A stretch of DNA of 64,000 nt, taken from sequence record DRR378314_1513; one strand, 5' to 3'. The notes below the pieces were generated by a model. That model saw only the letters and a program-made list of their open reading frames with translations. It made no database searches and was not told where the DNA came from. A program made the position numbers and the translations under genes. How positions within the stretch are numbered: the stretch's first letter is position 1; every line of letters begins with the position of its first letter. Positions 1 to 64,000 of the stretch are shown one piece after another.

Positions 1-111
1 TAGTGCTGCTTCTCGAGCATTCATCGATTTCATTCAGTATGCGATTTCAGAACCCATCTCATTCTTTACCGCGGCGCCTGGCGCCGAACCTGACACGATT
101 GGAGTACGTTG

Positions 112-792
112 ATGTCACTTGTCGGAACCAAAATGGTCTCGGACGGCCGGACCGCCAAAGAGATATTCGAGGAAGTTATCAGCAATCCCGAGCGCGCCAA
201 GTTCGGATTTGGTGAGAAGCTCGCAATCATCAACGTGGACATCCAGAACGCGTACACCCGGATCGACGAATTCAAGACAGCCTATGAGGCTGACCCGCGT
301 CAAATCGAGTATGTGAACACGATTTCCAATCTTGCTCGCCAGAAAGGCATGCCGGTCATCTGGACGCACGTTGCCTTCGCCGAGGATGGTGCAGATGCAG
401 GTATTTGGGGCACACGGACGAACACGCCCGACTCCCTTCAAAATATCAAGTATGGCAGCCGTCGACACGACTTTGATGATCGGTGTGAAATCGACAAGAA
501 CGACATGATCTACACAAAGCGTATGCCGTCTGCCTTCTTTGAAACGCCCCTGCAAAGCCTTTTGGTTTGGCACAAGGTCGATACCGTGGTGATCACTGGC
601 GGAAGCACATCAGGCTGTGTTCGCGCGACCGCTGTGGAAGCGCTCTCCCGTGGTTACCGGGCAATTGTTCCTCTAGAGACATGCGCGGACAAGCATGAGA
701 GTTTCCACTACGCCAACCTGACCGATCTCGCGATCAAGTATGCTGACGTGGAACCTGTGCAAACCGTGATCGATTGGCTGGAGGCTCAGTAA
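112..792 (+). CDS. Isochorismatase-family cysteine hydrolase (NicF maleamate amidohydrolase / N-carbamoylsarcosine amidase-like)
   Basis: Asp-Lys-Cys triad motifs: INVDIQ, YTKRMPSAFF, GGSTSGCVRATAVEA. GGAG RBS at 101-104 before ATG 112. Confidence 0.88.
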   Translation: MSLVGTKMVSDGRTAKEIFEEVISNPERAKFGFGEKLAIINVDIQNAYTRIDEFKTAYEADPRQIEYVNTISNLARQKGMPVIWTHVAFAEDGADAGIWGTRTNTPDSLQNIKYGSRRHDFDDRCEIDKNDMIYTKRMPSAFFETPLQSLLVWHKVDTVVITGGSTSGCVRATAVEALSRGYRAIVPLETCADKHESFHYANLTDLAIKYADVEPVQTVIDWLEAQ

Positions 793-1691
793 TGAACGAA
801 GGCCAGGCAGATCCGGGGCTGTATGATTACACGCCCTACAGAAACCGCCCAAAGATAGAGTGGCCGGATGGAAAGAAGGTCGCTGTCTGGGTTTCGCCAA
901 ATCTTGAATTCTATGAATTGGATCCACCAAAGAATCCAATTCGCGCAAGCTGGAAAATGCCGCATCCTGACGTGGTGAACTATTCGCATCGCGACTATGC
1001 AAACCGTGTGGGCCACTGGCGCATGGCGGAAGTCATGGAACGGCACGGGTTCAAGGGATCGGTGTCCCTGTCCGTTGCCCTTTGCCAACATGTTCCTGAA
1101 GTTGTTAAGCATGCCAACGCTCTCGGGTGGGAGTTCTTCAGCCACGGGATATATAATACCCGCTACTCCTATGGCATGGACGAAGCGCAAGAGCGCGCCA
1201 TCATCGAGGACTCCATCCGAACGGTAAAAGAAGCCACGGGTCAGGACATCAAAGGCTGGTTGGCCCCCGCTCTCACACACACGCCACGCACGCTGGATCT
1301 GATCGCGGAGTACGGGCTGACCTACACTTGCGATCTGTACCATGATGATCAGCCCATGCCCGTATCGGTAAAATCAGGACGTCTGATTTCCATGCCATAC
1401 AGCCTTGAGGTGAACGATCACTATGGCTTCTTCATCTACAACATGAGTCCTCGGGAATACGCTGACACGTTGATCCGGCAATACGAACGCCTTGCCGCCG
1501 AAGGCGAGAATTCAGGCACCGTGATGTGCATTCCGCTTCACAGCTACCTGATTGGTCAACCGCATCGGATCGGCCCCTTTGAGGAGGTTCTGCGTCATAT
1601 CGCAGAGGACGGCCGCGCCTGGATCACTCGTAGTGGCGACATTGCTGAACACTATCTCGCAAATTATGCCGATCAGAAGGGAGCGTCCTGA
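792..1691 (+). CDS. Polysaccharide deacetylase (CE4) family, PuuE allantoinase / cyclic imide hydrolase-like
   Basis: WPDGKKVAVWVSPNLE, RDYANRVGHWR, SHG, GWLAP, DDQP, PYS-EVND and PLHSYLIGQPHR motifs. TAATG overlap with the upstream gene. Confidence 0.85.
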   Translation: MNEGQADPGLYDYTPYRNRPKIEWPDGKKVAVWVSPNLEFYELDPPKNPIRASWKMPHPDVVNYSHRDYANRVGHWRMAEVMERHGFKGSVSLSVALCQHVPEVVKHANALGWEFFSHGIYNTRYSYGMDEAQERAIIEDSIRTVKEATGQDIKGWLAPALTHTPRTLDLIAEYGLTYTCDLYHDDQPMPVSVKSGRLISMPYSLEVNDHYGFFIYNMSPREYADTLIRQYERLAAEGENSGTVMCIPLHSYLIGQPHRIGPFEEVLRHIAEDGRAWITRSGDIAEHYLANYADQKGAS

Positions 1692-2608
1692 TGAGTCTGC
1701 CCGCCTCCTATCTCGAATATGACAAGCGCCGCAAAGGCATGGACCATGACCTGTACCCTTGGTCCAACATGTTTGAACGCCAACCAGTATCTTGGGCGAA
1801 CAACAAGAAGGTGGCCACCTGGATTGTAATCGATCTGGAGTGGTTCCCGATCACACCAAATGACAAACCTTTCCGTGCGCCAGGCCACATGCAGACAGCA
1901 TATCCTGACTATCGTCATTATACGTCGCGTGACTATGGAAGCCGGATTGGCGTGTATCGACTGCTCGATGCACTCAAGAAGGTGAATGCGAAAGCGTCTG
2001 TCGCTATGAACAGCGCTATCGCTGAACGTTACCCTGAACTTGCGCAGGACATCGTAAATGATGGCCACGAGATCATTGCCCACTCAACCGACATGAACGC
2101 TGCTGTCGCAACCGGCGTGGACCCGGAAGTTGAGAAGAGATACATAAGCGAATCCATCTCGAAGCTGGAAGCAATTACAGGCCAAAAACCCGCTGGCTGG
2201 CTGTCTATCGCTCGGTCTCAATCCTTCAACACGCCCTCACTTCTGGCTGAGGCTGGCTTGAAATACATGTGCGACTGGGTGAATGATGAACTTCCATACG
2301 AAATGGAAACCCCATCAGGCAGTATCAAAAACATCCCCCTGAACCATGAACTGTCGGACCGGCAGATTATAAACGTACAGCAACATTCAGTAGACTCATA
2401 TGTCGAGCAGATTCAGGATGCTTGGAACTGGCTGCACCAGGAAGCAGACAGCTTTGGCGGCCGAATGCTGCCGTTGAATTTGACCCCCTACATCATGGGA
2501 CTCCCCTACCGGATGGACACCTTTGAAAGGCTCCTCACCTGGCTATCGGAACAACCAGACAATTGGTTTGCGACGGGACAGGACATTCTAGAAGCGACGC
2601 AGCGCTAG
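1691..2608 (+). CDS. Second PuuE-like CE4 family protein
   Basis: RDYGSRIGVYR, IIAHS, GWLS, NDELPY and LTPYIMGLPYR motifs. TGATG overlap with the upstream paralogue. Confidence 0.82.
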   Translation: MSLPASYLEYDKRRKGMDHDLYPWSNMFERQPVSWANNKKVATWIVIDLEWFPITPNDKPFRAPGHMQTAYPDYRHYTSRDYGSRIGVYRLLDALKKVNAKASVAMNSAIAERYPELAQDIVNDGHEIIAHSTDMNAAVATGVDPEVEKRYISESISKLEAITGQKPAGWLSIARSQSFNTPSLLAEAGLKYMCDWVNDELPYEMETPSGSIKNIPLNHELSDRQIINVQQHSVDSYVEQIQDAWNWLHQEADSFGGRMLPLNLTPYIMGLPYRMDTFERLLTWLSEQPDNWFATGQDILEATQR

Positions 2609-2637
2609 TTCCGCGCGGAAGTCTGAAAGATCTAAAG

Positions 2638-4020
2638 ATGCCAAAGACTCTCTATGAGAAGCTGTGGGAAGCTCATATTGTTTCCGAAACCGCTAGCGGT
2701 GGCACGCTTCTCTATATAGACCGACACTACCTTCACGAAGTGAGCACACCTCAGTCATTCGAGGCGCTGAGGGAAGATGGGCTCAAAGTGAGGCGCCCAC
2801 TGACCAACATTGCCGTAGCGGACCACTCTGTTCCGACGCGCCGGAACGATGGAGTGATAGCTGATCCTCAGGCGGCCGCCCAGATCGCATTGCTGGAGAG
2901 CAATTGTCGAGAGTTTGGCGTTCCCTACATTCCGCTCGATAGTCAGGATCAAGGTATTGTACATGTCGTAGGTCCCGAACAAGGCTGGTCCCTTCCTGGA
3001 ATGACCATCGTTTGCGGGGACAGCCACACATCGACACATGGCGCATTCGGCGCACTCGCGTTTGGCATTGGCGCGAGTGAATGCGGAACAGTCATGGCGA
3101 CGCAGACTCTATGGCAAAAGAAAGCTCGCACCATGCGCGTGCACTTTACCGGAAAAGCATCAGACCAGATCTCAGCAAAGGACCTGGCACTTGCCCTGAT
3201 CAGCCGTATCGGAACATCCGGCGCTGTCGGACACGCGATCGAGTTCACAGGGGAAGCCATTCAGAACTTGTCGATGGAAGGGCGCATGACCCTCTGCAAC
3301 ATGGCGATCGAGGCTGGCTCACGCACGGGTTTGGTCGCGCCGGATGCGACGACCTATGCCTATCTTTCTGACTGCCCGAATGCCCCGAAAGGTGAAGCTT
3401 GGGACAAGGCGCTTGCATATTGGAAGTCACTCCCATCAGACGCTGGCGCCAAATACGATCGGGAGATCGACATTGATGTGACATCCATACTGTCTCAGGT
3501 GACGTATGGAACGCGGCCTGATCAAAGCCTTCCGGATGATGGGAAGCTGCCGGAACCCAACAGCGAAGAAGTCCGCCAAGCCCTTGCCTACATGGACCTT
3601 GACCCAAGTTCGGAATTCAAGCGCGTCCCTATCAACCATGCCTTCATTGGAAGTTGTACAAATGGCCGACTTGAAGATCTGCGCCGTGCCGCAGAACAGA
3701 TAAAGGGACGAAAAGTTGCAGAGGGCGTCACAGCCCTGGTTGTCCCCGGTTCAGGGCGCGTCAAGCACCAGGCCGAAATGGAAGGACTAGATCAGGTTTT
3801 TCTGGAGGCCGGGTTCGAATGGCGCCAGCCAGGTTGTTCCTTGTGCATCGCAATGAATGATGATCGCCTTCCGCCCGGAAGCCGCTGCGCATCCACGTCA
3901 AACCGCAACTTCGAAGGCCGCCAGGGCCCTGGCGTTCGGACCCACCTCATGAGCCCCGCAATGGTTGCTGAAGCAGCGATCCAAGGCAGTGTTGTTCGCG
4001 TCGAAGGAAGCAAATCATGA
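2638..4020 (+). CDS. leuC: 3-isopropylmalate dehydratase large subunit-like [4Fe-4S] hydratase (LeuC/DmdA family)
   Basis: KTLYEKLW, HEVSTPQSF, GDSHTSTHGAFG, IGSCTNGR, PGCSLCIAMN, STSNRNFEGRQG. Probably a catabolic paralogue, given its context. Confidence 0.9.
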   Translation: MPKTLYEKLWEAHIVSETASGGTLLYIDRHYLHEVSTPQSFEALREDGLKVRRPLTNIAVADHSVPTRRNDGVIADPQAAAQIALLESNCREFGVPYIPLDSQDQGIVHVVGPEQGWSLPGMTIVCGDSHTSTHGAFGALAFGIGASECGTVMATQTLWQKKARTMRVHFTGKASDQISAKDLALALISRIGTSGAVGHAIEFTGEAIQNLSMEGRMTLCNMAIEAGSRTGLVAPDATTYAYLSDCPNAPKGEAWDKALAYWKSLPSDAGAKYDREIDIDVTSILSQVTYGTRPDQSLPDDGKLPEPNSEEVRQALAYMDLDPSSEFKRVPINHAFIGSCTNGRLEDLRRAAEQIKGRKVAEGVTALVVPGSGRVKHQAEMEGLDQVFLEAGFEWRQPGCSLCIAMNDDRLPPGSRCASTSNRNFEGRQGPGVRTHLMSPAMVAEAAIQGSVVRVEGSKS

Positions 4021-4607
4021 AGCCACTGACGATCGTTCAAAGCGCTGCCGTCTCGTTGCCGGAGAGGAACGTCGATACAGATATCATCTACCCTGCCCGC
4101 TTCCTGACCGATACACGCAAATCAGGGCTCGACGAGTACGCCTTCAAGGACAGACGAGACGCTGACCCGGAGTTTCCTCTCGGCCCACACACGACTGAAG
4201 AGATTCTGATTACTGGTGCGAACTTTGGAAGCGGATCCAGCCGGGAGCAAGCCCCTTGGGCGCTTGCTGACATTGGCATCAGGGTAATTTTTGCGCCAAG
4301 TTTCGGTGACATCTTCTACGCAAACTGTTTCCGCAATGGGCTGCTCCCCATCAGGCTACCAGAGGCCACAATCGCACAACTTCGGAATGCGGCGCAAAAC
4401 GGACAGAGCATGGAAGTCAATCTGATCAACCAAACCCTCCGGATAGACAATGACGATCTGGAAATACGATTTGATGTGCCAGCAGACAATCGCGAGTCGC
4501 TTCTGAACGGATGGAACGAGACGACGCGAATTCTCGAGAATCACATTGATGAAATCAACGCCTTCGAGCGCCGCCAGCGCTCGGAGCAATCATGGCTTTG
4601 GCAATAG
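4017..4607 (+). CDS. leuD: 3-isopropylmalate dehydratase small subunit-like (LeuD/DmdB family)
   Basis: NVDTDIIYPARFL, NFGSGSSREQAPWAL, SFGDIFYANCFRNGLLP. ATGA overlap with leuC. Confidence 0.9.
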   Translation: MKPLTIVQSAAVSLPERNVDTDIIYPARFLTDTRKSGLDEYAFKDRRDADPEFPLGPHTTEEILITGANFGSGSSREQAPWALADIGIRVIFAPSFGDIFYANCFRNGLLPIRLPEATIAQLRNAAQNGQSMEVNLINQTLRIDNDDLEIRFDVPADNRESLLNGWNETTRILENHIDEINAFERRQRSEQSWLWQ

Positions 4608-4615
4608 AGAGTGTA

Positions 4616-5467
4616 ATGACCGATACGAGACTCAAGGATAAACTGAACAAGGGCGATTTCTTTGTCGTCCCCGGCATCCACGACATGATTTCAGCAGTGG
4701 TTGCGGATCGTGTCGGCTTCGATGTCATCTATGGCAGCGGATACTGGCTCACGGCGTCCAGCCTCGGCCTACCCGATGCCGGCCTGGCGTCCTACACGCA
4801 GATGCTGGATCGCATGACCACACTGAAGAATACCAGCAAGGCAGCCCTTATCGCGGACGCAGACACCGGATTTGGTGGGCTGCTCAATGTCGCCCATACG
4901 GTCCGCGGATATGAAGCCGCTGGTGTATCGGCCATTCAGATCGAAGACCAGGAGTTTCCGAAGAAATGTGGCCACACGCCATTCAAACGACTGATCCCGA
5001 TTGAAGACATGGTTCGCAAGATTCAGGTCGCTGCCGACACCCGTGAAGACATGTTGATCATTGCCCGGACAGATGCGCGGCAATCTGAAGGGCTGGACGG
5101 CACTATGCGCCGAATGGAAGCGTATGCCGAAGCTGGCGCAGACATTCTCTTTCCAGAAGCTCTGACGAGCGAAGAAGAGATGCGTCACGCTTGCGATGGC
5201 CTTGGAAAGCCAGTCATGGCCAATATGGCGAATGGTGGTCTGACGCCGGTTGTAAAAGGCGATGTTCTGCGCGAAATCGGATATGCTTTTGCAATTTACC
5301 CGTCGCTGACAAGCTTGATTTCCGCCGCGGCGACAGAGCAAGCGCTAATTCGTCTCCGCGACCAGGGAGATGGCGAACCAGCCGACATGGACATGTTCGA
5401 CTTCAAGACATTCTGTGAGATGATTGGTTTTGCAGAAGTTTGGGAATTCGAGAAAAAGTGGGGGTAG
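4616..5467 (+). CDS. Isocitrate lyase/PEP mutase superfamily C-C lyase (2,3-dimethylmalate lyase / PrpB / petal-death-protein-like)
   Basis: IADADTGFG, IEDQEFPKKCGH (catalytic Cys), IIARTDAR, AGADILFPEA. About 283 aa. Confidence 0.88.
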   Translation: MTDTRLKDKLNKGDFFVVPGIHDMISAVVADRVGFDVIYGSGYWLTASSLGLPDAGLASYTQMLDRMTTLKNTSKAALIADADTGFGGLLNVAHTVRGYEAAGVSAIQIEDQEFPKKCGHTPFKRLIPIEDMVRKIQVAADTREDMLIIARTDARQSEGLDGTMRRMEAYAEAGADILFPEALTSEEEMRHACDGLGKPVMANMANGGLTPVVKGDVLREIGYAFAIYPSLTSLISAAATEQALIRLRDQGDGEPADMDMFDFKTFCEMIGFAEVWEFEKKWG

Positions 5468-5497
5468 GCTGAACCCACCATCCTCCCGGTAAAGAAT

Positions 5498-5528
5498 AAG
5501 CCCGGCCAGTCAGACTGGCCGGGCTTTT
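5498..5528. terminator. Intrinsic terminator, possibly bidirectional, between convergent operons
   Basis: Perfect 13-bp stem AAGCCCGGCCAGT-cag-ACTGGCCGGGCTT running into TTTT, with an A-rich left flank. Confidence 0.85.
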
Positions 5529-5626
5529 CAGTTTACGGCAAACCCTGCTTGGGAGGAAACGTTGGGAAGGCCGATGAGGCGAGCCGCTTTATCTTGAAAC
5601 ATAAAACAACTCGCCTCCTGACGAAG

Positions 5627-5690
5627 GAGGGTGCCGGATGTCTCCGGGCGCCCTCAGTTAAGCAAAAGAGAACGGGGATTCCTTTTGCTT
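5627..5690 (-). terminator. Two stem-loops immediately 3' of hydantoinase B
   Basis: GAGGGTGCCGGA...TCCGGGCGCCCTC (5627-5655) and AAGCAAAAG...CTTTTGCTT (5660-5690). Confidence 0.45.
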
Positions 5691-7572
5691 ATTCTGCTGC
5701 CACAGCGGCGGTAGAGGCTCGCTTCCATTGTGGCTGTTTTGGTGCTGGCAAACTGGTTTCTGCCTCGCAATTCTCTCGAAGCGCATCAAGACCAGGGCCG
5801 AAATTGAAGACTTCAAGCGCGGGACGTTCGGCCTGCATTTTCTCTCGCAGCTTGCTGGTCGCGTTTTCATCGACAACACCATTGTCGTCCGCAACCACGC
5901 CATAGGATTCCGCGCCTTTCACAGTCACGAGCCCCTGGCGAATTTCCTTTCCAACCAGTTCTGGATCGCGATCAAGTGGGTCGCCCCAACCGCCACCACC
6001 CCAGGTGATGAAGTGGAGAATATCATTGGCCTCGACCTCAAGATCTTCGATCTTGTTCGGCAGGACTTTCTGCGTACCGTCCGGTTTTTCCAGAACCTTG
6101 CGTGCGCGTACACCCGGCTCACCACCATTGACACCCCAAGGGGGCACGAACCAGCGGTCATCGTGAATGGCAATCTGGCCCGGCTCAAGGAACCGGTAAG
6201 ACATGCGGATGCCATTACCGCCGCGGTGAAGCCCTGCGCCGCCGCTATCCGGCACGGTTTCGTAGGACTCGATCACCATCGGGAAGTAACGCTCCAGAAA
6301 TTCGTTCGGAACGTTCGTGAAGCCTGGCCACAGCGAGTGACCATCCGGACCATCACCGAGAGGACGCCCTGGAATGCCACCAAATCCGATTTGGAAGAGC
6401 TGGAAATACTCCCCCTTCTTGTCGAACCCGGAATAGAACAAGTGCGGCGAAGAGGAGAAGCCGGCTGCGTTCAGGAACTCCGGAGTCTTCTGACCAAGCA
6501 ATGCACCCAGAATGTCGAAAATCCGACCCAAGGCATGTGTCCGTCCAGAAAGCGCCGCCGGGAATTTCGGCTTCAGCAGTGAGCCTTCCGGAATGCGAAC
6601 ATCAATCAGGTCGTAGAACCCGTCATTGAACAGGATCTGTGGGTCGAACACCATGATCATGTAGATGCCGAAGAACATGCGCAACATGTTCTCGTTCAAG
6701 AAGAAGTTGATAGATGCGGGGCTCTGAGGGTCGGTTCCCTCGAAGTCCAACACAACCTTATCGCCTTCACGCCACATAGTACATTTGATTTTATACGGAC
6801 CAAATCCCATGCCATCGTCGCAGATATAGTCTTCGAAAGAGACAGGATCGTTGCCGATAGAGGACGATATAAGCGACTTCATCGCCTTGTAGTTTCGCTC
6901 CAGCAATTCCTCACAGGCCGAAACGAAGACATCGTCCCCAAATCGTTCTGCCATCTCGACAACGCGGTTCTTTGCAACCCGACAAGAGGCAATCAGCGCG
7001 TTGAGATCTGCTGAGCACCACTCACGTGTCCGCACCTGATGCATGATCAGATTGAACACGTCCTCATTGTACTGTCCCTGCTTGTAAAGCTTGATCGGTG
7101 GAATGCGTACGCCTTCCTGGAAAATGCTCGTCGCGTCGATTGGCATGGAGCCAGGCACTTTGCCTCCAATGTCTGACTGGTGACCAAACATTGATGTATA
7201 AGCGATCAGACGACCGTCCTTGAACACCGGAAGCAGAACGAGCCAGTCATTACAGTGACTGATCGCGCCGCCCACCGAGTACGGGTCCGACAGCATGATC
7301 AGATCGCCGTCCTCGACAGTCCCTTCATACCCTTCGAGGAATGGGCCAATATAGCTTCCGAACTGACCGACAATCATTCGGCCTTTATGGTCTGCAATCA
7401 GCGGAAACGCGTCGCCCTGTTCACGAATACCGGGAGACATGGCGGTGCGGACCAGCGTAGCATCCATCTCTACACGAGCATTTCGCAGTGCGTTTTCGAT
7501 GATGTCCAGCGTAACCGGATCAATGTCGATCTTCTTGAAAGGCGTGTCGTTGGTTTGAATAATCTGGGCCAT
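5689..7572 (-). CDS. Hydantoinase B/oxoprolinase family, ATP-dependent lactam hydrolase subunit B
   Basis: IDPVTLDII, RTAMSPGIREQGD, SDPY-GG-SH-ND, GHQSDIGGKVPGS, IFQEG, SGGAG-HRGG, TWGGGGWGDPLDRD. AGGAG RBS. Confidence 0.92.
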   Translation of the reverse strand: MAQIIQTNDTPFKKIDIDPVTLDIIENALRNARVEMDATLVRTAMSPGIREQGDAFPLIADHKGRMIVGQFGSYIGPFLEGYEGTVEDGDLIMLSDPYSVGGAISHCNDWLVLLPVFKDGRLIAYTSMFGHQSDIGGKVPGSMPIDATSIFQEGVRIPPIKLYKQGQYNEDVFNLIMHQVRTREWCSADLNALIASCRVAKNRVVEMAERFGDDVFVSACEELLERNYKAMKSLISSSIGNDPVSFEDYICDDGMGFGPYKIKCTMWREGDKVVLDFEGTDPQSPASINFFLNENMLRMFFGIYMIMVFDPQILFNDGFYDLIDVRIPEGSLLKPKFPAALSGRTHALGRIFDILGALLGQKTPEFLNAAGFSSSPHLFYSGFDKKGEYFQLFQIGFGGIPGRPLGDGPDGHSLWPGFTNVPNEFLERYFPMVIESYETVPDSGGAGLHRGGNGIRMSYRFLEPGQIAIHDDRWFVPPWGVNGGEPGVRARKVLEKPDGTQKVLPNKIEDLEVEANDILHFITWGGGGWGDPLDRDPELVGKEIRQGLVTVKGAESYGVVADDNGVVDENATSKLREKMQAERPALEVFNFGPGLDALRENCEAETSLPAPKQPQWKRASTAAVAAE

Positions 7573-7577
7573 ACGCC

Positions 7578-9635
7578 TTACTCCTTCAGAGTGATGAGAA
7601 TGTTGCCGACATGGTCGACTTCTGCCTGACAATCCCCTTCCACGAGGGTGGTGGAGTCCATTTCAATAATAATGGCAGGGCCTGAGATCTTGTCGCCGGC
7701 CAGCAGCTTCGATCTGTCATAGATCACTGCGGGGACCATCTTACCGTCCATCCAGAGTTCGTGATCGCGGATTTTGGCCCCAGATGGATCGCCATTGCCT
7801 TGCTTCAGCTTTGCTGCTTCCAGGTCTGGGACAGGTCCCAACGCGACAGCCCGCAGGTTTACGATCTCATGCTCGCTGTCCATGTTGAACGTGAACAGAC
7901 GGCGATGTTCTTCGTCGAAACGGCCCGTCAACCAGGACAGTCCCTTCTCCTTCAATTCCGCCGGGGTCACTTCCATCGGGACTTCGAACGCCTGACCAGA
8001 ATAACGCACATCGACTTCGAAGCTGACGGTTACGTCTTCTGCGCTCACGCCCTCTTCCGTCAATTCCTTAGTCGTCGATGCGGCCATCTCGCTCAAGATA
8101 GTGTCGATCTCTTCCTGCGAAGACTGAGACGCAAGCTTGGAGAAGGAGCGCGCCGCTTCCGTTCTCATCCGCGTTGTCGCATCGCCCAATGCGCAGAGCA
8201 CACCCGGTGACACCGGAGACACGGCAGGCCAGCTGCCCATCAGCTTTGCAACGGCATTCACATGAAGCGGTCCAGCGCCGCCGAAGCCCATCACGGCAAA
8301 GTCCCGCGGGTCGTAACCTTGCTGAACGGAAATCATGCGCAGCGCGCCGAACATGTTTTCGTTCACGATATCGATGATGCCCCGAGCCGCCTCGTACAGA
8401 TCGACCTTGAGCGCATCGGCGATTGTCTGGACGGCCTTCGTGGCGCCTTCCCGATCAAGCTCAAATGTGCCCCCGAGCAAGGATTCCGGCAAATAGCCCA
8501 ATACGACGTTTGCATCGGTCACTGTTGGGAGCGTTCCGCCTTTTCCGTAGGCAACAGGGCCAGGAACAGCGCCAGCAGATTCAGGACCAACACGCAATGC
8601 GCCGGTAAGCTCTGGAACATAGGCGATAGATCCGCCCCCCGCACCAACGGTCTTCACATCCAGCGCGGATGCCCGCACAGAAAGGTGCCCCACCTCAGTC
8701 GTGCGGACACGGCGGGCTTCAAGGTTTTCGATCAAGGCAACGTCCGTCGAGGTGCCACCAACATCGAGCGTCAGGATATTCTTGATGCCAGCGTTCTTTC
8801 CTACCCAGATTGCCCCAGTCACACCACCGGCTGGGCCAGACATCAGAAGGTTGACCGGATGTTCCTCGGACTTGTGAGATGACATCAAGCCACCATCGGA
8901 CCGAAGCAGCGACAAACGCGCATTCATGCCAGATTTGAGTAGGTTCTCACGCAGGTTGCGAACATACCGCCCGACAACCGGGCGAACTGAAGCGTTTGCA
9001 ACGGTCGTCAGTGTCCGCTCATATTCCTGCATTTCGGGTAGAACTTCATGGCTCAGCGAGTAAGGCACGCCGGGAAGAACTTCCTCAATCAGATCACCTA
9101 CACGGCGCTCATGATCTCCGTTCAAATAGGCATTCATCAGCGAGACCGTAACAGCTTCAACGTCGCGCGCTTTCAGCTTTTCAAGCTGCGCACGAATATC
9201 AGCCTCGTCCGTTGGGCGGAGCTCCTCGCCTTGAGCGTTCATACGCCCCTTGATCTCGAACGTATCTTCAAGTGCCGCCATGGGTTCAGGCTTCGGCCAG
9301 ACGATCCATCCTGCAAGACCACCTGGAACGAAGCTCCGGGCAATCTGCATCATCTGGCGATAGCCTTCGGTGACGATTAGGCCAACCCGAGCACCCTTTC
9401 CTTCCAAAACAGCGTTCGTCGCAACTGTGGTGCCGTGCAGAAGCAGGTCAACATCGCCAAACGAAACACCGGCCTTCTCACAAATGGCGTTCACACCGGT
9501 CAGAATTCCAACTGAACTGTCTTCAGGGGTCGAAGGGGTTTTGTGGCGCCAGAACTGGCCATCCTTCTCACTGAAGAGCAAAAGATCGGTGAATGTGCCA
9601 CCGACATCGACTCCCAAACGGTACGTCATGCTCAT
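7578..9635 (-). CDS. Hydantoinase A/oxoprolinase family, ATP-binding subunit A
   Basis: LGVDVGGTFTD, HGTTVATNA, EYERT, SGPAGGV, DVGGTSTDV, VGAGGGSIA, GPESAGA-PGP, FGGAGPLH. Confidence 0.93.
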   Translation of the reverse strand: MSMTYRLGVDVGGTFTDLLLFSEKDGQFWRHKTPSTPEDSSVGILTGVNAICEKAGVSFGDVDLLLHGTTVATNAVLEGKGARVGLIVTEGYRQMMQIARSFVPGGLAGWIVWPKPEPMAALEDTFEIKGRMNAQGEELRPTDEADIRAQLEKLKARDVEAVTVSLMNAYLNGDHERRVGDLIEEVLPGVPYSLSHEVLPEMQEYERTLTTVANASVRPVVGRYVRNLRENLLKSGMNARLSLLRSDGGLMSSHKSEEHPVNLLMSGPAGGVTGAIWVGKNAGIKNILTLDVGGTSTDVALIENLEARRVRTTEVGHLSVRASALDVKTVGAGGGSIAYVPELTGALRVGPESAGAVPGPVAYGKGGTLPTVTDANVVLGYLPESLLGGTFELDREGATKAVQTIADALKVDLYEAARGIIDIVNENMFGALRMISVQQGYDPRDFAVMGFGGAGPLHVNAVAKLMGSWPAVSPVSPGVLCALGDATTRMRTEAARSFSKLASQSSQEEIDTILSEMAASTTKELTEEGVSAEDVTVSFEVDVRYSGQAFEVPMEVTPAELKEKGLSWLTGRFDEEHRRLFTFNMDSEHEIVNLRAVALGPVPDLEAAKLKQGNGDPSGAKIRDHELWMDGKMVPAVIYDRSKLLAGDKISGPAIIIEMDSTTLVEGDCQAEVDHVGNILITLKE

Positions 9636-9684
9636 TTCCTCTATGCTGGCGAACCCCGCCGTAACGCGGACCGACTGTTCGCGG

Positions 9685-10689
9685 CTAACTCAAATCGACT
9701 ACGACCTTGCCCATTGACTGCCCAGACAGCAGCCTCTCCACAGCGTCGTAGACACCTTCCAAACCCTTGAATTGCGGCTGGTCGAACTGAACTTTGATAT
9801 CGCCAGCGCTGTAGCGCTCGAACATCCAGGCGCGCGCATCATCCCAATAGTCTGTCAAAAGACCATTCATGAATCCCCGGACGGATGCGCCCTTGTAGTA
9901 AATACTGTTGGCGATCCGCGGAGCCGTCACAATTTCCGGTGCGCCTTCCAGGTCTTGCGCTGCACCACCGACCACAACACGGCCGTGATTGGCAATGTTC
10001 GCAAGAAATGCGTCAAAGATTTCTCCGCTGACCGTGTCGACAGCGACGTTTAGCTTGTCTTTGTAGAGCGTTTTCAGAACTTTCGCGACGGACTCACTGC
10101 GGTAGTCAATCACACGATCGCACCCGAGAGACTGAACGAAGTCCCCTTTCCTGCGACCGCCGCATACACCGACCACGTGACATTCATGCAGCTTGGCAAT
10201 CTGAACCAACAGATGCCCCAGCCCGCCGGCCGCTGCTGAAATCGCGACGGTTTCGCCCGTCTTCAGATCACCAATATTCTTGAGAGCCACATAGGCAGAA
10301 ACGCCTGTTGATGCCAGCACCAACCATTCCGGGCTTGTATCCGGCACTTTGACAAAGTGCTCTGCGGGGCCTGTGTTGTATTCGCGATATCCGGACGGGA
10401 AACGCGTTGTTACGACAGCATCGCCTTCCTTGAGATCTGTGACATCCGCGCCGCAAGCCTCAACAACACCAAGCGCCTCCACGCCCGTCAATGTTGGCAA
10501 GCCAATCGTCACATAATCAACGGCATTCCTGGCGATCTGCGTATCGAAGATGCCATTGATGCCACAATACAAATTCCGGACACGAACCTCACCGGGCTTT
10601 GGATCAACAAGATCCAGAGAAATAATCTCACTACCTTCACGAAAACTGTCTGCGAAGCGTTGCAGCTGAATAGCTCTATAGGACGCCAT
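9685..10689 (-). CDS. Zinc-independent MDR oxidoreductase (ZADH2/prostaglandin reductase-like enone reductase)
   Basis: GVEALGVV, SAAAGGLGHLLVQIAK, GCDRVIDYR, GQSMGKVVV. TGATG coupling to the upstream gene. Confidence 0.85.
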   Translation of the reverse strand: MASYRAIQLQRFADSFREGSEIISLDLVDPKPGEVRVRNLYCGINGIFDTQIARNAVDYVTIGLPTLTGVEALGVVEACGADVTDLKEGDAVVTTRFPSGYREYNTGPAEHFVKVPDTSPEWLVLASTGVSAYVALKNIGDLKTGETVAISAAAGGLGHLLVQIAKLHECHVVGVCGGRRKGDFVQSLGCDRVIDYRSESVAKVLKTLYKDKLNVAVDTVSGEIFDAFLANIANHGRVVVGGAAQDLEGAPEIVTAPRIANSIYYKGASVRGFMNGLLTDYWDDARAWMFERYSAGDIKVQFDQPQFKGLEGVYDAVERLLSGQSMGKVVVDLS

Positions 10690-12311
10690 CAGGACTCTCC
10701 TCGAACAGGCAGTCCAAGCACGCCTCTGTTCAATCTGCCGTCAGGATCCATTACGGATTTCACTGCATCAAGCAGCCGACGTGAGCCTTCATCCCGGCTT
10801 TCGATATAGGGGTATGTGCGTCCGATCTGCAGGTGGCCACATCCATACCGCTTGAAGATGTCTATCACGCCAGTTCTCAACGCCGTGACAAACTCGGTAG
10901 CCTCGGGGTTTGGAGGCCGCTGGGTAAGGCGCGCAACGTGTGACGCCTCCATGGCGCCTTCGTGAATTTCCCGCCAACCGTGCGGCCAGAAATACACCGG
11001 CTCGATAATCAGGCCATTGGTAGACAGAGATGTGAACAGGAAGCCTGTATGCACATCGAATGAGTCCATCTTTTCTTTCTGGCTGTCATAGAAGGCCATG
11101 ATCTCGTCGAAGATCTTTGGCGCATTCTTCAGTGAACAGACACCATGAATTGGAATCCAGGCCTCGCCCGTTGGACCAACCATGCTGTTCAGCGCTGGAA
11201 ACGGCATAGACCGGATGATCTTTGCAATCGAGTTTTCTATTTCTTTCCCGCCGAACTCGGACGCGATCCGACGTGCTTCCTCCATGTCGTGCTTGACTGC
11301 TGCAGCGGAGCGTCCTTCGCAAATGACATGAAGCGGGTAATCATCGGGCTCCACGATGTTGCGTCCACTCAACGCAATTTTCGACGCAGCCATCACCCCT
11401 TTAATCAGGTTCTTTTCCTTGGTGACGACCGAACCTAGCGTTTTCACGTCTGCAGTCAGGCTTGCGCGCTTGAGTCGGACTTTCGTCAACCCAGGGTCAA
11501 ACGCACACAACTCACATGCAACACCCGAGCGCGACAGTTCGGCCATTGCCTTGAGCAGATCGGAACCGGACGGGAAGGAAAACGATGCGTGGTCCTCATG
11601 CGCCGGCGCGGTCATGAGGCGCATCGTGACCTCCGCCTTCACGCCCATCACGCCACAATCTCCACAGAACAACCCGGTGAGATCAGGTCCGAAGTGACGG
11701 TAGAATGGCTGATTGCCATCGACGCCTCTCGCACCAGTCTTGATGATGGTGCCATCAGCGCCCACGACCGTCATGGCGACAACGCTTTCGCTCGATGTCC
11801 CATGGCGCGCTGCACCAAACATCGCATTGAGCTGCGATACGCCGCCACCAATAGTCGACTTCAGACCCGACATCGGGCCCCAAAAAGGCGTTCTCAGCCC
11901 TTCCTTCGCCAGGGCGTCATTGAGATCCTTCCAAGTCGCACCAGCCTCGACAGTCACCGTCATGTCTTCACGGCTGACTTCCAGGATGCGGTTCATCCGC
12001 GACATGTCGAGCGAGATGGTGCCCGCCTCAGACGGAAGAAAACCTCCAGTATAGCTCATGCCGCTGCCCCGTGGGGCGATCAGGGCTTGGGCTTCATGAG
12101 CAGCAGTCATGACTTTCTGCAATTCTTCAGTCGACCCCGGCGTGACGACCAGGTCCACAAGCTCGGGGGGGGGCGACCAGATATCCTGACTGAACAGACG
12201 TCGGGTTTCCTCGTCAGATTTCACATTCTCCGCGCCAACAATTTGAACGAGCTCTGCGAGCAGTTCGGCTTGGATTGTAGAAGTTGTCGGAGCAATTGTA
12301 CTGTCTGGCAT
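10689..12311 (-). CDS. FAD-binding oxidoreductase (VAO/GlcD/D-lactate dehydrogenase family)
   Basis: VVTPGSTEEL, PRGSGMSYTGG, LDMSRMNRILEV, TVEAGATW, STIGGG, GPDLTGLFCG-CGVMGV, KSVMDPDGRLN. Confidence 0.87.
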   Translation of the reverse strand: MPDSTIAPTTSTIQAELLAELVQIVGAENVKSDEETRRLFSQDIWSPPPELVDLVVTPGSTEELQKVMTAAHEAQALIAPRGSGMSYTGGFLPSEAGTISLDMSRMNRILEVSREDMTVTVEAGATWKDLNDALAKEGLRTPFWGPMSGLKSTIGGGVSQLNAMFGAARHGTSSESVVAMTVVGADGTIIKTGARGVDGNQPFYRHFGPDLTGLFCGDCGVMGVKAEVTMRLMTAPAHEDHASFSFPSGSDLLKAMAELSRSGVACELCAFDPGLTKVRLKRASLTADVKTLGSVVTKEKNLIKGVMAASKIALSGRNIVEPDDYPLHVICEGRSAAAVKHDMEEARRIASEFGGKEIENSIAKIIRSMPFPALNSMVGPTGEAWIPIHGVCSLKNAPKIFDEIMAFYDSQKEKMDSFDVHTGFLFTSLSTNGLIIEPVYFWPHGWREIHEGAMEASHVARLTQRPPNPEATEFVTALRTGVIDIFKRYGCGHLQIGRTYPYIESRDEGSRRLLDAVKSVMDPDGRLNRGVLGLPVRGES

Positions 12312-12411
12312 GAGGGCACCCTTGTTTTCGCTCAGCGAACCAAGCTTATTTGTATTACTCTTATGACATATGAAAAGCGGCGCGCAAGAGCTGATGCGAG
12401 CTTCACCGATG

Positions 12412-13797
12412 TCAGCCTGATTTCTGCGCAACTTTGGCTGCGTTTTGGCCAGCCACACAGCCGAGCGTTACGGCGGTCGTCAGGCCCATAGCGGGGAGAT
12501 ATCCCCAGGACGAGGATCCAGATACCGAGCGCGCAGACCCGCCGCCCGCAAACATGTTGGAAAATACGTCGCCGTCCCTGCGAATTACACGGGCATGATC
12601 ATCAATCTCGAGACCACCTTGCGTGTGATACAGCGCCCCGGTGACCCGAATGTAGTACAATCCACCGTGCGGCGCCTGCAAACCTGCCCATGAACGCCCG
12701 AAACGATCTTCGTCACCTGAAAGCGCCGCATTCTGAGCTTCTTCCAATGATCGCGCGACAGCATCTCCGGGTAAACCGGACATGGCCGACAATTCGTTCA
12801 CGTCCCGCACCTGACGCACTGCACCGAGCTGGATGAGTTCCTGAAAGTCGGGAATATGGGCGCATTTCTGATGGATATTCTCATCAATAACAACCCATCC
12901 GAACCCATCCGGTTGCTCAGACAGGGGAAGCACCATCCCGGCAATATCCTTGGACTCGTCTGCAAAGCGTTCGCCGTTCGCGTTGAGAATTATGCCGCCT
13001 TCGATAAGCACGTTTGGCGGAGTCGAAATACCACAAGGGTCCGCGAGCATCGCGTATCCCTGATAGCTGCCCATGTCGCCGAGCGCCGCCCCGACCTTCT
13101 CGCCGAGGAAAATAGCGTCGCCTTCGCTGCCTTCATGTCCATTATATCGAAACGCCACAGTCTCTGGCATGAACTTGCGAGTCATCTCGTGATTGCCGCC
13201 GAACCCGCCAGCCGCGAGCACAATGGCCTCGCATCCGACGAGAGTCCTCTCTCCGTCCGCGCCTTCGATGGAGACAGCTGTAACCTTGCCGTTACCGTCC
13301 GCGATGATGTCGACCAGGCGCGTTCCGCACAGAACATCCACACCAAGATCACTCAGTCGACGGTGTAGCCATTGCACCATGTCGGTGCCGTTGTGACCGG
13401 ACCATCCGTGAATGCGCGCGCGACTGTTCCCGTAGGACGCACGGAAGCGTTCATCCAAAGTCCATGGAAAACCATGCTCATCGCAGAGCCAGTCCAGAAC
13501 TTCGCGCGACCGATCAGCCAGCAGGCGCGCGACTTTCGGGTTCGCCTCCCCGCGCGACTTTGCCATGATGTCTTCGAAGAACTGTTCAGGACTGTCGTCG
13601 ATCCCCAGCTCTTTCTGGAAACGGGTTCCGGCAGCGCAGAACAACCCTTGCGACATCCCCGTTGATCCAGAGGGAAAGGGATCCCGCTCAATGAGCAAAG
13701 GCTCGACGCCGGACGAATGCGCGGCCAATGCGGCAACGGCACCACACGCCCCTCCCCCAACAATGAGGACAGGAACGGAAAATTCGGGTTCAGCCAT
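12412..13797 (-). CDS. FAD-dependent oxidoreductase (fumarate reductase flavoprotein / TcuA / KstD superfamily)
   Basis: VLIVGGGACG, SGSTGMSQG, VLAAGGFGGN, NANGERFADE, HTQGGLEID, MFAGG. Confidence 0.85.
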   Translation of the reverse strand: MAEPEFSVPVLIVGGGACGAVAALAAHSSGVEPLLIERDPFPSGSTGMSQGLFCAAGTRFQKELGIDDSPEQFFEDIMAKSRGEANPKVARLLADRSREVLDWLCDEHGFPWTLDERFRASYGNSRARIHGWSGHNGTDMVQWLHRRLSDLGVDVLCGTRLVDIIADGNGKVTAVSIEGADGERTLVGCEAIVLAAGGFGGNHEMTRKFMPETVAFRYNGHEGSEGDAIFLGEKVGAALGDMGSYQGYAMLADPCGISTPPNVLIEGGIILNANGERFADESKDIAGMVLPLSEQPDGFGWVVIDENIHQKCAHIPDFQELIQLGAVRQVRDVNELSAMSGLPGDAVARSLEEAQNAALSGDEDRFGRSWAGLQAPHGGLYYIRVTGALYHTQGGLEIDDHARVIRRDGDVFSNMFAGGGSARSVSGSSSWGYLPAMGLTTAVTLGCVAGQNAAKVAQKSG

Positions 13798-13799
13798 GA

Positions 13800-14153
13800 T
13801 TATCGCGCGAGTTCGTCACCAAGATCTTCTGAAGCAACTTCGTCGACCTTTTCATTGCCCTCGGCGCGCTGCTGGAGAATACGTAGCACTCGCGCGATAT
13901 ATTCCTGTGTCCACAGCCCGCGCTCATCAGCGGCCTGTTTGTCTGGCGCATAGGTTTCGATTTCATCTCTCGAAAGAATGCCCTTGGATTCCAGAAGACG
14001 CTCCAGCGTATCGACGCGCTGGCGCGCAACGACCAGTTCTTGAGACACAGCCAGCGTGATGGCCAGCACAGTCTCGACATCCTCATCCAGAAACCAGGGA
14101 CGTTTACCTGCGGCTTTGGCGCCAGCGTCTTTTAGTGCTGCTTCAATACTCAT
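13800..14153 (-). CDS. Conserved-looking hypothetical protein (117 aa, coiled-coil), coupled to the methyltransferase
   Basis: TGATG overlap at 14151-14155 and 2 bp gap to the next gene. AAGKRPWF...ELVVARQRVDTLERLLE helical segment. Confidence 0.75.
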   Translation of the reverse strand: MSIEAALKDAGAKAAGKRPWFLDEDVETVLAITLAVSQELVVARQRVDTLERLLESKGILSRDEIETYAPDKQAADERGLWTQEYIARVLRILQQRAEGNEKVDEVASEDLGDELAR

Positions 14154-15370
14154 CAGGCTCTCCCGCCTATCACATGCCAGGCGGCTTTGCGCCCAAAGTC
14201 TTCGCTGTCATCTTCCGCAGCGTCCGGGAAAAGATCCTTGTCAACAACCGCAGTCACCGCGCCATGGATAATGTTGTCCCGCTCGAACCCAGCTTTGACC
14301 ATTTGGTCTTCGAGGTTCAGCTCGTGCATCCGGCTCCAGAACGGCTCATTGTTGTAGAACGCATCCCAGTCGCGCATCGTCTGCTCGAAAATGGGCATCT
14401 CGCTCGTGTACTGCGGCTGCTCGACGTGAAGTACGATGCCACCCGGTTTCAACAAACGGCGAGATTCAGCAAAGATGTTCCGCAGCGCCGTAGAAGACAG
14501 TTCGTGCAGGAACATGGTTGTCTGAATCCAGTCAAAGCTCGCATCCGGGAACCGTGAGAGATCTTCGCCGCTCGCCTGGATAAAGCGAATATTGTCGACG
14601 CCCAGCGATTTGGCCCGTGCGAGACCATACCGAAGCACTGGCGCACCAAGGTCCACGACGGTCATGTCCGCATCGGGATACGCCTGAGCGATCGGAAGAC
14701 TGCTGTGGCCGACCGTTCCGCCAATCTCTAGAATTTTCTTGGGCTTGAAGTCTGGGAGGTTCTTCTTGACCCAGTTCACGACTGCCTTGCCGCCGCCGTC
14801 GGAATACTTTCCGAGCAAGCCTGCCGTCGTGACAAAGCCCGCATGGTCGTAGTTCGCACCATTGGTGACATCACCGGGGAAATACTCGCTGTGATAGCTG
14901 CCCGGCATGCAGTGATGATCTACCCCGGAAACATACCGGGGAACTTCGATGTTCGGGTCCAATTGAAGGCGTTCGTCATTTTCGGTCAGCTCCCGAGCGA
15001 TCTCGGCAAGGGATTCCCGTTGACGGATCGCAGTCCACCGCCCTGCTTGCTGACGCTGTTCCATCGTCGCGCGACGCGCGGCAGACCAGAAGCAGAACTC
15101 CTGGTTCTCAAGCAACGCCTTGCGCGCTTCCTGCCGGTTTGCGATCTCGCGCCCGTTCTTCTTGCGAAATTCGGGCTCGACCTTCGATTCAAACGCTGCC
15201 TTCACACCCGGCACAATGCGCGTGGAAAGATGGCGGTTCATCTGCGCCAGATAATTGATGCGCTCCACTTCGTCGTGCGTGGTGTCAGGAAAAACCGCGT
15301 GACGACCGACCACGCGGTAATCTGGGGGACCATCATAGACGGGGGCGGACTTATCGGAATTCTGTTTCAC
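14153..15370 (-). CDS. Class I SAM-dependent methyltransferase with long N-terminal extension
   Basis: ILEIGGTVGHS, VVDLG, FPDASFDWI, MFLHE, RRLLKPGG. GTG start after GAGG. Confidence 0.85.
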   Translation of the reverse strand: MKQNSDKSAPVYDGPPDYRVVGRHAVFPDTTHDEVERINYLAQMNRHLSTRIVPGVKAAFESKVEPEFRKKNGREIANRQEARKALLENQEFCFWSAARRATMEQRQQAGRWTAIRQRESLAEIARELTENDERLQLDPNIEVPRYVSGVDHHCMPGSYHSEYFPGDVTNGANYDHAGFVTTAGLLGKYSDGGGKAVVNWVKKNLPDFKPKKILEIGGTVGHSSLPIAQAYPDADMTVVDLGAPVLRYGLARAKSLGVDNIRFIQASGEDLSRFPDASFDWIQTTMFLHELSSTALRNIFAESRRLLKPGGIVLHVEQPQYTSEMPIFEQTMRDWDAFYNNEPFWSRMHELNLEDQMVKAGFERDNIIHGAVTAVVDKDLFPDAAEDDSEDFGRKAAWHVIGGRA

Positions 15371-15792
15371 GAGCGGTTTCCTCAACAAAATATGATATAC
15401 CATTTATGCCAGTCTATCATATGAGTGACAAGGGCCATCAAGCGCTGACCGCATGACCTCATCAACAGGTAGAGCCGTGACACACAAGACTAGGTGTTTT
15501 CCACAATTGACGACAACGCACCTCACGCGCTCGGCAATTACCTTTGATTTTACTGAAAATTTCGTGGCGCAGCGGGCCTAACTACTCGAAAAGAGCGAAC
15601 ATAATGCCGGCCCATCATGGCGCCTGATCCCCTTAATGCATCACTCTCGCCGAAAATGGGGACGATTCGCCGATGCAAGTCGTCGCACATGAGACCGAAG
15701 TCTGATCATGATTTCCCGGCTACTGGTCGATCATTGGTCTCCAATTCGCCGAGAGAACTGACGCGAGACCGGAGCCACGATAAATGACGCGC

Positions 15793-16488
15793 CTAGAACC
15801 CAGCCTTCAACAGTAGCTCGGTCGCCAGGTAGCCAGCACGCATCGGTTCCAGAACCGCCAGACCATCTGCCTTCAAGACGGGGTACATTCCCGCCATGCA
15901 GGTGCAGCCGAGTACGATCGTGTCGGCCTCACCCTCATCAAATATCTGCTCACACTTGTCCCGGATGATCTGCATAGGCACGTATTGGCAGGCTTGAAGC
16001 TGAGTGATGATGTTGTCTTCGGACCCCACGGTTTCGAGGTCCTCATCTTCCGTCAAGAAGTGAAGCCCCTTACAGTGAGCCTCAGTGCCGGTGTCTTTCA
16101 GAACGTGTTGAAACAGGAATTTCAGCCGAGGCGGCCACAAGCTTACAACCGAGAATGAGTTGCCCAACATCAGTGCGAGATGCGTTGCCGCCTCCCCCGC
16201 CCCAACGACCGGAACCCCCACTTTGTCTCGCAGTTTTTGAAGCCCGTAGTCCCCCATCGTGTTGATGAAAACGGCATCAAACCCCTCTTCCACGGCCGCG
16301 ACACCGGCGGCGTAATAGGCCTCGGCCACGCGTGCGCGCGCGTCAGGTGTGCCTGGAAATTCGGAATTGGGAACTTGTCTCAATACAGGTTCAAATTCAG
16401 CCGATGCAACTTCGAGAATTCCGTCCGGGACAACCGTTTGATCAACATTGCTGTCGCCGGTTCCCAATACTGCGATCCTGTATCCCAT
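15793..16488 (-). CDS. Asp/Glu/hydantoin racemase family protein (Thr/Cys active-site variant)
   Basis: FDAVFINTMGDYGL, VPVVGAGEAA, TIVLGCTCM. Confidence 0.82.
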   Translation of the reverse strand: MGYRIAVLGTGDSNVDQTVVPDGILEVASAEFEPVLRQVPNSEFPGTPDARARVAEAYYAAGVAAVEEGFDAVFINTMGDYGLQKLRDKVGVPVVGAGEAATHLALMLGNSFSVVSLWPPRLKFLFQHVLKDTGTEAHCKGLHFLTEDEDLETVGSEDNIITQLQACQYVPMQIIRDKCEQIFDEGEADTIVLGCTCMAGMYPVLKADGLAVLEPMRAGYLATELLLKAGF

Positions 16489-16535
16489 AACTACTCCGTC
16501 GAACTTCGAGGCAAAATATTGTGCAGGATACAGAT

Positions 16536-17894
16536 CTAATCCAGCGCACCTGCCAGCGCTTCATGGACATCGTCCAGTTTATCAAAATTGGTCATCAAAC
16601 GTGCGAGCGCTTCTGCGCGATCGGCTTGTCCACCAAAGGTCATGCATTGTGTCGCCTTTTCCAGATGCTGCTCGCGCGTCAGCGGCCACTCTGGCGCACC
16701 GAACTGTTTGGCAACTTCTTCTCGCAACTCGCGGCCGTCATTCAGCTCAGCAATTCCGGTCGCAGGCGCGAACGCAGCCCAGTCTTGTGACCCATCCGTT
16801 TCAACATGAATTCGATCTGCCAGCTCAAGACGAATGGGGTCATTCAGGTTTTCATCACTGAAGTCTTCCAGGCTGACCTTCCCGTTCAGAAGGACATTGG
16901 CGCCGAGCCACGCGAAGCAGAGACGTGCATAATTCACGCTCATGCCGGCCTTCGGCCGTCTACCGACGAGCCGGTGAATGAGGGGCGGCGCACGATAGGT
17001 AAACCTGGACAGGCTGTCCGCAGTAAGTCCTTGCTTTTCCATGAGCGCCTGCATCGCCACAATGGCCCCATGTGCCGCGCGCCCTGTCGGAAATGGTTTC
17101 CAACTGACCTCAGCGATACGGCTGCGCTTTGGCAACTCATCCAAAACCGGTGCGAGCACTACATCGTTTTCAAACAGGGAGAGATACCCAAACGGTCCAT
17201 CTATCGAACCGTCAGGCGAAGAAAACCCTGCAACCGCCAGATCAACCGCCTCCACTGCTGAGCGTGATGCTCCCGCAACTTGCAGCGCCAGTGTCGGCTT
17301 GCCTTCCACATGGGCTTGCATTGTACCACTCGCGAAGGAAAGGGCATGTCCGAAGGCCGTTTTTGTCACCTCATGAGACAGGCCCCGCAACTTCGCCAGT
17401 CCCGCGACGGATCCAAAGATTCCCGCTGTGGCGGGCCGGAAGAATTTCAAGCTTCCCTGAACTGCCACACCCAGCGCCGCAACGATATCGACACCGACAA
17501 TCACGCTTTCAAGAAAGCGCTCGCCGGTAACGGGCCCAGACCTTCCCGCTTCGGCCAGCAACGCGGCGCCTACCGTTGCCATTGGGTGTGCGACCGCAGG
17601 TTCATGCACACAATCATATTCCTGGCAGTGAATCTGATAGGCATTTACAAATGCAGCATACGGCGCTTTTAGCCGCTGCCCCGGACGCCCAAGAACCAGA
17701 CTGGCCCCATCCTCGCCAGACCACAGGCGGGCCTGCTCAAAGACGGTATCCGCCAATCGCTCATTCTTGCCTGCGATGCCGACCGCCAAGGAGTCATGCA
17801 GGAACGTCACTGCGGATTTCCGTGCGGACGATGAAGCAGTCTCCCACTTCACCGTCATGACGTGTTCGATCAGGCGGTCGGCTGCGTCGCTCAC
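16536..17894 (-). CDS. MmgE/PrpD family protein
   Basis: AAFVNAYQIHCQEYDCVH...AHP, TAGIFGSVA, KPFPTGRAAH, GAPEWPLT. GTGA overlap with the upstream gene. Confidence 0.87.
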   Translation of the reverse strand: MSDAADRLIEHVMTVKWETASSSARKSAVTFLHDSLAVGIAGKNERLADTVFEQARLWSGEDGASLVLGRPGQRLKAPYAAFVNAYQIHCQEYDCVHEPAVAHPMATVGAALLAEAGRSGPVTGERFLESVIVGVDIVAALGVAVQGSLKFFRPATAGIFGSVAGLAKLRGLSHEVTKTAFGHALSFASGTMQAHVEGKPTLALQVAGASRSAVEAVDLAVAGFSSPDGSIDGPFGYLSLFENDVVLAPVLDELPKRSRIAEVSWKPFPTGRAAHGAIVAMQALMEKQGLTADSLSRFTYRAPPLIHRLVGRRPKAGMSVNYARLCFAWLGANVLLNGKVSLEDFSDENLNDPIRLELADRIHVETDGSQDWAAFAPATGIAELNDGRELREEVAKQFGAPEWPLTREQHLEKATQCMTFGGQADRAEALARLMTNFDKLDDVHEALAGALD

Positions 17895-18904
17895 AGCTCC
17901 ACCAGCACCTTGCCGATGTGGTTACCCTTATCGAGATACTGATACGCCTCTAGCGCGTCATCGAACCCGAATACGCGGTCGATCACTGGCTCGAACGGAT
18001 TCTGCGCAACAGCCTCCACCAGATCGCAAAGCATGTCCCTGCTCCCGGCGGCAACGCCGTGAAGTCCTAGATTCTTCCCGATGATCGTCCCGAAATTCGG
18101 AAGCCCTTCCGTCGCTGCGCCAGCAAGCGCCCCGATGATGGCGATACGCCCCAGCGGCGCAGCTGCGGCAATAGACTGGCTGAGAGTGGCCTGACCGGCC
18201 GTCTCGACGACAATGTCCGCACCGCCACCAAGCGCTTCAAACGCGGCAGCGCCCCAATCCGGCGTCGTGCGGTAGTTCACTGTAAAATCGGCGCCCAGCT
18301 TTTTTGCGGCTTCAAGCTTCTCATCGCTGGAAGACGTGATGCAAACACTCGCGCCGTTCATTTTCGCGATCTGCAATGCAGCGATGGATACGCCACCCGT
18401 GCCAAGCATCAGCACCTTATCACCTGCCTTGATATTGCCGATCTCGACCAGGGCATTCCAGGCGGTGAGACCTGCCGCAGATAGCGGCACAGCCTGATGG
18501 TCGGTCAAATTGTCCGGCACCTTGACCAGTGCTTGCGCCGGTACGGAAATGTACTCCGCAAGCCAACCATCTTCGGTCACGCCCAAATCGCGGGCGAAAG
18601 CGGCCTGGAAGAACGGGCCACGCACCCATGAAACAAAGTGCGGAGCGATAACGCGATCGCCTTCGGAAAAGCCGGTTACGCCCTCTCCACAAGACACGAC
18701 ATGCCCAAGGCCTTCCGAATTCGGCACCAGCGTTTCTCGGCGTTTCGGGCCGTATTCACCGCAAATGATGCGCATCTCGCGGTGATTGAGCGAAACGACC
18801 TTCACTTTGACAATGACTGTGCCGGGCGCTGCTGTTGGCTCCGGAATGTCGACGGCTTTGAGAGACTGCAGCCCTGACTGGTCTCCGATTTGATATGCTT
18901 TCAC
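17891..18904 (-). CDS. NAD(P)-dependent zinc-type alcohol dehydrogenase-like MDR protein
   Basis: VSLNHRE, VPNSEGLG, DGWLAEY, AGLTAWNAL, LGTGGVSIAALQIAK, TSSSDEKL, HIGKV. Confidence 0.87.
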   Translation of the reverse strand: MKAYQIGDQSGLQSLKAVDIPEPTAAPGTVIVKVKVVSLNHREMRIICGEYGPKRRETLVPNSEGLGHVVSCGEGVTGFSEGDRVIAPHFVSWVRGPFFQAAFARDLGVTEDGWLAEYISVPAQALVKVPDNLTDHQAVPLSAAGLTAWNALVEIGNIKAGDKVLMLGTGGVSIAALQIAKMNGASVCITSSSDEKLEAAKKLGADFTVNYRTTPDWGAAAFEALGGGADIVVETAGQATLSQSIAAAAPLGRIAIIGALAGAATEGLPNFGTIIGKNLGLHGVAAGSRDMLCDLVEAVAQNPFEPVIDRVFGFDDALEAYQYLDKGNHIGKVLVEL

Positions 18905-18971
18905 AATTGCCCCGCTGAGTTGGCTTGAACACATGGCCAAATGGCCAGCACCGGCTAGGTGCACAATTTAT

Positions 18972-19008
18972 TTGTTATCTAGTTATGACAATTAAATTGT
19001 TATGTCAC
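18972..19008. promoter_or_regulatory. AT-rich inverted repeats, candidate GntR/HutC operator
   Basis: TTGTTAT-N6-ATGACAA plus an adjacent TTGTTATGTCAC, upstream of the MDR-prpD-racemase unit. Confidence 0.5.
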
Positions 19009-19075
19009 GGGGTAAGAAATGAAATTCCCAGTGAGCCAATCGCCAAGCTCAATATCCATGCTTGGCTGATTAAAA

Positions 19076-19858
19076 TCAGACGTCCAACGCGGCCGCGTTC
19101 AGATCAATACGGATGTTGAACTTGTCGGCCCGGTAGTTGGCAATGGTCACAAGAAAGGGCTTTCCCTTCTTGTCGTACACAGTTCGACCGATCCTGAGCA
19201 GGGCCGATCGCGGCTCGAGCTCCAATGCCTCGGCCAGACGCGTATCAGCCAGCGTTGCACCAATCGTCTGCTCCCCCCGGTCCGCCTTGTACCCGGCATT
19301 TTCGAGGATCTTCAGGATCGGTAGCTTGGCCAGATTGATGGATGTCACCTGGTTCGAAAGCTCGCCTGGGACATAACTGACCACATGCCCCAGAGGCACA
19401 CCATCCAGGCACCGAACACGAATGGCACGCACGACCATTTCGTCTTTTGCCAGCTTCAACGTATCCGCAATCATTGGCGGTGGTGGCTCCTTGGACACTT
19501 CCATAACGTTCACGCTGGTGCCATGCCCAAGCGCCATAAGCGAATCCAGAGCTTGGTTGATTTCCCCCTCAATCGGCTTCGCGGGAGATTTGAAGACCAC
19601 GCGGGTTCCGAGACGGCGCTTGCGCTCAACGAAATTGTTCTGCGCCAGCTCGTTCAGCACGCGGCGAGCGGTGATACGCGACACTCCGAAAAGCTCGGTC
19701 ATGTCGCGCTCTGTCGGCAAAATGCTGTCGTAGGGTCTCTGACCACTCAAGATCTCGTCGCGCAGCTGGAGATAGATCTGGTGATACAGCGGGATTGGGG
19801 CATCGCGATCCACGACGGTCTTTCCTTCGTAGCTCTCGTCTACTGTCTCATCAAACAT
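19076..19858 (-). CDS. GntR family regulator, HutC subfamily (UTRA domain)
   Basis: PLYHQI, LPTERDMTELFGVSRITARRVL, RRLGTRV, then a UTRA-like C-terminus ending YRADKF. Confidence 0.92.
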   Translation of the reverse strand: MFDETVDESYEGKTVVDRDAPIPLYHQIYLQLRDEILSGQRPYDSILPTERDMTELFGVSRITARRVLNELAQNNFVERKRRLGTRVVFKSPAKPIEGEINQALDSLMALGHGTSVNVMEVSKEPPPPMIADTLKLAKDEMVVRAIRVRCLDGVPLGHVVSYVPGELSNQVTSINLAKLPILKILENAGYKADRGEQTIGATLADTRLAEALELEPRSALLRIGRTVYDKKGKPFLVTIANYRADKFNIRIDLNAAALDV

Positions 19859-20066
19859 GACTTACCCTTCACCCTTACACTTCTATTCGGCTCGCTCATA
19901 ATCAGTAAGCGTTTACTTCGCTCTCCTTCCCAAGCGCGAAGCAAGCCTTTCTTGAGCCTGAATACAATACACTTATTCAGAATACATAAACACGCCAGAA
20001 ATATGTCCATTAAATCTTCCGGCGAAACGCGCACCGGCCTGACGGACGCAGAACAGGCCCGCAGGA

Positions 20067-21509
20067 TCAATATCCACTCGCCGAGACATATTTGGTTTCG
20101 AGGTACTCCTCGAGCCCCTGCCTGCCCCCTTCCCGGCCCAATCCGGATTCCTTGACACCGCCGAATGGAGCAACTTCGGTTGAGATCATACCATCATTTG
20201 CCCCGACCATTCCGTATTCCAGTGCGTGGTTGAGCCGCAAAATGCGCTTGCGATCTTCCGTAAAGAAATACGCCGCCAGTCCATACGGTGTCGCATTCGC
20301 CATCCTGATGGCCTCGGCCTCTGTCGCAAATTTCGTGATCGATGCCACTGGCCCGAAGATCTCGCTATTGAAGATCGTCATGTCTGGAGTGACGCCAGTC
20401 AGAACCGTCGGCTCGAAAAACGACATTCCGGCAGAATGTCGCCCGCCGCCGCATTCGACATGAGCGCCATTGTTTACGGCGCCCACGACCAAGTTCTCGA
20501 CCTTTTGCGCGCCAGCCTCATTGATAATCGGGCCGATTTGCACGCCCTCTTCTTCACCGCGACCGACCTTCAGCTGCCGCACCCGGTCCACAAGCGCGCT
20601 GACGAACTGATCATGTATACCGTCTTGAACCAGGAAGCGGTTTGCACAAACGCAGGTCTGCCCAGCATTGCGAAACTTGGAGGCGATGGCGCCTTCAATA
20701 GCCGGACCGATATCCGCATCATCAAACACGATGAAGGGCGCGTTGCCGCCCAGCTCCATGCTAACCCGCTTCACGGTCGAGGCGCATTTCTCAAGCAGGA
20801 TTTTACCAACCGGTGTAGAGCCGGTGAACGACAGTTTCCGAATTTCGGTCGAGCGACAAAACACGTCACCAATGTCCACCGGGGCGACAGTTGGCACCAC
20901 TTTGAAGACACGCTCCGAAATGCCTGCCTCGCGCGCGAGATGCTCCAAGGCAAGCGCGGACAATGGCGTGGCCTCAGCAGGCTTCACGATCATCGGGCAG
21001 CCTGCGGCCAATGCCGGGCCGACCTTGCGTGTGATCATCGCGAGCGGGAAATTCCAAGGCGTAATCGCCGCCGCCACACCAACAGGCTGGCGAAGCGTGA
21101 ACAGGTTCTTGCCTGAAACTGGCGCGGGAATGACCTCTCCGTAAGCGCGTTTTGCTTCTTCAGCGAACCACTCGATGAACGCAGCGGCATACGCCACCTC
21201 GCCACGCGCTTCGGCCAGCGGCTTACCGCATTCCAGCGTGACCAGTCGCGCCAGGTTCTCTGAGTTTGCCAGGACCAGATCGTTCCAGGCCTTGAGACGT
21301 ATTGAGCGCGCCTTCGCGCTTTCTGATCGCCAGCTCGGCCAGGCATCGTTCATTGTCGCGATATGTCGCGCAACGCCGTCCGCAGAAAATGACCGGACCC
21401 GCGCCACCAAAGTTGCGTCGGCAGGATTGAGCACTTCCAGCGCCCCGTCTGGATCGCTGATCTCTCGCAGAAAATCGTCGACCCCTACCAAGCCAGAACC
21501 GAATGCCAT
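20067..21509 (-). CDS. gabD: NAD(P)-dependent succinate-semialdehyde dehydrogenase
   Basis: ITPWNFPLAMITRK, SFTGSTPVGK, SMELGGNAPF, KFRNAGQTCVCANR, EIFGP, APFGGVKESGLGREG. Confidence 0.88.
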   Translation of the reverse strand: MAFGSGLVGVDDFLREISDPDGALEVLNPADATLVARVRSFSADGVARHIATMNDAWPSWRSESAKARSIRLKAWNDLVLANSENLARLVTLECGKPLAEARGEVAYAAAFIEWFAEEAKRAYGEVIPAPVSGKNLFTLRQPVGVAAAITPWNFPLAMITRKVGPALAAGCPMIVKPAEATPLSALALEHLAREAGISERVFKVVPTVAPVDIGDVFCRSTEIRKLSFTGSTPVGKILLEKCASTVKRVSMELGGNAPFIVFDDADIGPAIEGAIASKFRNAGQTCVCANRFLVQDGIHDQFVSALVDRVRQLKVGRGEEEGVQIGPIINEAGAQKVENLVVGAVNNGAHVECGGGRHSAGMSFFEPTVLTGVTPDMTIFNSEIFGPVASITKFATEAEAIRMANATPYGLAAYFFTEDRKRILRLNHALEYGMVGANDGMISTEVAPFGGVKESGLGREGGRQGLEEYLETKYVSASGY

Positions 21510-21583
21510 GCTGAACTCCTCGTACCGGAAAGCCGCATGGCGTCCTCGCCCACACAGCGGATGCCCCTGGAATCCAAAGACGC

Positions 21584-22711
21584 CTACAAGACTTCTGAAT
21601 AGAGCTGCAGCGCATCTTCATAGGTTACTGGCCGTGGGTTGTTCTGCATCAGACGCTCATTCGCCGACGCGTCTTCGGCCATACGCGGCAAATCGTTATG
21701 GTTCACGCCCACATCCTGAAGCCTCAGCGGGGTGCCGCTTGCCTCACACAACTCAACCATACGGCCGATGAAGGCGTTCGCGTCCGCCGCGACGCCCACG
21801 AGCGGCCCGAGCTCGGCATACAGATCTCCGGCAACAGCCGCGTTGAACTTAAGGACCGGGGACAACATCAACGCGTTCGAGACGCCGTGCGGAACATGGA
21901 AGATTGCCCCCAATGGGTAGGCCATGGCATGCACAGCCGCGACCGGTGCGTTGGTGAAGGCCTGACCTGCAATGGTTGCGCCGATGGAAAGCGCCTCGCG
22001 CGCGGCCAGATTACCGGGCTCTTCGCATGCAGTGATCAGATTGTTGGCGAGCAGTCCCAATGCTTCGCGAGCGAGGGCGCTGGAGACGGGATTGCGTTTG
22101 ATCCTGGACGTATAAGCCTCAATCGCGTGCACCATCGCGTCGATCCCTGTCGCCGCCGTGACGCTTCTTGGCGCTGTCAGTGTCAGCTTCGCGTCGACAA
22201 TCGCCGCATCAGCGAACAACTGGCTGGCGACAATGCCGACCTTGCGGTCGTCATCCGACGTGACGACTGAAATATTGGTCACTTCAGATCCCGTACCTGA
22301 TGTCGTGGGCAACAGGACCAGGGGCGCGCGACCACCGCGCACATTGTCGACCCCGTAAATGTCTTCCAGCGATTGGGAACTGTCGATCAGAATCGCGATC
22401 AGTTTGGCTGTGTCCAGGGATGAGCCGCCGCCAAATCCGATGACGCCGTCAGCCCCATGCTCTTTCGCGAGGGCCACGGCATTGCGAATGACGCGCGCGG
22501 GAGGATCTGCCTCGACTGCATCGAACAGGAGGACATCAAGGCCAGCTTCGCGGAGGCTATCGAGCGCTTCGCCAACAAGCCCGGCATTGATCACGCCCTT
22601 GTCCGTAACGAAAACGGGGCGCTGCATGCGATCACGCACCAACTGGCCAATCCGCGCGGCACCTCCACTCTCAAATCGTACTTCCGGCGGCGTCATGAAC
22701 GAAAAATCCAT
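21584..22711 (-). CDS. Iron-containing alcohol dehydrogenase
   Basis: GFGGGSSLDTAK, PTTSGTGSEVT, DAMVHAIEAY, AVHAMAYPLG-FHVPHG. Confidence 0.9.
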   Translation of the reverse strand: MDFSFMTPPEVRFESGGAARIGQLVRDRMQRPVFVTDKGVINAGLVGEALDSLREAGLDVLLFDAVEADPPARVIRNAVALAKEHGADGVIGFGGGSSLDTAKLIAILIDSSQSLEDIYGVDNVRGGRAPLVLLPTTSGTGSEVTNISVVTSDDDRKVGIVASQLFADAAIVDAKLTLTAPRSVTAATGIDAMVHAIEAYTSRIKRNPVSSALAREALGLLANNLITACEEPGNLAAREALSIGATIAGQAFTNAPVAAVHAMAYPLGAIFHVPHGVSNALMLSPVLKFNAAVAGDLYAELGPLVGVAADANAFIGRMVELCEASGTPLRLQDVGVNHNDLPRMAEDASANERLMQNNPRPVTYEDALQLYSEVL

Positions 22712-22972
22712 CGTTCGGCTCCCTATCTCAATTCAACCAACAGCAGCTCAAGCATGAAGATTTTGTTATAATATGCAATCATTTAATGCGCGCTCTATTT
22801 CGACGGCGCAATCCGTCAGAATGACGCTCAGGTCAATTGCGAGCGGGTATTGCGACCCACTAAACTCGACGAATTCCTGAGTCAGTTATCACCGCGAAAC
22901 ACTTGTGCAGGCGTGATCAATCATCGTGCGTCGTCAGCGTTCCGGAGGTCTCTACTGCACCTTAAAATTAAT

Positions 22973-22990
22973 TGTATTATTGATAATACA
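22973..22990. promoter_or_regulatory. Near-perfect 18-bp palindrome in the divergent Fe-ADH/permease promoter region
   Basis: TGTATTATTGATAATACA, 16 of 18 positions self-complementary. Confidence 0.5.
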
Positions 22991-23057
22991 TTATATCTTG
23001 AGCCGCCTGCGCTCGATCTGCGCGGACTTAGAACGGGCATTCAGGGGAGCATCAAAC

Positions 23058-24440
23058 ATGTGGAAGATCGTCAAGAACTGGTGGAATCAGGATCCGGAGG
23101 AAGACTCGACCGACAGCCCCTTCCAGCCCGTACGCGCTGATCAGAAACAGGACGCACTCCCGATGCTGTCCCTCGCCTTCGGGTGGGGCTTCCTGATCAC
23201 GGGACTTCTGGCCGGGGGCCAATTGGGCGCCGGCCTGTCCTTCTATCCGGATATGGCGCTCGCCTCTCTGGGCGGAAACACGATCAATTTCATCATGGGC
23301 GCCCTCGTCGCCTACATCGGCTATAAGACTGCCTGTAATTCCGGACTGCTGTACCAGTTCGTGTATGGACGTGTCGGCGTTCTGCTGCCGGTGATCTTCA
23401 TCGCCCTGCTCATCACGGGCTGGCAGGCCATCATTGTCGGCGCATTCGGCTTCACCTTCGCGCAATCCTTCACCAGCCCGGCATTTTACATCGTCGCCAT
23501 CCTTGGCGGTTTGCTGTTCACGTTCACGACCTATTTCGGCGTGAAGGGAATCGAGCGGGTCAGCCTTCCGTCCGTGTTCATCCTGATCTTTGTCGGGCTT
23601 TACGCCGCCTGGTCGAACCTCACCGAAGCTGGCGGACTGGCAGATTTCCTCGCGCTTTCTGAAAAGGCCACCGCTGATTCAGATGTTTCTATCGCGACAG
23701 GCATGAACATCGTTGTGGGGTCATGGGCCGTCGGCGCGGTTGTGATGGCGGAGTATACGCGGTTTGCGAAATCGTTCTGGGTTGCCATGGCGATCCCCTT
23801 CATCGTGATGATGGTGGCGCAATGGTTCCTGCAAATTGTTGGCGCGATGGGCAGCATCGTGTCCGGCTCACCCGACTTCACAACATACCTCTTGCAGCAG
23901 GGCTTTATCGTTGGCGGCATCGGCCTGATCGGCATGAGCCTCGCACTGTGGACGACGGGCAACACGAACCTCTATTTGCCGGTCATTCAGACGTCGGCCG
24001 TGCTGAAGCGTCCTAAGCGCGTAATGGTCATCATTTGGGGCCTGCTGGGAACCGTGCTCGGGCTGGGCCTCTACCAGCACTTCATGGGCTGGATCAATTT
24101 GCTCGCCGCGCTTGTGCCACCGCTGCTCGGGCCATTGGTGGTGGACTTCTATGTCGTGAACAAGGGACGCTACGACCCGGCCGACCTGCCTCGCCTTCAC
24201 AAATGGAACAAGGCGGCCATCGTGTCCTATCTGGCAGGTGCATTCTTCGCCTATGCAAACAGCTATAAACTCATTCTATTGCCAGACTATCTCATTCCTT
24301 CCCTGTTTGGACTGGTGGTCTCCATGCTGACATACGCCTTGATCTGGGGCATCGCGAAAGCAATGGGTAGCCACATCGGATATTCGGGCATCGGAAGCGA
24401 AGACCCCTCGTCTGAAACGTCTCAAGGCACGCCCGTTTAA
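23058..24440 (+). CDS. NCS1 / cytosine-purine permease family transporter
   Basis: About 12 hydrophobic segments, AYIGYKT, EYTRFAK, WTTGNTNLY, PPLLGPLVVDFY. GGAG RBS. Confidence 0.8.
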   Translation: MWKIVKNWWNQDPEEDSTDSPFQPVRADQKQDALPMLSLAFGWGFLITGLLAGGQLGAGLSFYPDMALASLGGNTINFIMGALVAYIGYKTACNSGLLYQFVYGRVGVLLPVIFIALLITGWQAIIVGAFGFTFAQSFTSPAFYIVAILGGLLFTFTTYFGVKGIERVSLPSVFILIFVGLYAAWSNLTEAGGLADFLALSEKATADSDVSIATGMNIVVGSWAVGAVVMAEYTRFAKSFWVAMAIPFIVMMVAQWFLQIVGAMGSIVSGSPDFTTYLLQQGFIVGGIGLIGMSLALWTTGNTNLYLPVIQTSAVLKRPKRVMVIIWGLLGTVLGLGLYQHFMGWINLLAALVPPLLGPLVVDFYVVNKGRYDPADLPRLHKWNKAAIVSYLAGAFFAYANSYKLILLPDYLIPSLFGLVVSMLTYALIWGIAKAMGSHIGYSGIGSEDPSSETSQGTPV

Positions 24441-24443
24441 ACC

Positions 24444-25895
24444 ATGCAGAATCCCGAAGCGCTGATCACCCTCGTTCTGTATGCTGGCCTTCTGGTTGGC
24501 ATCGGACTTTGGGCATCGTCCAAGGTGAAGTCAGAGGATTCGTTCCTGCTTGCGGGACGCAATCTGGGCGCCATCGTTGCTGGACTTGCCTACGCCGCAT
24601 CCAGCTCCTCAGCCTGGGTTCTTCTTGGCTTTTCAGGCTTCGTGTACAGTGTCGGGCTGTCCGCCTTCTGGATGGTGCCGGGCATCCTGGCCGGATATGC
24701 CGTTGTCTGGTTCTGGGTTGGCGGCGTTCTCCAGCGTGCGTCTCATGAGAAGGGTCATTTGACGCTGACCGACTTCATTGCCGAAGGTCTCTCCCCCAAG
24801 GCGAAGAAATGGATTCAGGTCTTCGGGTCATTGATGATCGCCTACTGCTTTTGCTGGTACATTGCCGCGCAGTTGCAGGGCGCCGGACAGGCATTCGACG
24901 ACCTGTTCGGCAGCGGCCTCGCGCTCGGCGTGCTGATCGGCGCGGGGCTGGTTTTGCTATATGCGTTTTTCGGCGGCTTCGTGGCGGTCGCTCTGGTTGA
25001 CATGTTGCAGGGATTGCTGATCGCCATTGTCGCCATCGTTCTTCCCGTGGCCGCGTTCCTGGCGGTGGGCGGAGTCGACGGGATCACGACAGCACTTGCA
25101 GCGGCTCCACCCGCATATTCCGACGTGTTCGGGGGGCGTGCCGGATTTATCGCACTGGGGTTCGTTCTGGGGATTTCCGCCACCGGGTTTGGCGCACTCG
25201 GACAACCTCACCTGATCGCCTGGATCATGGCAGCACGTGATCGCAAGGCACGGATTTCAGGCGGTACAATCGCTGTGGCCTGGGGGCTTCTGGTCTATGC
25301 TGGTATGGCCCTGCTCGGCCTGTGCGCACGCGCATTCTTCGGATCCGACATGGCGGCAGAGGGCATCTTCTTTGGCTCTGCAACCGAATTCCTGCCCGGT
25401 ATATTCGCCGGCATCATCGCCGCAGCAACCCTGTCGGCCATCATGTCGACGGTTGATAGCCAATTGCTGGTCGCGGGCGCAGCGCTCAGCCACGACCTAG
25501 GGATACGAAAGCTGTTCCCCGGTCGCGATGTGCTTGTTTCGCGGCTATGTATCGCTGCCATGTGCGCCGCATCAATTGGCGTGACCCTGCTCCTGCCATC
25601 CTCGATATTCTCTCGCGTTCTGTTTGCCTGGGTGGCACTGGGCGCCGCATTCGGGCCCGTTGTTGTGGCGCGCTCGATTGGCTGGAGGCCATCCGCCGCC
25701 GGCACGATCGCCGCGATGTTGGCAGGTTTCCTGTGCAGCGTGGTGCTGACATTCATCCTGGCGAAAAGCCCGGGCGAGGGATGGTCAACAATAATGCCCT
25801 GGGGCGTCGCCTTGCTGGTCCTGGCTGGCGACAGATTGGCAATCCGCAAGGCGAGAGCCGACCTCAGGACAGCTCCCGCTTCTCCCCACGAATGA
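24444..25895 (+). CDS. Sodium:solute symporter (PutP-like)
   Basis: FLLAGRNLG, ASSSSAWVLLG, GGFVAV--VD-LQG, LGQPHL, LSAIMSTVDSQLL, LGAAFGP. Confidence 0.88.
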   Translation: MQNPEALITLVLYAGLLVGIGLWASSKVKSEDSFLLAGRNLGAIVAGLAYAASSSSAWVLLGFSGFVYSVGLSAFWMVPGILAGYAVVWFWVGGVLQRASHEKGHLTLTDFIAEGLSPKAKKWIQVFGSLMIAYCFCWYIAAQLQGAGQAFDDLFGSGLALGVLIGAGLVLLYAFFGGFVAVALVDMLQGLLIAIVAIVLPVAAFLAVGGVDGITTALAAAPPAYSDVFGGRAGFIALGFVLGISATGFGALGQPHLIAWIMAARDRKARISGGTIAVAWGLLVYAGMALLGLCARAFFGSDMAAEGIFFGSATEFLPGIFAGIIAAATLSAIMSTVDSQLLVAGAALSHDLGIRKLFPGRDVLVSRLCIAAMCAASIGVTLLLPSSIFSRVLFAWVALGAAFGPVVVARSIGWRPSAAGTIAAMLAGFLCSVVLTFILAKSPGEGWSTIMPWGVALLVLAGDRLAIRKARADLRTAPASPHE

Positions 25896-27636
25896 TCACC
25901 GCCAGCGCCGCGCAGGCAAAGAAGACAAGGCTTGGCCAGATGACGTTCTCGCGGAATGCGGCAAGGGCACCTGGGTAGGCAGCCGCATCGACGAAAAGGA
26001 GTTGCGCGCCGGACACCAGCATCCATGCGAGGGATAGGAAGCCGATTGCTTGCAAACCCCACCACAAGAGTGTGTGCCCGCCAGACTCGTCAATTGGCGC
26101 GCCCGACGCCAGATAGCGAGCCTCCTCCGCCTTTCGCATCGCGAGCGTCTCTTCCTCAATCTCCGCCTGCGGATATTGTTTCGCAGCACCGAAGCTGCGC
26201 GCGAGCACCAGATAGACAATCGTCGCGGTGGCCCATGCAGGCAGCAGAAGAAAGAACTGGTGCACACCGGCACCGAAATACAGCACAGAGATGATGGCAA
26301 GAGCCGCGCCCCAGGCGAGAACTGCGGGCACATTCAGCCCCGACTTGCGATACGAAGTCCAGTACCGACGGAGCCCCGCACGCGGAAACAACCAATGCTC
26401 CGCGACGATGATCGCGCCTACCGGCGACAGGATCAGCCCCATCCACCCGACATAACCAAGCAATTGGGTAAACACGAAGGGTGAACACGCCAGCACCATG
26501 GTGACGAGGCCAACGAGAATGGTGACATGGGTACGCTTCCAGGCAGGGTTCAGGCTCTGAAACGCAAGACCTGCCCGGTAAAGCGTCGGATTGGATGTGG
26601 TCCAGCCGGCGATGATGACTGCGATAACCCCCGCAAGGCCGAGCGCCTGTGTCGCCACCGCGCCGGGGTCCAGCAGACCTATCTGTGTATTGAGCGCATA
26701 GGCCGCGCCCGCCCCCATCGCGCCTGCGCAGACCCAACAGACAAAATGACCTATGAACATGCCGAGTGCGGAGAACCAACCGTAAGACTTTTTCTTCGCA
26801 AAGCGCAGCAGCGTCATGTCTCCCAGGGATCCGTGCATTGCGAGATTGGCGACCCACGCAAAGGCCGCAATGGACCAGAAACTCTTGGCTTCGTTCGGGA
26901 TGGACCAGAAAGCGCCCTCCATCGGGGTGGGCTGGTACACTTGTGTTGAGAGGACCTGCCAGAACACATCGCCTGATACCGCGGGCAAGGCACTTCCGGT
27001 TGCCTGAGCCAGCAAGGGATAGAGCACCAGGGCGCCGACAAGGAAGATGCAGATCATCCAGGGTACGACCGCGCCTGCAAACTGCGCGAGCCTTTTGAAG
27101 CCCAAGACAGCAAGCGCGACCACGACGGCCCCCACGGCCAAGGCGATGAGCACAAACCGAATGTCGGTGGGGAACATTCCGGTCTGCGGAGCAATTGGCG
27201 CACCGGGGACTGCCGAATTGTAGAATACGCGCACAGCTGAGGCAGACACGGTGATCATGGATCCGGCCAGCCCGAGGAACATCACGCCGTTTACAACCGA
27301 ATAGATCTTCAGGAAATGGCGACCTGCAATCTTCTCGAGATAGGCGTAGAGTGTCAGGCGTGTGTCGACCGCAATCGGTGCGGTGATGAAGGCCCATGTC
27401 AGAACTGCCAGCAAGTTTCCGACGAGCAAACCGAGAATCACATCGGACGCAGCCGCGCCTGCCCCGGCAAACAATGCGCCGATGACAAATTCCGTACCTG
27501 CAACATGCTCCCCCGAATAGTTTCCGGCGAAATATCCAGCAGGTTGAAGCTTGCGAGGCGGAACCGGATGGAAGTCCAGATTCTGCGGCTCACCGGTTTC
27601 GACGGCGCCTGCGGCGTCCGCTCCAGCAATCGACAT
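25864..27636 (-). CDS. NCS1-like (purine-cytosine permease family) transporter with C-terminal extension
   Basis: GEHVAGTEFVIGA, RLTLYAYL, DMTLLRFAK, AGWTTSNPTLYRAGLA, PVGAIIVAEHW. GGAGG RBS. Confidence 0.78.
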   Translation of the reverse strand: MSIAGADAAGAVETGEPQNLDFHPVPPRKLQPAGYFAGNYSGEHVAGTEFVIGALFAGAGAAASDVILGLLVGNLLAVLTWAFITAPIAVDTRLTLYAYLEKIAGRHFLKIYSVVNGVMFLGLAGSMITVSASAVRVFYNSAVPGAPIAPQTGMFPTDIRFVLIALAVGAVVVALAVLGFKRLAQFAGAVVPWMICIFLVGALVLYPLLAQATGSALPAVSGDVFWQVLSTQVYQPTPMEGAFWSIPNEAKSFWSIAAFAWVANLAMHGSLGDMTLLRFAKKKSYGWFSALGMFIGHFVCWVCAGAMGAGAAYALNTQIGLLDPGAVATQALGLAGVIAVIIAGWTTSNPTLYRAGLAFQSLNPAWKRTHVTILVGLVTMVLACSPFVFTQLLGYVGWMGLILSPVGAIIVAEHWLFPRAGLRRYWTSYRKSGLNVPAVLAWGAALAIISVLYFGAGVHQFFLLLPAWATATIVYLVLARSFGAAKQYPQAEIEEETLAMRKAEEARYLASGAPIDESGGHTLLWWGLQAIGFLSLAWMLVSGAQLLFVDAAAYPGALAAFRENVIWPSLVFFACAALAVIIRGEKRELS

Positions 27637-27777
27637 TGCGATGTTCCTCCCCTGAATCACATGCACATGTATGACATATTTTGATTGATTATTATCATTA
27701 TTGATTGCATTCGATTTATTGTACGTCAAGCACGAACACGCCAGAGTGGTCGGCAAACCATCAGGGAGGCGACGGCC

Positions 27778-28914
27778 TTGATCATTTCATCACCACAAGA
27801 CTTTCGTGCTGCCGCACGTCGCAAGCTGCCGAAATTCCTGTTGGACTATATCGATGGGGGCGCAAATGCGGAGCAGACCCTCGCGCGGAATACATCCGAT
27901 CTGCAGTCGATCGGGCTACGGCAACGCGTCTTGCGGGGGTCCGAATCGATTGACCTGAGCACATCCTTGTTTGGCGAAACCCTCGCTGCCCCCTTCGGCC
28001 TGTCCCCGGTCGGTCTGACAGGCATGTATGCCCGCAGGGGCGAAGTACAGGCCGCCAAGGCTGCCGAGCGGGCGAGCATTCCCTACACGCTTTCAACGGT
28101 TTCGGTTTGCTCTCTTGAAGAAGTCGCAAGCAAGACAGATCGCGCGATCTGGTTTCAGCTCTACGTTCTGAAAGACCGCGCCTTCATGAAGAATGTGCTT
28201 GAGCGCGCCCAAGCCGCTGGTGTGCGCACTCTTGTCTTTACTGTAGACATGCCTGTTCCGGGGGCGCGTTACCGCGATGCCCACTCCGGCATGAGTGGGC
28301 CCAACGCGCCGTTGAGGCGCATGTACCAGGCCATCACACATCCCGAATGGGCCATGTCTGTCGGGCTGATGGGGCGCCCGCATGATTTGGGCAACATATC
28401 TGTCTACCGAGGGAAAAAGACAAACTTGTCCGACTATATCGGATGGCTGGGCGAAAATTTCGATCCCGAGATCTCATGGCGCGACCTGGAATGGATTCGC
28501 GACACCTGGTCGGGAAGCCTGGTGATTAAAGGCATTCTGGATCGTGACGATGTCGACGACGCCGTCCGCCTCGGGGCCGATGGCATCATCGTCTCCAATC
28601 ATGGCGGCCGCCAACTCGACACCGTGTCGTCCAGCATCAGAGCATTGCCTGACATCGTCCATGCAGTCGACGGACGAATGAAAGTGCTCGTCGATTCCGG
28701 ATTTCGCAACGGGCTGGATGTTTTAAAAGCGCTCTGCCTCGGCGCGGATGCCGTCATGTTCGGACGGGCTTACATCTACGCACTGGCCGCGGGGGGAGAG
28801 GCTGCCGTATCGCAGTTCATCTCATTGATCGAACATGAGATGCGCATTGCGATGGTGCTGATGGGTGCGAAGTCTGTGCCTGACCTGTCCAGCGATCTGC
28901 TCGACAGAAAATAG
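27778..28914 (+). CDS. lldD: FMN-dependent L-lactate dehydrogenase
   Basis: [71 protein letters not shown] start after GGAGG. Confidence 0.92.
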
Positions 28915-30330
28915 TCAGCGCCCCTCCGTGTCATACTCCGCTTCGGCCAGATGACTTTCCCATCCAGATGCATATTTGCCGAGGTCTTCGGGAAGAGGCT
29001 CAACCCTCTCCAGAACGCCTTGCGGCTCCAGATCAGGATAGATCAGCCTGAGCGCCCCGAAGGAAACATCGTTCTGCACACTCGATACAAACACCTGACT
29101 ATCACCCCGCAAGGATGCCAGCCCACGCACGAAAACCTCAGCCCCTGCAAAACGCCCTTCCACCAGGACGGGCCCCGTTGAAGCAACCAGGTCAAGACAG
29201 GTATTCGTCATCAGAGCGGCATACAGACTGATGGCCGCCCCTCTGGCATCTGCCGTTCCGGGTTTTGAAATCCAGTGGCCTGAGCGCGTTGGATAAGGAC
29301 CAAATCCCGGCGCAAAACAGGGCATCAATTGCGCGCAAGACCTCATCACGTCCGGCACAGCGTCCATCAAACGCGCCTGATCCTGCCTCCGGTCCACTCG
29401 CTGCGCATCCGGCGCGACGAGTCGCTCAATCTCCCGCCCGCCCATGAAGCGTGCAGATGGGACTGGCCGGTTCCACGCATCCACATTGACGAGGCAATCT
29501 CTTTCATCAGACAAAGCGGGCAAGTCAGCAGACTTTTCCGGTCGCCGCATCGTTACGAACCATGTACCCGTTGAAACGATGCTCATCTCGTCTTCAGCGA
29601 ACTGAGGGAAGCCCATCGCCGCCACGAGCGCCGCATTCGAATCGTGCAGTCCGCAATGAATGACAGCGTTTGGACTCAATCCGGTCCTATGGGCGAGGTT
29701 GCCGCGCAATTGTCCAATGGGCTCTCCAGCGAAGGCGACTGGCGCAAAACGCTGCGCCCAGCCTAACCGCTTCGCCATGGGTGAAAAGTCCCGTTCCATC
29801 GGCGCCCATAAATCCGTGTGGCAGCCCAGGCTGGTGCCTTCCGAGCGCATTTCCCCTGACAGAAACCATGCCCAGTGTTGCGCCCACGGCATGATTGTCG
29901 CGTGATCCAGGACCGCATCATTCTCCTGCACCGCCCAGTATAGTTGCGCCCCCGCATTCAAACCGTCGGCCAGAAAGGGCGAACCAGTAATTTCGAACGG
30001 GTCCCTCTCCGCCGCGTAGCCACGCCGAACATCGTCCGGAATGGGGACTTCGTAATCGAGCGGCGGGATAAGATGTCGGCCAGAATTCACCACGACAAGT
30101 CCTGCCCCGTGCGCGACCGGGATGATGTGGGCGACTTCTGCGAGAGGCGCGAATTTCTTGAGCGTGAAAATCAGCCATTCGGAGATGCCATCAACGTCCA
30201 GCGTGGCGCGCCCATTTGAACTCACACGCTCATTCGCCCGGGTCTCCCGCGCCAGGATATCTCCGTCAGGAGACCAAAGACTGAGCTTGCTGACCGTCTT
30301 GCCGACGTCGAGCACGATGACGGCACTCAT
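28915..30330 (-). CDS. rhaK: FGGY-family carbohydrate kinase, probable L-rhamnulokinase (RhaK type)
   Basis: VLDVGKT, PVAHGA, LNAGAQL, TSLGCHTDLW, GLHDSNA, STGTW, PSARFMGGRE. Divergent from the rhamnose genes. Confidence 0.8.
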   Translation of the reverse strand: MSAVIVLDVGKTVSKLSLWSPDGDILARETRANERVSSNGRATLDVDGISEWLIFTLKKFAPLAEVAHIIPVAHGAGLVVVNSGRHLIPPLDYEVPIPDDVRRGYAAERDPFEITGSPFLADGLNAGAQLYWAVQENDAVLDHATIMPWAQHWAWFLSGEMRSEGTSLGCHTDLWAPMERDFSPMAKRLGWAQRFAPVAFAGEPIGQLRGNLAHRTGLSPNAVIHCGLHDSNAALVAAMGFPQFAEDEMSIVSTGTWFVTMRRPEKSADLPALSDERDCLVNVDAWNRPVPSARFMGGREIERLVAPDAQRVDRRQDQARLMDAVPDVMRSCAQLMPCFAPGFGPYPTRSGHWISKPGTADARGAAISLYAALMTNTCLDLVASTGPVLVEGRFAGAEVFVRGLASLRGDSQVFVSSVQNDVSFGALRLIYPDLEPQGVLERVEPLPEDLGKYASGWESHLAEAEYDTEGR

Positions 30331-30356
30331 TCGGATACTCCAACAATTGATTCCAC

Positions 30357-30372
30357 AATAATGATCATTATT
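30357..30372. promoter_or_regulatory. Perfect 16-bp palindrome in the rhaK/rhaD divergent promoter (candidate DeoR/RhaR operator)
   Basis: AATAATGATCATTATT, flanked by TGATT repeats. Confidence 0.55.
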
Positions 30373-30441
30373 AAGCGAAAATGATTGAATTTGGCAATTT
30401 GAAATGCTAGCGAGCCGAAAGATGTCGTTTGGAGGCCCCAC

Positions 30442-32547
30442 ATGTCCACTGATACCGAAGCTCTCGCCCGCTCCGCCACAAAGTTCGCCGTTCCCGAAAG
30501 CCTGTGGAACGACGATGTGGCCGCTGATTTGTCCCCTCCTGAGCTGCTCTTGTATCGATCCAACCTGCTGGGATCGGATCTCACCGTAACGAACTTTGGC
30601 GGTGGCAACACATCGGCGAAACTTGAAGGTGTTGATCCGCTAACGGGTGAGACTGTTGACGTCTTGTGGGTGAAAGGGTCCGGTGGCGACATCGGTTCCA
30701 TGAAAATCGACGGCTTCGCCACGCTCTACCAATCCAGACTGCTTGAACTGGAAAAGCATTATTCCGGCCCCGAAGATGACGACAAGATGGTCGGCTATCT
30801 TCCGCACTGCACATATAATCTGAACACCCGCGCGGCCTCCATCGACACACCGCTCCATTCGCTTCTGCCCTTTGCGCATATTGATCACGTCCACCCGGAC
30901 GCCATCATCGCGCTGGCGGCATCTTCAGAAGGCGAAGCCGCCACGCAGGAAATATGGAAAGGCAAGATCGGCTGGCTTCCATGGAAACGGCCGGGCTTCA
31001 CGCTGGGCGTCATGATCCGGGACTATGTAAAACAGAACCCTGACGTTCAGGGCGTCATGCTGGCCGGTCACGGCATCATCTGCTGGGCGGATACCGCCAA
31101 GGATTGCTATGAGCACACAATCCAGCTGATTGCAGACGCGGCGAGTTACCTGAATGAGAAACTCGGAGATGCGCCCGCATTCGGTGGCGAGATCGTGGCG
31201 CCAAATCCGGAGCGGCGCGCCATAGCCGCTGCCCTGATGCCGAAACTGCGCGCGCTGATGACCGGGGACCGGCCGAAACTTGCCCATTATTCCGACGATG
31301 CAGAAACACTGGAATTTGTTGGGTCAGCCGATTTCGAACGACTTGCCCGCCTTGGTACATCGTGTCCGGATCACTTCCTGCGCACCAAGATCGCACCACT
31401 CACGCTCGATCCCGAACGTTTGAACGATCAGGCCTACCTGCAATCCTCCCTGGAAGACTACCGCGCAGGATATGCCGGATATTACCAACGCTGCGCGGGC
31501 CCGAATGACCCTGCCATGCGCGATGCCAACCCTGTCGTGGTCCTTGTTCCGGGCGTTGGTCGGATCACCTTCGCCGCAAACAAGGCCACCGCCAGGATCG
31601 CCGGCGAGTTCTACGGAAACGCTATCAATGTCATGCGCGGCGCTGAAGCCATCGGCGCATATGTCGCGCTGGATGAACAAGAGGCATTCAACATCGAATA
31701 TTGGGCACTGGAGGAAGCAAAACTGCAGCGCATGCCAAAGCCAAAACCATTGGTCGGCAAGATTGCAGTTGTCACCGGAGGCGCTGGCGGAATTGGCGCC
31801 GCGACCGCTGCGCGCCTGATGCGCGAAGGCGCTTGCGTGATGTTGCTTGATCGCGATGAAGCTGCGCTGGACGCAGCGGCGGCTGGATTCCAGAGCGAAT
31901 TCGGCAAGGATGTCGTCAGAACCGCAGTCTGCGACGTGACCGACGAAGCCGCCGTTGCTGCGGCATTCAAGTCGTGCGCGGTCGAGTTCGGGGGCTGCGA
32001 TATCTTCGTCGCGAACGCTGGAATTGCCTCGTCTGCGCCATTCGAAGAAACCACGTCCGCAATGTGGAAAAAGAACTTTGACGTATTGGCTGAAGGCTAT
32101 TTCCTGACCGCGCGTTCAGCCTTCACGCTGATGAAGCAACAGGGCGAAGGCTCAATGGTCTTTATTGGTTCGAAGAATGGCGTGGCCGCCGCAAATGGCG
32201 CCGCCGCCTATGCCTCTGCCAAGGCTGCAGCGAACCACCTCGCCCGCTGCCTCGCCCTGGAAGGCGCCGCGCACGGCATCCGCGTGAACACGGTGAACCC
32301 GGACGCTGTAATCAAGGGGTCTCGTATCTGGGATGGCGACTGGCGCAAGGAACGCGCCAGCGCACATGGCATTGATACGGGCAAGGAACTGGAAGAGCAC
32401 TATAGGCTACGCTCAATGCTGAAGCGGGATGTGTTGCCTGCTGACGTTGCCGAGGCAGTGTACTTTTTCGCCAGCGACATGTCTGCCAAATCGACTGGAA
32501 ACATGCTCAATGTAGATGCTGGCAACGCACAAGCCTTCACGCGCTAA
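30442..32547 (+). CDS. rhaD: Bifunctional rhamnulose-1-phosphate aldolase / short-chain dehydrogenase (RhaEW type)
   Basis: YRSNLLGSD-TNFGGGNTSAK, SIDTPLH, DHVHPD, GTSCPDHFLRTK, IEYWALEEAKL, then SDR motifs TGGAGGIG, YASAK and NVDAG. Confidence 0.93.
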   Translation: MSTDTEALARSATKFAVPESLWNDDVAADLSPPELLLYRSNLLGSDLTVTNFGGGNTSAKLEGVDPLTGETVDVLWVKGSGGDIGSMKIDGFATLYQSRLLELEKHYSGPEDDDKMVGYLPHCTYNLNTRAASIDTPLHSLLPFAHIDHVHPDAIIALAASSEGEAATQEIWKGKIGWLPWKRPGFTLGVMIRDYVKQNPDVQGVMLAGHGIICWADTAKDCYEHTIQLIADAASYLNEKLGDAPAFGGEIVAPNPERRAIAAALMPKLRALMTGDRPKLAHYSDDAETLEFVGSADFERLARLGTSCPDHFLRTKIAPLTLDPERLNDQAYLQSSLEDYRAGYAGYYQRCAGPNDPAMRDANPVVVLVPGVGRITFAANKATARIAGEFYGNAINVMRGAEAIGAYVALDEQEAFNIEYWALEEAKLQRMPKPKPLVGKIAVVTGGAGGIGAATAARLMREGACVMLLDRDEAALDAAAAGFQSEFGKDVVRTAVCDVTDEAAVAAAFKSCAVEFGGCDIFVANAGIASSAPFEETTSAMWKKNFDVLAEGYFLTARSAFTLMKQQGEGSMVFIGSKNGVAAANGAAAYASAKAAANHLARCLALEGAAHGIRVNTVNPDAVIKGSRIWDGDWRKERASAHGIDTGKELEEHYRLRSMLKRDVLPADVAEAVYFFASDMSAKSTGNMLNVDAGNAQAFTR

Positions 32548-32562
32548 ACGGGAGCAGCCTCT

Positions 32563-33855
32563 ATGACACATCTTCCCATTTCCGCGGACCTGATCGCCGA
32601 GCAGAATGACAAACGCCTCGAAGCTGTCGAGGAAGACTACGCCGCCTTGTCACGAAAACTGTCGCGCAACGGCATCAACATCAGCGACGTACGCCAGAAA
32701 GTGTCTGATTTCAGCGTCGCGGTTCCAAGTTGGGGCACCGGCCGCGGCGGCACCCGGTTCGCGAAATTTCCGATCCCCGGAGAGCCGACCAATATTCACG
32801 AGAAACTGGAAGACTGCGCGGTCATCAATCAGCTGTCGCAGGCGACTCCGCGCGTCAGTCCTCATTTCCCGTGGGACAAGGTCGAAGACTATTCCGCCCT
32901 GCGCCGCGACGCCGAAGCCCTCGGGCTGGGCTTCGATGCGATCAACTCCAACACATTTCAGGATCAGCCGGGCCAGTCACATTCATACGCCAACGGATCA
33001 CTCGCATCGACGGACGCGGCCACCCGCGCACAAGCCGTTGCCCACAACATCGAGTGTATCGAAATCGGAAAGAAACTTGGCGCGACAGACCTGACCGTCT
33101 GGGTTGGCGACGGAACCAACTTTCCAGGCCAGCAGGATTTGGGACGGTCGCTTGACCGGTATCTGGACGCGGCGGCAGAGATCTACGCTGCCCTGCCGGA
33201 TGATTGGCGCATGCTGCTTGAACACAAGATGTTCGAACCGGCTTTCTATTCTTCCGTCATCTCCGACTGGGGCTCATCCATCCTGGCCGCCCAGACGCTT
33301 GGCGAGAAATGCAAATGCCTTATCGATCTTGGTCACCATGCGCCGAACGTGAACATCGAACAAATCGTTGCGCGCCTCCACCGCTTCGACAAGCTCGGCG
33401 GATTTCACTTCAATGATAGCAAGTATGGCGATGATGATCTTGATTCCGGATCAATCAATCCGCACCAATTGTTCCTTGTGTTCAACGAACTCGTCGAAGC
33501 CGAACGCAATCCACGCGGCGGTTTCAGCCCGTCCTACATGATCGACCAGTCGCACAACGTGACTGACCCGATCGAGTCCATGATGTCGTCGGCTGACGCC
33601 ATTGTGACGGCGTATTCGAAAGCCCTGCTTGTAGACCGAGACGCATTGCACGCAGCGCAGGAAACGAATGATGTCATGCTGGCCTTCCAGACGCTAAGGG
33701 ACGCCTACAAGACGGACGTGTCCCCGCTTCTCGCGGCCGTGCGGGCAGACAAGGGCGGCGCAATCGACATGATCGCCACCTATCGCGCGAGCCAATACCG
33801 TGAACGAAAGAGCCAGGAACGCGCCGCGGTCGGGCTTGGCGCTGGAATTGTCTGA
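32563..33855 (+). CDS. rhaI: L-rhamnose isomerase (xylose-isomerase-like RhaI type)
   Basis: PSWGTGRGGTRF, HFPWD, NSNTFQDQ, EHKMFEP, DLGHHAP, FHFNDSKYGDDDL, MIDQSHN. Confidence 0.92.
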   Translation: MTHLPISADLIAEQNDKRLEAVEEDYAALSRKLSRNGINISDVRQKVSDFSVAVPSWGTGRGGTRFAKFPIPGEPTNIHEKLEDCAVINQLSQATPRVSPHFPWDKVEDYSALRRDAEALGLGFDAINSNTFQDQPGQSHSYANGSLASTDAATRAQAVAHNIECIEIGKKLGATDLTVWVGDGTNFPGQQDLGRSLDRYLDAAAEIYAALPDDWRMLLEHKMFEPAFYSSVISDWGSSILAAQTLGEKCKCLIDLGHHAPNVNIEQIVARLHRFDKLGGFHFNDSKYGDDDLDSGSINPHQLFLVFNELVEAERNPRGGFSPSYMIDQSHNVTDPIESMMSSADAIVTAYSKALLVDRDALHAAQETNDVMLAFQTLRDAYKTDVSPLLAAVRADKGGAIDMIATYRASQYRERKSQERAAVGLGAGIV

Positions 33856-33900
33856 TCGAAATTGATTGATTCTTAGCGTTCGTCGTCCAAAATACCGCTC

Positions 33901-34689
33901 ATGCATGCGACACAACGTGAATCGATCATTCTGGACCTGCTGGCGGAGCACGGCTTCGTCAGCTTTCGGGACATAGAAGCAAAGCTGGACGGATCACCGG
34001 CCACGATCCGGCGCGACCTTGAGCGACTGGACGAGGAAGGCAAGATCATCCGCGTTCGCGGCGGGGCAAAATCTGTTTCGTCTAGCGACCGTCAGGCGAA
34101 AGCGGATCTGAAACTGTTCGGCACGCCATTTCATGAGAATGTCGTTCTGAACACCCAGCAGAAAAAAGCCATTGGCCAGGCCGCAGCGCATTTATGCAAT
34201 GCGGGCGAAGGCATCATGATCGATGGCGGGTCAACCACATTACAGATGTGTCCATTCCTTGAGGGGCTCAATTTGCAGGTGCTGACCAATTCTCTTCACA
34301 TCGTCCAGGCTCTGGGCGGCCAGCCCGGCACACGCGTGCTGATACCGGGCGGGGCGGTGTTTCCGGAACAGAACATTGTGCTGCCCTTGTTCGGTGAAGA
34401 CCTCACTCCCGCTTTCCACGCTCCCAAATTGTTCATGGGCGCCGCCGCTCTCAGCGCGCGAGGCCTGATGCAGGATGATGTGGTTCTGGTCGCCAGCGAG
34501 CGCCGCTTCATGGAGCGAGCAGAAGAGGTGATCGTGCTCGCCGATGCATCCAAATTCGAAAGCTCGTCAGGCAATGTCGTATGCCCACTGAATGAAATCG
34601 ATGTGCTCGTCACAGACGCACGACTTGGCGACAAGGATGCCAGCACCATCGAAGCAGCTGGCATCCGGCTGATCATCGCCGACGCCTGA
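33901..34689 (+). CDS. DeoR/GlpR family regulator of rhamnose catabolism
   Basis: SPATIRRDL-RVRGGA, IDGGSTT, VLTNS, LADASKF. Confidence 0.9.
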   Translation: MHATQRESIILDLLAEHGFVSFRDIEAKLDGSPATIRRDLERLDEEGKIIRVRGGAKSVSSSDRQAKADLKLFGTPFHENVVLNTQQKKAIGQAAAHLCNAGEGIMIDGGSTTLQMCPFLEGLNLQVLTNSLHIVQALGGQPGTRVLIPGGAVFPEQNIVLPLFGEDLTPAFHAPKLFMGAAALSARGLMQDDVVLVASERRFMERAEEVIVLADASKFESSSGNVVCPLNEIDVLVTDARLGDKDASTIEAAGIRLIIADA

Positions 34690-34714
34690 CAAAGACAAAT
34701 TCGGAATCCGGACC

Positions 34715-35062
34715 CTAATGCCGAAGCATGAAGCGCCGCCCCACCTGTGCCAGGCAGAACAGTGCGAGCGCGATAGCAACCAGGAAACTGGTCGTCAGCA
34801 AGACCCTTTGAAACAAGTCTTGCCCACCTGGGCTGAAGCCGACAAGCGCAGGGCCGATCCCCATTCCGGCGAACGCCAGAACCGGTAGTAATGATGTCAC
34901 CCGGTCGGTGAGATCCACTTCCGCCACGGCGCCCATCATCAAGGGCAAACCACCTCCCCAAGCGAAGAGAAACAGGCAGCTGGCCACGTAGAAAATGCCG
35001 AGGCTCATATCTTGCGAAAACAGCGCAACGCTGACGAACATCAAAACACACACGGCCGTCAC
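34715..35062 (-). pseudogene. Truncated MFS transporter remnant (last ~4 TM helices)
   Basis: 115 aa, almost entirely hydrophobic. MMGAVAEVD...GMGIGPALVG resembles an MFS C-terminus. GTGA overlap with the TetR stop. Confidence 0.55.
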
Positions 35063-35724
35063 TGGCCCGATGCGTCTGACTCTCGATACTGGAAGAAGAG
35101 ATTGATCACAGACTCTATGTGAGCGTCGACCAGTTCAGGTGCCTGCACGTCCACATCGAACAATGCCTGCGACTCCTTGGCCAGGACATAGGGCATCTGG
35201 CAGATCGACGAGACGATGTAGACCAATGACAGCGGGTGCATCTTTGGCATTTGCTGAATGTTGCCCGCTGTCGCCATCTGTCGCTCCACGAGGTCGCGCC
35301 GCGGGGTGAGGAAGTTCTCGACAATCCAGTTGAGTCGTTCCCCGCCGCGCATGGCTTCGGAGATCATGATCCGGGCATGCTCCGGATGGGCAGCGCAGTG
35401 GCGAATATAGCGCCGCAGGAAATCCTTGTACCCCTCGACACCGCCAGATGGCTCGCCATCAGAGTCGTCAAGCGCCAGCGCCTGATCGAGCATCTCGAAC
35501 ATGTCCCGAACCGCCTCTCGCCAGAGCTGTTCTTTCGTGCCGAAATGGTATCGGATCATTGAATGCCGAGTGCCAGCTGCCGCAGCTATGTCGCGGACAT
35601 TCGCCGCCTCGAACCCTTCCTGCGCGAAAGCAATACGCGCCTCATGAAGGATACGGGCCCGCTTCTTTTCGGACCGGTCCTGAACCGGAGTGCGGTGCTT
35701 TCGGGTCTCGGCGGTCTGGCTCAA
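35059..35724 (-). CDS. TetR/AcrR family regulator
   Basis: ARIAFAQEGFEAANVRDIAAAAG--HSMIRYHFGTKEQLW. Start codon uncertain (TTG assumed). Confidence 0.88.
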   Translation of the reverse strand: MSQTAETRKHRTPVQDRSEKKRARILHEARIAFAQEGFEAANVRDIAAAAGTRHSMIRYHFGTKEQLWREAVRDMFEMLDQALALDDSDGEPSGGVEGYKDFLRRYIRHCAAHPEHARIMISEAMRGGERLNWIVENFLTPRRDLVERQMATAGNIQQMPKMHPLSLVYIVSSICQMPYVLAKESQALFDVDVQAPELVDAHIESVINLFFQYRESDASGQ

Positions 35725-35845
35725 TTCAGTCTTCTTCAAAAAGGTTATTGCTACCGCGCCGACCCTAGAAGATCGCCGCACGGGGTCAACGCACACGCCC
35801 CCCCGCGACGAGGCAGCGGGCCGATGGCGATTGGACACAAAATAC

Positions 35846-35889
35846 GTCCAAACGGACTAATTTTCAATTGACAAATAGTCCAATTGGAC
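35846..35889. promoter_or_regulatory. Two candidate TetR operators flanking a TTGACA -35 element
   Basis: GTCCAAACGGAC (35846-35857), TTGACA (35868-35873), GTCCAATTGGAC (35878-35889). Confidence 0.65.
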
Positions 35890-35937
35890 GACTTTTGGCG
35901 CACCAACGCTCTTCATCAAAGAATCCGGCAGGTCTGC

Positions 35938-38352
35938 ATGTTGCTCAAAAGATTGAAATGGCCCCTCAGAATATTGGCTGGCCTGATCGCCCTCGTGGTT
36001 CTTCTCGCCATTGTCGCCTATTTCAATCGGGTTCGCATTCTCGTCGCGCTGATGAAGAATGACGCCTTTGTGGAATGGGCCGGAACGTTTGAACCGGGCG
36101 AGAATTACACCGCCAGCCTGCAAGGCTCTTATCCGGTGGCCGCCTGCCAGAACAGTCATGTGGACTTTGGTGAAGCCGTACGCAGAACGGTCTCGCTAGA
36201 TGGGGTCTGGGACGTGGAGGAAGGCCCGCTTTCAGACACCGCGCCCGAAGCTTTTGCTCATCGCGCCCCCGTCCCCGGATTGATCACCGAGGCCACGCCC
36301 TCATTCAGCGAGATAGGCAAAAAGAGCAAACAACGCGACGTGTTCTGGTATCGCACACGATTCAACGCGCCGAACACTCCGTCTGCACAAGCTCATATCT
36401 GCCTGCACAAGGCGGCCTATGGCGTCAAAGTCTGGCTGAACGGTCAAGAGCTGGGCGAGCATTTCGGACCGTTTACCCTGTCAGAGTACGACGCCAGCAC
36501 GGCCATCAAATACGGCGGCGAAAATGAACTCATCGTCCGGCTCGGCGCAGACCGAAGCCAGTTGCCCGACTTTGTTCCCGCTGGCGACGATGATGAGGTC
36601 GCGCGGTGGTATCCAGGGCTTTGGGATAGTGTCAGTCTTGTCATGACCGGAGATGCGTCCATTGCAAATGTGAAGGTCGAAACAGATGTCGACACAGGTC
36701 AGGTGACGGTCATTACGGAGCTTCACAATTCGTCCGATACCGCCCTTGGCGCCCGCGTGTCCCAGTCCGCCGCGTCCTGGCCGGTCTCGCAGGAATTCGT
36801 GCCACAAATATCTGACGAGGTTACATTGGCACCGGGTAGCAATACGAGCCTGACCCAGACCTTCACGATAGAAGACGCCAAGCTGTGGAGCCCGGAGACG
36901 CCCCATCTGTACCTGGTGTCGAGCAGAGTTGAAACCGCAAACGCTGATGGCGAATGGGTCGCCACCGACGATCGCGCCACACGTTTCGGGATGAGAAAAT
37001 CCGAGTGGCGTAGCGGAGACGATAAGGGCTTCTATCTGAACAATCGAAAATACTATTTGCGCGGGACGAATGTCGCACTGCACCGTTTCTTCGGCGATGC
37101 GGAACGTCAAACCCTTCCGTGGAAAGAGGACTGGGTTCGGGAACTTCTCTCTGGTCATCCCAAGGACTTCCACTGGAACTCGATCCGAACCCACAATGGC
37201 CGGGTACCGAACTTCTGGTACGACATTGCTGATGAGGTCGGCCTGATCATTGCCGATGAGTACAGCTTCTGGTCTGTCGCGCGTGGAACGGAGTCTGCGG
37301 ACTGGTCAATTGTCGAGCTTGAGAAAGAGTTTCGGGGTTGGGTGCGGGAAAGCTGGAACCATCCTTCCATTGGTTGGTGGGATGCGGCCAACGAAAATAA
37401 TAATCCAATGTCGACCGAGGTGATCGCGCGGGTTCGCTCGATTGATCCGAGGCGGCAATGGGAGAATGGTGGCTACCAGCGCCCCGAAGGCCCGAATGAC
37501 CCTATCGAAGAACATCCGTACAAGCTGAATTCCGGCGGGGCGCTGAACCTCAATGACCGTGCCTATACACTTGATGACTTTTCAACCATGGACGGCCAGC
37601 CGCCACAGGCCGTTTGGGGCCTGTTCGCCACTTATGCTGACGCGCCAGAGCACCCCTTCATCAATAATGAGTATGCTTTTCTCTGGATCACGCAGCTCGG
37701 TCGCCCGACACCCTTGGCACAGAGTGCATTCGACACGATGACAGGCGGACTGGATCTGTCACCGGACGAGTACCGGGAAGCCTACGCCTATGTCACATCT
37801 GAATTGACGGCCTATTGGCGGGCCATGCGCGGCTATGCAGGTGTCCAGCATTTTGTGTATTTGTCGAAATGCAATGATGAGGACCTGCTGCCGGATACGT
37901 GGGAAATTCGCACAACCAGCGCGACATGCGACAGCTTCCTGGACGTCACCAATCTTGAACTCGAACCACGCTGGGAACGCTATGCGAAAGATGCCTTCGC
38001 GCCTCAGCTTGTGTATTTGAAGGAATGGCGTGACCAAGCCTATCCGCGCGGGAAAGACGTCGACGTGCCGCTTATCCTCATCAATGATGATTATGAGGCG
38101 GTCGCCGGAAATGTTCGCCTATACGTCACCGATGCTGCCGGGAACGTCTCGTCTTCAGATCTCCTTCCCGTCACCATCCCGCCTCTGGGCCGGGTAGAGC
38201 TGAACGCGCCGCTGAACATTCCGGACCTGGACGCCTTTACGGTTTATGCCGAACTCAGCTCGCAGACGGAGGCTTTCGCTCCAGTCTGGAGCCGGCGGAA
38301 AATCGGTTTTGAGCATCCCGGTGTGCAGATACAAGATCCTCCCTTTGAATAG
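35938..38352 (+). CDS. Glycoside hydrolase family 2 with N-terminal membrane anchor/signal
   Basis: SLDGVW, WYRTRF, VWLNG, LWSPETPHLY, RFGMR, FYLNN--YLRG-N, YDIADEVG, NHPSI-WW---NE (acid/base), NNEY (nucleophile). Confidence 0.87.
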   Translation: MLLKRLKWPLRILAGLIALVVLLAIVAYFNRVRILVALMKNDAFVEWAGTFEPGENYTASLQGSYPVAACQNSHVDFGEAVRRTVSLDGVWDVEEGPLSDTAPEAFAHRAPVPGLITEATPSFSEIGKKSKQRDVFWYRTRFNAPNTPSAQAHICLHKAAYGVKVWLNGQELGEHFGPFTLSEYDASTAIKYGGENELIVRLGADRSQLPDFVPAGDDDEVARWYPGLWDSVSLVMTGDASIANVKVETDVDTGQVTVITELHNSSDTALGARVSQSAASWPVSQEFVPQISDEVTLAPGSNTSLTQTFTIEDAKLWSPETPHLYLVSSRVETANADGEWVATDDRATRFGMRKSEWRSGDDKGFYLNNRKYYLRGTNVALHRFFGDAERQTLPWKEDWVRELLSGHPKDFHWNSIRTHNGRVPNFWYDIADEVGLIIADEYSFWSVARGTESADWSIVELEKEFRGWVRESWNHPSIGWWDAANENNNPMSTEVIARVRSIDPRRQWENGGYQRPEGPNDPIEEHPYKLNSGGALNLNDRAYTLDDFSTMDGQPPQAVWGLFATYADAPEHPFINNEYAFLWITQLGRPTPLAQSAFDTMTGGLDLSPDEYREAYAYVTSELTAYWRAMRGYAGVQHFVYLSKCNDEDLLPDTWEIRTTSATCDSFLDVTNLELEPRWERYAKDAFAPQLVYLKEWRDQAYPRGKDVDVPLILINDDYEAVAGNVRLYVTDAAGNVSSSDLLPVTIPPLGRVELNAPLNIPDLDAFTVYAELSSQTEAFAPVWSRRKIGFEHPGVQIQDPPFE

Positions 38353-38387
38353 GAACTCACCCGGCAGGATTCCGGTCTCTGGCCCAT

Positions 38388-38421
38388 AAAAAAAGAAGCC
38401 CAGCCAAACTGGCTGGGCTTT
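38388..38421 (-). terminator. Intrinsic terminator of the aceBA operon (possibly bidirectional)
   Basis: AAGCCCAGCCA-aac-TGGCTGGGCTT stem with an A7 tract on the left (U-tract on the minus strand). Confidence 0.85.
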
Positions 38422-38447
38422 AGGTCCGTTTGAAAAGTTCAGGATGA

Positions 38448-40070
38448 TCAGTCGACGTTCTCGAACTGGTTCATCGTGTTGTGGACACCGCCCGCCTTCA
38501 GCGCGCGTTCGCCGGCAACCATCTCCTTGAACGTATCGCCAAGGTCTGAGCCCACTTCGTGCTGGTGCTTCACGGCAGACACACCATTGCGGATTTCGCG
38601 GCGCTGGATGGTCTGCACATAGGCGGCCATCTTGTTCTCGCCGAAGTACCCTTTCGACAATTCGTCCATGGCGAAGGCCGTCATGTGGAAGGTTGGCAGC
38701 GTGATCAGGTTGTGGAACACGCCAGCGCGTTCGCTGATGTCATATTGGAAACGTTGCAGGCGTGCGTCAGCTTCCTTGCCGAGATCGGTATCGTCAAAGC
38801 GGGCCGACATGAGTTCCGCCTCCGGATATTCATTCTCGGAGATCTTGCCAGCCGCGATCCAGTCTGCCCGGACCTGCTTGCGCAGATTGAGGGTCCAGTT
38901 GAAGCTTGGGCTGTTGTTATAGGTCAGCTTCGCATCTGGCACGACTTCCTTGATACGGTTCACCATGCCCGCGATGATGTCGACATTCGGCGTATCAGTT
39001 TCGATCCAGAGCAGGTCTGCGCCGCCAAGCGTAAGGTTGGCGATACAATCCTCGATCACGCGCTCGGTGCCCGTTCCTTCGCGGAAGCGATAGAGGCCGT
39101 TTGGCAGACGGACTGGCTTGACCAGCTTACCATCTTTCTGCAGCGCCATCTCGCCATCCTGAAGCGGATTGGAGTCGGAGATCTCTTCGGTTTCAAGCCA
39201 TTTGATGTATTCCGAAGCCAGGTCACCCGGCCCCTGAGATACCGGAACCTTCTGGGTCAGGCCGGCGCCGAGGCTGTCTGTACGCGCGACGATCACACCA
39301 TCGTCTACACCCAGCTCCTCAAATGCCAGACGGCAGGCGCGCAGCTTCTCGATAAAGTCTTCGCGGGGAACTGTGACCTTGCCATCCTGGTGGCCACACT
39401 GCTTCGCGTCAGAGACCTGGTTCTCGATCTGGAGGCAGCACGCGCCAGCCTTGATCAGCTCCTTGGCCAGCAGATACGTCGCATGCTCGTTGCCAAAGCC
39501 AGCATCGATGTCAGCAATGATCGGAACCACATGGGTTTCGAACGTGTCGATCCGGTAAATGATCTCATCCAGGACATCCTGGCTTGCACCCGCTTCCCGG
39601 GCGGCGGCCAGTTCGCGGAACAAATCGTTCAGAGCAACTTCGTCGGCCTGACGGAGAGAGACATAAATCTCTTCGATAAGCTCTGCGACAGCCGTCTTCT
39701 CGTGCATGGACTGATCCGGCAGATGACCCCAGGTGTTACGCAGGCCAGCGACCATCCAGCCGGACAGGTACACATAGGTGCCCTTCGCCGTGCCGCGCAT
39801 ACGCTTGACAGACTTGATCATCTGTTGCGCGTGGAAGCCGGACCAGCAGCCCAGAGACTGGGTGAATTTCGAGTGGTCGGCATCATAGGCCGCCATGTCA
39901 GCTCTCATCACGCCGGCCATTTCGCGGGCAATGTCGAGATGCGTGGAGTATGTGTTCTGGATTTTCAGCTGGACGATGTCGTCTACGCTGATCCCGGCGC
40001 GCGTCACGCCGTCGGGATAACGCTTGAGCGCCTCGGCGCGCAGTTCAGAGTAAGTTGGGCGGTTGGACAT
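38448..40070 (-). CDS. aceA: Isocitrate lyase (long, Pseudomonas-type)
   Basis: TQSLGCW-GF, YLSGWMVA, LPDQSMHEKT, IIADIDAGFGN, ENQVSDAKQCGHQDGK, ADLLWIET, YNNSPSFNW. Confidence 0.95.
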   Translation of the reverse strand: MSNRPTYSELRAEALKRYPDGVTRAGISVDDIVQLKIQNTYSTHLDIAREMAGVMRADMAAYDADHSKFTQSLGCWSGFHAQQMIKSVKRMRGTAKGTYVYLSGWMVAGLRNTWGHLPDQSMHEKTAVAELIEEIYVSLRQADEVALNDLFRELAAAREAGASQDVLDEIIYRIDTFETHVVPIIADIDAGFGNEHATYLLAKELIKAGACCLQIENQVSDAKQCGHQDGKVTVPREDFIEKLRACRLAFEELGVDDGVIVARTDSLGAGLTQKVPVSQGPGDLASEYIKWLETEEISDSNPLQDGEMALQKDGKLVKPVRLPNGLYRFREGTGTERVIEDCIANLTLGGADLLWIETDTPNVDIIAGMVNRIKEVVPDAKLTYNNSPSFNWTLNLRKQVRADWIAAGKISENEYPEAELMSARFDDTDLGKEADARLQRFQYDISERAGVFHNLITLPTFHMTAFAMDELSKGYFGENKMAAYVQTIQRREIRNGVSAVKHQHEVGSDLGDTFKEMVAGERALKAGGVHNTMNQFENVD

Positions 40071-40110
40071 GGTTTTGTCTCCTTGAAACTTGGTGAAGTC
40101 AGTGTGGGGA

Positions 40111-41748
40111 TCAGGCGAGCTTTCGCAGCGCCTCGTAAGCGGGGGTTGTCAGGAAGTCTGGCAGGTCTTTGCCGGTTGCCGTTTCGGTGAAGATGTTTGC
40201 GGCAAGCTCGTAGCGGCCCTGTTCATAGGCATCTGCGCCGATGGCTTCACGGATCTTGGCGAGTTCCTCGCCGAGAATTTCAATGAACCAGTCCTGTGAG
40301 AACGAACGGGCTTCACCATTCTGCGCGATGATGCTGGCCTGATGATGCAACCACTGCCAGATCTGGCTGCGGGAGATCTCAGCTGTTGCGGCATCTTCCA
40401 TCAGATTGTGGATCGGCACAGCGCCGCGACCATTCAGCCAGGCGGCGGTGTATTCAATGCCGACGGAAATATTGGTGCGCACACCCGCCTCGGTGATGTC
40501 CCCGGTGTGCGGACGCAGAAGGTCGTCCCGACGGATCGGCGGGAAAGTCCGCTGGCTGCGTACTTGATTGCAGGCCGGCATGTGCTCGTTGAAGACTTCC
40601 ATCGCCACAGGCACGAGCGCAGGGTGAGCCACCCAAGTGCCATCATGACCCGCCTTCACTTCGCGCAGCTTGTCGGCGCGCACCTTTTCAAAGGCCGCCG
40701 TGTTTGCCGCCTCGTCATTCTTGACCGGAATCTGCGCCGCCATGCCGCCCATCGCATGGGCGCGGCGATTGTGGCACGTCTTGATCAGCAGCAAGGAATA
40801 AGCATTCAGGAATGCGCGGTCCATGCCGACCTGCGCACGGTCTGGCAGCACGTAGGCTGCGTTCTTCCGAAGCGTCTTGATGTAGGAGAAGATATAGTCC
40901 CACCGGCCACAATTGAGGCCGGCAATGTGGCGGCGGAGTTCGTAAAGGATTTCATCCATCTCGAATGCAGCCGGAAGCGTTTCGATCAGGACGGTTGCCT
41001 TGATGGAGCCTACTGGAATTCCGAGCGTTTCCTGCGCGAACTCAAAGACCTCATCCCACAGGCGCGCCTCCAGATGGCTCTCCATCTTCGGCAAGTAGTA
41101 GAAAGGCCCAAGGCCCGAGGCGTGCAGTTTCGCGCCATTGTGGAAGATGTGCAGTCCGAAATCGAACAGGCTGGCGGAGATGGGTTGGCCGTCAATGAGG
41201 AGGTGCGCCTCTTCCATGTGCCATCCGCGAGGGCGCACGATCATCACAGCGGTCTCTTCGCCGAGCGCATAGGATTTGCCAGACTTCGGGTCCGTGTAAT
41301 CCAGGCTGCCATTGGCATAATCCTGCATGTTCACCTGACCGTCGATCATGTTCCCGAAGGTCGGTGACGACGCATCCTCGAAGTCAGCCATGAACATCTT
41401 GGCGCCAGAGTTCAGCGCGTTGATCATCATCTTGCGATCAACAGGGCCCGTGATTTCCGCGCGGCGATCCTGGAGAACCGCCGGGATCGGGGCAACTTCC
41501 CAGACACCATCGCGGATTGATTTCGTTTCAGGCAGGAAATCCGGCAGCTCCCCGGCATCGAACCGCGCCTGACGTGCGCGGCGCGCAGCGAGAAGCTCAC
41601 GACGCCGGGAACCGAAACGGCGCTCAAGGCGAACCAGAAAGTCGAGCGCACCCTCGGTCAGCACCCGGTCTACGCCCTCTACCCGCTTCAGAACTTCAAT
41701 ATGGTCAGCCTCTTTGGGGGCCCGCTCCAACGCTTCGACAAAAGTCAT
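40111..41748 (-). CDS. aceB: Malate synthase A
   Basis: DRRAEITGP, NALNSGA--FMADFED, VRPRGWH, YLPKMESHLEARLW, GLNCGRWDYIFS, GHDGTWVAHP, LMEDAATAEISRSQ. Confidence 0.96.
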   Translation of the reverse strand: MTFVEALERAPKEADHIEVLKRVEGVDRVLTEGALDFLVRLERRFGSRRRELLAARRARQARFDAGELPDFLPETKSIRDGVWEVAPIPAVLQDRRAEITGPVDRKMMINALNSGAKMFMADFEDASSPTFGNMIDGQVNMQDYANGSLDYTDPKSGKSYALGEETAVMIVRPRGWHMEEAHLLIDGQPISASLFDFGLHIFHNGAKLHASGLGPFYYLPKMESHLEARLWDEVFEFAQETLGIPVGSIKATVLIETLPAAFEMDEILYELRRHIAGLNCGRWDYIFSYIKTLRKNAAYVLPDRAQVGMDRAFLNAYSLLLIKTCHNRRAHAMGGMAAQIPVKNDEAANTAAFEKVRADKLREVKAGHDGTWVAHPALVPVAMEVFNEHMPACNQVRSQRTFPPIRRDDLLRPHTGDITEAGVRTNISVGIEYTAAWLNGRGAVPIHNLMEDAATAEISRSQIWQWLHHQASIIAQNGEARSFSQDWFIEILGEELAKIREAIGADAYEQGRYELAANIFTETATGKDLPDFLTTPAYEALRKLA

Positions 41749-41840
41749 AATGTGCCTCATCAATCAAACTCGAATTGACACAACACTATTTACACTTCTT
41801 CCGAATATCGAGTATGCAATTGTTTCTATTGGGTTTTTAT

Positions 41841-41887
41841 GTTTACGATGTAAGGTAAACCCAACGGTAATTGTAAAGTTTGTAAAT
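41841..41887. promoter_or_regulatory. Candidate RamB/ScfR operator region
   Basis: GTTTAC-N8-GTAAAC inverted repeat and tandem TTGTAAA repeats in the AT-rich divergent promoter. Confidence 0.5.
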
Positions 41888-41901
41888 CTTCAGGGTATTT
41901 G

Positions 41902-43341
41902 ATGAGCCAGCGAAAAGAGAAACTCCTCATTGGCGCGAAGCTTCGACGGCTTCGACGCACGCTTGGACTGACGCAGGCCCAAATGGCCGAAGACCTCCAT
42001 GTCTCAGCCAGCTACATCAATCTGATCGAGAGCAATCAGCGCCCCGTGAGCGCGAAACTGCTCGTGTCCCTCGCACAAATCTACGATTTCGATCTGAGCG
42101 ATGTTGGCGGCGCAAGCGACGCTCGACTGGCCTCCGAACTCATGGAAGCGCTTCGCGACCCCGTTTTTGAAGCCGGACCAATTGGCAAGAATGATGTCGA
42201 AGATGTCGTCAACGCCAATCCGGACATCGCGAAGGCCTTCCTCCGTCTCTATTCGCGCCATCAAGAGATGAATATCCGGCTCTATTCGGACGCCAACCCA
42301 ATGGCAGACCGGGAAAAGGTGGAAGTGCTGGAACAGACAGATCGGAGCGTGGATTCCGTCCGCGAATATTTCCACGAAAACCGGAACTACTTCCCCGAAA
42401 TCGACGAAGCGGCGGAAGCGCTCTCAGCCGAATTGTTTCTGACCACGGATGAACCCCATACTACCCTGACAGACCGCCTGAAGAAGCAACACAATTACCA
42501 GGTCCGGATTGTCCCGGCTCATGTCATGCCAGACAGGCTACGCTATTTTGATCGGCACCATCGCAGGATCGATCTGTCAGAACTGCTCCACCAATCCGGA
42601 CGACGCTTTCAGCTGGCCGTCCAGATCGCCATGCTGGAATATGCCCCCCTTATTGAAGCGCATGTCGAGAAAGCCAAATTCCCGGATCGCAGCGCGCGAA
42701 ACCTGGCCAGCGTCAGCCTGGCAAATTACTTCGCCGCCGCGTTGCTGATGCCGTATGCGCGCTTCCTCCGTGAATGCGAAACAACGAAATATGACATTGA
42801 GCTGCTCAGCCATCGGTTCGGCGCAAGCTTTGAACAAGTCGCCCACCGCCTCACCACGCTTCAGAAACCGGATGCACGCGGCATCCCCTTCTTCTTCGTC
42901 CGAATGGACAGCGCCGGCAATGTGTCCAAGCGTTTCAGCGCGGGGCGGTTTCATTTTTCGAAATTCGGTGGCGCCTGCCCGCTCTGGAATATCCATGATT
43001 GCTTTGCGACGCCTGACCAGGTTCGCTCCCAAATCATTCAGATGCCGGACAATACGACCTATTTCTCAATCGCCCGCACGATGTCACGGTCGGAAGGCGC
43101 CTTTGACCGGCCGCCAACCAAGTACGCCATCGGCCTTGGGTGTGACATCGCCTACGCCCCCCGCCTGATATATGCGCAGACACTCAATCTGCCCGCCATG
43201 CAGGCGACGCCCATTGGAGTGAATTGCTATATGTGCGACCGGAACAATTGCCCATCCAGGGCCCACGCTCCGCTAAACAAGAAACTTGTCTTCGATACAA
43301 GATCGCGCGGTATCTCTGTCTTCAGCTTCGAGCACGACTAG
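41902..43341 (+). CDS. ramB: Short-chain fatty acyl-CoA regulator (RamB/ScfR family, XRE HTH)
   Basis: GAKLRRLR-LGLTQ, SASYINLIE-NQRP, NYFAAALLMPY, SFEQVAHRLTTLQ, GGACPLW, C--C-R--C--RA. Divergent from aceBA. Confidence 0.9.
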   Translation: MSQRKEKLLIGAKLRRLRRTLGLTQAQMAEDLHVSASYINLIESNQRPVSAKLLVSLAQIYDFDLSDVGGASDARLASELMEALRDPVFEAGPIGKNDVEDVVNANPDIAKAFLRLYSRHQEMNIRLYSDANPMADREKVEVLEQTDRSVDSVREYFHENRNYFPEIDEAAEALSAELFLTTDEPHTTLTDRLKKQHNYQVRIVPAHVMPDRLRYFDRHHRRIDLSELLHQSGRRFQLAVQIAMLEYAPLIEAHVEKAKFPDRSARNLASVSLANYFAAALLMPYARFLRECETTKYDIELLSHRFGASFEQVAHRLTTLQKPDARGIPFFFVRMDSAGNVSKRFSAGRFHFSKFGGACPLWNIHDCFATPDQVRSQIIQMPDNTTYFSIARTMSRSEGAFDRPPTKYAIGLGCDIAYAPRLIYAQTLNLPAMQATPIGVNCYMCDRNNCPSRAHAPLNKKLVFDTRSRGISVFSFEHD

Positions 43342-43360
43342 CGGACCACAATCGCATTCC

Positions 43361-44197
43361 CTAGGAAACGGGTTTGTCACCCGCGATCGTGACCCGGAAA
43401 CCGGATCTGACTTCCGGGAAATAGTCCCAAACCGCCAGGTGCTGGACGGCACGGTTGTCCCAAAAGGCGATGGAGTGCGGTTTCCATCGAAACCGTATCT
43501 GAAAGTTCGGATTCTTCACGTGGTCGAACAGGAAGTTTAGAACCGCCTTGCTCTCCTCATCCGACAATCCCTCAATATGGGTCGTGTAGGACGAATTGAC
43601 GAAGATACATTTCTTTCCGGTCACCGGATGCCTGCGAATGACCGGATGGGTCGCAACCGGATACCGTTTATCATAATCCTTGAACAGAGCATGATAAACC
43701 GGATTGGCGTCATGCACCGCCTCCAATCCTTCGAGATATGTTTTCATCCGTTCAGACAAGGCGTCATAGGCTTTGTACATGCTGGAAAACATCGTATCCC
43801 CGCCCGTTTCCGGAACGGTGTGAAGATAAAGGATACTGCCAAGCGGAGGTTCTTCGTCTGCACTCAAATCCGAATGCCAGCTCTCTCCGGCAACATATTT
43901 TGAGTCCGCATCGGCATGAATGGCCACAATCTCAGGATGCCCGTCAATGCCAGCCACCGCCGAATGGATCGCGAGAGGCCCAAACAATCGCCCCAGATCC
44001 TTGTGCGCGTCATGACTGATTTCCTGATCGCGAAAGAAGATAACCTGGAACCTGGCCAGCGCATCTCGCAATTCGTCTGCCTGGCTGGGTGAGAGGGGCC
44101 GGGTCAGATCAATACCATCCAACTCGGCCCCCATATAGGGCGTGACTCGATTTGCGGTGAAATGCTGGTACGTCTTGTCGCCGTCAAATTCGGACAC
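43361..44197 (-). CDS. TauD-family Fe(II)/2-oxoglutarate dioxygenase
   Basis: GAELDGIDL, VIFFRDQ, WHSD, GGDTMF, HPVIRRHPVTG, FWDNRAVQH, R-TI-GDKP. Confidence 0.92.
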   Translation of the reverse strand: MSEFDGDKTYQHFTANRVTPYMGAELDGIDLTRPLSPSQADELRDALARFQVIFFRDQEISHDAHKDLGRLFGPLAIHSAVAGIDGHPEIVAIHADADSKYVAGESWHSDLSADEEPPLGSILYLHTVPETGGDTMFSSMYKAYDALSERMKTYLEGLEAVHDANPVYHALFKDYDKRYPVATHPVIRRHPVTGKKCIFVNSSYTTHIEGLSDEESKAVLNFLFDHVKNPNFQIRFRWKPHSIAFWDNRAVQHLAVWDYFPEVRSGFRVTIAGDKPVS

Positions 44198-44233
44198 GTC
44201 TATTTCCTTCTAATAGTTTGGCTTCGCTTCAGA

Positions 44234-46531
44234 TCAGAACTCAAATCCGAATGTGACGAGCAATTGCCGCGGAGGGACATACTCATTGCTCACAGTTCCG
44301 CTTGAGTAAGGGTCCACGAACCGGCCCGAGATACCCTCTTCATCGCCGATATTCGTGATCGAAGCCGACACGAACCACGGCACTTCGTTCGGCTGATACT
44401 GTAAGTACGCATTCCAGAGGCTGTATGACGGCACATCATCCGCGCCAGCCGTGTTGAAAATGCGCGCCTCATACTCTCCAACATATACATTCTCGATGCG
44501 AGACGTCAGCTCACCATGATCACCAATTGGCTGGAACCAGGCCGCATACAGATTGTATGTCAGGTCAGCGAGATTTGGCGGGGTGTTGCCCTCGACCTGC
44601 ACGCCTGCAGACTGACGCGCGAGAAACCAGTCATAAGACCAGGGATATGTAGCGCCTGAATTCACCGCTTCATCTCCGGCGAGGTCAGCAAGGCGGCGAT
44701 CCAGCGCCACATAGTCAGCGGTGACCTCCCCGTCCAGCATGGCCATATTGCCGCCAAGCATAAGCTGGTCGTTGAAGGTCAGATAGCTGCCTTCCAGCTC
44801 GATACCATATGTTTCAGCTTCAGGAATGTTGCCAATGCCCCCGGCATAGGGAATCGGATCCTCTTCGATGAACTGCATGTTTTCATACTGATTGAAAAAG
44901 ACCGAGGCGTTGAGCGTTGCGCGGCCATCAAGGAACGTGTTCTTGGAGCCGAACTCGATCGCCTCCACAGTCTCCTCATCATATGTCGAAGAGACAACAA
45001 GTGCGCCTGACGTTCCGCCATTCAGTCCGCCCGGCTTGTAGCCGCGTGACCAGCTCGCATACACCATCGAGTCTTCGGATATATCGTAGTCAAGCCCGAC
45101 TTTCCCGGTCCATGTCTGTGTTGCAAACGAACTGGCGGTCGGCGTTGAATAGTACGAAGCGCCCTCGCCGTCATACTTGTCGTCATTGTAACGCGCGCCG
45201 ACTGTTGCGCTCAGGTTTTCCATCAGCGGGATTGTCGCCTGGAAGAACGGAGCAACCGACTCACGATTGACGGTCGAAATGTTTTCATAGGCCAGGTTCG
45301 AAGGAATTTCCGCCGGAGTGGTGTCACGAGGCAGAACGGGGAGGCCCGGAATGGAGGTGACGCCAAGCTCCCGATATTCGACCACATATTGAGCCGAGTC
45401 CGTGTTCGAATAGAATACGCCTGCAATCCAGTCGATCCCGGATTCCGGAAGTGAACTGATTGTCAGTTCTTCCATGAAGGTTTCGGCTTCTGTAGCCCAG
45501 GTCGCGACATGATCGTAGCCGCCATAGGTCGCCAGATCGAGGCGATCGGCGTCAAACGACTGGTCATGCGACATGTCCTGATAACTCGTCACAGACTTCA
45601 ACGTCGCGAAAGGAAGCTCGTACGACACGTTGAGCGTGGCAAGTTCCGACTTCAGCTTGAACTTTGCGGGAAAGTCCTGCGTGACTTCGCGAATATCAGG
45701 ATTGGGGTCCTCAATATTCTTCAGTGCTCCGCCATTATGCTTGTCATTGTATAGCGTATAGGAAAGCGTTGTGGACAGCTTGTCCGTTGGCTCCCACAAG
45801 GCGGCGAGGCGATAATGCTCATTGTCAGCGTCATCCAGCTCATAACCGCCATCAATGCTGGTGGCCGTCGCATAGCCATCATGAGACGTTTGCTGGATTG
45901 ACCCGCGGATCGCCGCTGTTTCACCAATCGGCACATTATAGGAGGCAAAACCCTGAACGTAGTTGTAATCGCCCAGAGTTGCCTTGAACGTGCCCTTCGA
46001 CTCTCCAAGCGTTGGCTGGTTCGTGATGACGTTGATCGACCCACCGGTTGAACTCTGTCCGAACACAGTGCCCTGCGGGCCGCGAAGGACTTCGATGCGG
46101 TCTACATCAAAGAACCCCATATTGAGCGCGATGGAATTTGGCAGGAACGCGCCGTCGACATGAAACGACACACCCGGAATTGTCGCGAAGTTCTCTGGAG
46201 TCTGCTGGCCTACACCGCGAATGGTGACGATGCGCTCAGACCCGCCACTTTTCGTGATCATGAGGCCGGGAACATACCCATTCAGCTGGCTCGGATCCGT
46301 GATGCCCGCCTGCTCCAGGATATCCCCGGTGATAGCGCTCAGCGCGATTGGCGCATCCTGAAGAGTGGTTTCCCGCTTCTCTCCGTACACTGTTATCTGG
46401 TTCATGTTGCGGATGTCATCTTCATCACCCGCCGCATCATCGGCAAATGCAACACCACCGTAAACCAGCGCAACACTCAGCGCCGCAACAGCAGCGCCAC
46501 ACTTCATAAAACTTCTTTTGTTCCGACCCAT
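44234..46531 (-). CDS. TonB-dependent receptor
   Basis: Signal peptide, ITVYGEKRETTLQDAPIA, RIEVLRGPQGTVFG, YASWSRGYKPGG, C-terminal Phe. Confidence 0.95.
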   Translation of the reverse strand: MGRNKRSFMKCGAAVAALSVALVYGGVAFADDAAGDEDDIRNMNQITVYGEKRETTLQDAPIALSAITGDILEQAGITDPSQLNGYVPGLMITKSGGSERIVTIRGVGQQTPENFATIPGVSFHVDGAFLPNSIALNMGFFDVDRIEVLRGPQGTVFGQSSTGGSINVITNQPTLGESKGTFKATLGDYNYVQGFASYNVPIGETAAIRGSIQQTSHDGYATATSIDGGYELDDADNEHYRLAALWEPTDKLSTTLSYTLYNDKHNGGALKNIEDPNPDIREVTQDFPAKFKLKSELATLNVSYELPFATLKSVTSYQDMSHDQSFDADRLDLATYGGYDHVATWATEAETFMEELTISSLPESGIDWIAGVFYSNTDSAQYVVEYRELGVTSIPGLPVLPRDTTPAEIPSNLAYENISTVNRESVAPFFQATIPLMENLSATVGARYNDDKYDGEGASYYSTPTASSFATQTWTGKVGLDYDISEDSMVYASWSRGYKPGGLNGGTSGALVVSSTYDEETVEAIEFGSKNTFLDGRATLNASVFFNQYENMQFIEEDPIPYAGGIGNIPEAETYGIELEGSYLTFNDQLMLGGNMAMLDGEVTADYVALDRRLADLAGDEAVNSGATYPWSYDWFLARQSAGVQVEGNTPPNLADLTYNLYAAWFQPIGDHGELTSRIENVYVGEYEARIFNTAGADDVPSYSLWNAYLQYQPNEVPWFVSASITNIGDEEGISGRFVDPYSSGTVSNEYVPPRQLLVTFGFEF

Positions 46532-46604
46532 GACATTACCCCTCAAGCTGCAGAAAATCACAAACTTTGCGATATCTCACGCTAGATTGGGGTTCTCGTC
46601 CTGA

Positions 46605-46641
46605 CTTGATTTGGAGCGCCAAAATAGTTGCAAAAGCTGAA
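46605..46641 (-). promoter_or_regulatory. Tandem 22-bp-period AraC-type site upstream of the TonB receptor
   Basis: CTTG-atttgga-GCGCC-aaaata-GTTG. Shared with six other upstream regions. Confidence 0.65.
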
Positions 46642-46719
46642 CCACCAGAAACACGAAACTTACTCTCCACACACACCAACAGGTTGTATTCGCAGCCACA
46701 GCGGACGCTTCACAAGGAC

Positions 46720-47979
46720 TTACGCTTTGAGAGCATCGGCGGAACCAGTCTCCTGTGTCGTGCCTGTGAGTTCAAGCTTTGACAATCCCGGGTCCCTCAA
46801 TACCTGGATAAACAATGCCAAAAGACCCAGCGCAATTGCGAACACGAAGAAAACTGGCGCGAATGAGCCGACCTTGTCAGCGGCCAGTCCAGCTGCCAAG
46901 GGACCAAAGGCGGCAACCGAGGAAATCTGGTGCGACACGCCCAGCAATTGGGCACCCAGTACCCTGCCGAAACGCTCAATGAGCACGACCATTGTCGCGA
47001 CAACAGTGATCCCCCACCCCGCGCCAAACAGCAAGGAAGACACCACAACGATGGCCGGGCTCATGGCGATCGCAAACAGCACAATCCCTACAGCTTGCAA
47101 CGCCATGCTCACGGCCAGCAAGTGTTTCGACGAAAACCGCTCACAAAGTGGTCCAGCCAGGCCTTTGAATGCCAAGGATACAAATGCCATGAAGCTGAGG
47201 CCAAGTGCCCCAACGGAAGGCGATAGCCCAATCAACTTCAAATGACTGACAGCCATTGAGTGGACGGTCGTGACGCATGCGAGGTTGAAGGTTACCGCCG
47301 CCGCAATGACCAGAAAGAGCGGACGAAACACTGCCGTTTTCCAGTTCTCGGAACTTCTCGCAGCCGAGCCCTCCAGCGCGTCCTCATTGGCCTCCCGTTC
47401 CCGATACGACGTCTTGTCCTTTGGAATGGCCAGCGCGCCAAGGATTACCAGCATGCCACAAACCCCGGCCAGAATGGTCCAGTTTGCACGCCAACTCGTC
47501 CACTCGACCACGTAGTAACTCAAGCCTGGGCCCACGATATCGCCAATGCCGCCAAGCATGAGATACAGGCCGATCATCCGGGCCGTTCGGATCGGGAACC
47601 ATTCTCCGATCAACCACACCGCCGTGACATTTCCGGCAAGGGAGAATCCCGCTCCGACAAAGCACATGGCCGCAAAAAAGGTCATCAGCGCTTCGCTCGC
47701 GCTCGCCAGACCAAACCCGGCACCGACCAGGACGAAGCCGAGTGCAAATGTCTGTCGTGCACCAATACGCGGAAGCAGAAAGGCCGGCAGAAACCCTGTC
47801 AGCCCGACGGCGAGCCCAAGCACGGTGAAACCCAATCCGGCGGACGTGTAGCTCCACCCCAGATCGTCCGCCATAACAAACAGGACGACGCCGAGTGATG
47901 CAAATGTGCTGGCATTGAGTACGAAGAAGCCGCCGACCAGAATGGCAAAGACCAACCACTTTCGAAACATGCTCGCCAT
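46720..47979 (-). CDS. MFS transporter
   Basis: 12 hydrophobic segments, LPRIGAR, IGEWFP, GPLCERFSSK, ERFG. Start uncertain (47979 or 47970). Confidence 0.88.
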   Translation of the reverse strand: MASMFRKWLVFAILVGGFFVLNASTFASLGVVLFVMADDLGWSYTSAGLGFTVLGLAVGLTGFLPAFLLPRIGARQTFALGFVLVGAGFGLASASEALMTFFAAMCFVGAGFSLAGNVTAVWLIGEWFPIRTARMIGLYLMLGGIGDIVGPGLSYYVVEWTSWRANWTILAGVCGMLVILGALAIPKDKTSYREREANEDALEGSAARSSENWKTAVFRPLFLVIAAAVTFNLACVTTVHSMAVSHLKLIGLSPSVGALGLSFMAFVSLAFKGLAGPLCERFSSKHLLAVSMALQAVGIVLFAIAMSPAIVVVSSLLFGAGWGITVVATMVVLIERFGRVLGAQLLGVSHQISSVAAFGPLAAGLAADKVGSFAPVFFVFAIALGLLALFIQVLRDPGLSKLELTGTTQETGSADALKA

Positions 47980-48032
47980 CCTGTCAATGTGAGGGACCAA
48001 GCATCAAAGGTCTCACATCGGGGGCGATCAAT

Positions 48033-48071
48033 ATTGTCGCTGTGCGCACTCCGAGTTTGTATTTGCGCCCA
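48033..48071 (-). promoter_or_regulatory. Tandem AraC-type site upstream of the MFS
   Basis: ATTG-tcgctgt-GCGCA-ctccgag-TTTG-tattt-GCGCC. Confidence 0.5.
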
Positions 48072-48099
48072 GTCGGAGCGGTCGTGCTCCGATTTCGTG

Positions 48100-48762
48100 T
48101 TACCCTTCCAGGGTGTCCAGGACTGTCTGCGTGTCAGCCAGCAAAGCGCAATTCTTCTCCAATGCCATGAGCGCACCGACATGAAGTATCTCTTCATAAG
48201 CCGCGCACGCATCAGAAACGACGACGACGTTGAAATTGTGATGAAAGGCAGACCGAGCGGTCTGGTCGACACAGCAATCCGTCGTCACGCCCGCCATCAA
48301 CACAGTATCAATGCCGCGCGCCTTCAATTCCGCGTCGAGTTCCGTGTCATGAAACCCATCGAACAGAACCTTCGCTATATCGAGATCACCATCCTCCGGG
48401 ACAAGCTGATAATAGTCTGACCCCGCCTCATCCGCACGGCATATCGCGTGCTGGCCCGGCTTGCCGCGCCAAGCATAGAGGTTCTTCAAGGCGTCCGTGT
48501 CTGTTTCATCCCGGGTCACGACCTTCAGGAAGCAGATGGTTCCGCCTTTTTGCTTGAGCACCTCACGAAGACGAGCCATCTGGGCCATTGCGGTGTGCGC
48601 TGGGCGAAGATCCACGCCCGCCTGCCCGATCACGCCATCCGGCGAAACGAAATCCACCTGAACATCGACCAGGACCAAAGCGGTACGTGCAGGATCAAGT
48701 ATCTCGCTGAGCAACTCGGACCCGGCATGCGGCAAGTCAGATACAGACGGCAAAGCTGTCAT
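48100..48762 (-). CDS. Isochorismatase-family cysteine hydrolase (RutB-like)
   Basis: TALVLVDVQVDF, IAKVLFDGF, AGVTTDCCVDQTAR. Abuts the RutA-like gene. Confidence 0.85.
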   Translation of the reverse strand: MTALPSVSDLPHAGSELLSEILDPARTALVLVDVQVDFVSPDGVIGQAGVDLRPAHTAMAQMARLREVLKQKGGTICFLKVVTRDETDTDALKNLYAWRGKPGQHAICRADEAGSDYYQLVPEDGDLDIAKVLFDGFHDTELDAELKARGIDTVLMAGVTTDCCVDQTARSAFHHNFNVVVVSDACAAYEEILHVGALMALEKNCALLADTQTVLDTLEG

Positions 48763-49881
48763 CTATGCCGCCCCGGCGAGAGATGGAAACTTTGCGCGCA
48801 ACTTTGGAAGCACTTCTTCCGCAAATTTCGGCATTCCCTCAATATAGTCGGGGAAGATCAGCATGAGACCATCCAGACCCGACACTTCCAATTGCTGGGA
48901 CAGACGCTCCACAACTGTATCAGGCGATCCTGCAACGTGCGGCGACATGAAGGATGATCTGGCCTTTTTCACGAACGCATTCTCCTTGCCGATTTCGGCA
49001 TCCAGGAACCCGTAGGCGCGCATCATTCCGCGCAGGGCTTCTTCATCGAGACCATCCCGATAGTGTTGCGCCGTCGCTTGAGCCTCTTCATCTGTATCGC
49101 CGAGGACAACGGTCATCATCGCGTACGTGCGGATGTACCGCCCCATTTCGGCGGCGATGCCTTTCACCTTGTTGCTGGCAGCGGCCAGCACCTCAGGAAC
49201 GTCGCCAGACAAGAAGATCGCGTCCATTTCGTTCGCGCTGAATCGCATTCCCTTTTCAGACGTACCCGCACAAACAAGGAATGGCTTTTTCGATGGCTTG
49301 GGATTCGAGACGCAGTCATCCAGTTGGAAATACTTGCCATCCATTGTGACAGAGGGCTCGGTCCACAAGCCCTTGATGGCCTTGATCCACTCGTCAGCGA
49401 GGTCGTATCGGGCATCGTGGTCAACATCGTCCGGCCACATACCCATTTGGGAGAACTCGCCCTTATAGGAACCCGTGACCACATTGAGCCCTGCCCGTCC
49501 GTTCGATACCTGATCCAGCGTAGCAATCATTTTCGCGACCGTTCCCGGATTTTGCAGGATCGTGTGGACAGTGGTCCAGACCTTCACGGTTTTGGTGACT
49601 TCTGCCAGCGCTGCCATCGTGACCGTCGCGTCGAGTGTCGCATCCCACTGTTTGGTTTCGCCGCCATATCCGCGATACTTTGCCATGGACATGATGAAGT
49701 CGTATCCCAGCTCTTCTGCCAAAACCGCGACCTTGCGGTTGTAGGCATATGACCCATCGAGCTCCGGCTTGTTTCTCGACAGGATCCACCCCCCATTGGC
49801 GATCGGCATGAAGATGCCCAGATCCTTGCCTCCGGTATCGGATGGCAAGTCAAACTTGGTTGGAGAAACTGGCTCTGACAT
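48763..49881 (-). CDS. Luciferase-like flavin monooxygenase, RutA (pyrimidine monooxygenase)-like
   Basis: LGIFMPIANGGWILS, AEELGYDFIMSMAKYRGYGG, AKMIATLDQVSNGR-GLN-VTG, EFSQMGMWP, CAGTS--GM-F. Confidence 0.83.
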   Translation of the reverse strand: MSEPVSPTKFDLPSDTGGKDLGIFMPIANGGWILSRNKPELDGSYAYNRKVAVLAEELGYDFIMSMAKYRGYGGETKQWDATLDATVTMAALAEVTKTVKVWTTVHTILQNPGTVAKMIATLDQVSNGRAGLNVVTGSYKGEFSQMGMWPDDVDHDARYDLADEWIKAIKGLWTEPSVTMDGKYFQLDDCVSNPKPSKKPFLVCAGTSEKGMRFSANEMDAIFLSGDVPEVLAAASNKVKGIAAEMGRYIRTYAMMTVVLGDTDEEAQATAQHYRDGLDEEALRGMMRAYGFLDAEIGKENAFVKKARSSFMSPHVAGSPDTVVERLSQQLEVSGLDGLMLIFPDYIEGMPKFAEEVLPKLRAKFPSLAGAA

Positions 49882-49936
49882 GTCTTCAATTCCCTCATTT
49901 CGATACCGGACTATCACCAAGGCAAGCCATCCGGTT

Positions 49937-49974
49937 CTTGATTTCTCGCGCCTCAACTATTGATCGGCGAACAT
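49937..49974 (-). promoter_or_regulatory. Tandem AraC-type site upstream of the RutA-like gene
   Basis: CTTG-atttctc-GCGCC-tcaact-ATTG. Confidence 0.65.
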
Positions 49975-49987
49975 CTTCCACAGGCGC

Positions 49988-50308
49988 TCACATTTCCTCA
50001 GGCGCAACTTCCACGCTCAAACCTGACAGCTCATCCGTCATGATGATCTGGCATGATAGCCGGGATTGGGGCCGTGCATTGTCGGAGAAATCGAGCAACT
50101 CCTTTTCCGGTTCGGATGCAGCCCCCGTACGATCCAGGAACTCATCCCCCACGAAGACATGACAGGTTGCGCACGCGCAGGCACCCCCGCAAATTGCAGC
50201 GATATCTTCGGCGCCAGAAGCAGATATTGCCTCCATTACGCTATGGCCAGCGGTTGCCTCTATGACGACCTCTTCTCCGGAGCGCTTGATCACTTTCAGT
50301 TCGGGCAT
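49988..50308 (-). CDS. [2Fe-2S] ferredoxin (putidaredoxin/adrenodoxin type)
   Basis: CGGACACATCH...SRLSCQ. Confidence 0.93.
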   Translation of the reverse strand: MPELKVIKRSGEEVVIEATAGHSVMEAISASGAEDIAAICGGACACATCHVFVGDEFLDRTGAASEPEKELLDFSDNARPQSRLSCQIIMTDELSGLSVEVAPEEM

Positions 50309-50332
50309 TCAGCGTCTTCTTCTGTGGCTTGA

Positions 50333-51415
50333 TCAGGAAATCATTCTGGGCACGGCAGCGTCCGCGACATGGAATTTGCCGATCACTTCATCATCGACAC
50401 CTTCCCGAGGCTTTTCCCTGACCTGCACGACACCATTCTTGCCAAAACCCTCCACAACCGGTCGCCCTGCATCCCGGCTGAGCCACAAGCGCAGAAGATG
50501 GCGTTTGCGTTGCGGTTCAGGATGATCAAAGAACTCCGTACGAGAATGAAGTGCGGCGTAGTTGGATAGCCACTGAATATCACCGGGGCGAAAATCCATA
50601 TCGATCGCCATGCCTGGCTCGTAGGTAATTTCGTCAAACAGCGCGAGCACTTCCTTTTGCGCATCCGTCAACTTCGGCACCCCCGGATATTCCTGCGCCG
50701 TCAGAATATAGAGCGAGCCCGCATACATGCTGAACACGCCTTCTTCGATACTGATCACCGGCGATGTGTACGTGTTGGCCGGGGCATTATGGTCTTGCCG
50801 CCGCCAGTCCCAGTGAAACGGCTCCAGCAGCAATGGCGCAAGGTCGGGCCGGCGACGCAGAATTTCATTATAGATCTCGGCACCTGACACCAGACAGGAT
50901 GCGCCCCCTTCCTTTGCGGGTCTCAGGCACATCAGGGCGACAATGTCGGAACTGTCGGAATGATAGACCAGCTTGTCGCGCACCTTTGATGAGAGCGCCG
51001 TCGGGTCATCCATCGTCTTGTCGGACGTCGCGTAGATATGGTCGATCAAGTCTCCCATCTCGTTCTGACGGATCGGATCTCCCATGTGCAGGCCGAGAAT
51101 GTAATAGATCGCCGAAGACAGGGCATCCGAATACAAATGCGTTCGCAATCCCCGCACCAGAACGAAACCCCGCCCCGTATCGACATCACGGCCCCAGGCT
51201 TCCACCGCTTCGGCGCATGCTGTCAGGGGATACTCAGATGCCTGCACGAACCGAAGGTCTGGATCCGCCTCAACAAACCGGGCTCCGAGGTCCTCCAGTT
51301 CTTCCACCTGCTCAGGTGACAGATGGTAGATCCATTCCTCGCCAGCCTTGATCTCATCGCCACGCCAGGCCGCCGCGGTCGTCACAGGTTTGCACACAGC
51401 TTCAGTCGTCATCAT
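50333..51415 (-). CDS. TauD/TfdA (clavaminate synthase-like) Fe(II)/2OG dioxygenase
   Basis: GRGFVLVRGL, YHSDSSDIVALMCLR, GGAS-LVS, PGDIQWLSNY--LHSRT, RHLLRLWL. GGAGG RBS. Confidence 0.88.
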   Translation of the reverse strand: MMTTEAVCKPVTTAAAWRGDEIKAGEEWIYHLSPEQVEELEDLGARFVEADPDLRFVQASEYPLTACAEAVEAWGRDVDTGRGFVLVRGLRTHLYSDALSSAIYYILGLHMGDPIRQNEMGDLIDHIYATSDKTMDDPTALSSKVRDKLVYHSDSSDIVALMCLRPAKEGGASCLVSGAEIYNEILRRRPDLAPLLLEPFHWDWRRQDHNAPANTYTSPVISIEEGVFSMYAGSLYILTAQEYPGVPKLTDAQKEVLALFDEITYEPGMAIDMDFRPGDIQWLSNYAALHSRTEFFDHPEPQRKRHLLRLWLSRDAGRPVVEGFGKNGVVQVREKPREGVDDEVIGKFHVADAAVPRMIS

Positions 51416-51479
51416 GGCCTCCAGGCTCTGGAAATTCAGCAGATTTGAAATTGAGAGTATCAACGCCGAGTGCATCGGT

Positions 51480-51517
51480 CTTGCACCGAGCGACATGAAT
51501 TCTTGTGGCGTGCTGAA
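51480..51517 (-). promoter_or_regulatory. Tandem AraC-type site upstream of the dioxygenase-ferredoxin unit
   Basis: CTTG at 51480 and 51502 (22-bp period). The first is followed by N6-GCGAC. Confidence 0.55.
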
Positions 51518-51532
51518 TTGCTGAAAAAGGCA

Positions 51533-52366
51533 TCACACTGCCTCCGCAGAAACAGAATGCGTGAGCTCTTTGAACGCATCCATAGCATCAAGTTGGCTTC
51601 TGAGATGGTCGGTCGCGTATTTGTACGCATCCGCGCCCAATAGTAGCAGCCGCGGCGGCACATCCATCTCCACCAGGTGCGAAATGGCCAATGCGATCTT
51701 GCCTGGGGCGCTTGGTTCCCGGCCCTTGCCTTCCGAAAGCACTTGATGGGCCATATGGGCCGTCGTTTCGTAGTCCGGAATAGTCGGCTCAACTGCGCGC
51801 AAGGAGCCGCCGGCGAAATCCGTGCGCATTCCCCCCGGCGCCACATTCGTCACATGAATGCCAAGTGGCGAAACCTCGTCCGCCAATGTCTGACCAATAC
51901 ATTCGAGCGCATACTTGCTTGCGCCGTAAATTCCGGTTCCTGCCCACGGCGCGAGCCCGCTGGCGGAGGAAATATTCACAATGTGCCCCGCGCGTCGCCG
52001 ACGCATTCCTGGAAGCACGGCCTGGATCATGGCGATGGCGCCAAGAACGTTTACGTCGAAAAGCGATCTGATTTCCTGAATGGAGGTTTCCTCGATGGCT
52101 CCAGTCAATCCGTATCCGGCATTGTTCACAAGCACATCAATCGGACCGTGTTCTCTTTCAGCTTCAGCTACTTTCTCAGAGACGTCATCGAAGTCAGTCA
52201 CATCAAGCAGCAGCGCAATGGCGCGTCCGCCCGCCTGACTGGAAAATTCCTCGTGATCCTGTTCAGAACGCACCGTGCCGATCACACGGTCGCCTTGCTC
52301 CAGCATTTGCAAAGCGATCTGCTTTCCCAGCCCCTTGCTGACGCCGGTAATCAACCAGGTCTTCAT
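51533..52366 (-). CDS. Short-chain dehydrogenase/reductase
   Basis: WLITGVSKGLG, DVLVNNAGYG, NISS, YGASK, PGGMRTDF. Confidence 0.92.
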   Translation of the reverse strand: MKTWLITGVSKGLGKQIALQMLEQGDRVIGTVRSEQDHEEFSSQAGGRAIALLLDVTDFDDVSEKVAEAEREHGPIDVLVNNAGYGLTGAIEETSIQEIRSLFDVNVLGAIAMIQAVLPGMRRRRAGHIVNISSASGLAPWAGTGIYGASKYALECIGQTLADEVSPLGIHVTNVAPGGMRTDFAGGSLRAVEPTIPDYETTAHMAHQVLSEGKGREPSAPGKIALAISHLVEMDVPPRLLLLGADAYKYATDHLRSQLDAMDAFKELTHSVSAEAV

Positions 52367-53295
52367 CCAGGAACCTCCTCCGACTCCATCTCGAAGATGA
52401 TCAGCTCAACATCCTCCCGCGAGGGCATGGATGCGGCGGCGCCATCTTTCTCAACGGACAAGGATGCCGCTATGGATGCGTATTGCATCGCGGCATCAAG
52501 TTGGTCGCCCATGGCAAGTCGCGCGCACAAGGTTCCACAGAAACAGTCGCCTGAACCGGTTGTGTCTCGCGCTTTCGTGCGTCGCGCGGGTGTTACGTGC
52601 AGGTGATTGCGACTGATCGCCAGCGCACCCGCGGCACCACGAGTCACGATGATAACCTGATCCGCACGCGAGAGCAGCGTCCTCGCAATTCGGGTGATAT
52701 CTTCAATATCTTCCGGAAGGCTCTCAATTTCTGCATAGAATGCGAGTTCAGACTCGTTCATCACGATGATGTTCATCACGTGGAACAAGTCATCGCGCGC
52801 CCGCAATATCGCTGGCGCCGCATTCAACACAGCTGTCGTATTGGAGCCTGCAAGCGACGCACAATACGCAAGAGTCGTTTCGATTGGCGTCTCCAATTGG
52901 GACAAGACAACTTTTGCGTCGGCCCGCTTTGGCGGAACGACCTTGAGCTGAGCATTTGCGCCGGCATCGACGACGATGTGATTTTCGCCTGCTGCGTCCA
53001 CGCAGATATAAGCGCGACCGCTCCGCATGGATGGCAGCTTTTCGACATCGCCCGAAGGCACGGAGAGTGCCTCCAACTCTGAAATGAGCCATGCCCCGTC
53101 CTCGTCGTCTCCAAGGCAGGCATGAAATTCCAGATTGACCCCAGACCGCGCGGCGGCAACCGCTTGGTTGGCTCCCTTCCCACCGAGATAATGATCAGAC
53201 CCTGTTGCAGAAACAGTTTCTCCCGGCCTTGGCAAGCTGGCAACACGAAGCACAACATCCAGATTGACGCTTCCCAATATGGTCAGGTCTGCCAT
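52363..53295 (-). CDS. rbsK: Ribokinase (PfkB family)
   Basis: GSVNLD-V----LPRPGET, GGKGANQAVAAAR, QLETP, LNAAP, NESE, DTTGSGDCFCG. Confidence 0.85.
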   Translation of the reverse strand: MADLTILGSVNLDVVLRVASLPRPGETVSATGSDHYLGGKGANQAVAAARSGVNLEFHACLGDDEDGAWLISELEALSVPSGDVEKLPSMRSGRAYICVDAAGENHIVVDAGANAQLKVVPPKRADAKVVLSQLETPIETTLAYCASLAGSNTTAVLNAAPAILRARDDLFHVMNIIVMNESELAFYAEIESLPEDIEDITRIARTLLSRADQVIIVTRGAAGALAISRNHLHVTPARRTKARDTTGSGDCFCGTLCARLAMGDQLDAAMQYASIAASLSVEKDGAAASMPSREDVELIIFEMESEEVPG

Positions 53296-54584
53296 CAGCT
53301 GATCACCTCCTGATCGTGAGCGGATGAGTTCTTGCTGAACTCCGGAAGCAACAGGATCAGGACAGTGCCAAGCAAGAGCAGACCTGCGAGCACCCATACC
53401 GAGGTCACATAGCTGCCCGTGACGTCAAAGCCGATATCCATCAAGACCGGCGCCCCTCCCTGGAAGACTATGACGACGGAGTAGAACACCCCAATGATCG
53501 TTCCGAATGAGCGAAGCCCGAAATAGCGGGACACAAAATAGGACAGACAGCCAAACTCTGCCCCAAGCCCAATGCCCATCAAAGCGGCGCCGATGTAGAT
53601 GGTCGGCAGGGCCGTTCCATACTGGAAACAAAGCAGGCCAAGGATCGCCGCAGCAAACATGGGCACCGCTACTTTTGGCGTATAAAAACGGTCTAGGAAG
53701 TATCCCGTCATAACTTGCCACCCTGCAGTTACCAAGGCGAAGATACTGATGGCCAACGTCGCGGATTGAAGGGAAATGCCGCGATCCATCAGCATGGGCA
53801 CCACATGGGTAAAAATGGCGGTCATGCATCCGGCGCCAAGGGCGACAGCCGCCATGAGAATCCAGAATGTCCGCATGGACGCTGCTTCGCCAAGACTAAC
53901 GCCGGATAGCGTCTCCGTTGCGGGAGAAGCTCGCGCACCTCTTTCGCCCTTCTGGATCACCGCCAGCCGGCCTGGCGCGTCCCGCAGCAATGCAAAAAGA
54001 ACAGGGAACCCAAGACAGAAGACAATCAGGCCAATCCCGATATAGGCGCCACGCCATCCGAACTGTACCAGCATCAACCCGGCCGCAATTGGCATCAAGG
54101 TCGATCCGAGCCCATTGCCGAACCCTGCTGCCACCCCAAGCATCAGTCCTCGCTTTTCATCGAACCACTCGGAAATCACCTTGGAATAAGCAGGCGTAGA
54201 CGGGATGGCCCCCGCCGCGCCGACAAGCGCAAACAGGGCGTAGAACTGAAGCACGGAACCATTCGCCAGCGCCAATCCCGCAACTGCCGGAGCAAACACA
54301 GCGCTTCCGAAAAGGATAATGCGCCGTGAGCCCCATTTGTCAGACAATCGACCGGCGATGGGATATATGATCGCCGACATGACAGCCGTCAGCAGCAGGA
54401 CTCCAGACACAACAGACCGTGGCCAACCAAACTCTGTCGAGATCGGCACAAGGAACAGGCTGAAGACCGCACTGACGGCAGGCGTTGTGCTGACAATATT
54501 CCCCACCGTTGCAGCAACGACCACACCCGTCTTGCGAGTTACCGCCTGCTGCCCGATAGCGTCTGCGCCCGCCAGGTCGGTCAT
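53295..54584 (-). CDS. MFS transporter (OFA/MCT-like)
   Basis: GRLSDKWGSRR, ISEWFDEKRG, GYFLDRF, SRYFGLRSFG. Coupled to its neighbours by ATGA and TGATG overlaps. Confidence 0.9.
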   Translation of the reverse strand: MTDLAGADAIGQQAVTRKTGVVVAATVGNIVSTTPAVSAVFSLFLVPISTEFGWPRSVVSGVLLLTAVMSAIIYPIAGRLSDKWGSRRIILFGSAVFAPAVAGLALANGSVLQFYALFALVGAAGAIPSTPAYSKVISEWFDEKRGLMLGVAAGFGNGLGSTLMPIAAGLMLVQFGWRGAYIGIGLIVFCLGFPVLFALLRDAPGRLAVIQKGERGARASPATETLSGVSLGEAASMRTFWILMAAVALGAGCMTAIFTHVVPMLMDRGISLQSATLAISIFALVTAGWQVMTGYFLDRFYTPKVAVPMFAAAILGLLCFQYGTALPTIYIGAALMGIGLGAEFGCLSYFVSRYFGLRSFGTIIGVFYSVVIVFQGGAPVLMDIGFDVTGSYVTSVWVLAGLLLLGTVLILLLPEFSKNSSAHDQEVIS

Positions 54585-55072
54585 TCGCTGGTATACCCCT
54601 CTGGGATCACCGGATCTGCTCCGCCCTTGCGCCAAAGAATGATCTGGTTGCCCCACGGGTCTTGAAAGGAATCATTGAAGCCATTGAATTCCTTCCAGTA
54701 ATGATTTCGCCAAAGCGTCTTTGCTCCGCGCGCCTCCGCCGCCTCCATGATCCGGTCAACCGAATCATCTTCGCTGACCAAAACCCAGAGCCGGGATGTG
54801 CGGGTGTCTGTCGATAGCGCCCGGGGATCCACTCCTGCCGGATCAGGGTTAGGGCGCAAGTTCTTCACATTGCCGATCCCGATATGCAAATTGCCGATCT
54901 CGCTGTCCGACCCATCTGGATTCTTGAAGTTTCCACCCGGCACCATGCGGCAGTACTGGCCATCCATCCGGACGTCGTCTTCCCAACCCATGACTTCAGC
55001 ATAGAACTTTCCAGCCGCCACGGGATCGTCCGACATCAAGTCAACGAAGATGAGTGTGTTTGGATTTGGCAT
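54581..55072 (-). CDS. VOC/glyoxalase-bleomycin resistance family protein
   Basis: FVDL-SDDP-AA-KFYAEV-GW...GAK......FQDPWGN. Confidence 0.8.
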   Translation of the reverse strand: MPNPNTLIFVDLMSDDPVAAGKFYAEVMGWEDDVRMDGQYCRMVPGGNFKNPDGSDSEIGNLHIGIGNVKNLRPNPDPAGVDPRALSTDTRTSRLWVLVSEDDSVDRIMEAAEARGAKTLWRNHYWKEFNGFNDSFQDPWGNQIILWRKGGADPVIPEGYTSE

Positions 55073-55123
55073 ATAAATTCCCTGTACTTACTTATTCGGT
55101 ATCAAATGATGCATGGTGTCATG

Positions 55124-56161
55124 CTAGGCGCGACCTTGGGCAAACTCTTGATACTCGCCCCATAATTTGTTGACCTCAGCCTCATCCTGGGCGCGGTTTG
55201 CCAGCCCTGTCCGCCGATGCTCGCGCGGCGACAAACCAAACTGCTCCCGAAAGCTGCGACTGAAATGAGCTGAACTGCTGAAGCCCCAGCGAAACGCCAC
55301 TTCGGAAATAGATTCCTGCGCATGGAGCGGGCTGATCAGGTCCGCATGACACCGCTCCAGTCGGCGCTTCTTGAGATATCCGCTGAAATTGTGCCCATCC
55401 GCAGCGAACAGGCGTTGCAGATAACGGGGAGAAACACCAACCTCATCTGCCGCCTTCACAATCGTCAGATCAGGATCCCACAGGAGCGTTTCCAATGTCT
55501 GTTGGATTCTGTGGAGATGGGCCGCTCTTGCGCCCTGCGCGCCACCAAGCGATCGCGTGTCTGCAATTTCAAGCAGCTTGCTCGTCAGCAACTCGATCAA
55601 GGCAAGCTCAACCGGGGGCAGGTCCTGAGTCGAGATGTCGCCAAGCTCATCGGCCATGACGAGAAGCATGCCCAGCAGCATTCGTCCAACACCAACGCTG
55701 CCGTCAATTGTGCCGGATTTGTAATGGGTCGGCGCAATCAGTCGGCCACCCAACGCCACATCCGGAATGCGCACAAACAGGATCGCATTATCTTCGCTCA
55801 CTTCCAGACGGGAGTCGTGTCGCGTCGCGCCGTACACGATCATATTCTGCGTCACGTCTACAGCCACGCCGTCAGAACTGAAGCGCGCATTTCCTTTCAG
55901 CAGGACAAGCAACCATATGCCCGCGCCCTGCTCCAACTCACGCCCATCAATGACTTGGCGTCCAGACTCGATGCGTGCGAATTGCAAGCCCAGCGCCGAA
56001 GACTGAATGGTCATACGCCCGTCAATTGGTTGCCCTTCCGGATCTGACACGAAAGGCAGTCGCAACCGCCGCATGGCGTTGGCCCAGGCCGCATTCCTCT
56101 GCGCGGCAGGCACTGATCGTGTCTGGAACCGCCAGGTCGTGGGGTGTTCTGAAGGGTGCAC
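55124..56161 (-). CDS. AraC family transcriptional regulator (FeaR/NitR-like)
   Basis: N-terminal FQTRSVP--QR-AAW cupin domain. DPDL...VSPRYLQRLF, RRLERC, ISEVAFRWGF-SSAHFSR-FR--FG-SPRE. Confidence 0.92.
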   Translation of the reverse strand: MHPSEHPTTWRFQTRSVPAAQRNAAWANAMRRLRLPFVSDPEGQPIDGRMTIQSSALGLQFARIESGRQVIDGRELEQGAGIWLLVLLKGNARFSSDGVAVDVTQNMIVYGATRHDSRLEVSEDNAILFVRIPDVALGGRLIAPTHYKSGTIDGSVGVGRMLLGMLLVMADELGDISTQDLPPVELALIELLTSKLLEIADTRSLGGAQGARAAHLHRIQQTLETLLWDPDLTIVKAADEVGVSPRYLQRLFAADGHNFSGYLKKRRLERCHADLISPLHAQESISEVAFRWGFSSSAHFSRSFREQFGLSPREHRRTGLANRAQDEAEVNKLWGEYQEFAQGRA

Positions 56162-56175
56162 GTGCCTGCTCCGCC

Positions 56176-57381
56176 CTATTCGGCAGCAACCGCAGCCCCA
56201 ACAGCAGACGGATCGCGCCTATCCCATTCCGCCAGATAGCGGTCGACAAGCCATTCATTGAATTGCGCTTGCGCGCCTTCTTGCCAGGAATACCGCCCAC
56301 GTTTTGCAAAGCGGGAGCGCAGGCCCAGTTGAACCATCTCGTCCACATGCCAATCCTGAGCGATGATATGAGATGTCGAATTCATGATCATCTCCATCTT
56401 GTGCTCGTAGGCCTCATCTTCCATCGCGCCGGGCGCCACAAGTACGCCCGTGTCCATGTAATGCGTTTCAGGACTGTCAGGCCGGATGATCAGATAGATG
56501 ACCATGTCGCTGGTCATGACCAGTGACAGGCTGGGCGGGATATTTGCAAACGTCATCCGGTTTCGGGCTTCATCGGACAGTCCCGGAAAGACCGGCAATA
56601 CCGCCTTCTGTGTGGGATTAAAGCTCGCGTCAGGATGAAGCGTACCGTTGAACCGCAGATAGCCGGCGGCTCCTTTCGGCGCATCGGGGAAACTTGCCTG
56701 TTCTGACGGCACAAAATCATGCAACGGGCCGTGGTGCAGGCGGCTGGCGTGATAGCCATCATTGTTGTTCTCGAACATGACTTTCCAGTTCCACATGAGG
56801 CGTGGCGCCGGGTCAGGTCGGGGCCCTTCCGCATTGGCCAGGTCGTAACCACTAATCGCCTCCTGAACATGCGTCAGCCGGGGCGCCAGTGGCGCAGCAT
56901 TCTGATCGAAATTGATGAAGATGAACCCTTCCCACACCTCAACCTTGAAATTCGGTAGTCCATTTGCCTTGCGGTCGAATTCGCAAGTCTTGTTCATCGC
57001 TGGCGCGCCAACCAGATCGCCATCCAGCGAGTAGCTCCAATGATGATAGGGGCACACAAATCCACGCGCATTTCCGCTGCCTTCGGCAACCAGCATCGCG
57101 CGGTGCTGGCAAACAGACGACATTGCCTTCAATTCGCCTTTGCGATTTCTGGCCACGACAATTGGTTCGTTTACGGTGGAGGTGGTGAAATAGTCGCCCG
57201 GCTCTTTCACCCATTCTTCCCGGCCGACACACAACCAGTCATGCGTAAAGAGGGCTTCCTTCTCAAACTCGTAGAAATTGGCGTCCGTATAGCATTCTGG
57301 CGGAAGCGTTTCAGCTTCGAGAACATCTCCTTTTGAAGATGCCAGAGACTGGATGAACTCTTCGGTGATGGTGATCGGCAT
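56176..57381 (-). CDS. Rieske non-heme iron oxygenase alpha subunit (choline monooxygenase/CntA-like group)
   Basis: CQHR...CPYH Rieske ligands, NWK---EN--DGYH----H mononuclear Fe motif, QD---E-VQ-GL-S. Confidence 0.9.
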   Translation of the reverse strand: MPITITEEFIQSLASSKGDVLEAETLPPECYTDANFYEFEKEALFTHDWLCVGREEWVKEPGDYFTTSTVNEPIVVARNRKGELKAMSSVCQHRAMLVAEGSGNARGFVCPYHHWSYSLDGDLVGAPAMNKTCEFDRKANGLPNFKVEVWEGFIFINFDQNAAPLAPRLTHVQEAISGYDLANAEGPRPDPAPRLMWNWKVMFENNNDGYHASRLHHGPLHDFVPSEQASFPDAPKGAAGYLRFNGTLHPDASFNPTQKAVLPVFPGLSDEARNRMTFANIPPSLSLVMTSDMVIYLIIRPDSPETHYMDTGVLVAPGAMEDEAYEHKMEMIMNSTSHIIAQDWHVDEMVQLGLRSRFAKRGRYSWQEGAQAQFNEWLVDRYLAEWDRRDPSAVGAAVAAE

Positions 57382-57436
57382 GCCCTGAATGTCCTCTTCT
57401 TGTCAGCATCACCCTGTCATTGGCAGCCCGTCCATT

Positions 57437-57474
57437 CTTGTCTCTGCGCGCACAAGAACTTGTTGGGCTCGCGA
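57437..57474 (-). promoter_or_regulatory. Tandem AraC-type site upstream of the Rieske oxygenase
   Basis: CTTG-tctctgc-GCGCA-caagaa-CTTG-ttgggct-CGCGA. Confidence 0.65.
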
Positions 57475-57503
57475 TTTTCGCCGCATCACCGGGAAACACG
57501 CCC

Positions 57504-59828
57504 TTACGCCGTGAACAATTCCTTGCGGATAATGGCATGGACTCCCCAGTTCCCATTGACGACCTGAGTAATCCCGAAATCCACGCCGACAGAGAGCAGC
57601 GAGATCGCCTCATCTTCATCAAGGTCGCGTGCGGTCATCAGGAAACGACGCGCTTTGCGGAACGCATCCCGCATGGCCAGATCAATTGAAGACTTCTTGT
57701 AGATGTCACTCTGTGCAGATGCCCCAAGCTCTTTGAGATAGTTCGGATGGCTAAAGCCGAAGATCACCCATTCGTCCCGGGTTTCCAGAAGAGGATAATC
57801 GAGATCCCGGATATGCCCTCTCTTGTCGCTCGCCCGATGCAGAATAGGCTGGATAAGCGCTGTCATTGAACACTCGATTGCCGTCCCACACAGCTCCGAG
57901 TCTCCTTGCGACGCATGCGGATCGCCAAGGGACAACAGCGCACCCGCCACGCCGACAGGGAGAAACAGGCTGGACCCCGGCGCAATACGCCAATTGTCGA
58001 GATTGCCTCCGAAATTGCCTGGCGGAATGGAGTCGACCAGTTTGGATTGCGGCGGAGCAACACCAATCACTCCAAAATGCGGACGCACCGGAATCTCGAT
58101 GTTGCGGAGGACATCGTAGTTTTTCTTGATCGTGCTCGTGTCCACAGGCAAGCCGGGATAATCGTACAATTCATGCACAATACCAAACGGATCTGTCTGA
58201 GGGGTCCAGCGATAATTGTAGACAGCACGTGCACAGGACCGCCCCATCTCGCTCTCGACTTCATAAATGGTAATGACTTCGCGTTGTTTCGGTTCCGTCA
58301 GAAGATCATTATACTGAAATCCCCAATACGCTGCAGCATTGCTGCCGAATGACTGCCCCGCATATTTCGGGTTCCCGCTGGTCCGCGGCTTCAGTTCCAG
58401 AATACGGATCTCGACAATGTCATTCGGCTCTGCCCCCGCGATCTCGATCGGGCCAGTGCAGATATGAACACCAAAGCCCTCACCCGCGCCGCGCCCTGTT
58501 GAGGAAGACGAATCCAGAGCGCCCGCCCCTCGGCGGTTGATGGTTTTACCCTCCGGAGTCCAGCGATAGATATCCTCAATCGCCGGGTCTCCCATGACCA
58601 TACGCTCATGGTCGTCATTCGCATGATGCGTCAGGGTTTCAACCGTCACATAATCCCCGGACTCCACAGTCAGAACGGGCTTCAGGGAACTGCTGAAATG
58701 CCCCCAATGAATGGTTTCAGGCGTAACCGGCAAATAGTGATGCCGGGCTCCATGCTGGACCGGAACGCGCGGCAGATCCGATACGTCAGAAGTTTCCTGT
58801 TCGATGTCATCCAGCATCTCGTCAGCCTGGGATTCGATCGCCTGATCTTTCGCTGTCGGCGGCCGCCCCCGTTGCGGGGCTTCGGCTTGCGCTTCTTCCT
58901 CTTGCGGTGCCCTGCGATACTCACGCGGGCTCATCCCGTACTGTTCTCGAAACGCTCGGCTGAAAGACGCGCTATCGTTGAAGCCCCACTGAAACAATAT
59001 GTCCGAGATGGAACGCTGTGCATGTAACGGGCTACGAAGATCCAGCCGGCACCGCTCCAACCGCCTGAGTTTCACAAAATGACCGAAACTATCCCCAACA
59101 GATTCGAACAATTTCTGAAGGTAGCGCGGTGAGATATTGTGTTCCTTGGCGACCTGATGAAGATTCAAGTCTGGATCACTCAAACGCATCTCGATGGTCT
59201 GGAAAATTCGCTCCAGCAACGCCGCCCGGACGCCGGCCGCGCCGCCCAACTCTTTGGTAGAAGCTTCGCTCATAAGCGCCGTGGAAATGAATTCAGGCAG
59301 CGCCACTTCAATGGGACGCATCTGGTCATCGTCGACATCCATGATCGTGTCGGCGACAGATCGCAACAATCCTGACAACATGCGCCCAACGCCTGTTTCA
59401 GAGACAAGATTGGAGATGTCAGCTTGCGGCTTTGAACGCAGACGCAGCGCCGGATGCGTGACCGGCACCTGAACCATCAAGAAGCGATTGTCTCGCTTGA
59501 AATCGAGCGTGACATCCAGATCGCCAATCCCATAAACGATGTCGCCCTCGGAGACATCGATAGAGTTGGTTTCCGTTTTGGCGACGAGGTCACCTTCCAG
59601 CAGCATTATCAACCAGAATTGGGAGGGCCCCTGCGACAGATCCAGACGCATGACGTGTTCAGTAGATGTAATGCGGACAAATGTGAAATCCTGCGCACTT
59701 CGGTAGCTGACCAGCTCGCCATACAGCTCTCCCTCATGCTCCAGAAGCTCCATGGAAAATCGCTGCAATGCGAAATGCCAGGCGTCCTTCCGCTGCTCTT
59801 TCGGATACGCATTGGTTGTAAACTGCAC
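57504..59828 (-). CDS. Fusion of an AraC regulator (cupin + double HTH) and an acetamidase/formamidase (FmdA/AmdA) domain
   Basis: Single 774-aa ORF. Residues ~1-307 are AraC (ISPRYLQKLF, WGFNDSASFSRAFR). Acidic linker follows. Residues ~363-774 are amidase (TIHWG, HICTGP, GGNLD, GDPHASQGDSELCGTAIE). Confidence 0.88.
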   Translation of the reverse strand: MQFTTNAYPKEQRKDAWHFALQRFSMELLEHEGELYGELVSYRSAQDFTFVRITSTEHVMRLDLSQGPSQFWLIMLLEGDLVAKTETNSIDVSEGDIVYGIGDLDVTLDFKRDNRFLMVQVPVTHPALRLRSKPQADISNLVSETGVGRMLSGLLRSVADTIMDVDDDQMRPIEVALPEFISTALMSEASTKELGGAAGVRAALLERIFQTIEMRLSDPDLNLHQVAKEHNISPRYLQKLFESVGDSFGHFVKLRRLERCRLDLRSPLHAQRSISDILFQWGFNDSASFSRAFREQYGMSPREYRRAPQEEEAQAEAPQRGRPPTAKDQAIESQADEMLDDIEQETSDVSDLPRVPVQHGARHHYLPVTPETIHWGHFSSSLKPVLTVESGDYVTVETLTHHANDDHERMVMGDPAIEDIYRWTPEGKTINRRGAGALDSSSSTGRGAGEGFGVHICTGPIEIAGAEPNDIVEIRILELKPRTSGNPKYAGQSFGSNAAAYWGFQYNDLLTEPKQREVITIYEVESEMGRSCARAVYNYRWTPQTDPFGIVHELYDYPGLPVDTSTIKKNYDVLRNIEIPVRPHFGVIGVAPPQSKLVDSIPPGNFGGNLDNWRIAPGSSLFLPVGVAGALLSLGDPHASQGDSELCGTAIECSMTALIQPILHRASDKRGHIRDLDYPLLETRDEWVIFGFSHPNYLKELGASAQSDIYKKSSIDLAMRDAFRKARRFLMTARDLDEDEAISLLSVGVDFGITQVVNGNWGVHAIIRKELFTA

Positions 59829-60026
59829 AGACTGACTCCATTCCGCTCTCGCTCTCAGTCCTCACCCAATGTTGATCCTCGGATCGCCGCTACAGCGGTC
59901 AATGAACCCTGTATCTCACACTGCAGAACACAGGTGGCGCTGCCTGACTTTTGAGCAGCACCTACCCAATTCGCCGCCGATCGTGCCCATCTCAGCAGAG
60001 CTGACAGGGGTCAACGACGCGCAGGA

Positions 60027-61118
60027 TCAATCCGGATCTTTCACAACACCCTTCTCAGGGAAGATGTTGCGATCAATCTTGACGTGAATTCCCTGCGTCC
60101 CATCAACGACTTGCGTGATCCCGAAATCCGTCGCGACACTCATCAGGGAATAGGCGTCATTGCGGCTCAGATCCTGATGCTCGGTAAGCAAGTGGAGCAT
60201 ATCCAGGGACGCATTCTTCATCGCCTTGTTCAGGTCTTCATCGAACCCATGCACGATCCAGTGGTCAGGCGTCTCAAGCAGGGGTGACGGGAATTTGAAA
60301 TCCTTGCGCAAGACAATCTGGAACAATACATCCAGCGATGCCTCAATGGCTGTGCCACTGATCTCGCCATCTCCCTGGCTGACGTGTGGGTCGCCGATCG
60401 AGAACAGGCCACCGTTTACCTGAACGGGATAATACATCGTCGCGCCCGCGCCGATGCGCCAATTGTCAATATTGCCGCCATGCAGTCCCGGCGGAATGGT
60501 GCTGACGCGTTCATCAACGGCTGGCGCCACCCCAGCCGTGCCAAGATGGGGCCGGGCCGGCACACGAACGCCGGTCAGGGCGGGCTCTTTGTCACAATCA
60601 GGGCAATGCGTGATTGTCCCCGGAATCAGATACTTGCCTTCAAAATCATAGGCGTACAGCGCATGAGCCGTATTGGAATTCGGGTCCAGCTCGTAGATTG
60701 TTACGCGCTCTTTCTCGCCGAACTCCTGGTAGAGATGCCCCCAATTGGCGGCAAGATTCGAGCCATAATTGCATCTTGGCACCATGCGAAAATACCGAAC
60801 TTCCAGCATATCGCCTGGCTCTGCGTCTTCGACATAGATCGGCCCGGTCATGATATGCACACCGGGAGCGCGGTCTTCTGGCTTCACCCCTTCCCAGATT
60901 GCCTTGACGGTTTCATCCATCATCAGATCCGGCGCGTCGCCCGCATGGTGCGTAATTGCTTCGGCCTGAATGAGGTCGCCGCTCTTGACGTGCAAGGCTG
61001 GCTTTATGTTTGGATGGAAGTATCCCCAGTGAACCGTTTCAGGCGTCGCCTTCAGATGATGCAGATTTTCGGGCTGGACCTGAACCTTGCTTTTCCGGGT
61101 GTCTTCAATCAACGCCAT
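60027..61118 (-). CDS. Acetamidase/formamidase (FmdA/AmdA) family protein
   Basis: TVHWGYF, HIMTGPIYV-DAEPGD, GGNIDN, GDPHVSQGDGEISGTAIE, DFGITQVVD. AGGAG RBS. Confidence 0.9.
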   Translation of the reverse strand: MALIEDTRKSKVQVQPENLHHLKATPETVHWGYFHPNIKPALHVKSGDLIQAEAITHHAGDAPDLMMDETVKAIWEGVKPEDRAPGVHIMTGPIYVEDAEPGDMLEVRYFRMVPRCNYGSNLAANWGHLYQEFGEKERVTIYELDPNSNTAHALYAYDFEGKYLIPGTITHCPDCDKEPALTGVRVPARPHLGTAGVAPAVDERVSTIPPGLHGGNIDNWRIGAGATMYYPVQVNGGLFSIGDPHVSQGDGEISGTAIEASLDVLFQIVLRKDFKFPSPLLETPDHWIVHGFDEDLNKAMKNASLDMLHLLTEHQDLSRNDAYSLMSVATDFGITQVVDGTQGIHVKIDRNIFPEKGVVKDPD

Positions 61119-61177
61119 ACCTAACTCCTTGAACCAAACGCCGTGTACGAAATCTGGCTGCAAGGCCGGCACTTGGT

Positions 61178-61215
61178 CTTGTTCAAATGCGCCCAACTAG
61201 TTGCGCATGCTTGTC
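61178..61215 (-). promoter_or_regulatory. Tandem AraC-type site upstream of the amidase
   Basis: CTTG-ttcaaat-GCGCC-caacta-GTTG. Confidence 0.65.
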
Positions 61216-61322
61216 ACCCCCCTCAAATGGAGAGCAGGTTCAAGTTTGCGGTCGTCCACCAACAAGACAATCGTCACCATGTCGCCTACCAATCCCTTTT
61301 GGATCAGTATCGGGAACAGACT

Positions 61323-62147
61323 ATGCCAGAGACACCATCCACCAGAATGCCCACCTTGTTCATTCCGCATGGCGGAGGTCCCTGCTTCTTCATGGACTGG
61401 AGTCTGATGGGTGGCCCTGCCGATACGTGGGACCAGACCGCTGCATGGCTGAAGAGTATTCCGGAAAGTCTGCCCGAAAAGCCAAAAGCGCTTCTGGTGA
61501 TTTCGGCGCATTGGGAAGAAGACGAGTTCACGCTCTCGACAGCGTCGAAACCCGGCATGATCTTTGACTATTACGGCTTTCCACCGCACACTTACGAGTT
61601 GAACTATCCGGCCCCGGGCGCCCCCGAACTGGCAAAGCGAGTGTCACAGCTCATCACGCAACAAGGGTTGCCGGAGCCGCGCAACACGGATCGCGGCTTT
61701 GACCATGGCGTGTTCGTGCCGCTTCTGGTGGCATTTCCAGATGCGGACATCCCAATCCTAACTTTGTCGCTGACCAAGGATCTGTCACCGGAAAAACATC
61801 TTATCCTTGGCGAGGCGCTTTCTGCCCTAAGAGATGAAGGTGTGCTGATTATCGGCAGCGGCATGAGTTACCACAATATGCGCGCGTTTCGGACACCCGC
61901 GGCAACCGCCCCGTCAGAAGAATTTGACCACTGGCTGACGGACACAATCGAATCCGATTCAGGAGACGCGCGATGGAATCGCCTGAGCAATTGGCTGTCA
62001 GCCCCCCAGGCACGCAATTCTCACCCGAGGGAAGAACACTTCATTCCGCTAATGATTGCGGCCGGCGCAGCTCGCGATGATGCAGGGCGCAAGATTTTCT
62101 CGGACAATGTGATGAACGCCACAGTCTCCGCCTTCCAGTTCGGCTGA
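61323..62147 (+). CDS. Class III extradiol ring-cleavage dioxygenase (LigB/DODA/YgiD family)
   Basis: PTLFIPHGGGP, VISAHW, DYYGFP, RGFDHG, IGSGMSYHN, HPREEHFIPL. Confidence 0.92.
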   Translation: MPETPSTRMPTLFIPHGGGPCFFMDWSLMGGPADTWDQTAAWLKSIPESLPEKPKALLVISAHWEEDEFTLSTASKPGMIFDYYGFPPHTYELNYPAPGAPELAKRVSQLITQQGLPEPRNTDRGFDHGVFVPLLVAFPDADIPILTLSLTKDLSPEKHLILGEALSALRDEGVLIIGSGMSYHNMRAFRTPAATAPSEEFDHWLTDTIESDSGDARWNRLSNWLSAPQARNSHPREEHFIPLMIAAGAARDDAGRKIFSDNVMNATVSAFQFG

Positions 62148-62172
62148 CCCGGCCATTCGCCGGACTGGGGGC

Positions 62173-63198
62173 CTAGTCTCGCTCTCCATAGTTACGAGCG
62201 ATAATTGCGCAGACAATCAGTTGAAGCTGGTGAAATATCATCAGGGGAAGGATTATAACTCCTACCTGCGCTGGTGCAAACATCGCCGCAGCCATCGGCA
62301 CACCGCTCGCCAGGCTTTTCTTGGATCCACACATGACGAGGGTGATTTCGTTCTCTTTCGACAATCCCGTCAAATGAGCTGTCCTGCGCGTAACCAGCAG
62401 CACGACTGTCAGGACAACCGCACTCACAAGCAAGATCGTTGCGATATCCAAAGCGGACACTCTCTGCCAGATACCCTCCACCACCGCCGCGCTAAACGCC
62501 GTGTAGACGACCAACAGGATAGCTCCGCGGTCCAGCTTTGACAAAATCGCCTTGTTCCGATCAATCCAGCGTCCGATAAGAGGACGGCTGAGATGTCCGA
62601 TGATAAAGGGCGCCAAAAGCGTCAGCATGATCGAGCGCATGACGCCCAGCATGTCCCCGCCACCCGATTGCAACTCCGAACGCATGAGCAAGCCCGCGAG
62701 CAAGGGCGTGATGAAAACGCCAAGCATGTTGGATAGAGACGCCGTGCAGACTGCCGCAGCGACGTTTCCACGAGCCATTGATGTGAATGCGATAGACGAT
62801 TGCACCGTGGACGGCAGAATGGTCAGGAACAGGAAGCCCATTTTTACGCTGGGACTGATCAGCATATCGGGCAGACAGCTGACCGCGAGGCCGAGCAGCG
62901 GAAAAAGAACGAATGTGCTTGTCAGGACAAGGCCATGTAGCCGCCACGCGCCAATTCCGCCAAGAATGGCTTCGCGTGACAGTTTCGCACCGTGCATGAA
63001 GAAGAGGAGGAAAATCGCCCCCTTCGTCAACCATTCGAATCCGATCGCCACATCGCCGCGACTTGGAAGAATACTCGCGGTCACGACGACGCCAAGCAGC
63101 ACCAACGCATACGGGTCCGGCTTCAACCATTTGACCCAGCCAGAACGCGGCATCCCCTTTGGCGGGTTCGGGTCTGACGCTTCAGGGTGAGGGGACAT
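62173..63198 (-). CDS. Bile acid:sodium symporter family (YfeH-like)
   Basis: LLFFMHGAKLS, LPSTVQSSIAFTS-ARGN, CGSKKSLASG-PM, PLMIFHQLQL. Confidence 0.9.
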   Translation of the reverse strand: MSPHPEASDPNPPKGMPRSGWVKWLKPDPYALVLLGVVVTASILPSRGDVAIGFEWLTKGAIFLLFFMHGAKLSREAILGGIGAWRLHGLVLTSTFVLFPLLGLAVSCLPDMLISPSVKMGFLFLTILPSTVQSSIAFTSMARGNVAAAVCTASLSNMLGVFITPLLAGLLMRSELQSGGGDMLGVMRSIMLTLLAPFIIGHLSRPLIGRWIDRNKAILSKLDRGAILLVVYTAFSAAVVEGIWQRVSALDIATILLVSAVVLTVVLLVTRRTAHLTGLSKENEITLVMCGSKKSLASGVPMAAAMFAPAQVGVIILPLMIFHQLQLIVCAIIARNYGERD

Positions 63199-63257
63199 AA
63201 GTTCTCCGAAATCGGGTTCATCAAACCCGAATTTGAGTTGGCCAAATATCTGGATCG

Positions 63258-64000
63258 CTACTCCGCGGGTTGACGATATGGCACGTCATTCGCGTCCGCA
63301 GGCACATCAACCTGCCCCTCTTGCGCTTCCGCCGGATATGGCGGCTTCATGAACAGAACGAACATGAAGACAAGCGCGGACAGGACAGAAAGGATCAGGA
63401 AGATAAGAGAGAAACTGCCGGATACATCGCGGATGACCCCTCCGATCACCGGGCCCAGCGCGGAAATCGCCCCCGTCACACACATGGCGGAGAAAAGTTC
63501 GAGATTGTACTTTCTCCCGAAATAATTGAGCAGCAAAACGGTACACGCCAACTGGGTGGTGCCAAATCCAATCCCCGTCCCGAACGCATACAGCAACAGC
63601 ATCACATGATCGGTTGTCAGCGCGAGCACAGCGCACCCGATCATCGTCGCGAACAGCGCAAACGTCGCCAGATGCTTCGGATCGAAAATATCTCCCAACG
63701 CGCCCGAAAACCCTCGGATGAGCACAGCAATCAATGCCTCAATGCTCAGCATTCCCCCGGCCACGGTTTCGGAAACGCCGCGCTCGATCAAATGGCCCAC
63801 CGACAGGCTCGTGACTGTGACGAGACACATCATGTTGAGGCAATAAGCGGCTGCCAGGATTTTGAACTGCGTGGTCTGCATCGCCAGCTTGGCGGGCCAG
63901 TCCTTGGTGGTGCGGTAAATATTCCGCCCAAACCGCGAAGCTGGAGAGTCCGCCTGGTCGGGCATGATGACCGGAGCGGGTTCTTCCACCTCTGGAACTT
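63258..64000 (-). CDS. MFS transporter, C-terminal half (runs off the window edge)
   Basis: Six TM segments, GALGDIFDPK, LLNYFGRK, GPVIGGVIRDVSGSF. Frame is open to the window end. Confidence 0.85.
   Translation of the reverse strand, partial: VPEVEEPAPVIMPDQADSPASRFGRNIYRTTKDWPAKLAMQTTQFKILAAAYCLNMMCLVTVTSLSVGHLIERGVSETVAGGMLSIEALIAVLIRGFSGALGDIFDPKHLATFALFATMIGCAVLALTTDHVMLLLYAFGTGIGFGTTQLACTVLLLNYFGRKYNLELFSAMCVTGAISALGPVIGGVIRDVSGSFSLIFLILSVLSALVFMFVLFMKPPYPAEAQEGQVDVPADANDVPYRQPAE

Follow-up and report, generated by a model that had tools for sequence, protein, structure and literature searches.

The window analyzed here, a stretch of 64,000 nucleotides from sequence record DRR378314_1513, carries on its minus strand a gene that joins a transcription regulator to an amidase-like domain. 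The encoded protein of 774 amino acids is read without any internal stop codon and contains, in this order, a cupin-like N-terminal domain of AraC regulators, an AraC helix-turn-helix (HTH) domain, an acidic disordered linker of ~50 amino acids and a full FmdA/AmdA domain. ORF translation and domain searches agree with the first-pass annotation, which had described one uninterrupted ORF with a three-part architecture. A ribosome-binding site (GGAG) is located 8 nt 5′ of the GTG start codon and is kept in four other Hyphomonas loci. Scans for promoters and terminators returned sites no more frequently than in shuffled sequence. A free-standing amidase of the same family, a Rieske oxygenase and a second AraC regulator are encoded near the fusion gene, and all features of the locus are collected in Table 1.

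Table 1. Features of the fusion locus, with positions counted from the first nucleotide of the window
Feature	Position	Strand	Evidence or remark
Whole fusion gene	57504..59828	(-)	774 codons plus stop, GTG start; ORF and full-length relatives
N-terminal cupin-like AraC effector/dimerization domain, residues 1-195	59244..59828	(-)	PF14525 below cut-off, AF2 model, Foldseek
AraC/XylS double HTH DNA-binding domain, residues 196-310	58899..59243	(-)	PF12833 and PF00165 above cut-offs
Disordered net-acidic linker, residues 311-360	58749..58898	(-)	pLDDT, dN, length survey
RGRP motif at the start of the linker, R320-P323	58860..58871	(-)	alignment A1, fusion survey
FmdA/AmdA amidase domain, residues 361-774	57507..58748	(-)	PF03069, PDB 3b9t match, invariant residues
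Free-standing FmdA/AmdA amidase gene	60027..61118	(-)	PF03069, 116.7 bits; directly upstream, same strand
Candidate operator GCAACTAGTTGGGCGC-N7-CAAG	61178..61204	(-)	60-86 nt 5′ of the free-standing amidase start
Candidate operator, second copy	46605..46631	(-)	44-70 nt 5′ of the TonB-dependent receptor gene
TonB-dependent receptor gene	44234..46561	(-)	Pfam Plug and TonB_dep_Rec_b-barrel
Rieske oxygenase alpha-subunit gene	56176..57381	(-)	Pfam Rieske and Ring_hydroxyl_A; 122 nt downstream of the fusion gene
Second FeaR-like AraC regulator gene, without amidase domain	55124..56161	(-)	Pfam and NCBIfam matches

Domain architecture of the fusion protein

The DNA-binding domain is recognized by both HTH_18 (PF12833, residues 227-306; 73.2 bits, cut-off 33.6) and HTH_AraC (PF00165, residues 264-306; 49.3 bits, cut-off 26.6), and Rob, SoxS, RamA and MarA are among its sequence matches in the PDB. 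Of the three Pfam families that had been proposed for this protein, PF12833 and PF03069 score above their cut-offs, whereas AraC_binding_2 (PF14525, residues 43-166) stays below it with 19.4 versus 27 bits. This family is present in the precomputed annotation of most full-length relatives. The AF2 model of the N-terminal domain is a β-sandwich (pLDDT 82-94), and Foldseek relates it to the cupins 2pyt and 3bcw, and the whole AraC part to CuxR (5nla), ToxT and Rns. The best NCBIfam match of the fusion is FeaR (NF007243, an equivalog), which bears out the earlier label “FeaR-like” as a resemblance but not as orthology, since the score of 119.1 bits falls short of the cut-off of 199. FeaR, CuxR, ToxT and Rns share with the fusion a cupin-like N-terminal domain followed by a double HTH (272-307 aligned columns in Foldseek) but, unlike the fusion, lack a C-terminal enzyme domain.

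The C-terminal domain belongs to the FmdA_AmdA family (PF03069, residues 454-758; 88.5 bits, cut-off 27). With the formamidase equivalog FmdA (NF045496) it reaches only 48.1 of the 500 bits called for, and formamide should therefore not be assumed as its substrate. Structural matches include 3b9t, 3tkk, 5ubu, 2ii1, 2f4l and 2wkn. The first of these, a predicted acetamidase/formamidase from Methylobacillus flagellatus, represents the same subfamily: it matches residues 351-772 (E 1e-179) with 58-59% identity and a target-normalized Foldseek TM score of 0.86, and it shares the conserved motifs including GDSE, where more distant relatives have GDGE. The entry 3B9T comes from structural genomics, where its chain bears the name “Twin-arginine translocation pathway signal protein,” and no functional study of it was found. 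It is a free-standing protein with a leader, whereas the domain in the window is cytoplasmic and placed after a DNA-binding module. The closest free-standing relatives likewise carry twin-arginine leaders (ERRxFLK) and should therefore act in the periplasm.

All four putative metal-site motifs named in the first-pass annotation were located in the translation (GGNLD, residues 607-611; GDPH, 635-638; GDSE, 642-645; TAIE, 649-652). Its description of the amidase as apparently intact is upheld by a set of 20 invariant columns, derived from an alignment of 19 stand-alone relatives with 35-64% identity: the fused domain keeps 20 of 20 residues, as do 19 of 24 other fusions and 123 of 141 relatives. 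This complete set fits a working enzyme and a mere sensor equally well. In support of a metal site, the formamidase of the family has been called “bi-zinc containing” in one report (PMC4602302), and another terms the mechanism of the FmdA_AmdA family “elusive” (PMC5353710); our literature search found no paper describing the FmdA/AmdA active site.

The linker is predicted to be disordered, with pLDDT values of 25-35 in the AF2 model and below 50 across residues 311-359. Linker length varies from 22 to 84 amino acids in 142 fusions, with a median of 55, and the earlier estimate of an acidic linker of ~55 amino acids was about right. R320 and G321 of the RGRP motif are invariant in alignment A1 (40 sequences), and RG[RK]P is found in 96 of the 142 fusions; the motif appears to resemble the core of an AT-hook.

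Distribution and conservation of the fusion

The fusion is a widespread family that occurs across Alpha- and Betaproteobacteria, Rhizobiaceae among them. All of the 120 best relatives combine PF12833 and PF03069 in a single chain of 744-802 amino acids, with a coverage of 100% in 119 and 97% in one, and a full-length match was obtained in nine of ten genome loci fetched. Five more full-length 50%-identity clusters were found at 45-50% identity. Plasmid-borne full-length fusions are present in Variovorax, Caballeronia and Paraburkholderia (~50% identity) as well as in Sinorhizobium and Rhizobium (43-45%). Within the order, the fusion was present in five of 201 sampled genomes, in no case with internal stops. 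The first-pass annotation had named a consistent split of orthologs into two genes as a refutation; instead, other genomes keep the fusion, and no split orthologs were seen except for one broken copy (L031). In the tree, 22 of 22 fused amidase domains fall on one side of a branch (SH-aLRT 86), and the fusion may have arisen once.

A trivial origin of the ORF has practically no probability left and is already largely refuted. The options considered were an artefact, by an assembly or sequencing error or the recent loss of a stop codon, and two products, with the amidase translated on its own from a methionine in the linker, where an in-frame ATG (Met337) does exist. However, there are more than 100 independent full-length relatives, and the internal start envisaged earlier found no support: Met337 lacks a Shine-Dalgarno sequence and is absent even from P0001, a protein of 91% identity, and this part of the linker contains a methionine in only 31 of 142 fusions. 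In addition, a metatranscriptome contig bridges the junction (58436-58987) without insertions or deletions, with DNA carry-over in the library as a possible source. Stretches of the fusion gene uncovered by such contigs carry no meaning.

Sequence conservation within the fusion is highest in the amidase domain. Other fusions match the protein from the window with 55-76% identity in this domain, 36-86% in the HTH and 15-52% in the N-terminal domain; outside its own clade of eight, the amidase domain retains 55-66% versus 36-57% for the HTH. Between the Hyphomonas species compared, dN reaches 0.39-0.46 in the linker, whereas the folded domains have 0.03-0.06 (0.03 for the amidase and 0.04-0.06 for the cupin domain), values that indicate strong purifying selection on the three folded parts. 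Selection was measured by dN only, because dS is saturated between the available species (>2 or undefined).

Genomic neighborhood and a candidate operator

Genes for free-standing amidases are a regular neighbor of the fusion. Orthologs of the one in the window adjoin the fusion gene in nine loci (L001-L007, L023 and L026), and a free-standing amidase is encoded within ~3 kb in all Hyphomonas loci (L001-L005) and in 11 of 14 loci outside this genus; in the other three (two Caulobacter, one Variovorax), none is found within 6-7 kb. The start codon of the gene in the window is probably the ATG at 61118, which is conserved together with a ribosome-binding site (AAGGAG). On three Rhizobiaceae plasmids, the annotated operon consists of genes for an ABC binding protein, an ABC permease/ATPase, an acetamidase, the fusion and RidA, and in Caballeronia a row of ABC, acetamidase and nitrile-hydratase genes is divergent from the fusion gene. 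The Rieske oxygenase gene adjoins the fusion only in Hyphomonas; its top NCBIfam match is GbcA-like (132 bits, under the cut-off). NCBIfam gave only matches below cut-off for the neighbors (RutA/RutB-like, ribokinase-like, TauD-like), and none names a substrate. The second AraC regulator shares 42% identity with residues 2-317 of the fusion. In L006, L008 and L009, the fusion gene is accompanied by a gene for a homolog of the TonB-dependent receptor (41-42% identity).

On the amidase side, the candidate operator is part of a block conserved among five Hyphomonas sequences, and its pattern is found in six of six Hyphomonas loci. The copy on the receptor side is footprinted: it is kept in two other Hyphomonas species, in which the flanks diverge. 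The 27-bp pattern occurs twice in the window versus 0.05 copies expected by chance, a figure to be read with the caveat that these very sites had served to refine the pattern; the genome G001 (3.6 Mb) contains no copies beyond these two. Each of the three receptor homologs beside a fusion gene has a site upstream; the copy is exact to the pattern in Caulobacter, where it was first detected at four mismatches, a level at which chance matches are common, and has two mismatches in Brevundimonas. Hyphococcus, Novosphingobium and the Betaproteobacteria yielded no copy. The TonB-dependent receptor gene is a probable member of the regulon. We infer that the fusion protein, not the second AraC regulator, binds the shared candidate site; in Hyphomonas, the second regulator could be an alternative binder. 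Two other elements were set aside: the 13-mer CGCAAACTTGAAC has 21 matches in the window versus 19.7 expected and is no commoner than chance, and for a second shared element, TTGTTGGTG, the distance from the main site varies by ~13 nt from one promoter to the other.

Possible roles of the amidase domain

Based on domain content, conservation and gene neighborhood, we give somewhat better than even chances to a one-component, amide-responsive transcription activator with an amidase-derived ligand-recognition domain. The AraC module, made up of the cupin-like domain and the double HTH, would bind promoter DNA, and the flexible acidic linker would tether it to the cytoplasmic FmdA/AmdA domain. 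The latter would recognize an amide imported and hydrolyzed by the products of neighboring genes, and its occupancy would alter the activity of the AraC module, which would most likely switch on the adjoining genes for amide breakdown and uptake. The fused domain would be an enzyme-derived sensor that is probably still catalytic: we infer that it binds the inducer, and it probably turns it over as well. Against an amide-sensing activator counts that the AF2 model gives no confident inter-domain arrangement (pTM 0.53). A predicted complex between residues 1-310 and 355-774 scored 0.00, a value obtained without controls that speaks neither for nor against docking.

Precedents exist for AraC-type HTH domains combined with an additional domain that derives from an enzyme or binds a ligand. 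Ada combines a methyltransferase with an AraC HTH, Rob and Btr carry an effector domain C-terminal to the HTH, and regulators of the GbdR/FtrA/GlxA type have an N-terminal DJ-1/PfpI amidotransferase-like domain. These families give weak NCBIfam matches to the fusion, restricted to the HTH. In contrast to them, the fusion consists of a complete two-domain AraC regulator plus a third domain of FmdA/AmdA fold with its conserved residues kept. PutA, BirA and GabR are enzyme-regulator examples with other DNA-binding folds; the likeness of the fusion to these and other trigger enzymes or enzyme-regulator fusions (PepA, MocR) would be one of concept. A search for trigger enzymes together with AraC found nothing on this architecture, and at the level of titles and abstracts the literature searched contained no characterized AraC-FmdA/AmdA fusion, in line with the first-pass annotation, which knew of none. 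Whole-enzyme sensors such as PutA, BirA, GabR and Ada are informative on how catalysis and transcription are coupled, and the fusion family would add a new and widely distributed example to the enzyme-as-sensor regulators, so far untouched by experiment. With its possible single origin, a paralogous free enzyme next door in most members, some lineages in which conserved pocket residues appear to be lost and two candidate target promoters, it would be a convenient model that could reveal how an enzyme turns into a receptor and may yield parts for amide-responsive biosensors.

The term trigger enzyme denotes a catalytically active protein that also regulates genes (PMC6524683). It is conceivable, if doubtful, that the fused amidase is active and transcription is coupled to its turnover, so that it makes the ligand of its own cupin or consumes the inducer and acts as a flux sensor of amide catabolism. 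Signal conversion proper, in which the locally concentrated product (acid or amine/ammonia) is the cupin ligand or in which turnover destroys the inducer in a self-limiting manner, appears unlikely to us. The full set of invariant residues in the window protein and most relatives speaks for it, as do the purifying selection on the cupin domain and, outside the clade of eight, a conservation of the amidase domain that exceeds that of the DNA-binding domain, as would be expected for a working enzyme. On the other hand, the identity of the cupin domain falls to 15-30% where the amidase domain holds 55-66%, which is odd for a reader of the product of a conserved reaction. Moreover, conserved positions are substituted in two lineages of four and eight members (N609S, D636A/N, E645Q and H455Q, G618D), and in a third, with three members, the GGN.D block is gone; all of them are still fused. 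These three lineages suggest that catalysis is not required by the regulator everywhere. If transcription were indeed coupled to turnover, they would be natural “sensor-only” derivatives.

That the two halves of the protein are instead independent, an ordinary catabolic amidase being tethered for co-expression or stoichiometry without allosteric communication, would agree with the long, disordered and fast-evolving linker and with the lack of confident inter-domain packing in the model. We nevertheless consider it quite improbable: the intact fusion has been kept across Alpha- and Betaproteobacteria, possibly from a single origin, and lineages whose conserved residues have changed still retain it. 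Because a separate amidase gene usually adjoins the fusion, a tethered extra enzyme would also be redundant.

Very improbable, finally, is a domain that serves mainly in oligomerization or partner binding, either multimerizing the regulator or forming mixed oligomers with the free-standing paralog, so that this enzyme sequesters or releases the regulator. Most loci encode such a paralog next to the fusion, in eight cases with 55-61% identity to the fused domain, but the neighbor in this window is only 36% identical, and that of Sinorhizobium and R. etli has a twin-arginine leader and should therefore be periplasmic. Oligomerization alone would also not need conserved pocket residues. In favor of this role, the Methylophilus enzyme is reportedly a homotrimer, and crystallized relatives show four chains per entry.

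Reading frame and domain architecture

The first-pass annotation had described a single open reading frame joining an AraC regulator to an amidase, and the gene indeed runs through 774 codons without interruption. It starts with GTG, and a GGAG 8 nt upstream of this codon is kept in four other Hyphomonas loci. The four motifs named in that annotation were all recovered in the translation. Pfam placed the AraC helix-turn-helix and the amidase family well above their cut-offs, whereas the proposed N-terminal AraC_binding_2 domain stayed below its threshold. The top NCBIfam match of the fusion is FeaR with 119 bits against a cut-off of 199, so the protein is FeaR-like, but not a FeaR orthologue.

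Features of the fusion and its surroundings (window positions; residues in fusion numbering)
Feature	Position	Strand	Remark
Fusion gene	57504-59828	-	774 codons
AraC_binding_2	residues 43-166		Pfam, 19.4 bits, cut-off 27
AraC double helix-turn-helix	residues 227-306		Pfam
RGRP motif	R320-P323; 58860-58871	-	start of linker
Linker Met	residue 337; 58820-58818		ATG
FmdA_AmdA	residues 454-758		Pfam
GGNLD, GDPH, GDSE, TAIE	residues 607-611, 635-638, 642-645, 649-652
Metatranscriptome contig	58436-58987		spans the junction
Free-standing FmdA/AmdA gene	60027-61118	-	directly upstream of fusion; 36% identical to fused domain
Rieske oxygenase gene			downstream of fusion gene
Second FeaR-like AraC gene	55124-56161	-	no amidase domain; 14 nt after Rieske oxygenase gene
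LigB-type dioxygenase ORF, as listed	61143-62147	+	overlaps upstream region of amidase gene
Candidate operator	61189-61204		upstream of free-standing amidase gene
Second operator copy	46616-46631		upstream of TonB receptor gene; same orientation
RutA-like and RutB-like genes	48100-49956	-	side by side
Isocitrate lyase, malate synthase, ScfR-type regulator	38448-43341		regulator gene divergent

An AlphaFold2 model built on 40 relatives (mean pLDDT 75.9, pTM 0.53) predicts three folded parts, namely a confident sandwich of cupin type, a helical domain for DNA binding and the amidase domain, with residues 311-359 disordered (pLDDT 25-35). Foldseek matched the C-terminal domain of this model to PDB entry 3b9t (target-normalised TM 0.86) and its N-terminal part to CuxR, ToxT and Rns, which are full-length AraC proteins. 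The RGRP motif has its first two residues, R320 and G321, unchanged across 40 relatives, and 96 of 142 fusions carry RG[RK]P. The motif presumably resembles the core of an AT-hook and might contact the DNA minor groove beside the helix-turn-helix.

An internal start at the linker methionine, also raised in the first-pass annotation, found no support. No Shine-Dalgarno-like sequence lies upstream of the Met337 ATG, the residue is absent from a relative 91% identical to the window protein (P0001), and only 31 of 142 fusions carry any methionine in this part of the linker. Insertions or deletions at the locus were seen in none of the metatranscriptome runs; the contig across the junction comes from a library that may hold DNA, and it is silent on protein. 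An artefact, or two separate products, is hardly credible.

Distribution and origin of the fusion

The fusion is real and conserved, as the proposed search of other genomes bore out. All of the best 120 matches in a collection of 5.8 billion proteins are single chains of 744-802 amino acids with both PF12833 and PF03069, at 62-91% identity and 100% coverage (97% in one). They stem from Sphingomonas, Novosphingobium, Sphingobium, Asticcacaulis, Hyphococcus, Altererythrobacter and metagenomes. Nine of ten genome loci gave a full-length match (Hyphomonas, 90-99%; Brevundimonas, Hyphococcus and Caulobacter, 64-65%), and representatives clustered at 50% identity added five further full-length clusters (45-50%) and a shorter variant of 665 amino acids (39%). 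On plasmids and chromids, full-length fusions are found in the Betaproteobacteria Variovorax, Caballeronia and Paraburkholderia (about 50%) as well as in Sinorhizobium and Rhizobium (43-45%). The distribution is patchy: a full-length copy is present in 2 of 301 genomes from an even sampling of the class and in 5 of 201 from an order-wide sample, including 3 of 15 of the same genus, none with internal stops.

Among the loci and relatives examined, no lineage with consistently split orthologues was seen. The only disrupted copy among them, on an R. johnstonii plasmid (L031, 6280-8689), is annotated in two pieces, a hypothetical protein of 173 amino acids and an "acetamidase/formamidase family protein" of 612; its N-domain is probably broken. 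When 44 amidase sequences were placed in a quick maximum-likelihood tree, a branch with SH-aLRT support of 86 had all 22 fused domains on the same side, with free-standing 3b9t-like proteins as nearest neighbours, in a sample whose fused rows were picked as known fusions and whose close free-standing rows number only 11. A single origin is thus possible and is the simplest reading of this tree.

Taken singly, the parts belong to the AraC/XylS and FmdA_AmdA families and are unremarkable there. Additional sensor or enzyme domains are known in other AraC proteins, such as Ada, Rob, Btr and the GbdR/FtrA type. Trigger enzymes likewise form a known class, defined in a passage of PMC6524683. Judged by title and abstract, no description of the AraC/FmdA_AmdA combination was found among the papers listed by literature searches, trigger-enzyme papers included; in databases it appears only under automatic names ("acetamidase/formamidase family protein", "AraC family with acetamidase/formamidase activity", "acetamidase/formamidase/AraC-like DNA-binding protein").

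State of the amidase domain and its free-standing relatives

An alignment of the fused domain with 18 free-standing relatives (35-64% identical to it) revealed 20 invariant columns: D414, H455, G459, P460, A466, D470, P580, G586, P603, G607, G608, N609, D611, G618, D636, H638, G642, E645, E652 and E682. In alignments, the solved structures 2ii1, 3tkk, 2f4l, 5ubu and 2wkn show these motifs too. In the family, a passage of PMC4602302 terms the formamidase "bi-zinc containing", and one of PMC5353710 speaks of an "elusive" mechanism for the related gamma-lactamase 2WKN. The fusion scores far below the cut-off of the formamidase equivalog model.

All 20 residues are kept in the window protein, in 19 of 24 diverse fusions and in 123 of the 141 fusions that reach 640 amino acids, which suggests that hydrolysis of the ligand by this domain persists in most lineages. 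The 18 exceptions comprise two single sequences (P0079, P0082), P0140, which groups with a eukaryotic protein and perhaps does not belong to this type of fusion, and three clusters with lineage-consistent changes: P0121 (four members; N609S, D636A/N, E645Q, and H455Q in two), P0124 (eight members; H455Q, G618D) and P0141 (three members; GGN.D block missing). The 665-aa variant (P0141, P0304, P0307) lacks this block and several other conserved residues and is likely a pseudo-enzyme form. Judging by these three degenerate lineages, the regulator may be able to do without hydrolysis. That the domain serves as an oligomerisation or partner-binding module seems very improbable.

By sequence comparison, the amidase domain is the best-conserved part of the fusion: identity to the window protein is 55-76% here, 36-86% in the helix-turn-helix, 15-52% in the N-domain and 7-46% in the linker. 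Outside the window protein's own clade of eight, the amidase retains 55-66% against 36-57% for the helix-turn-helix. In comparisons with three Hyphomonas species, where dS is saturated, the linker has a dN of 0.39-0.46, against 0.04-0.06 for the AraC parts and 0.03 for the amidase domain. That the two halves act independently and without cross-talk is improbable.

PDB 3b9t matches fusion residues 351-772 (E 1e-179). Free-standing proteins at 57-65% identity carry an N-terminal twin-arginine leader of the form ERRxFLK...AQT (P0126, P0137, P0138, P0175, P0216, P0248, the L013 protein and a Sinorhizobium neighbour) and are therefore probably periplasmic, whereas in the fusion the regulator and linker occupy the position of the leader. 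A Cys-containing stretch, MCxGDDxxCPxFxxH, precedes the leader in P0126, P0137, P0175, P0216, P0248 and L013.

Neighbouring genes, candidate operator and regulation

The common theme of fusion neighbourhoods is amide uptake and hydrolysis. A free-standing amidase lies within the flanks covered in L001-L005 of Hyphomonas and in 11 of 14 loci outside this genus, two Caulobacter and one Variovorax locus being the exceptions. Two partner types occur, one like the window neighbour (about 37% to the fused domain) and a sister type (55-61%). In Neorhizobium, R. tumorigenes and R. johnstonii, the annotated order is ABC binding protein, ABC permease/ATPase, acetamidase, fusion and RidA, and in Paraburkholderia amidase and fusion stand beside dihydropyrimidinase and FmdB genes. 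On a Caballeronia plasmid (L024, 1-4175), a row divergent from the fusion gene encodes an ABC transporter, an acetamidase and then nitrile hydratase (nthA, nthB and a GTP-binding accessory protein), which suggests that the regulator controls a route from nitrile through amide to acid.

The window and four other Hyphomonas loci share the conserved block GCAACTAGTTGGGCGC ahead of the free-standing amidase gene, and its pattern matches six of six Hyphomonas loci. A second copy with two mismatches precedes the TonB receptor gene; it is footprinted in two other Hyphomonas species, and the sequence upstream of it diverges. The window holds three matches to the 16-base block at up to three mismatches (0.51 expected). 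CAAG follows after 7 nt in both copies, and GCAANNANTNNGGCGC-N7-CAAG, a pattern refined on the same sites it then recovers, matches only these two copies in the window at up to one mismatch (0.05 expected; two reached in 0 of 100 shuffles). In the nearest genome (G001, 3.6 Mb), the 16-base form finds exactly those two copies and a reversed control none. The pattern also precedes the receptor homologue that neighbours the fusion gene in Caulobacter (L008, L009, L034), at a site first seen at four mismatches, a level often reached by chance, and, with two mismatches, that in Brevundimonas (L006). No copy was found in Hyphococcus, Novosphingobium or more distant loci.

The Pfam match of the LigB-type ORF begins at residue 80, and Met61 (~61323) is the more likely start, and with this start the candidate operator would lie inside a divergent promoter region of some 200 bp. 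The second AraC regulator, 42% identical to the regulator part of the fusion, is found in all Hyphomonas loci. It may use the candidate operator as well or compete for it, and in Hyphomonas it could itself be the binder.

The best-supported reading, which we favour by a little, is an amide-responsive one-component activator: the AraC module would bind sites such as the candidate operator upstream of the amidase and TonB receptor genes, and the amidase domain tethered to it, descended from the type of enzyme that the protein regulates, would recognise the amide. A true trigger enzyme, which would either supply the cupin domain with its amidase product or use up its own inducer, is unlikely.

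The wider island encodes SBF-like and MFS transporters, LigB-type dioxygenase, TauD-like, RutA-like and RutB-like enzymes and a TonB-dependent receptor. The RutA-like flavin monooxygenase and RutB-like isochorismatase-family hydrolase, both below equivalog cut-offs, hint at a step that opens the ring of a cyclic amide or ureide. Farther away, isocitrate lyase and malate synthase genes adjoin the ScfR-type (HTH, IrrE-like, ScfRs) regulator gene in an ordinary glyoxylate-shunt module.
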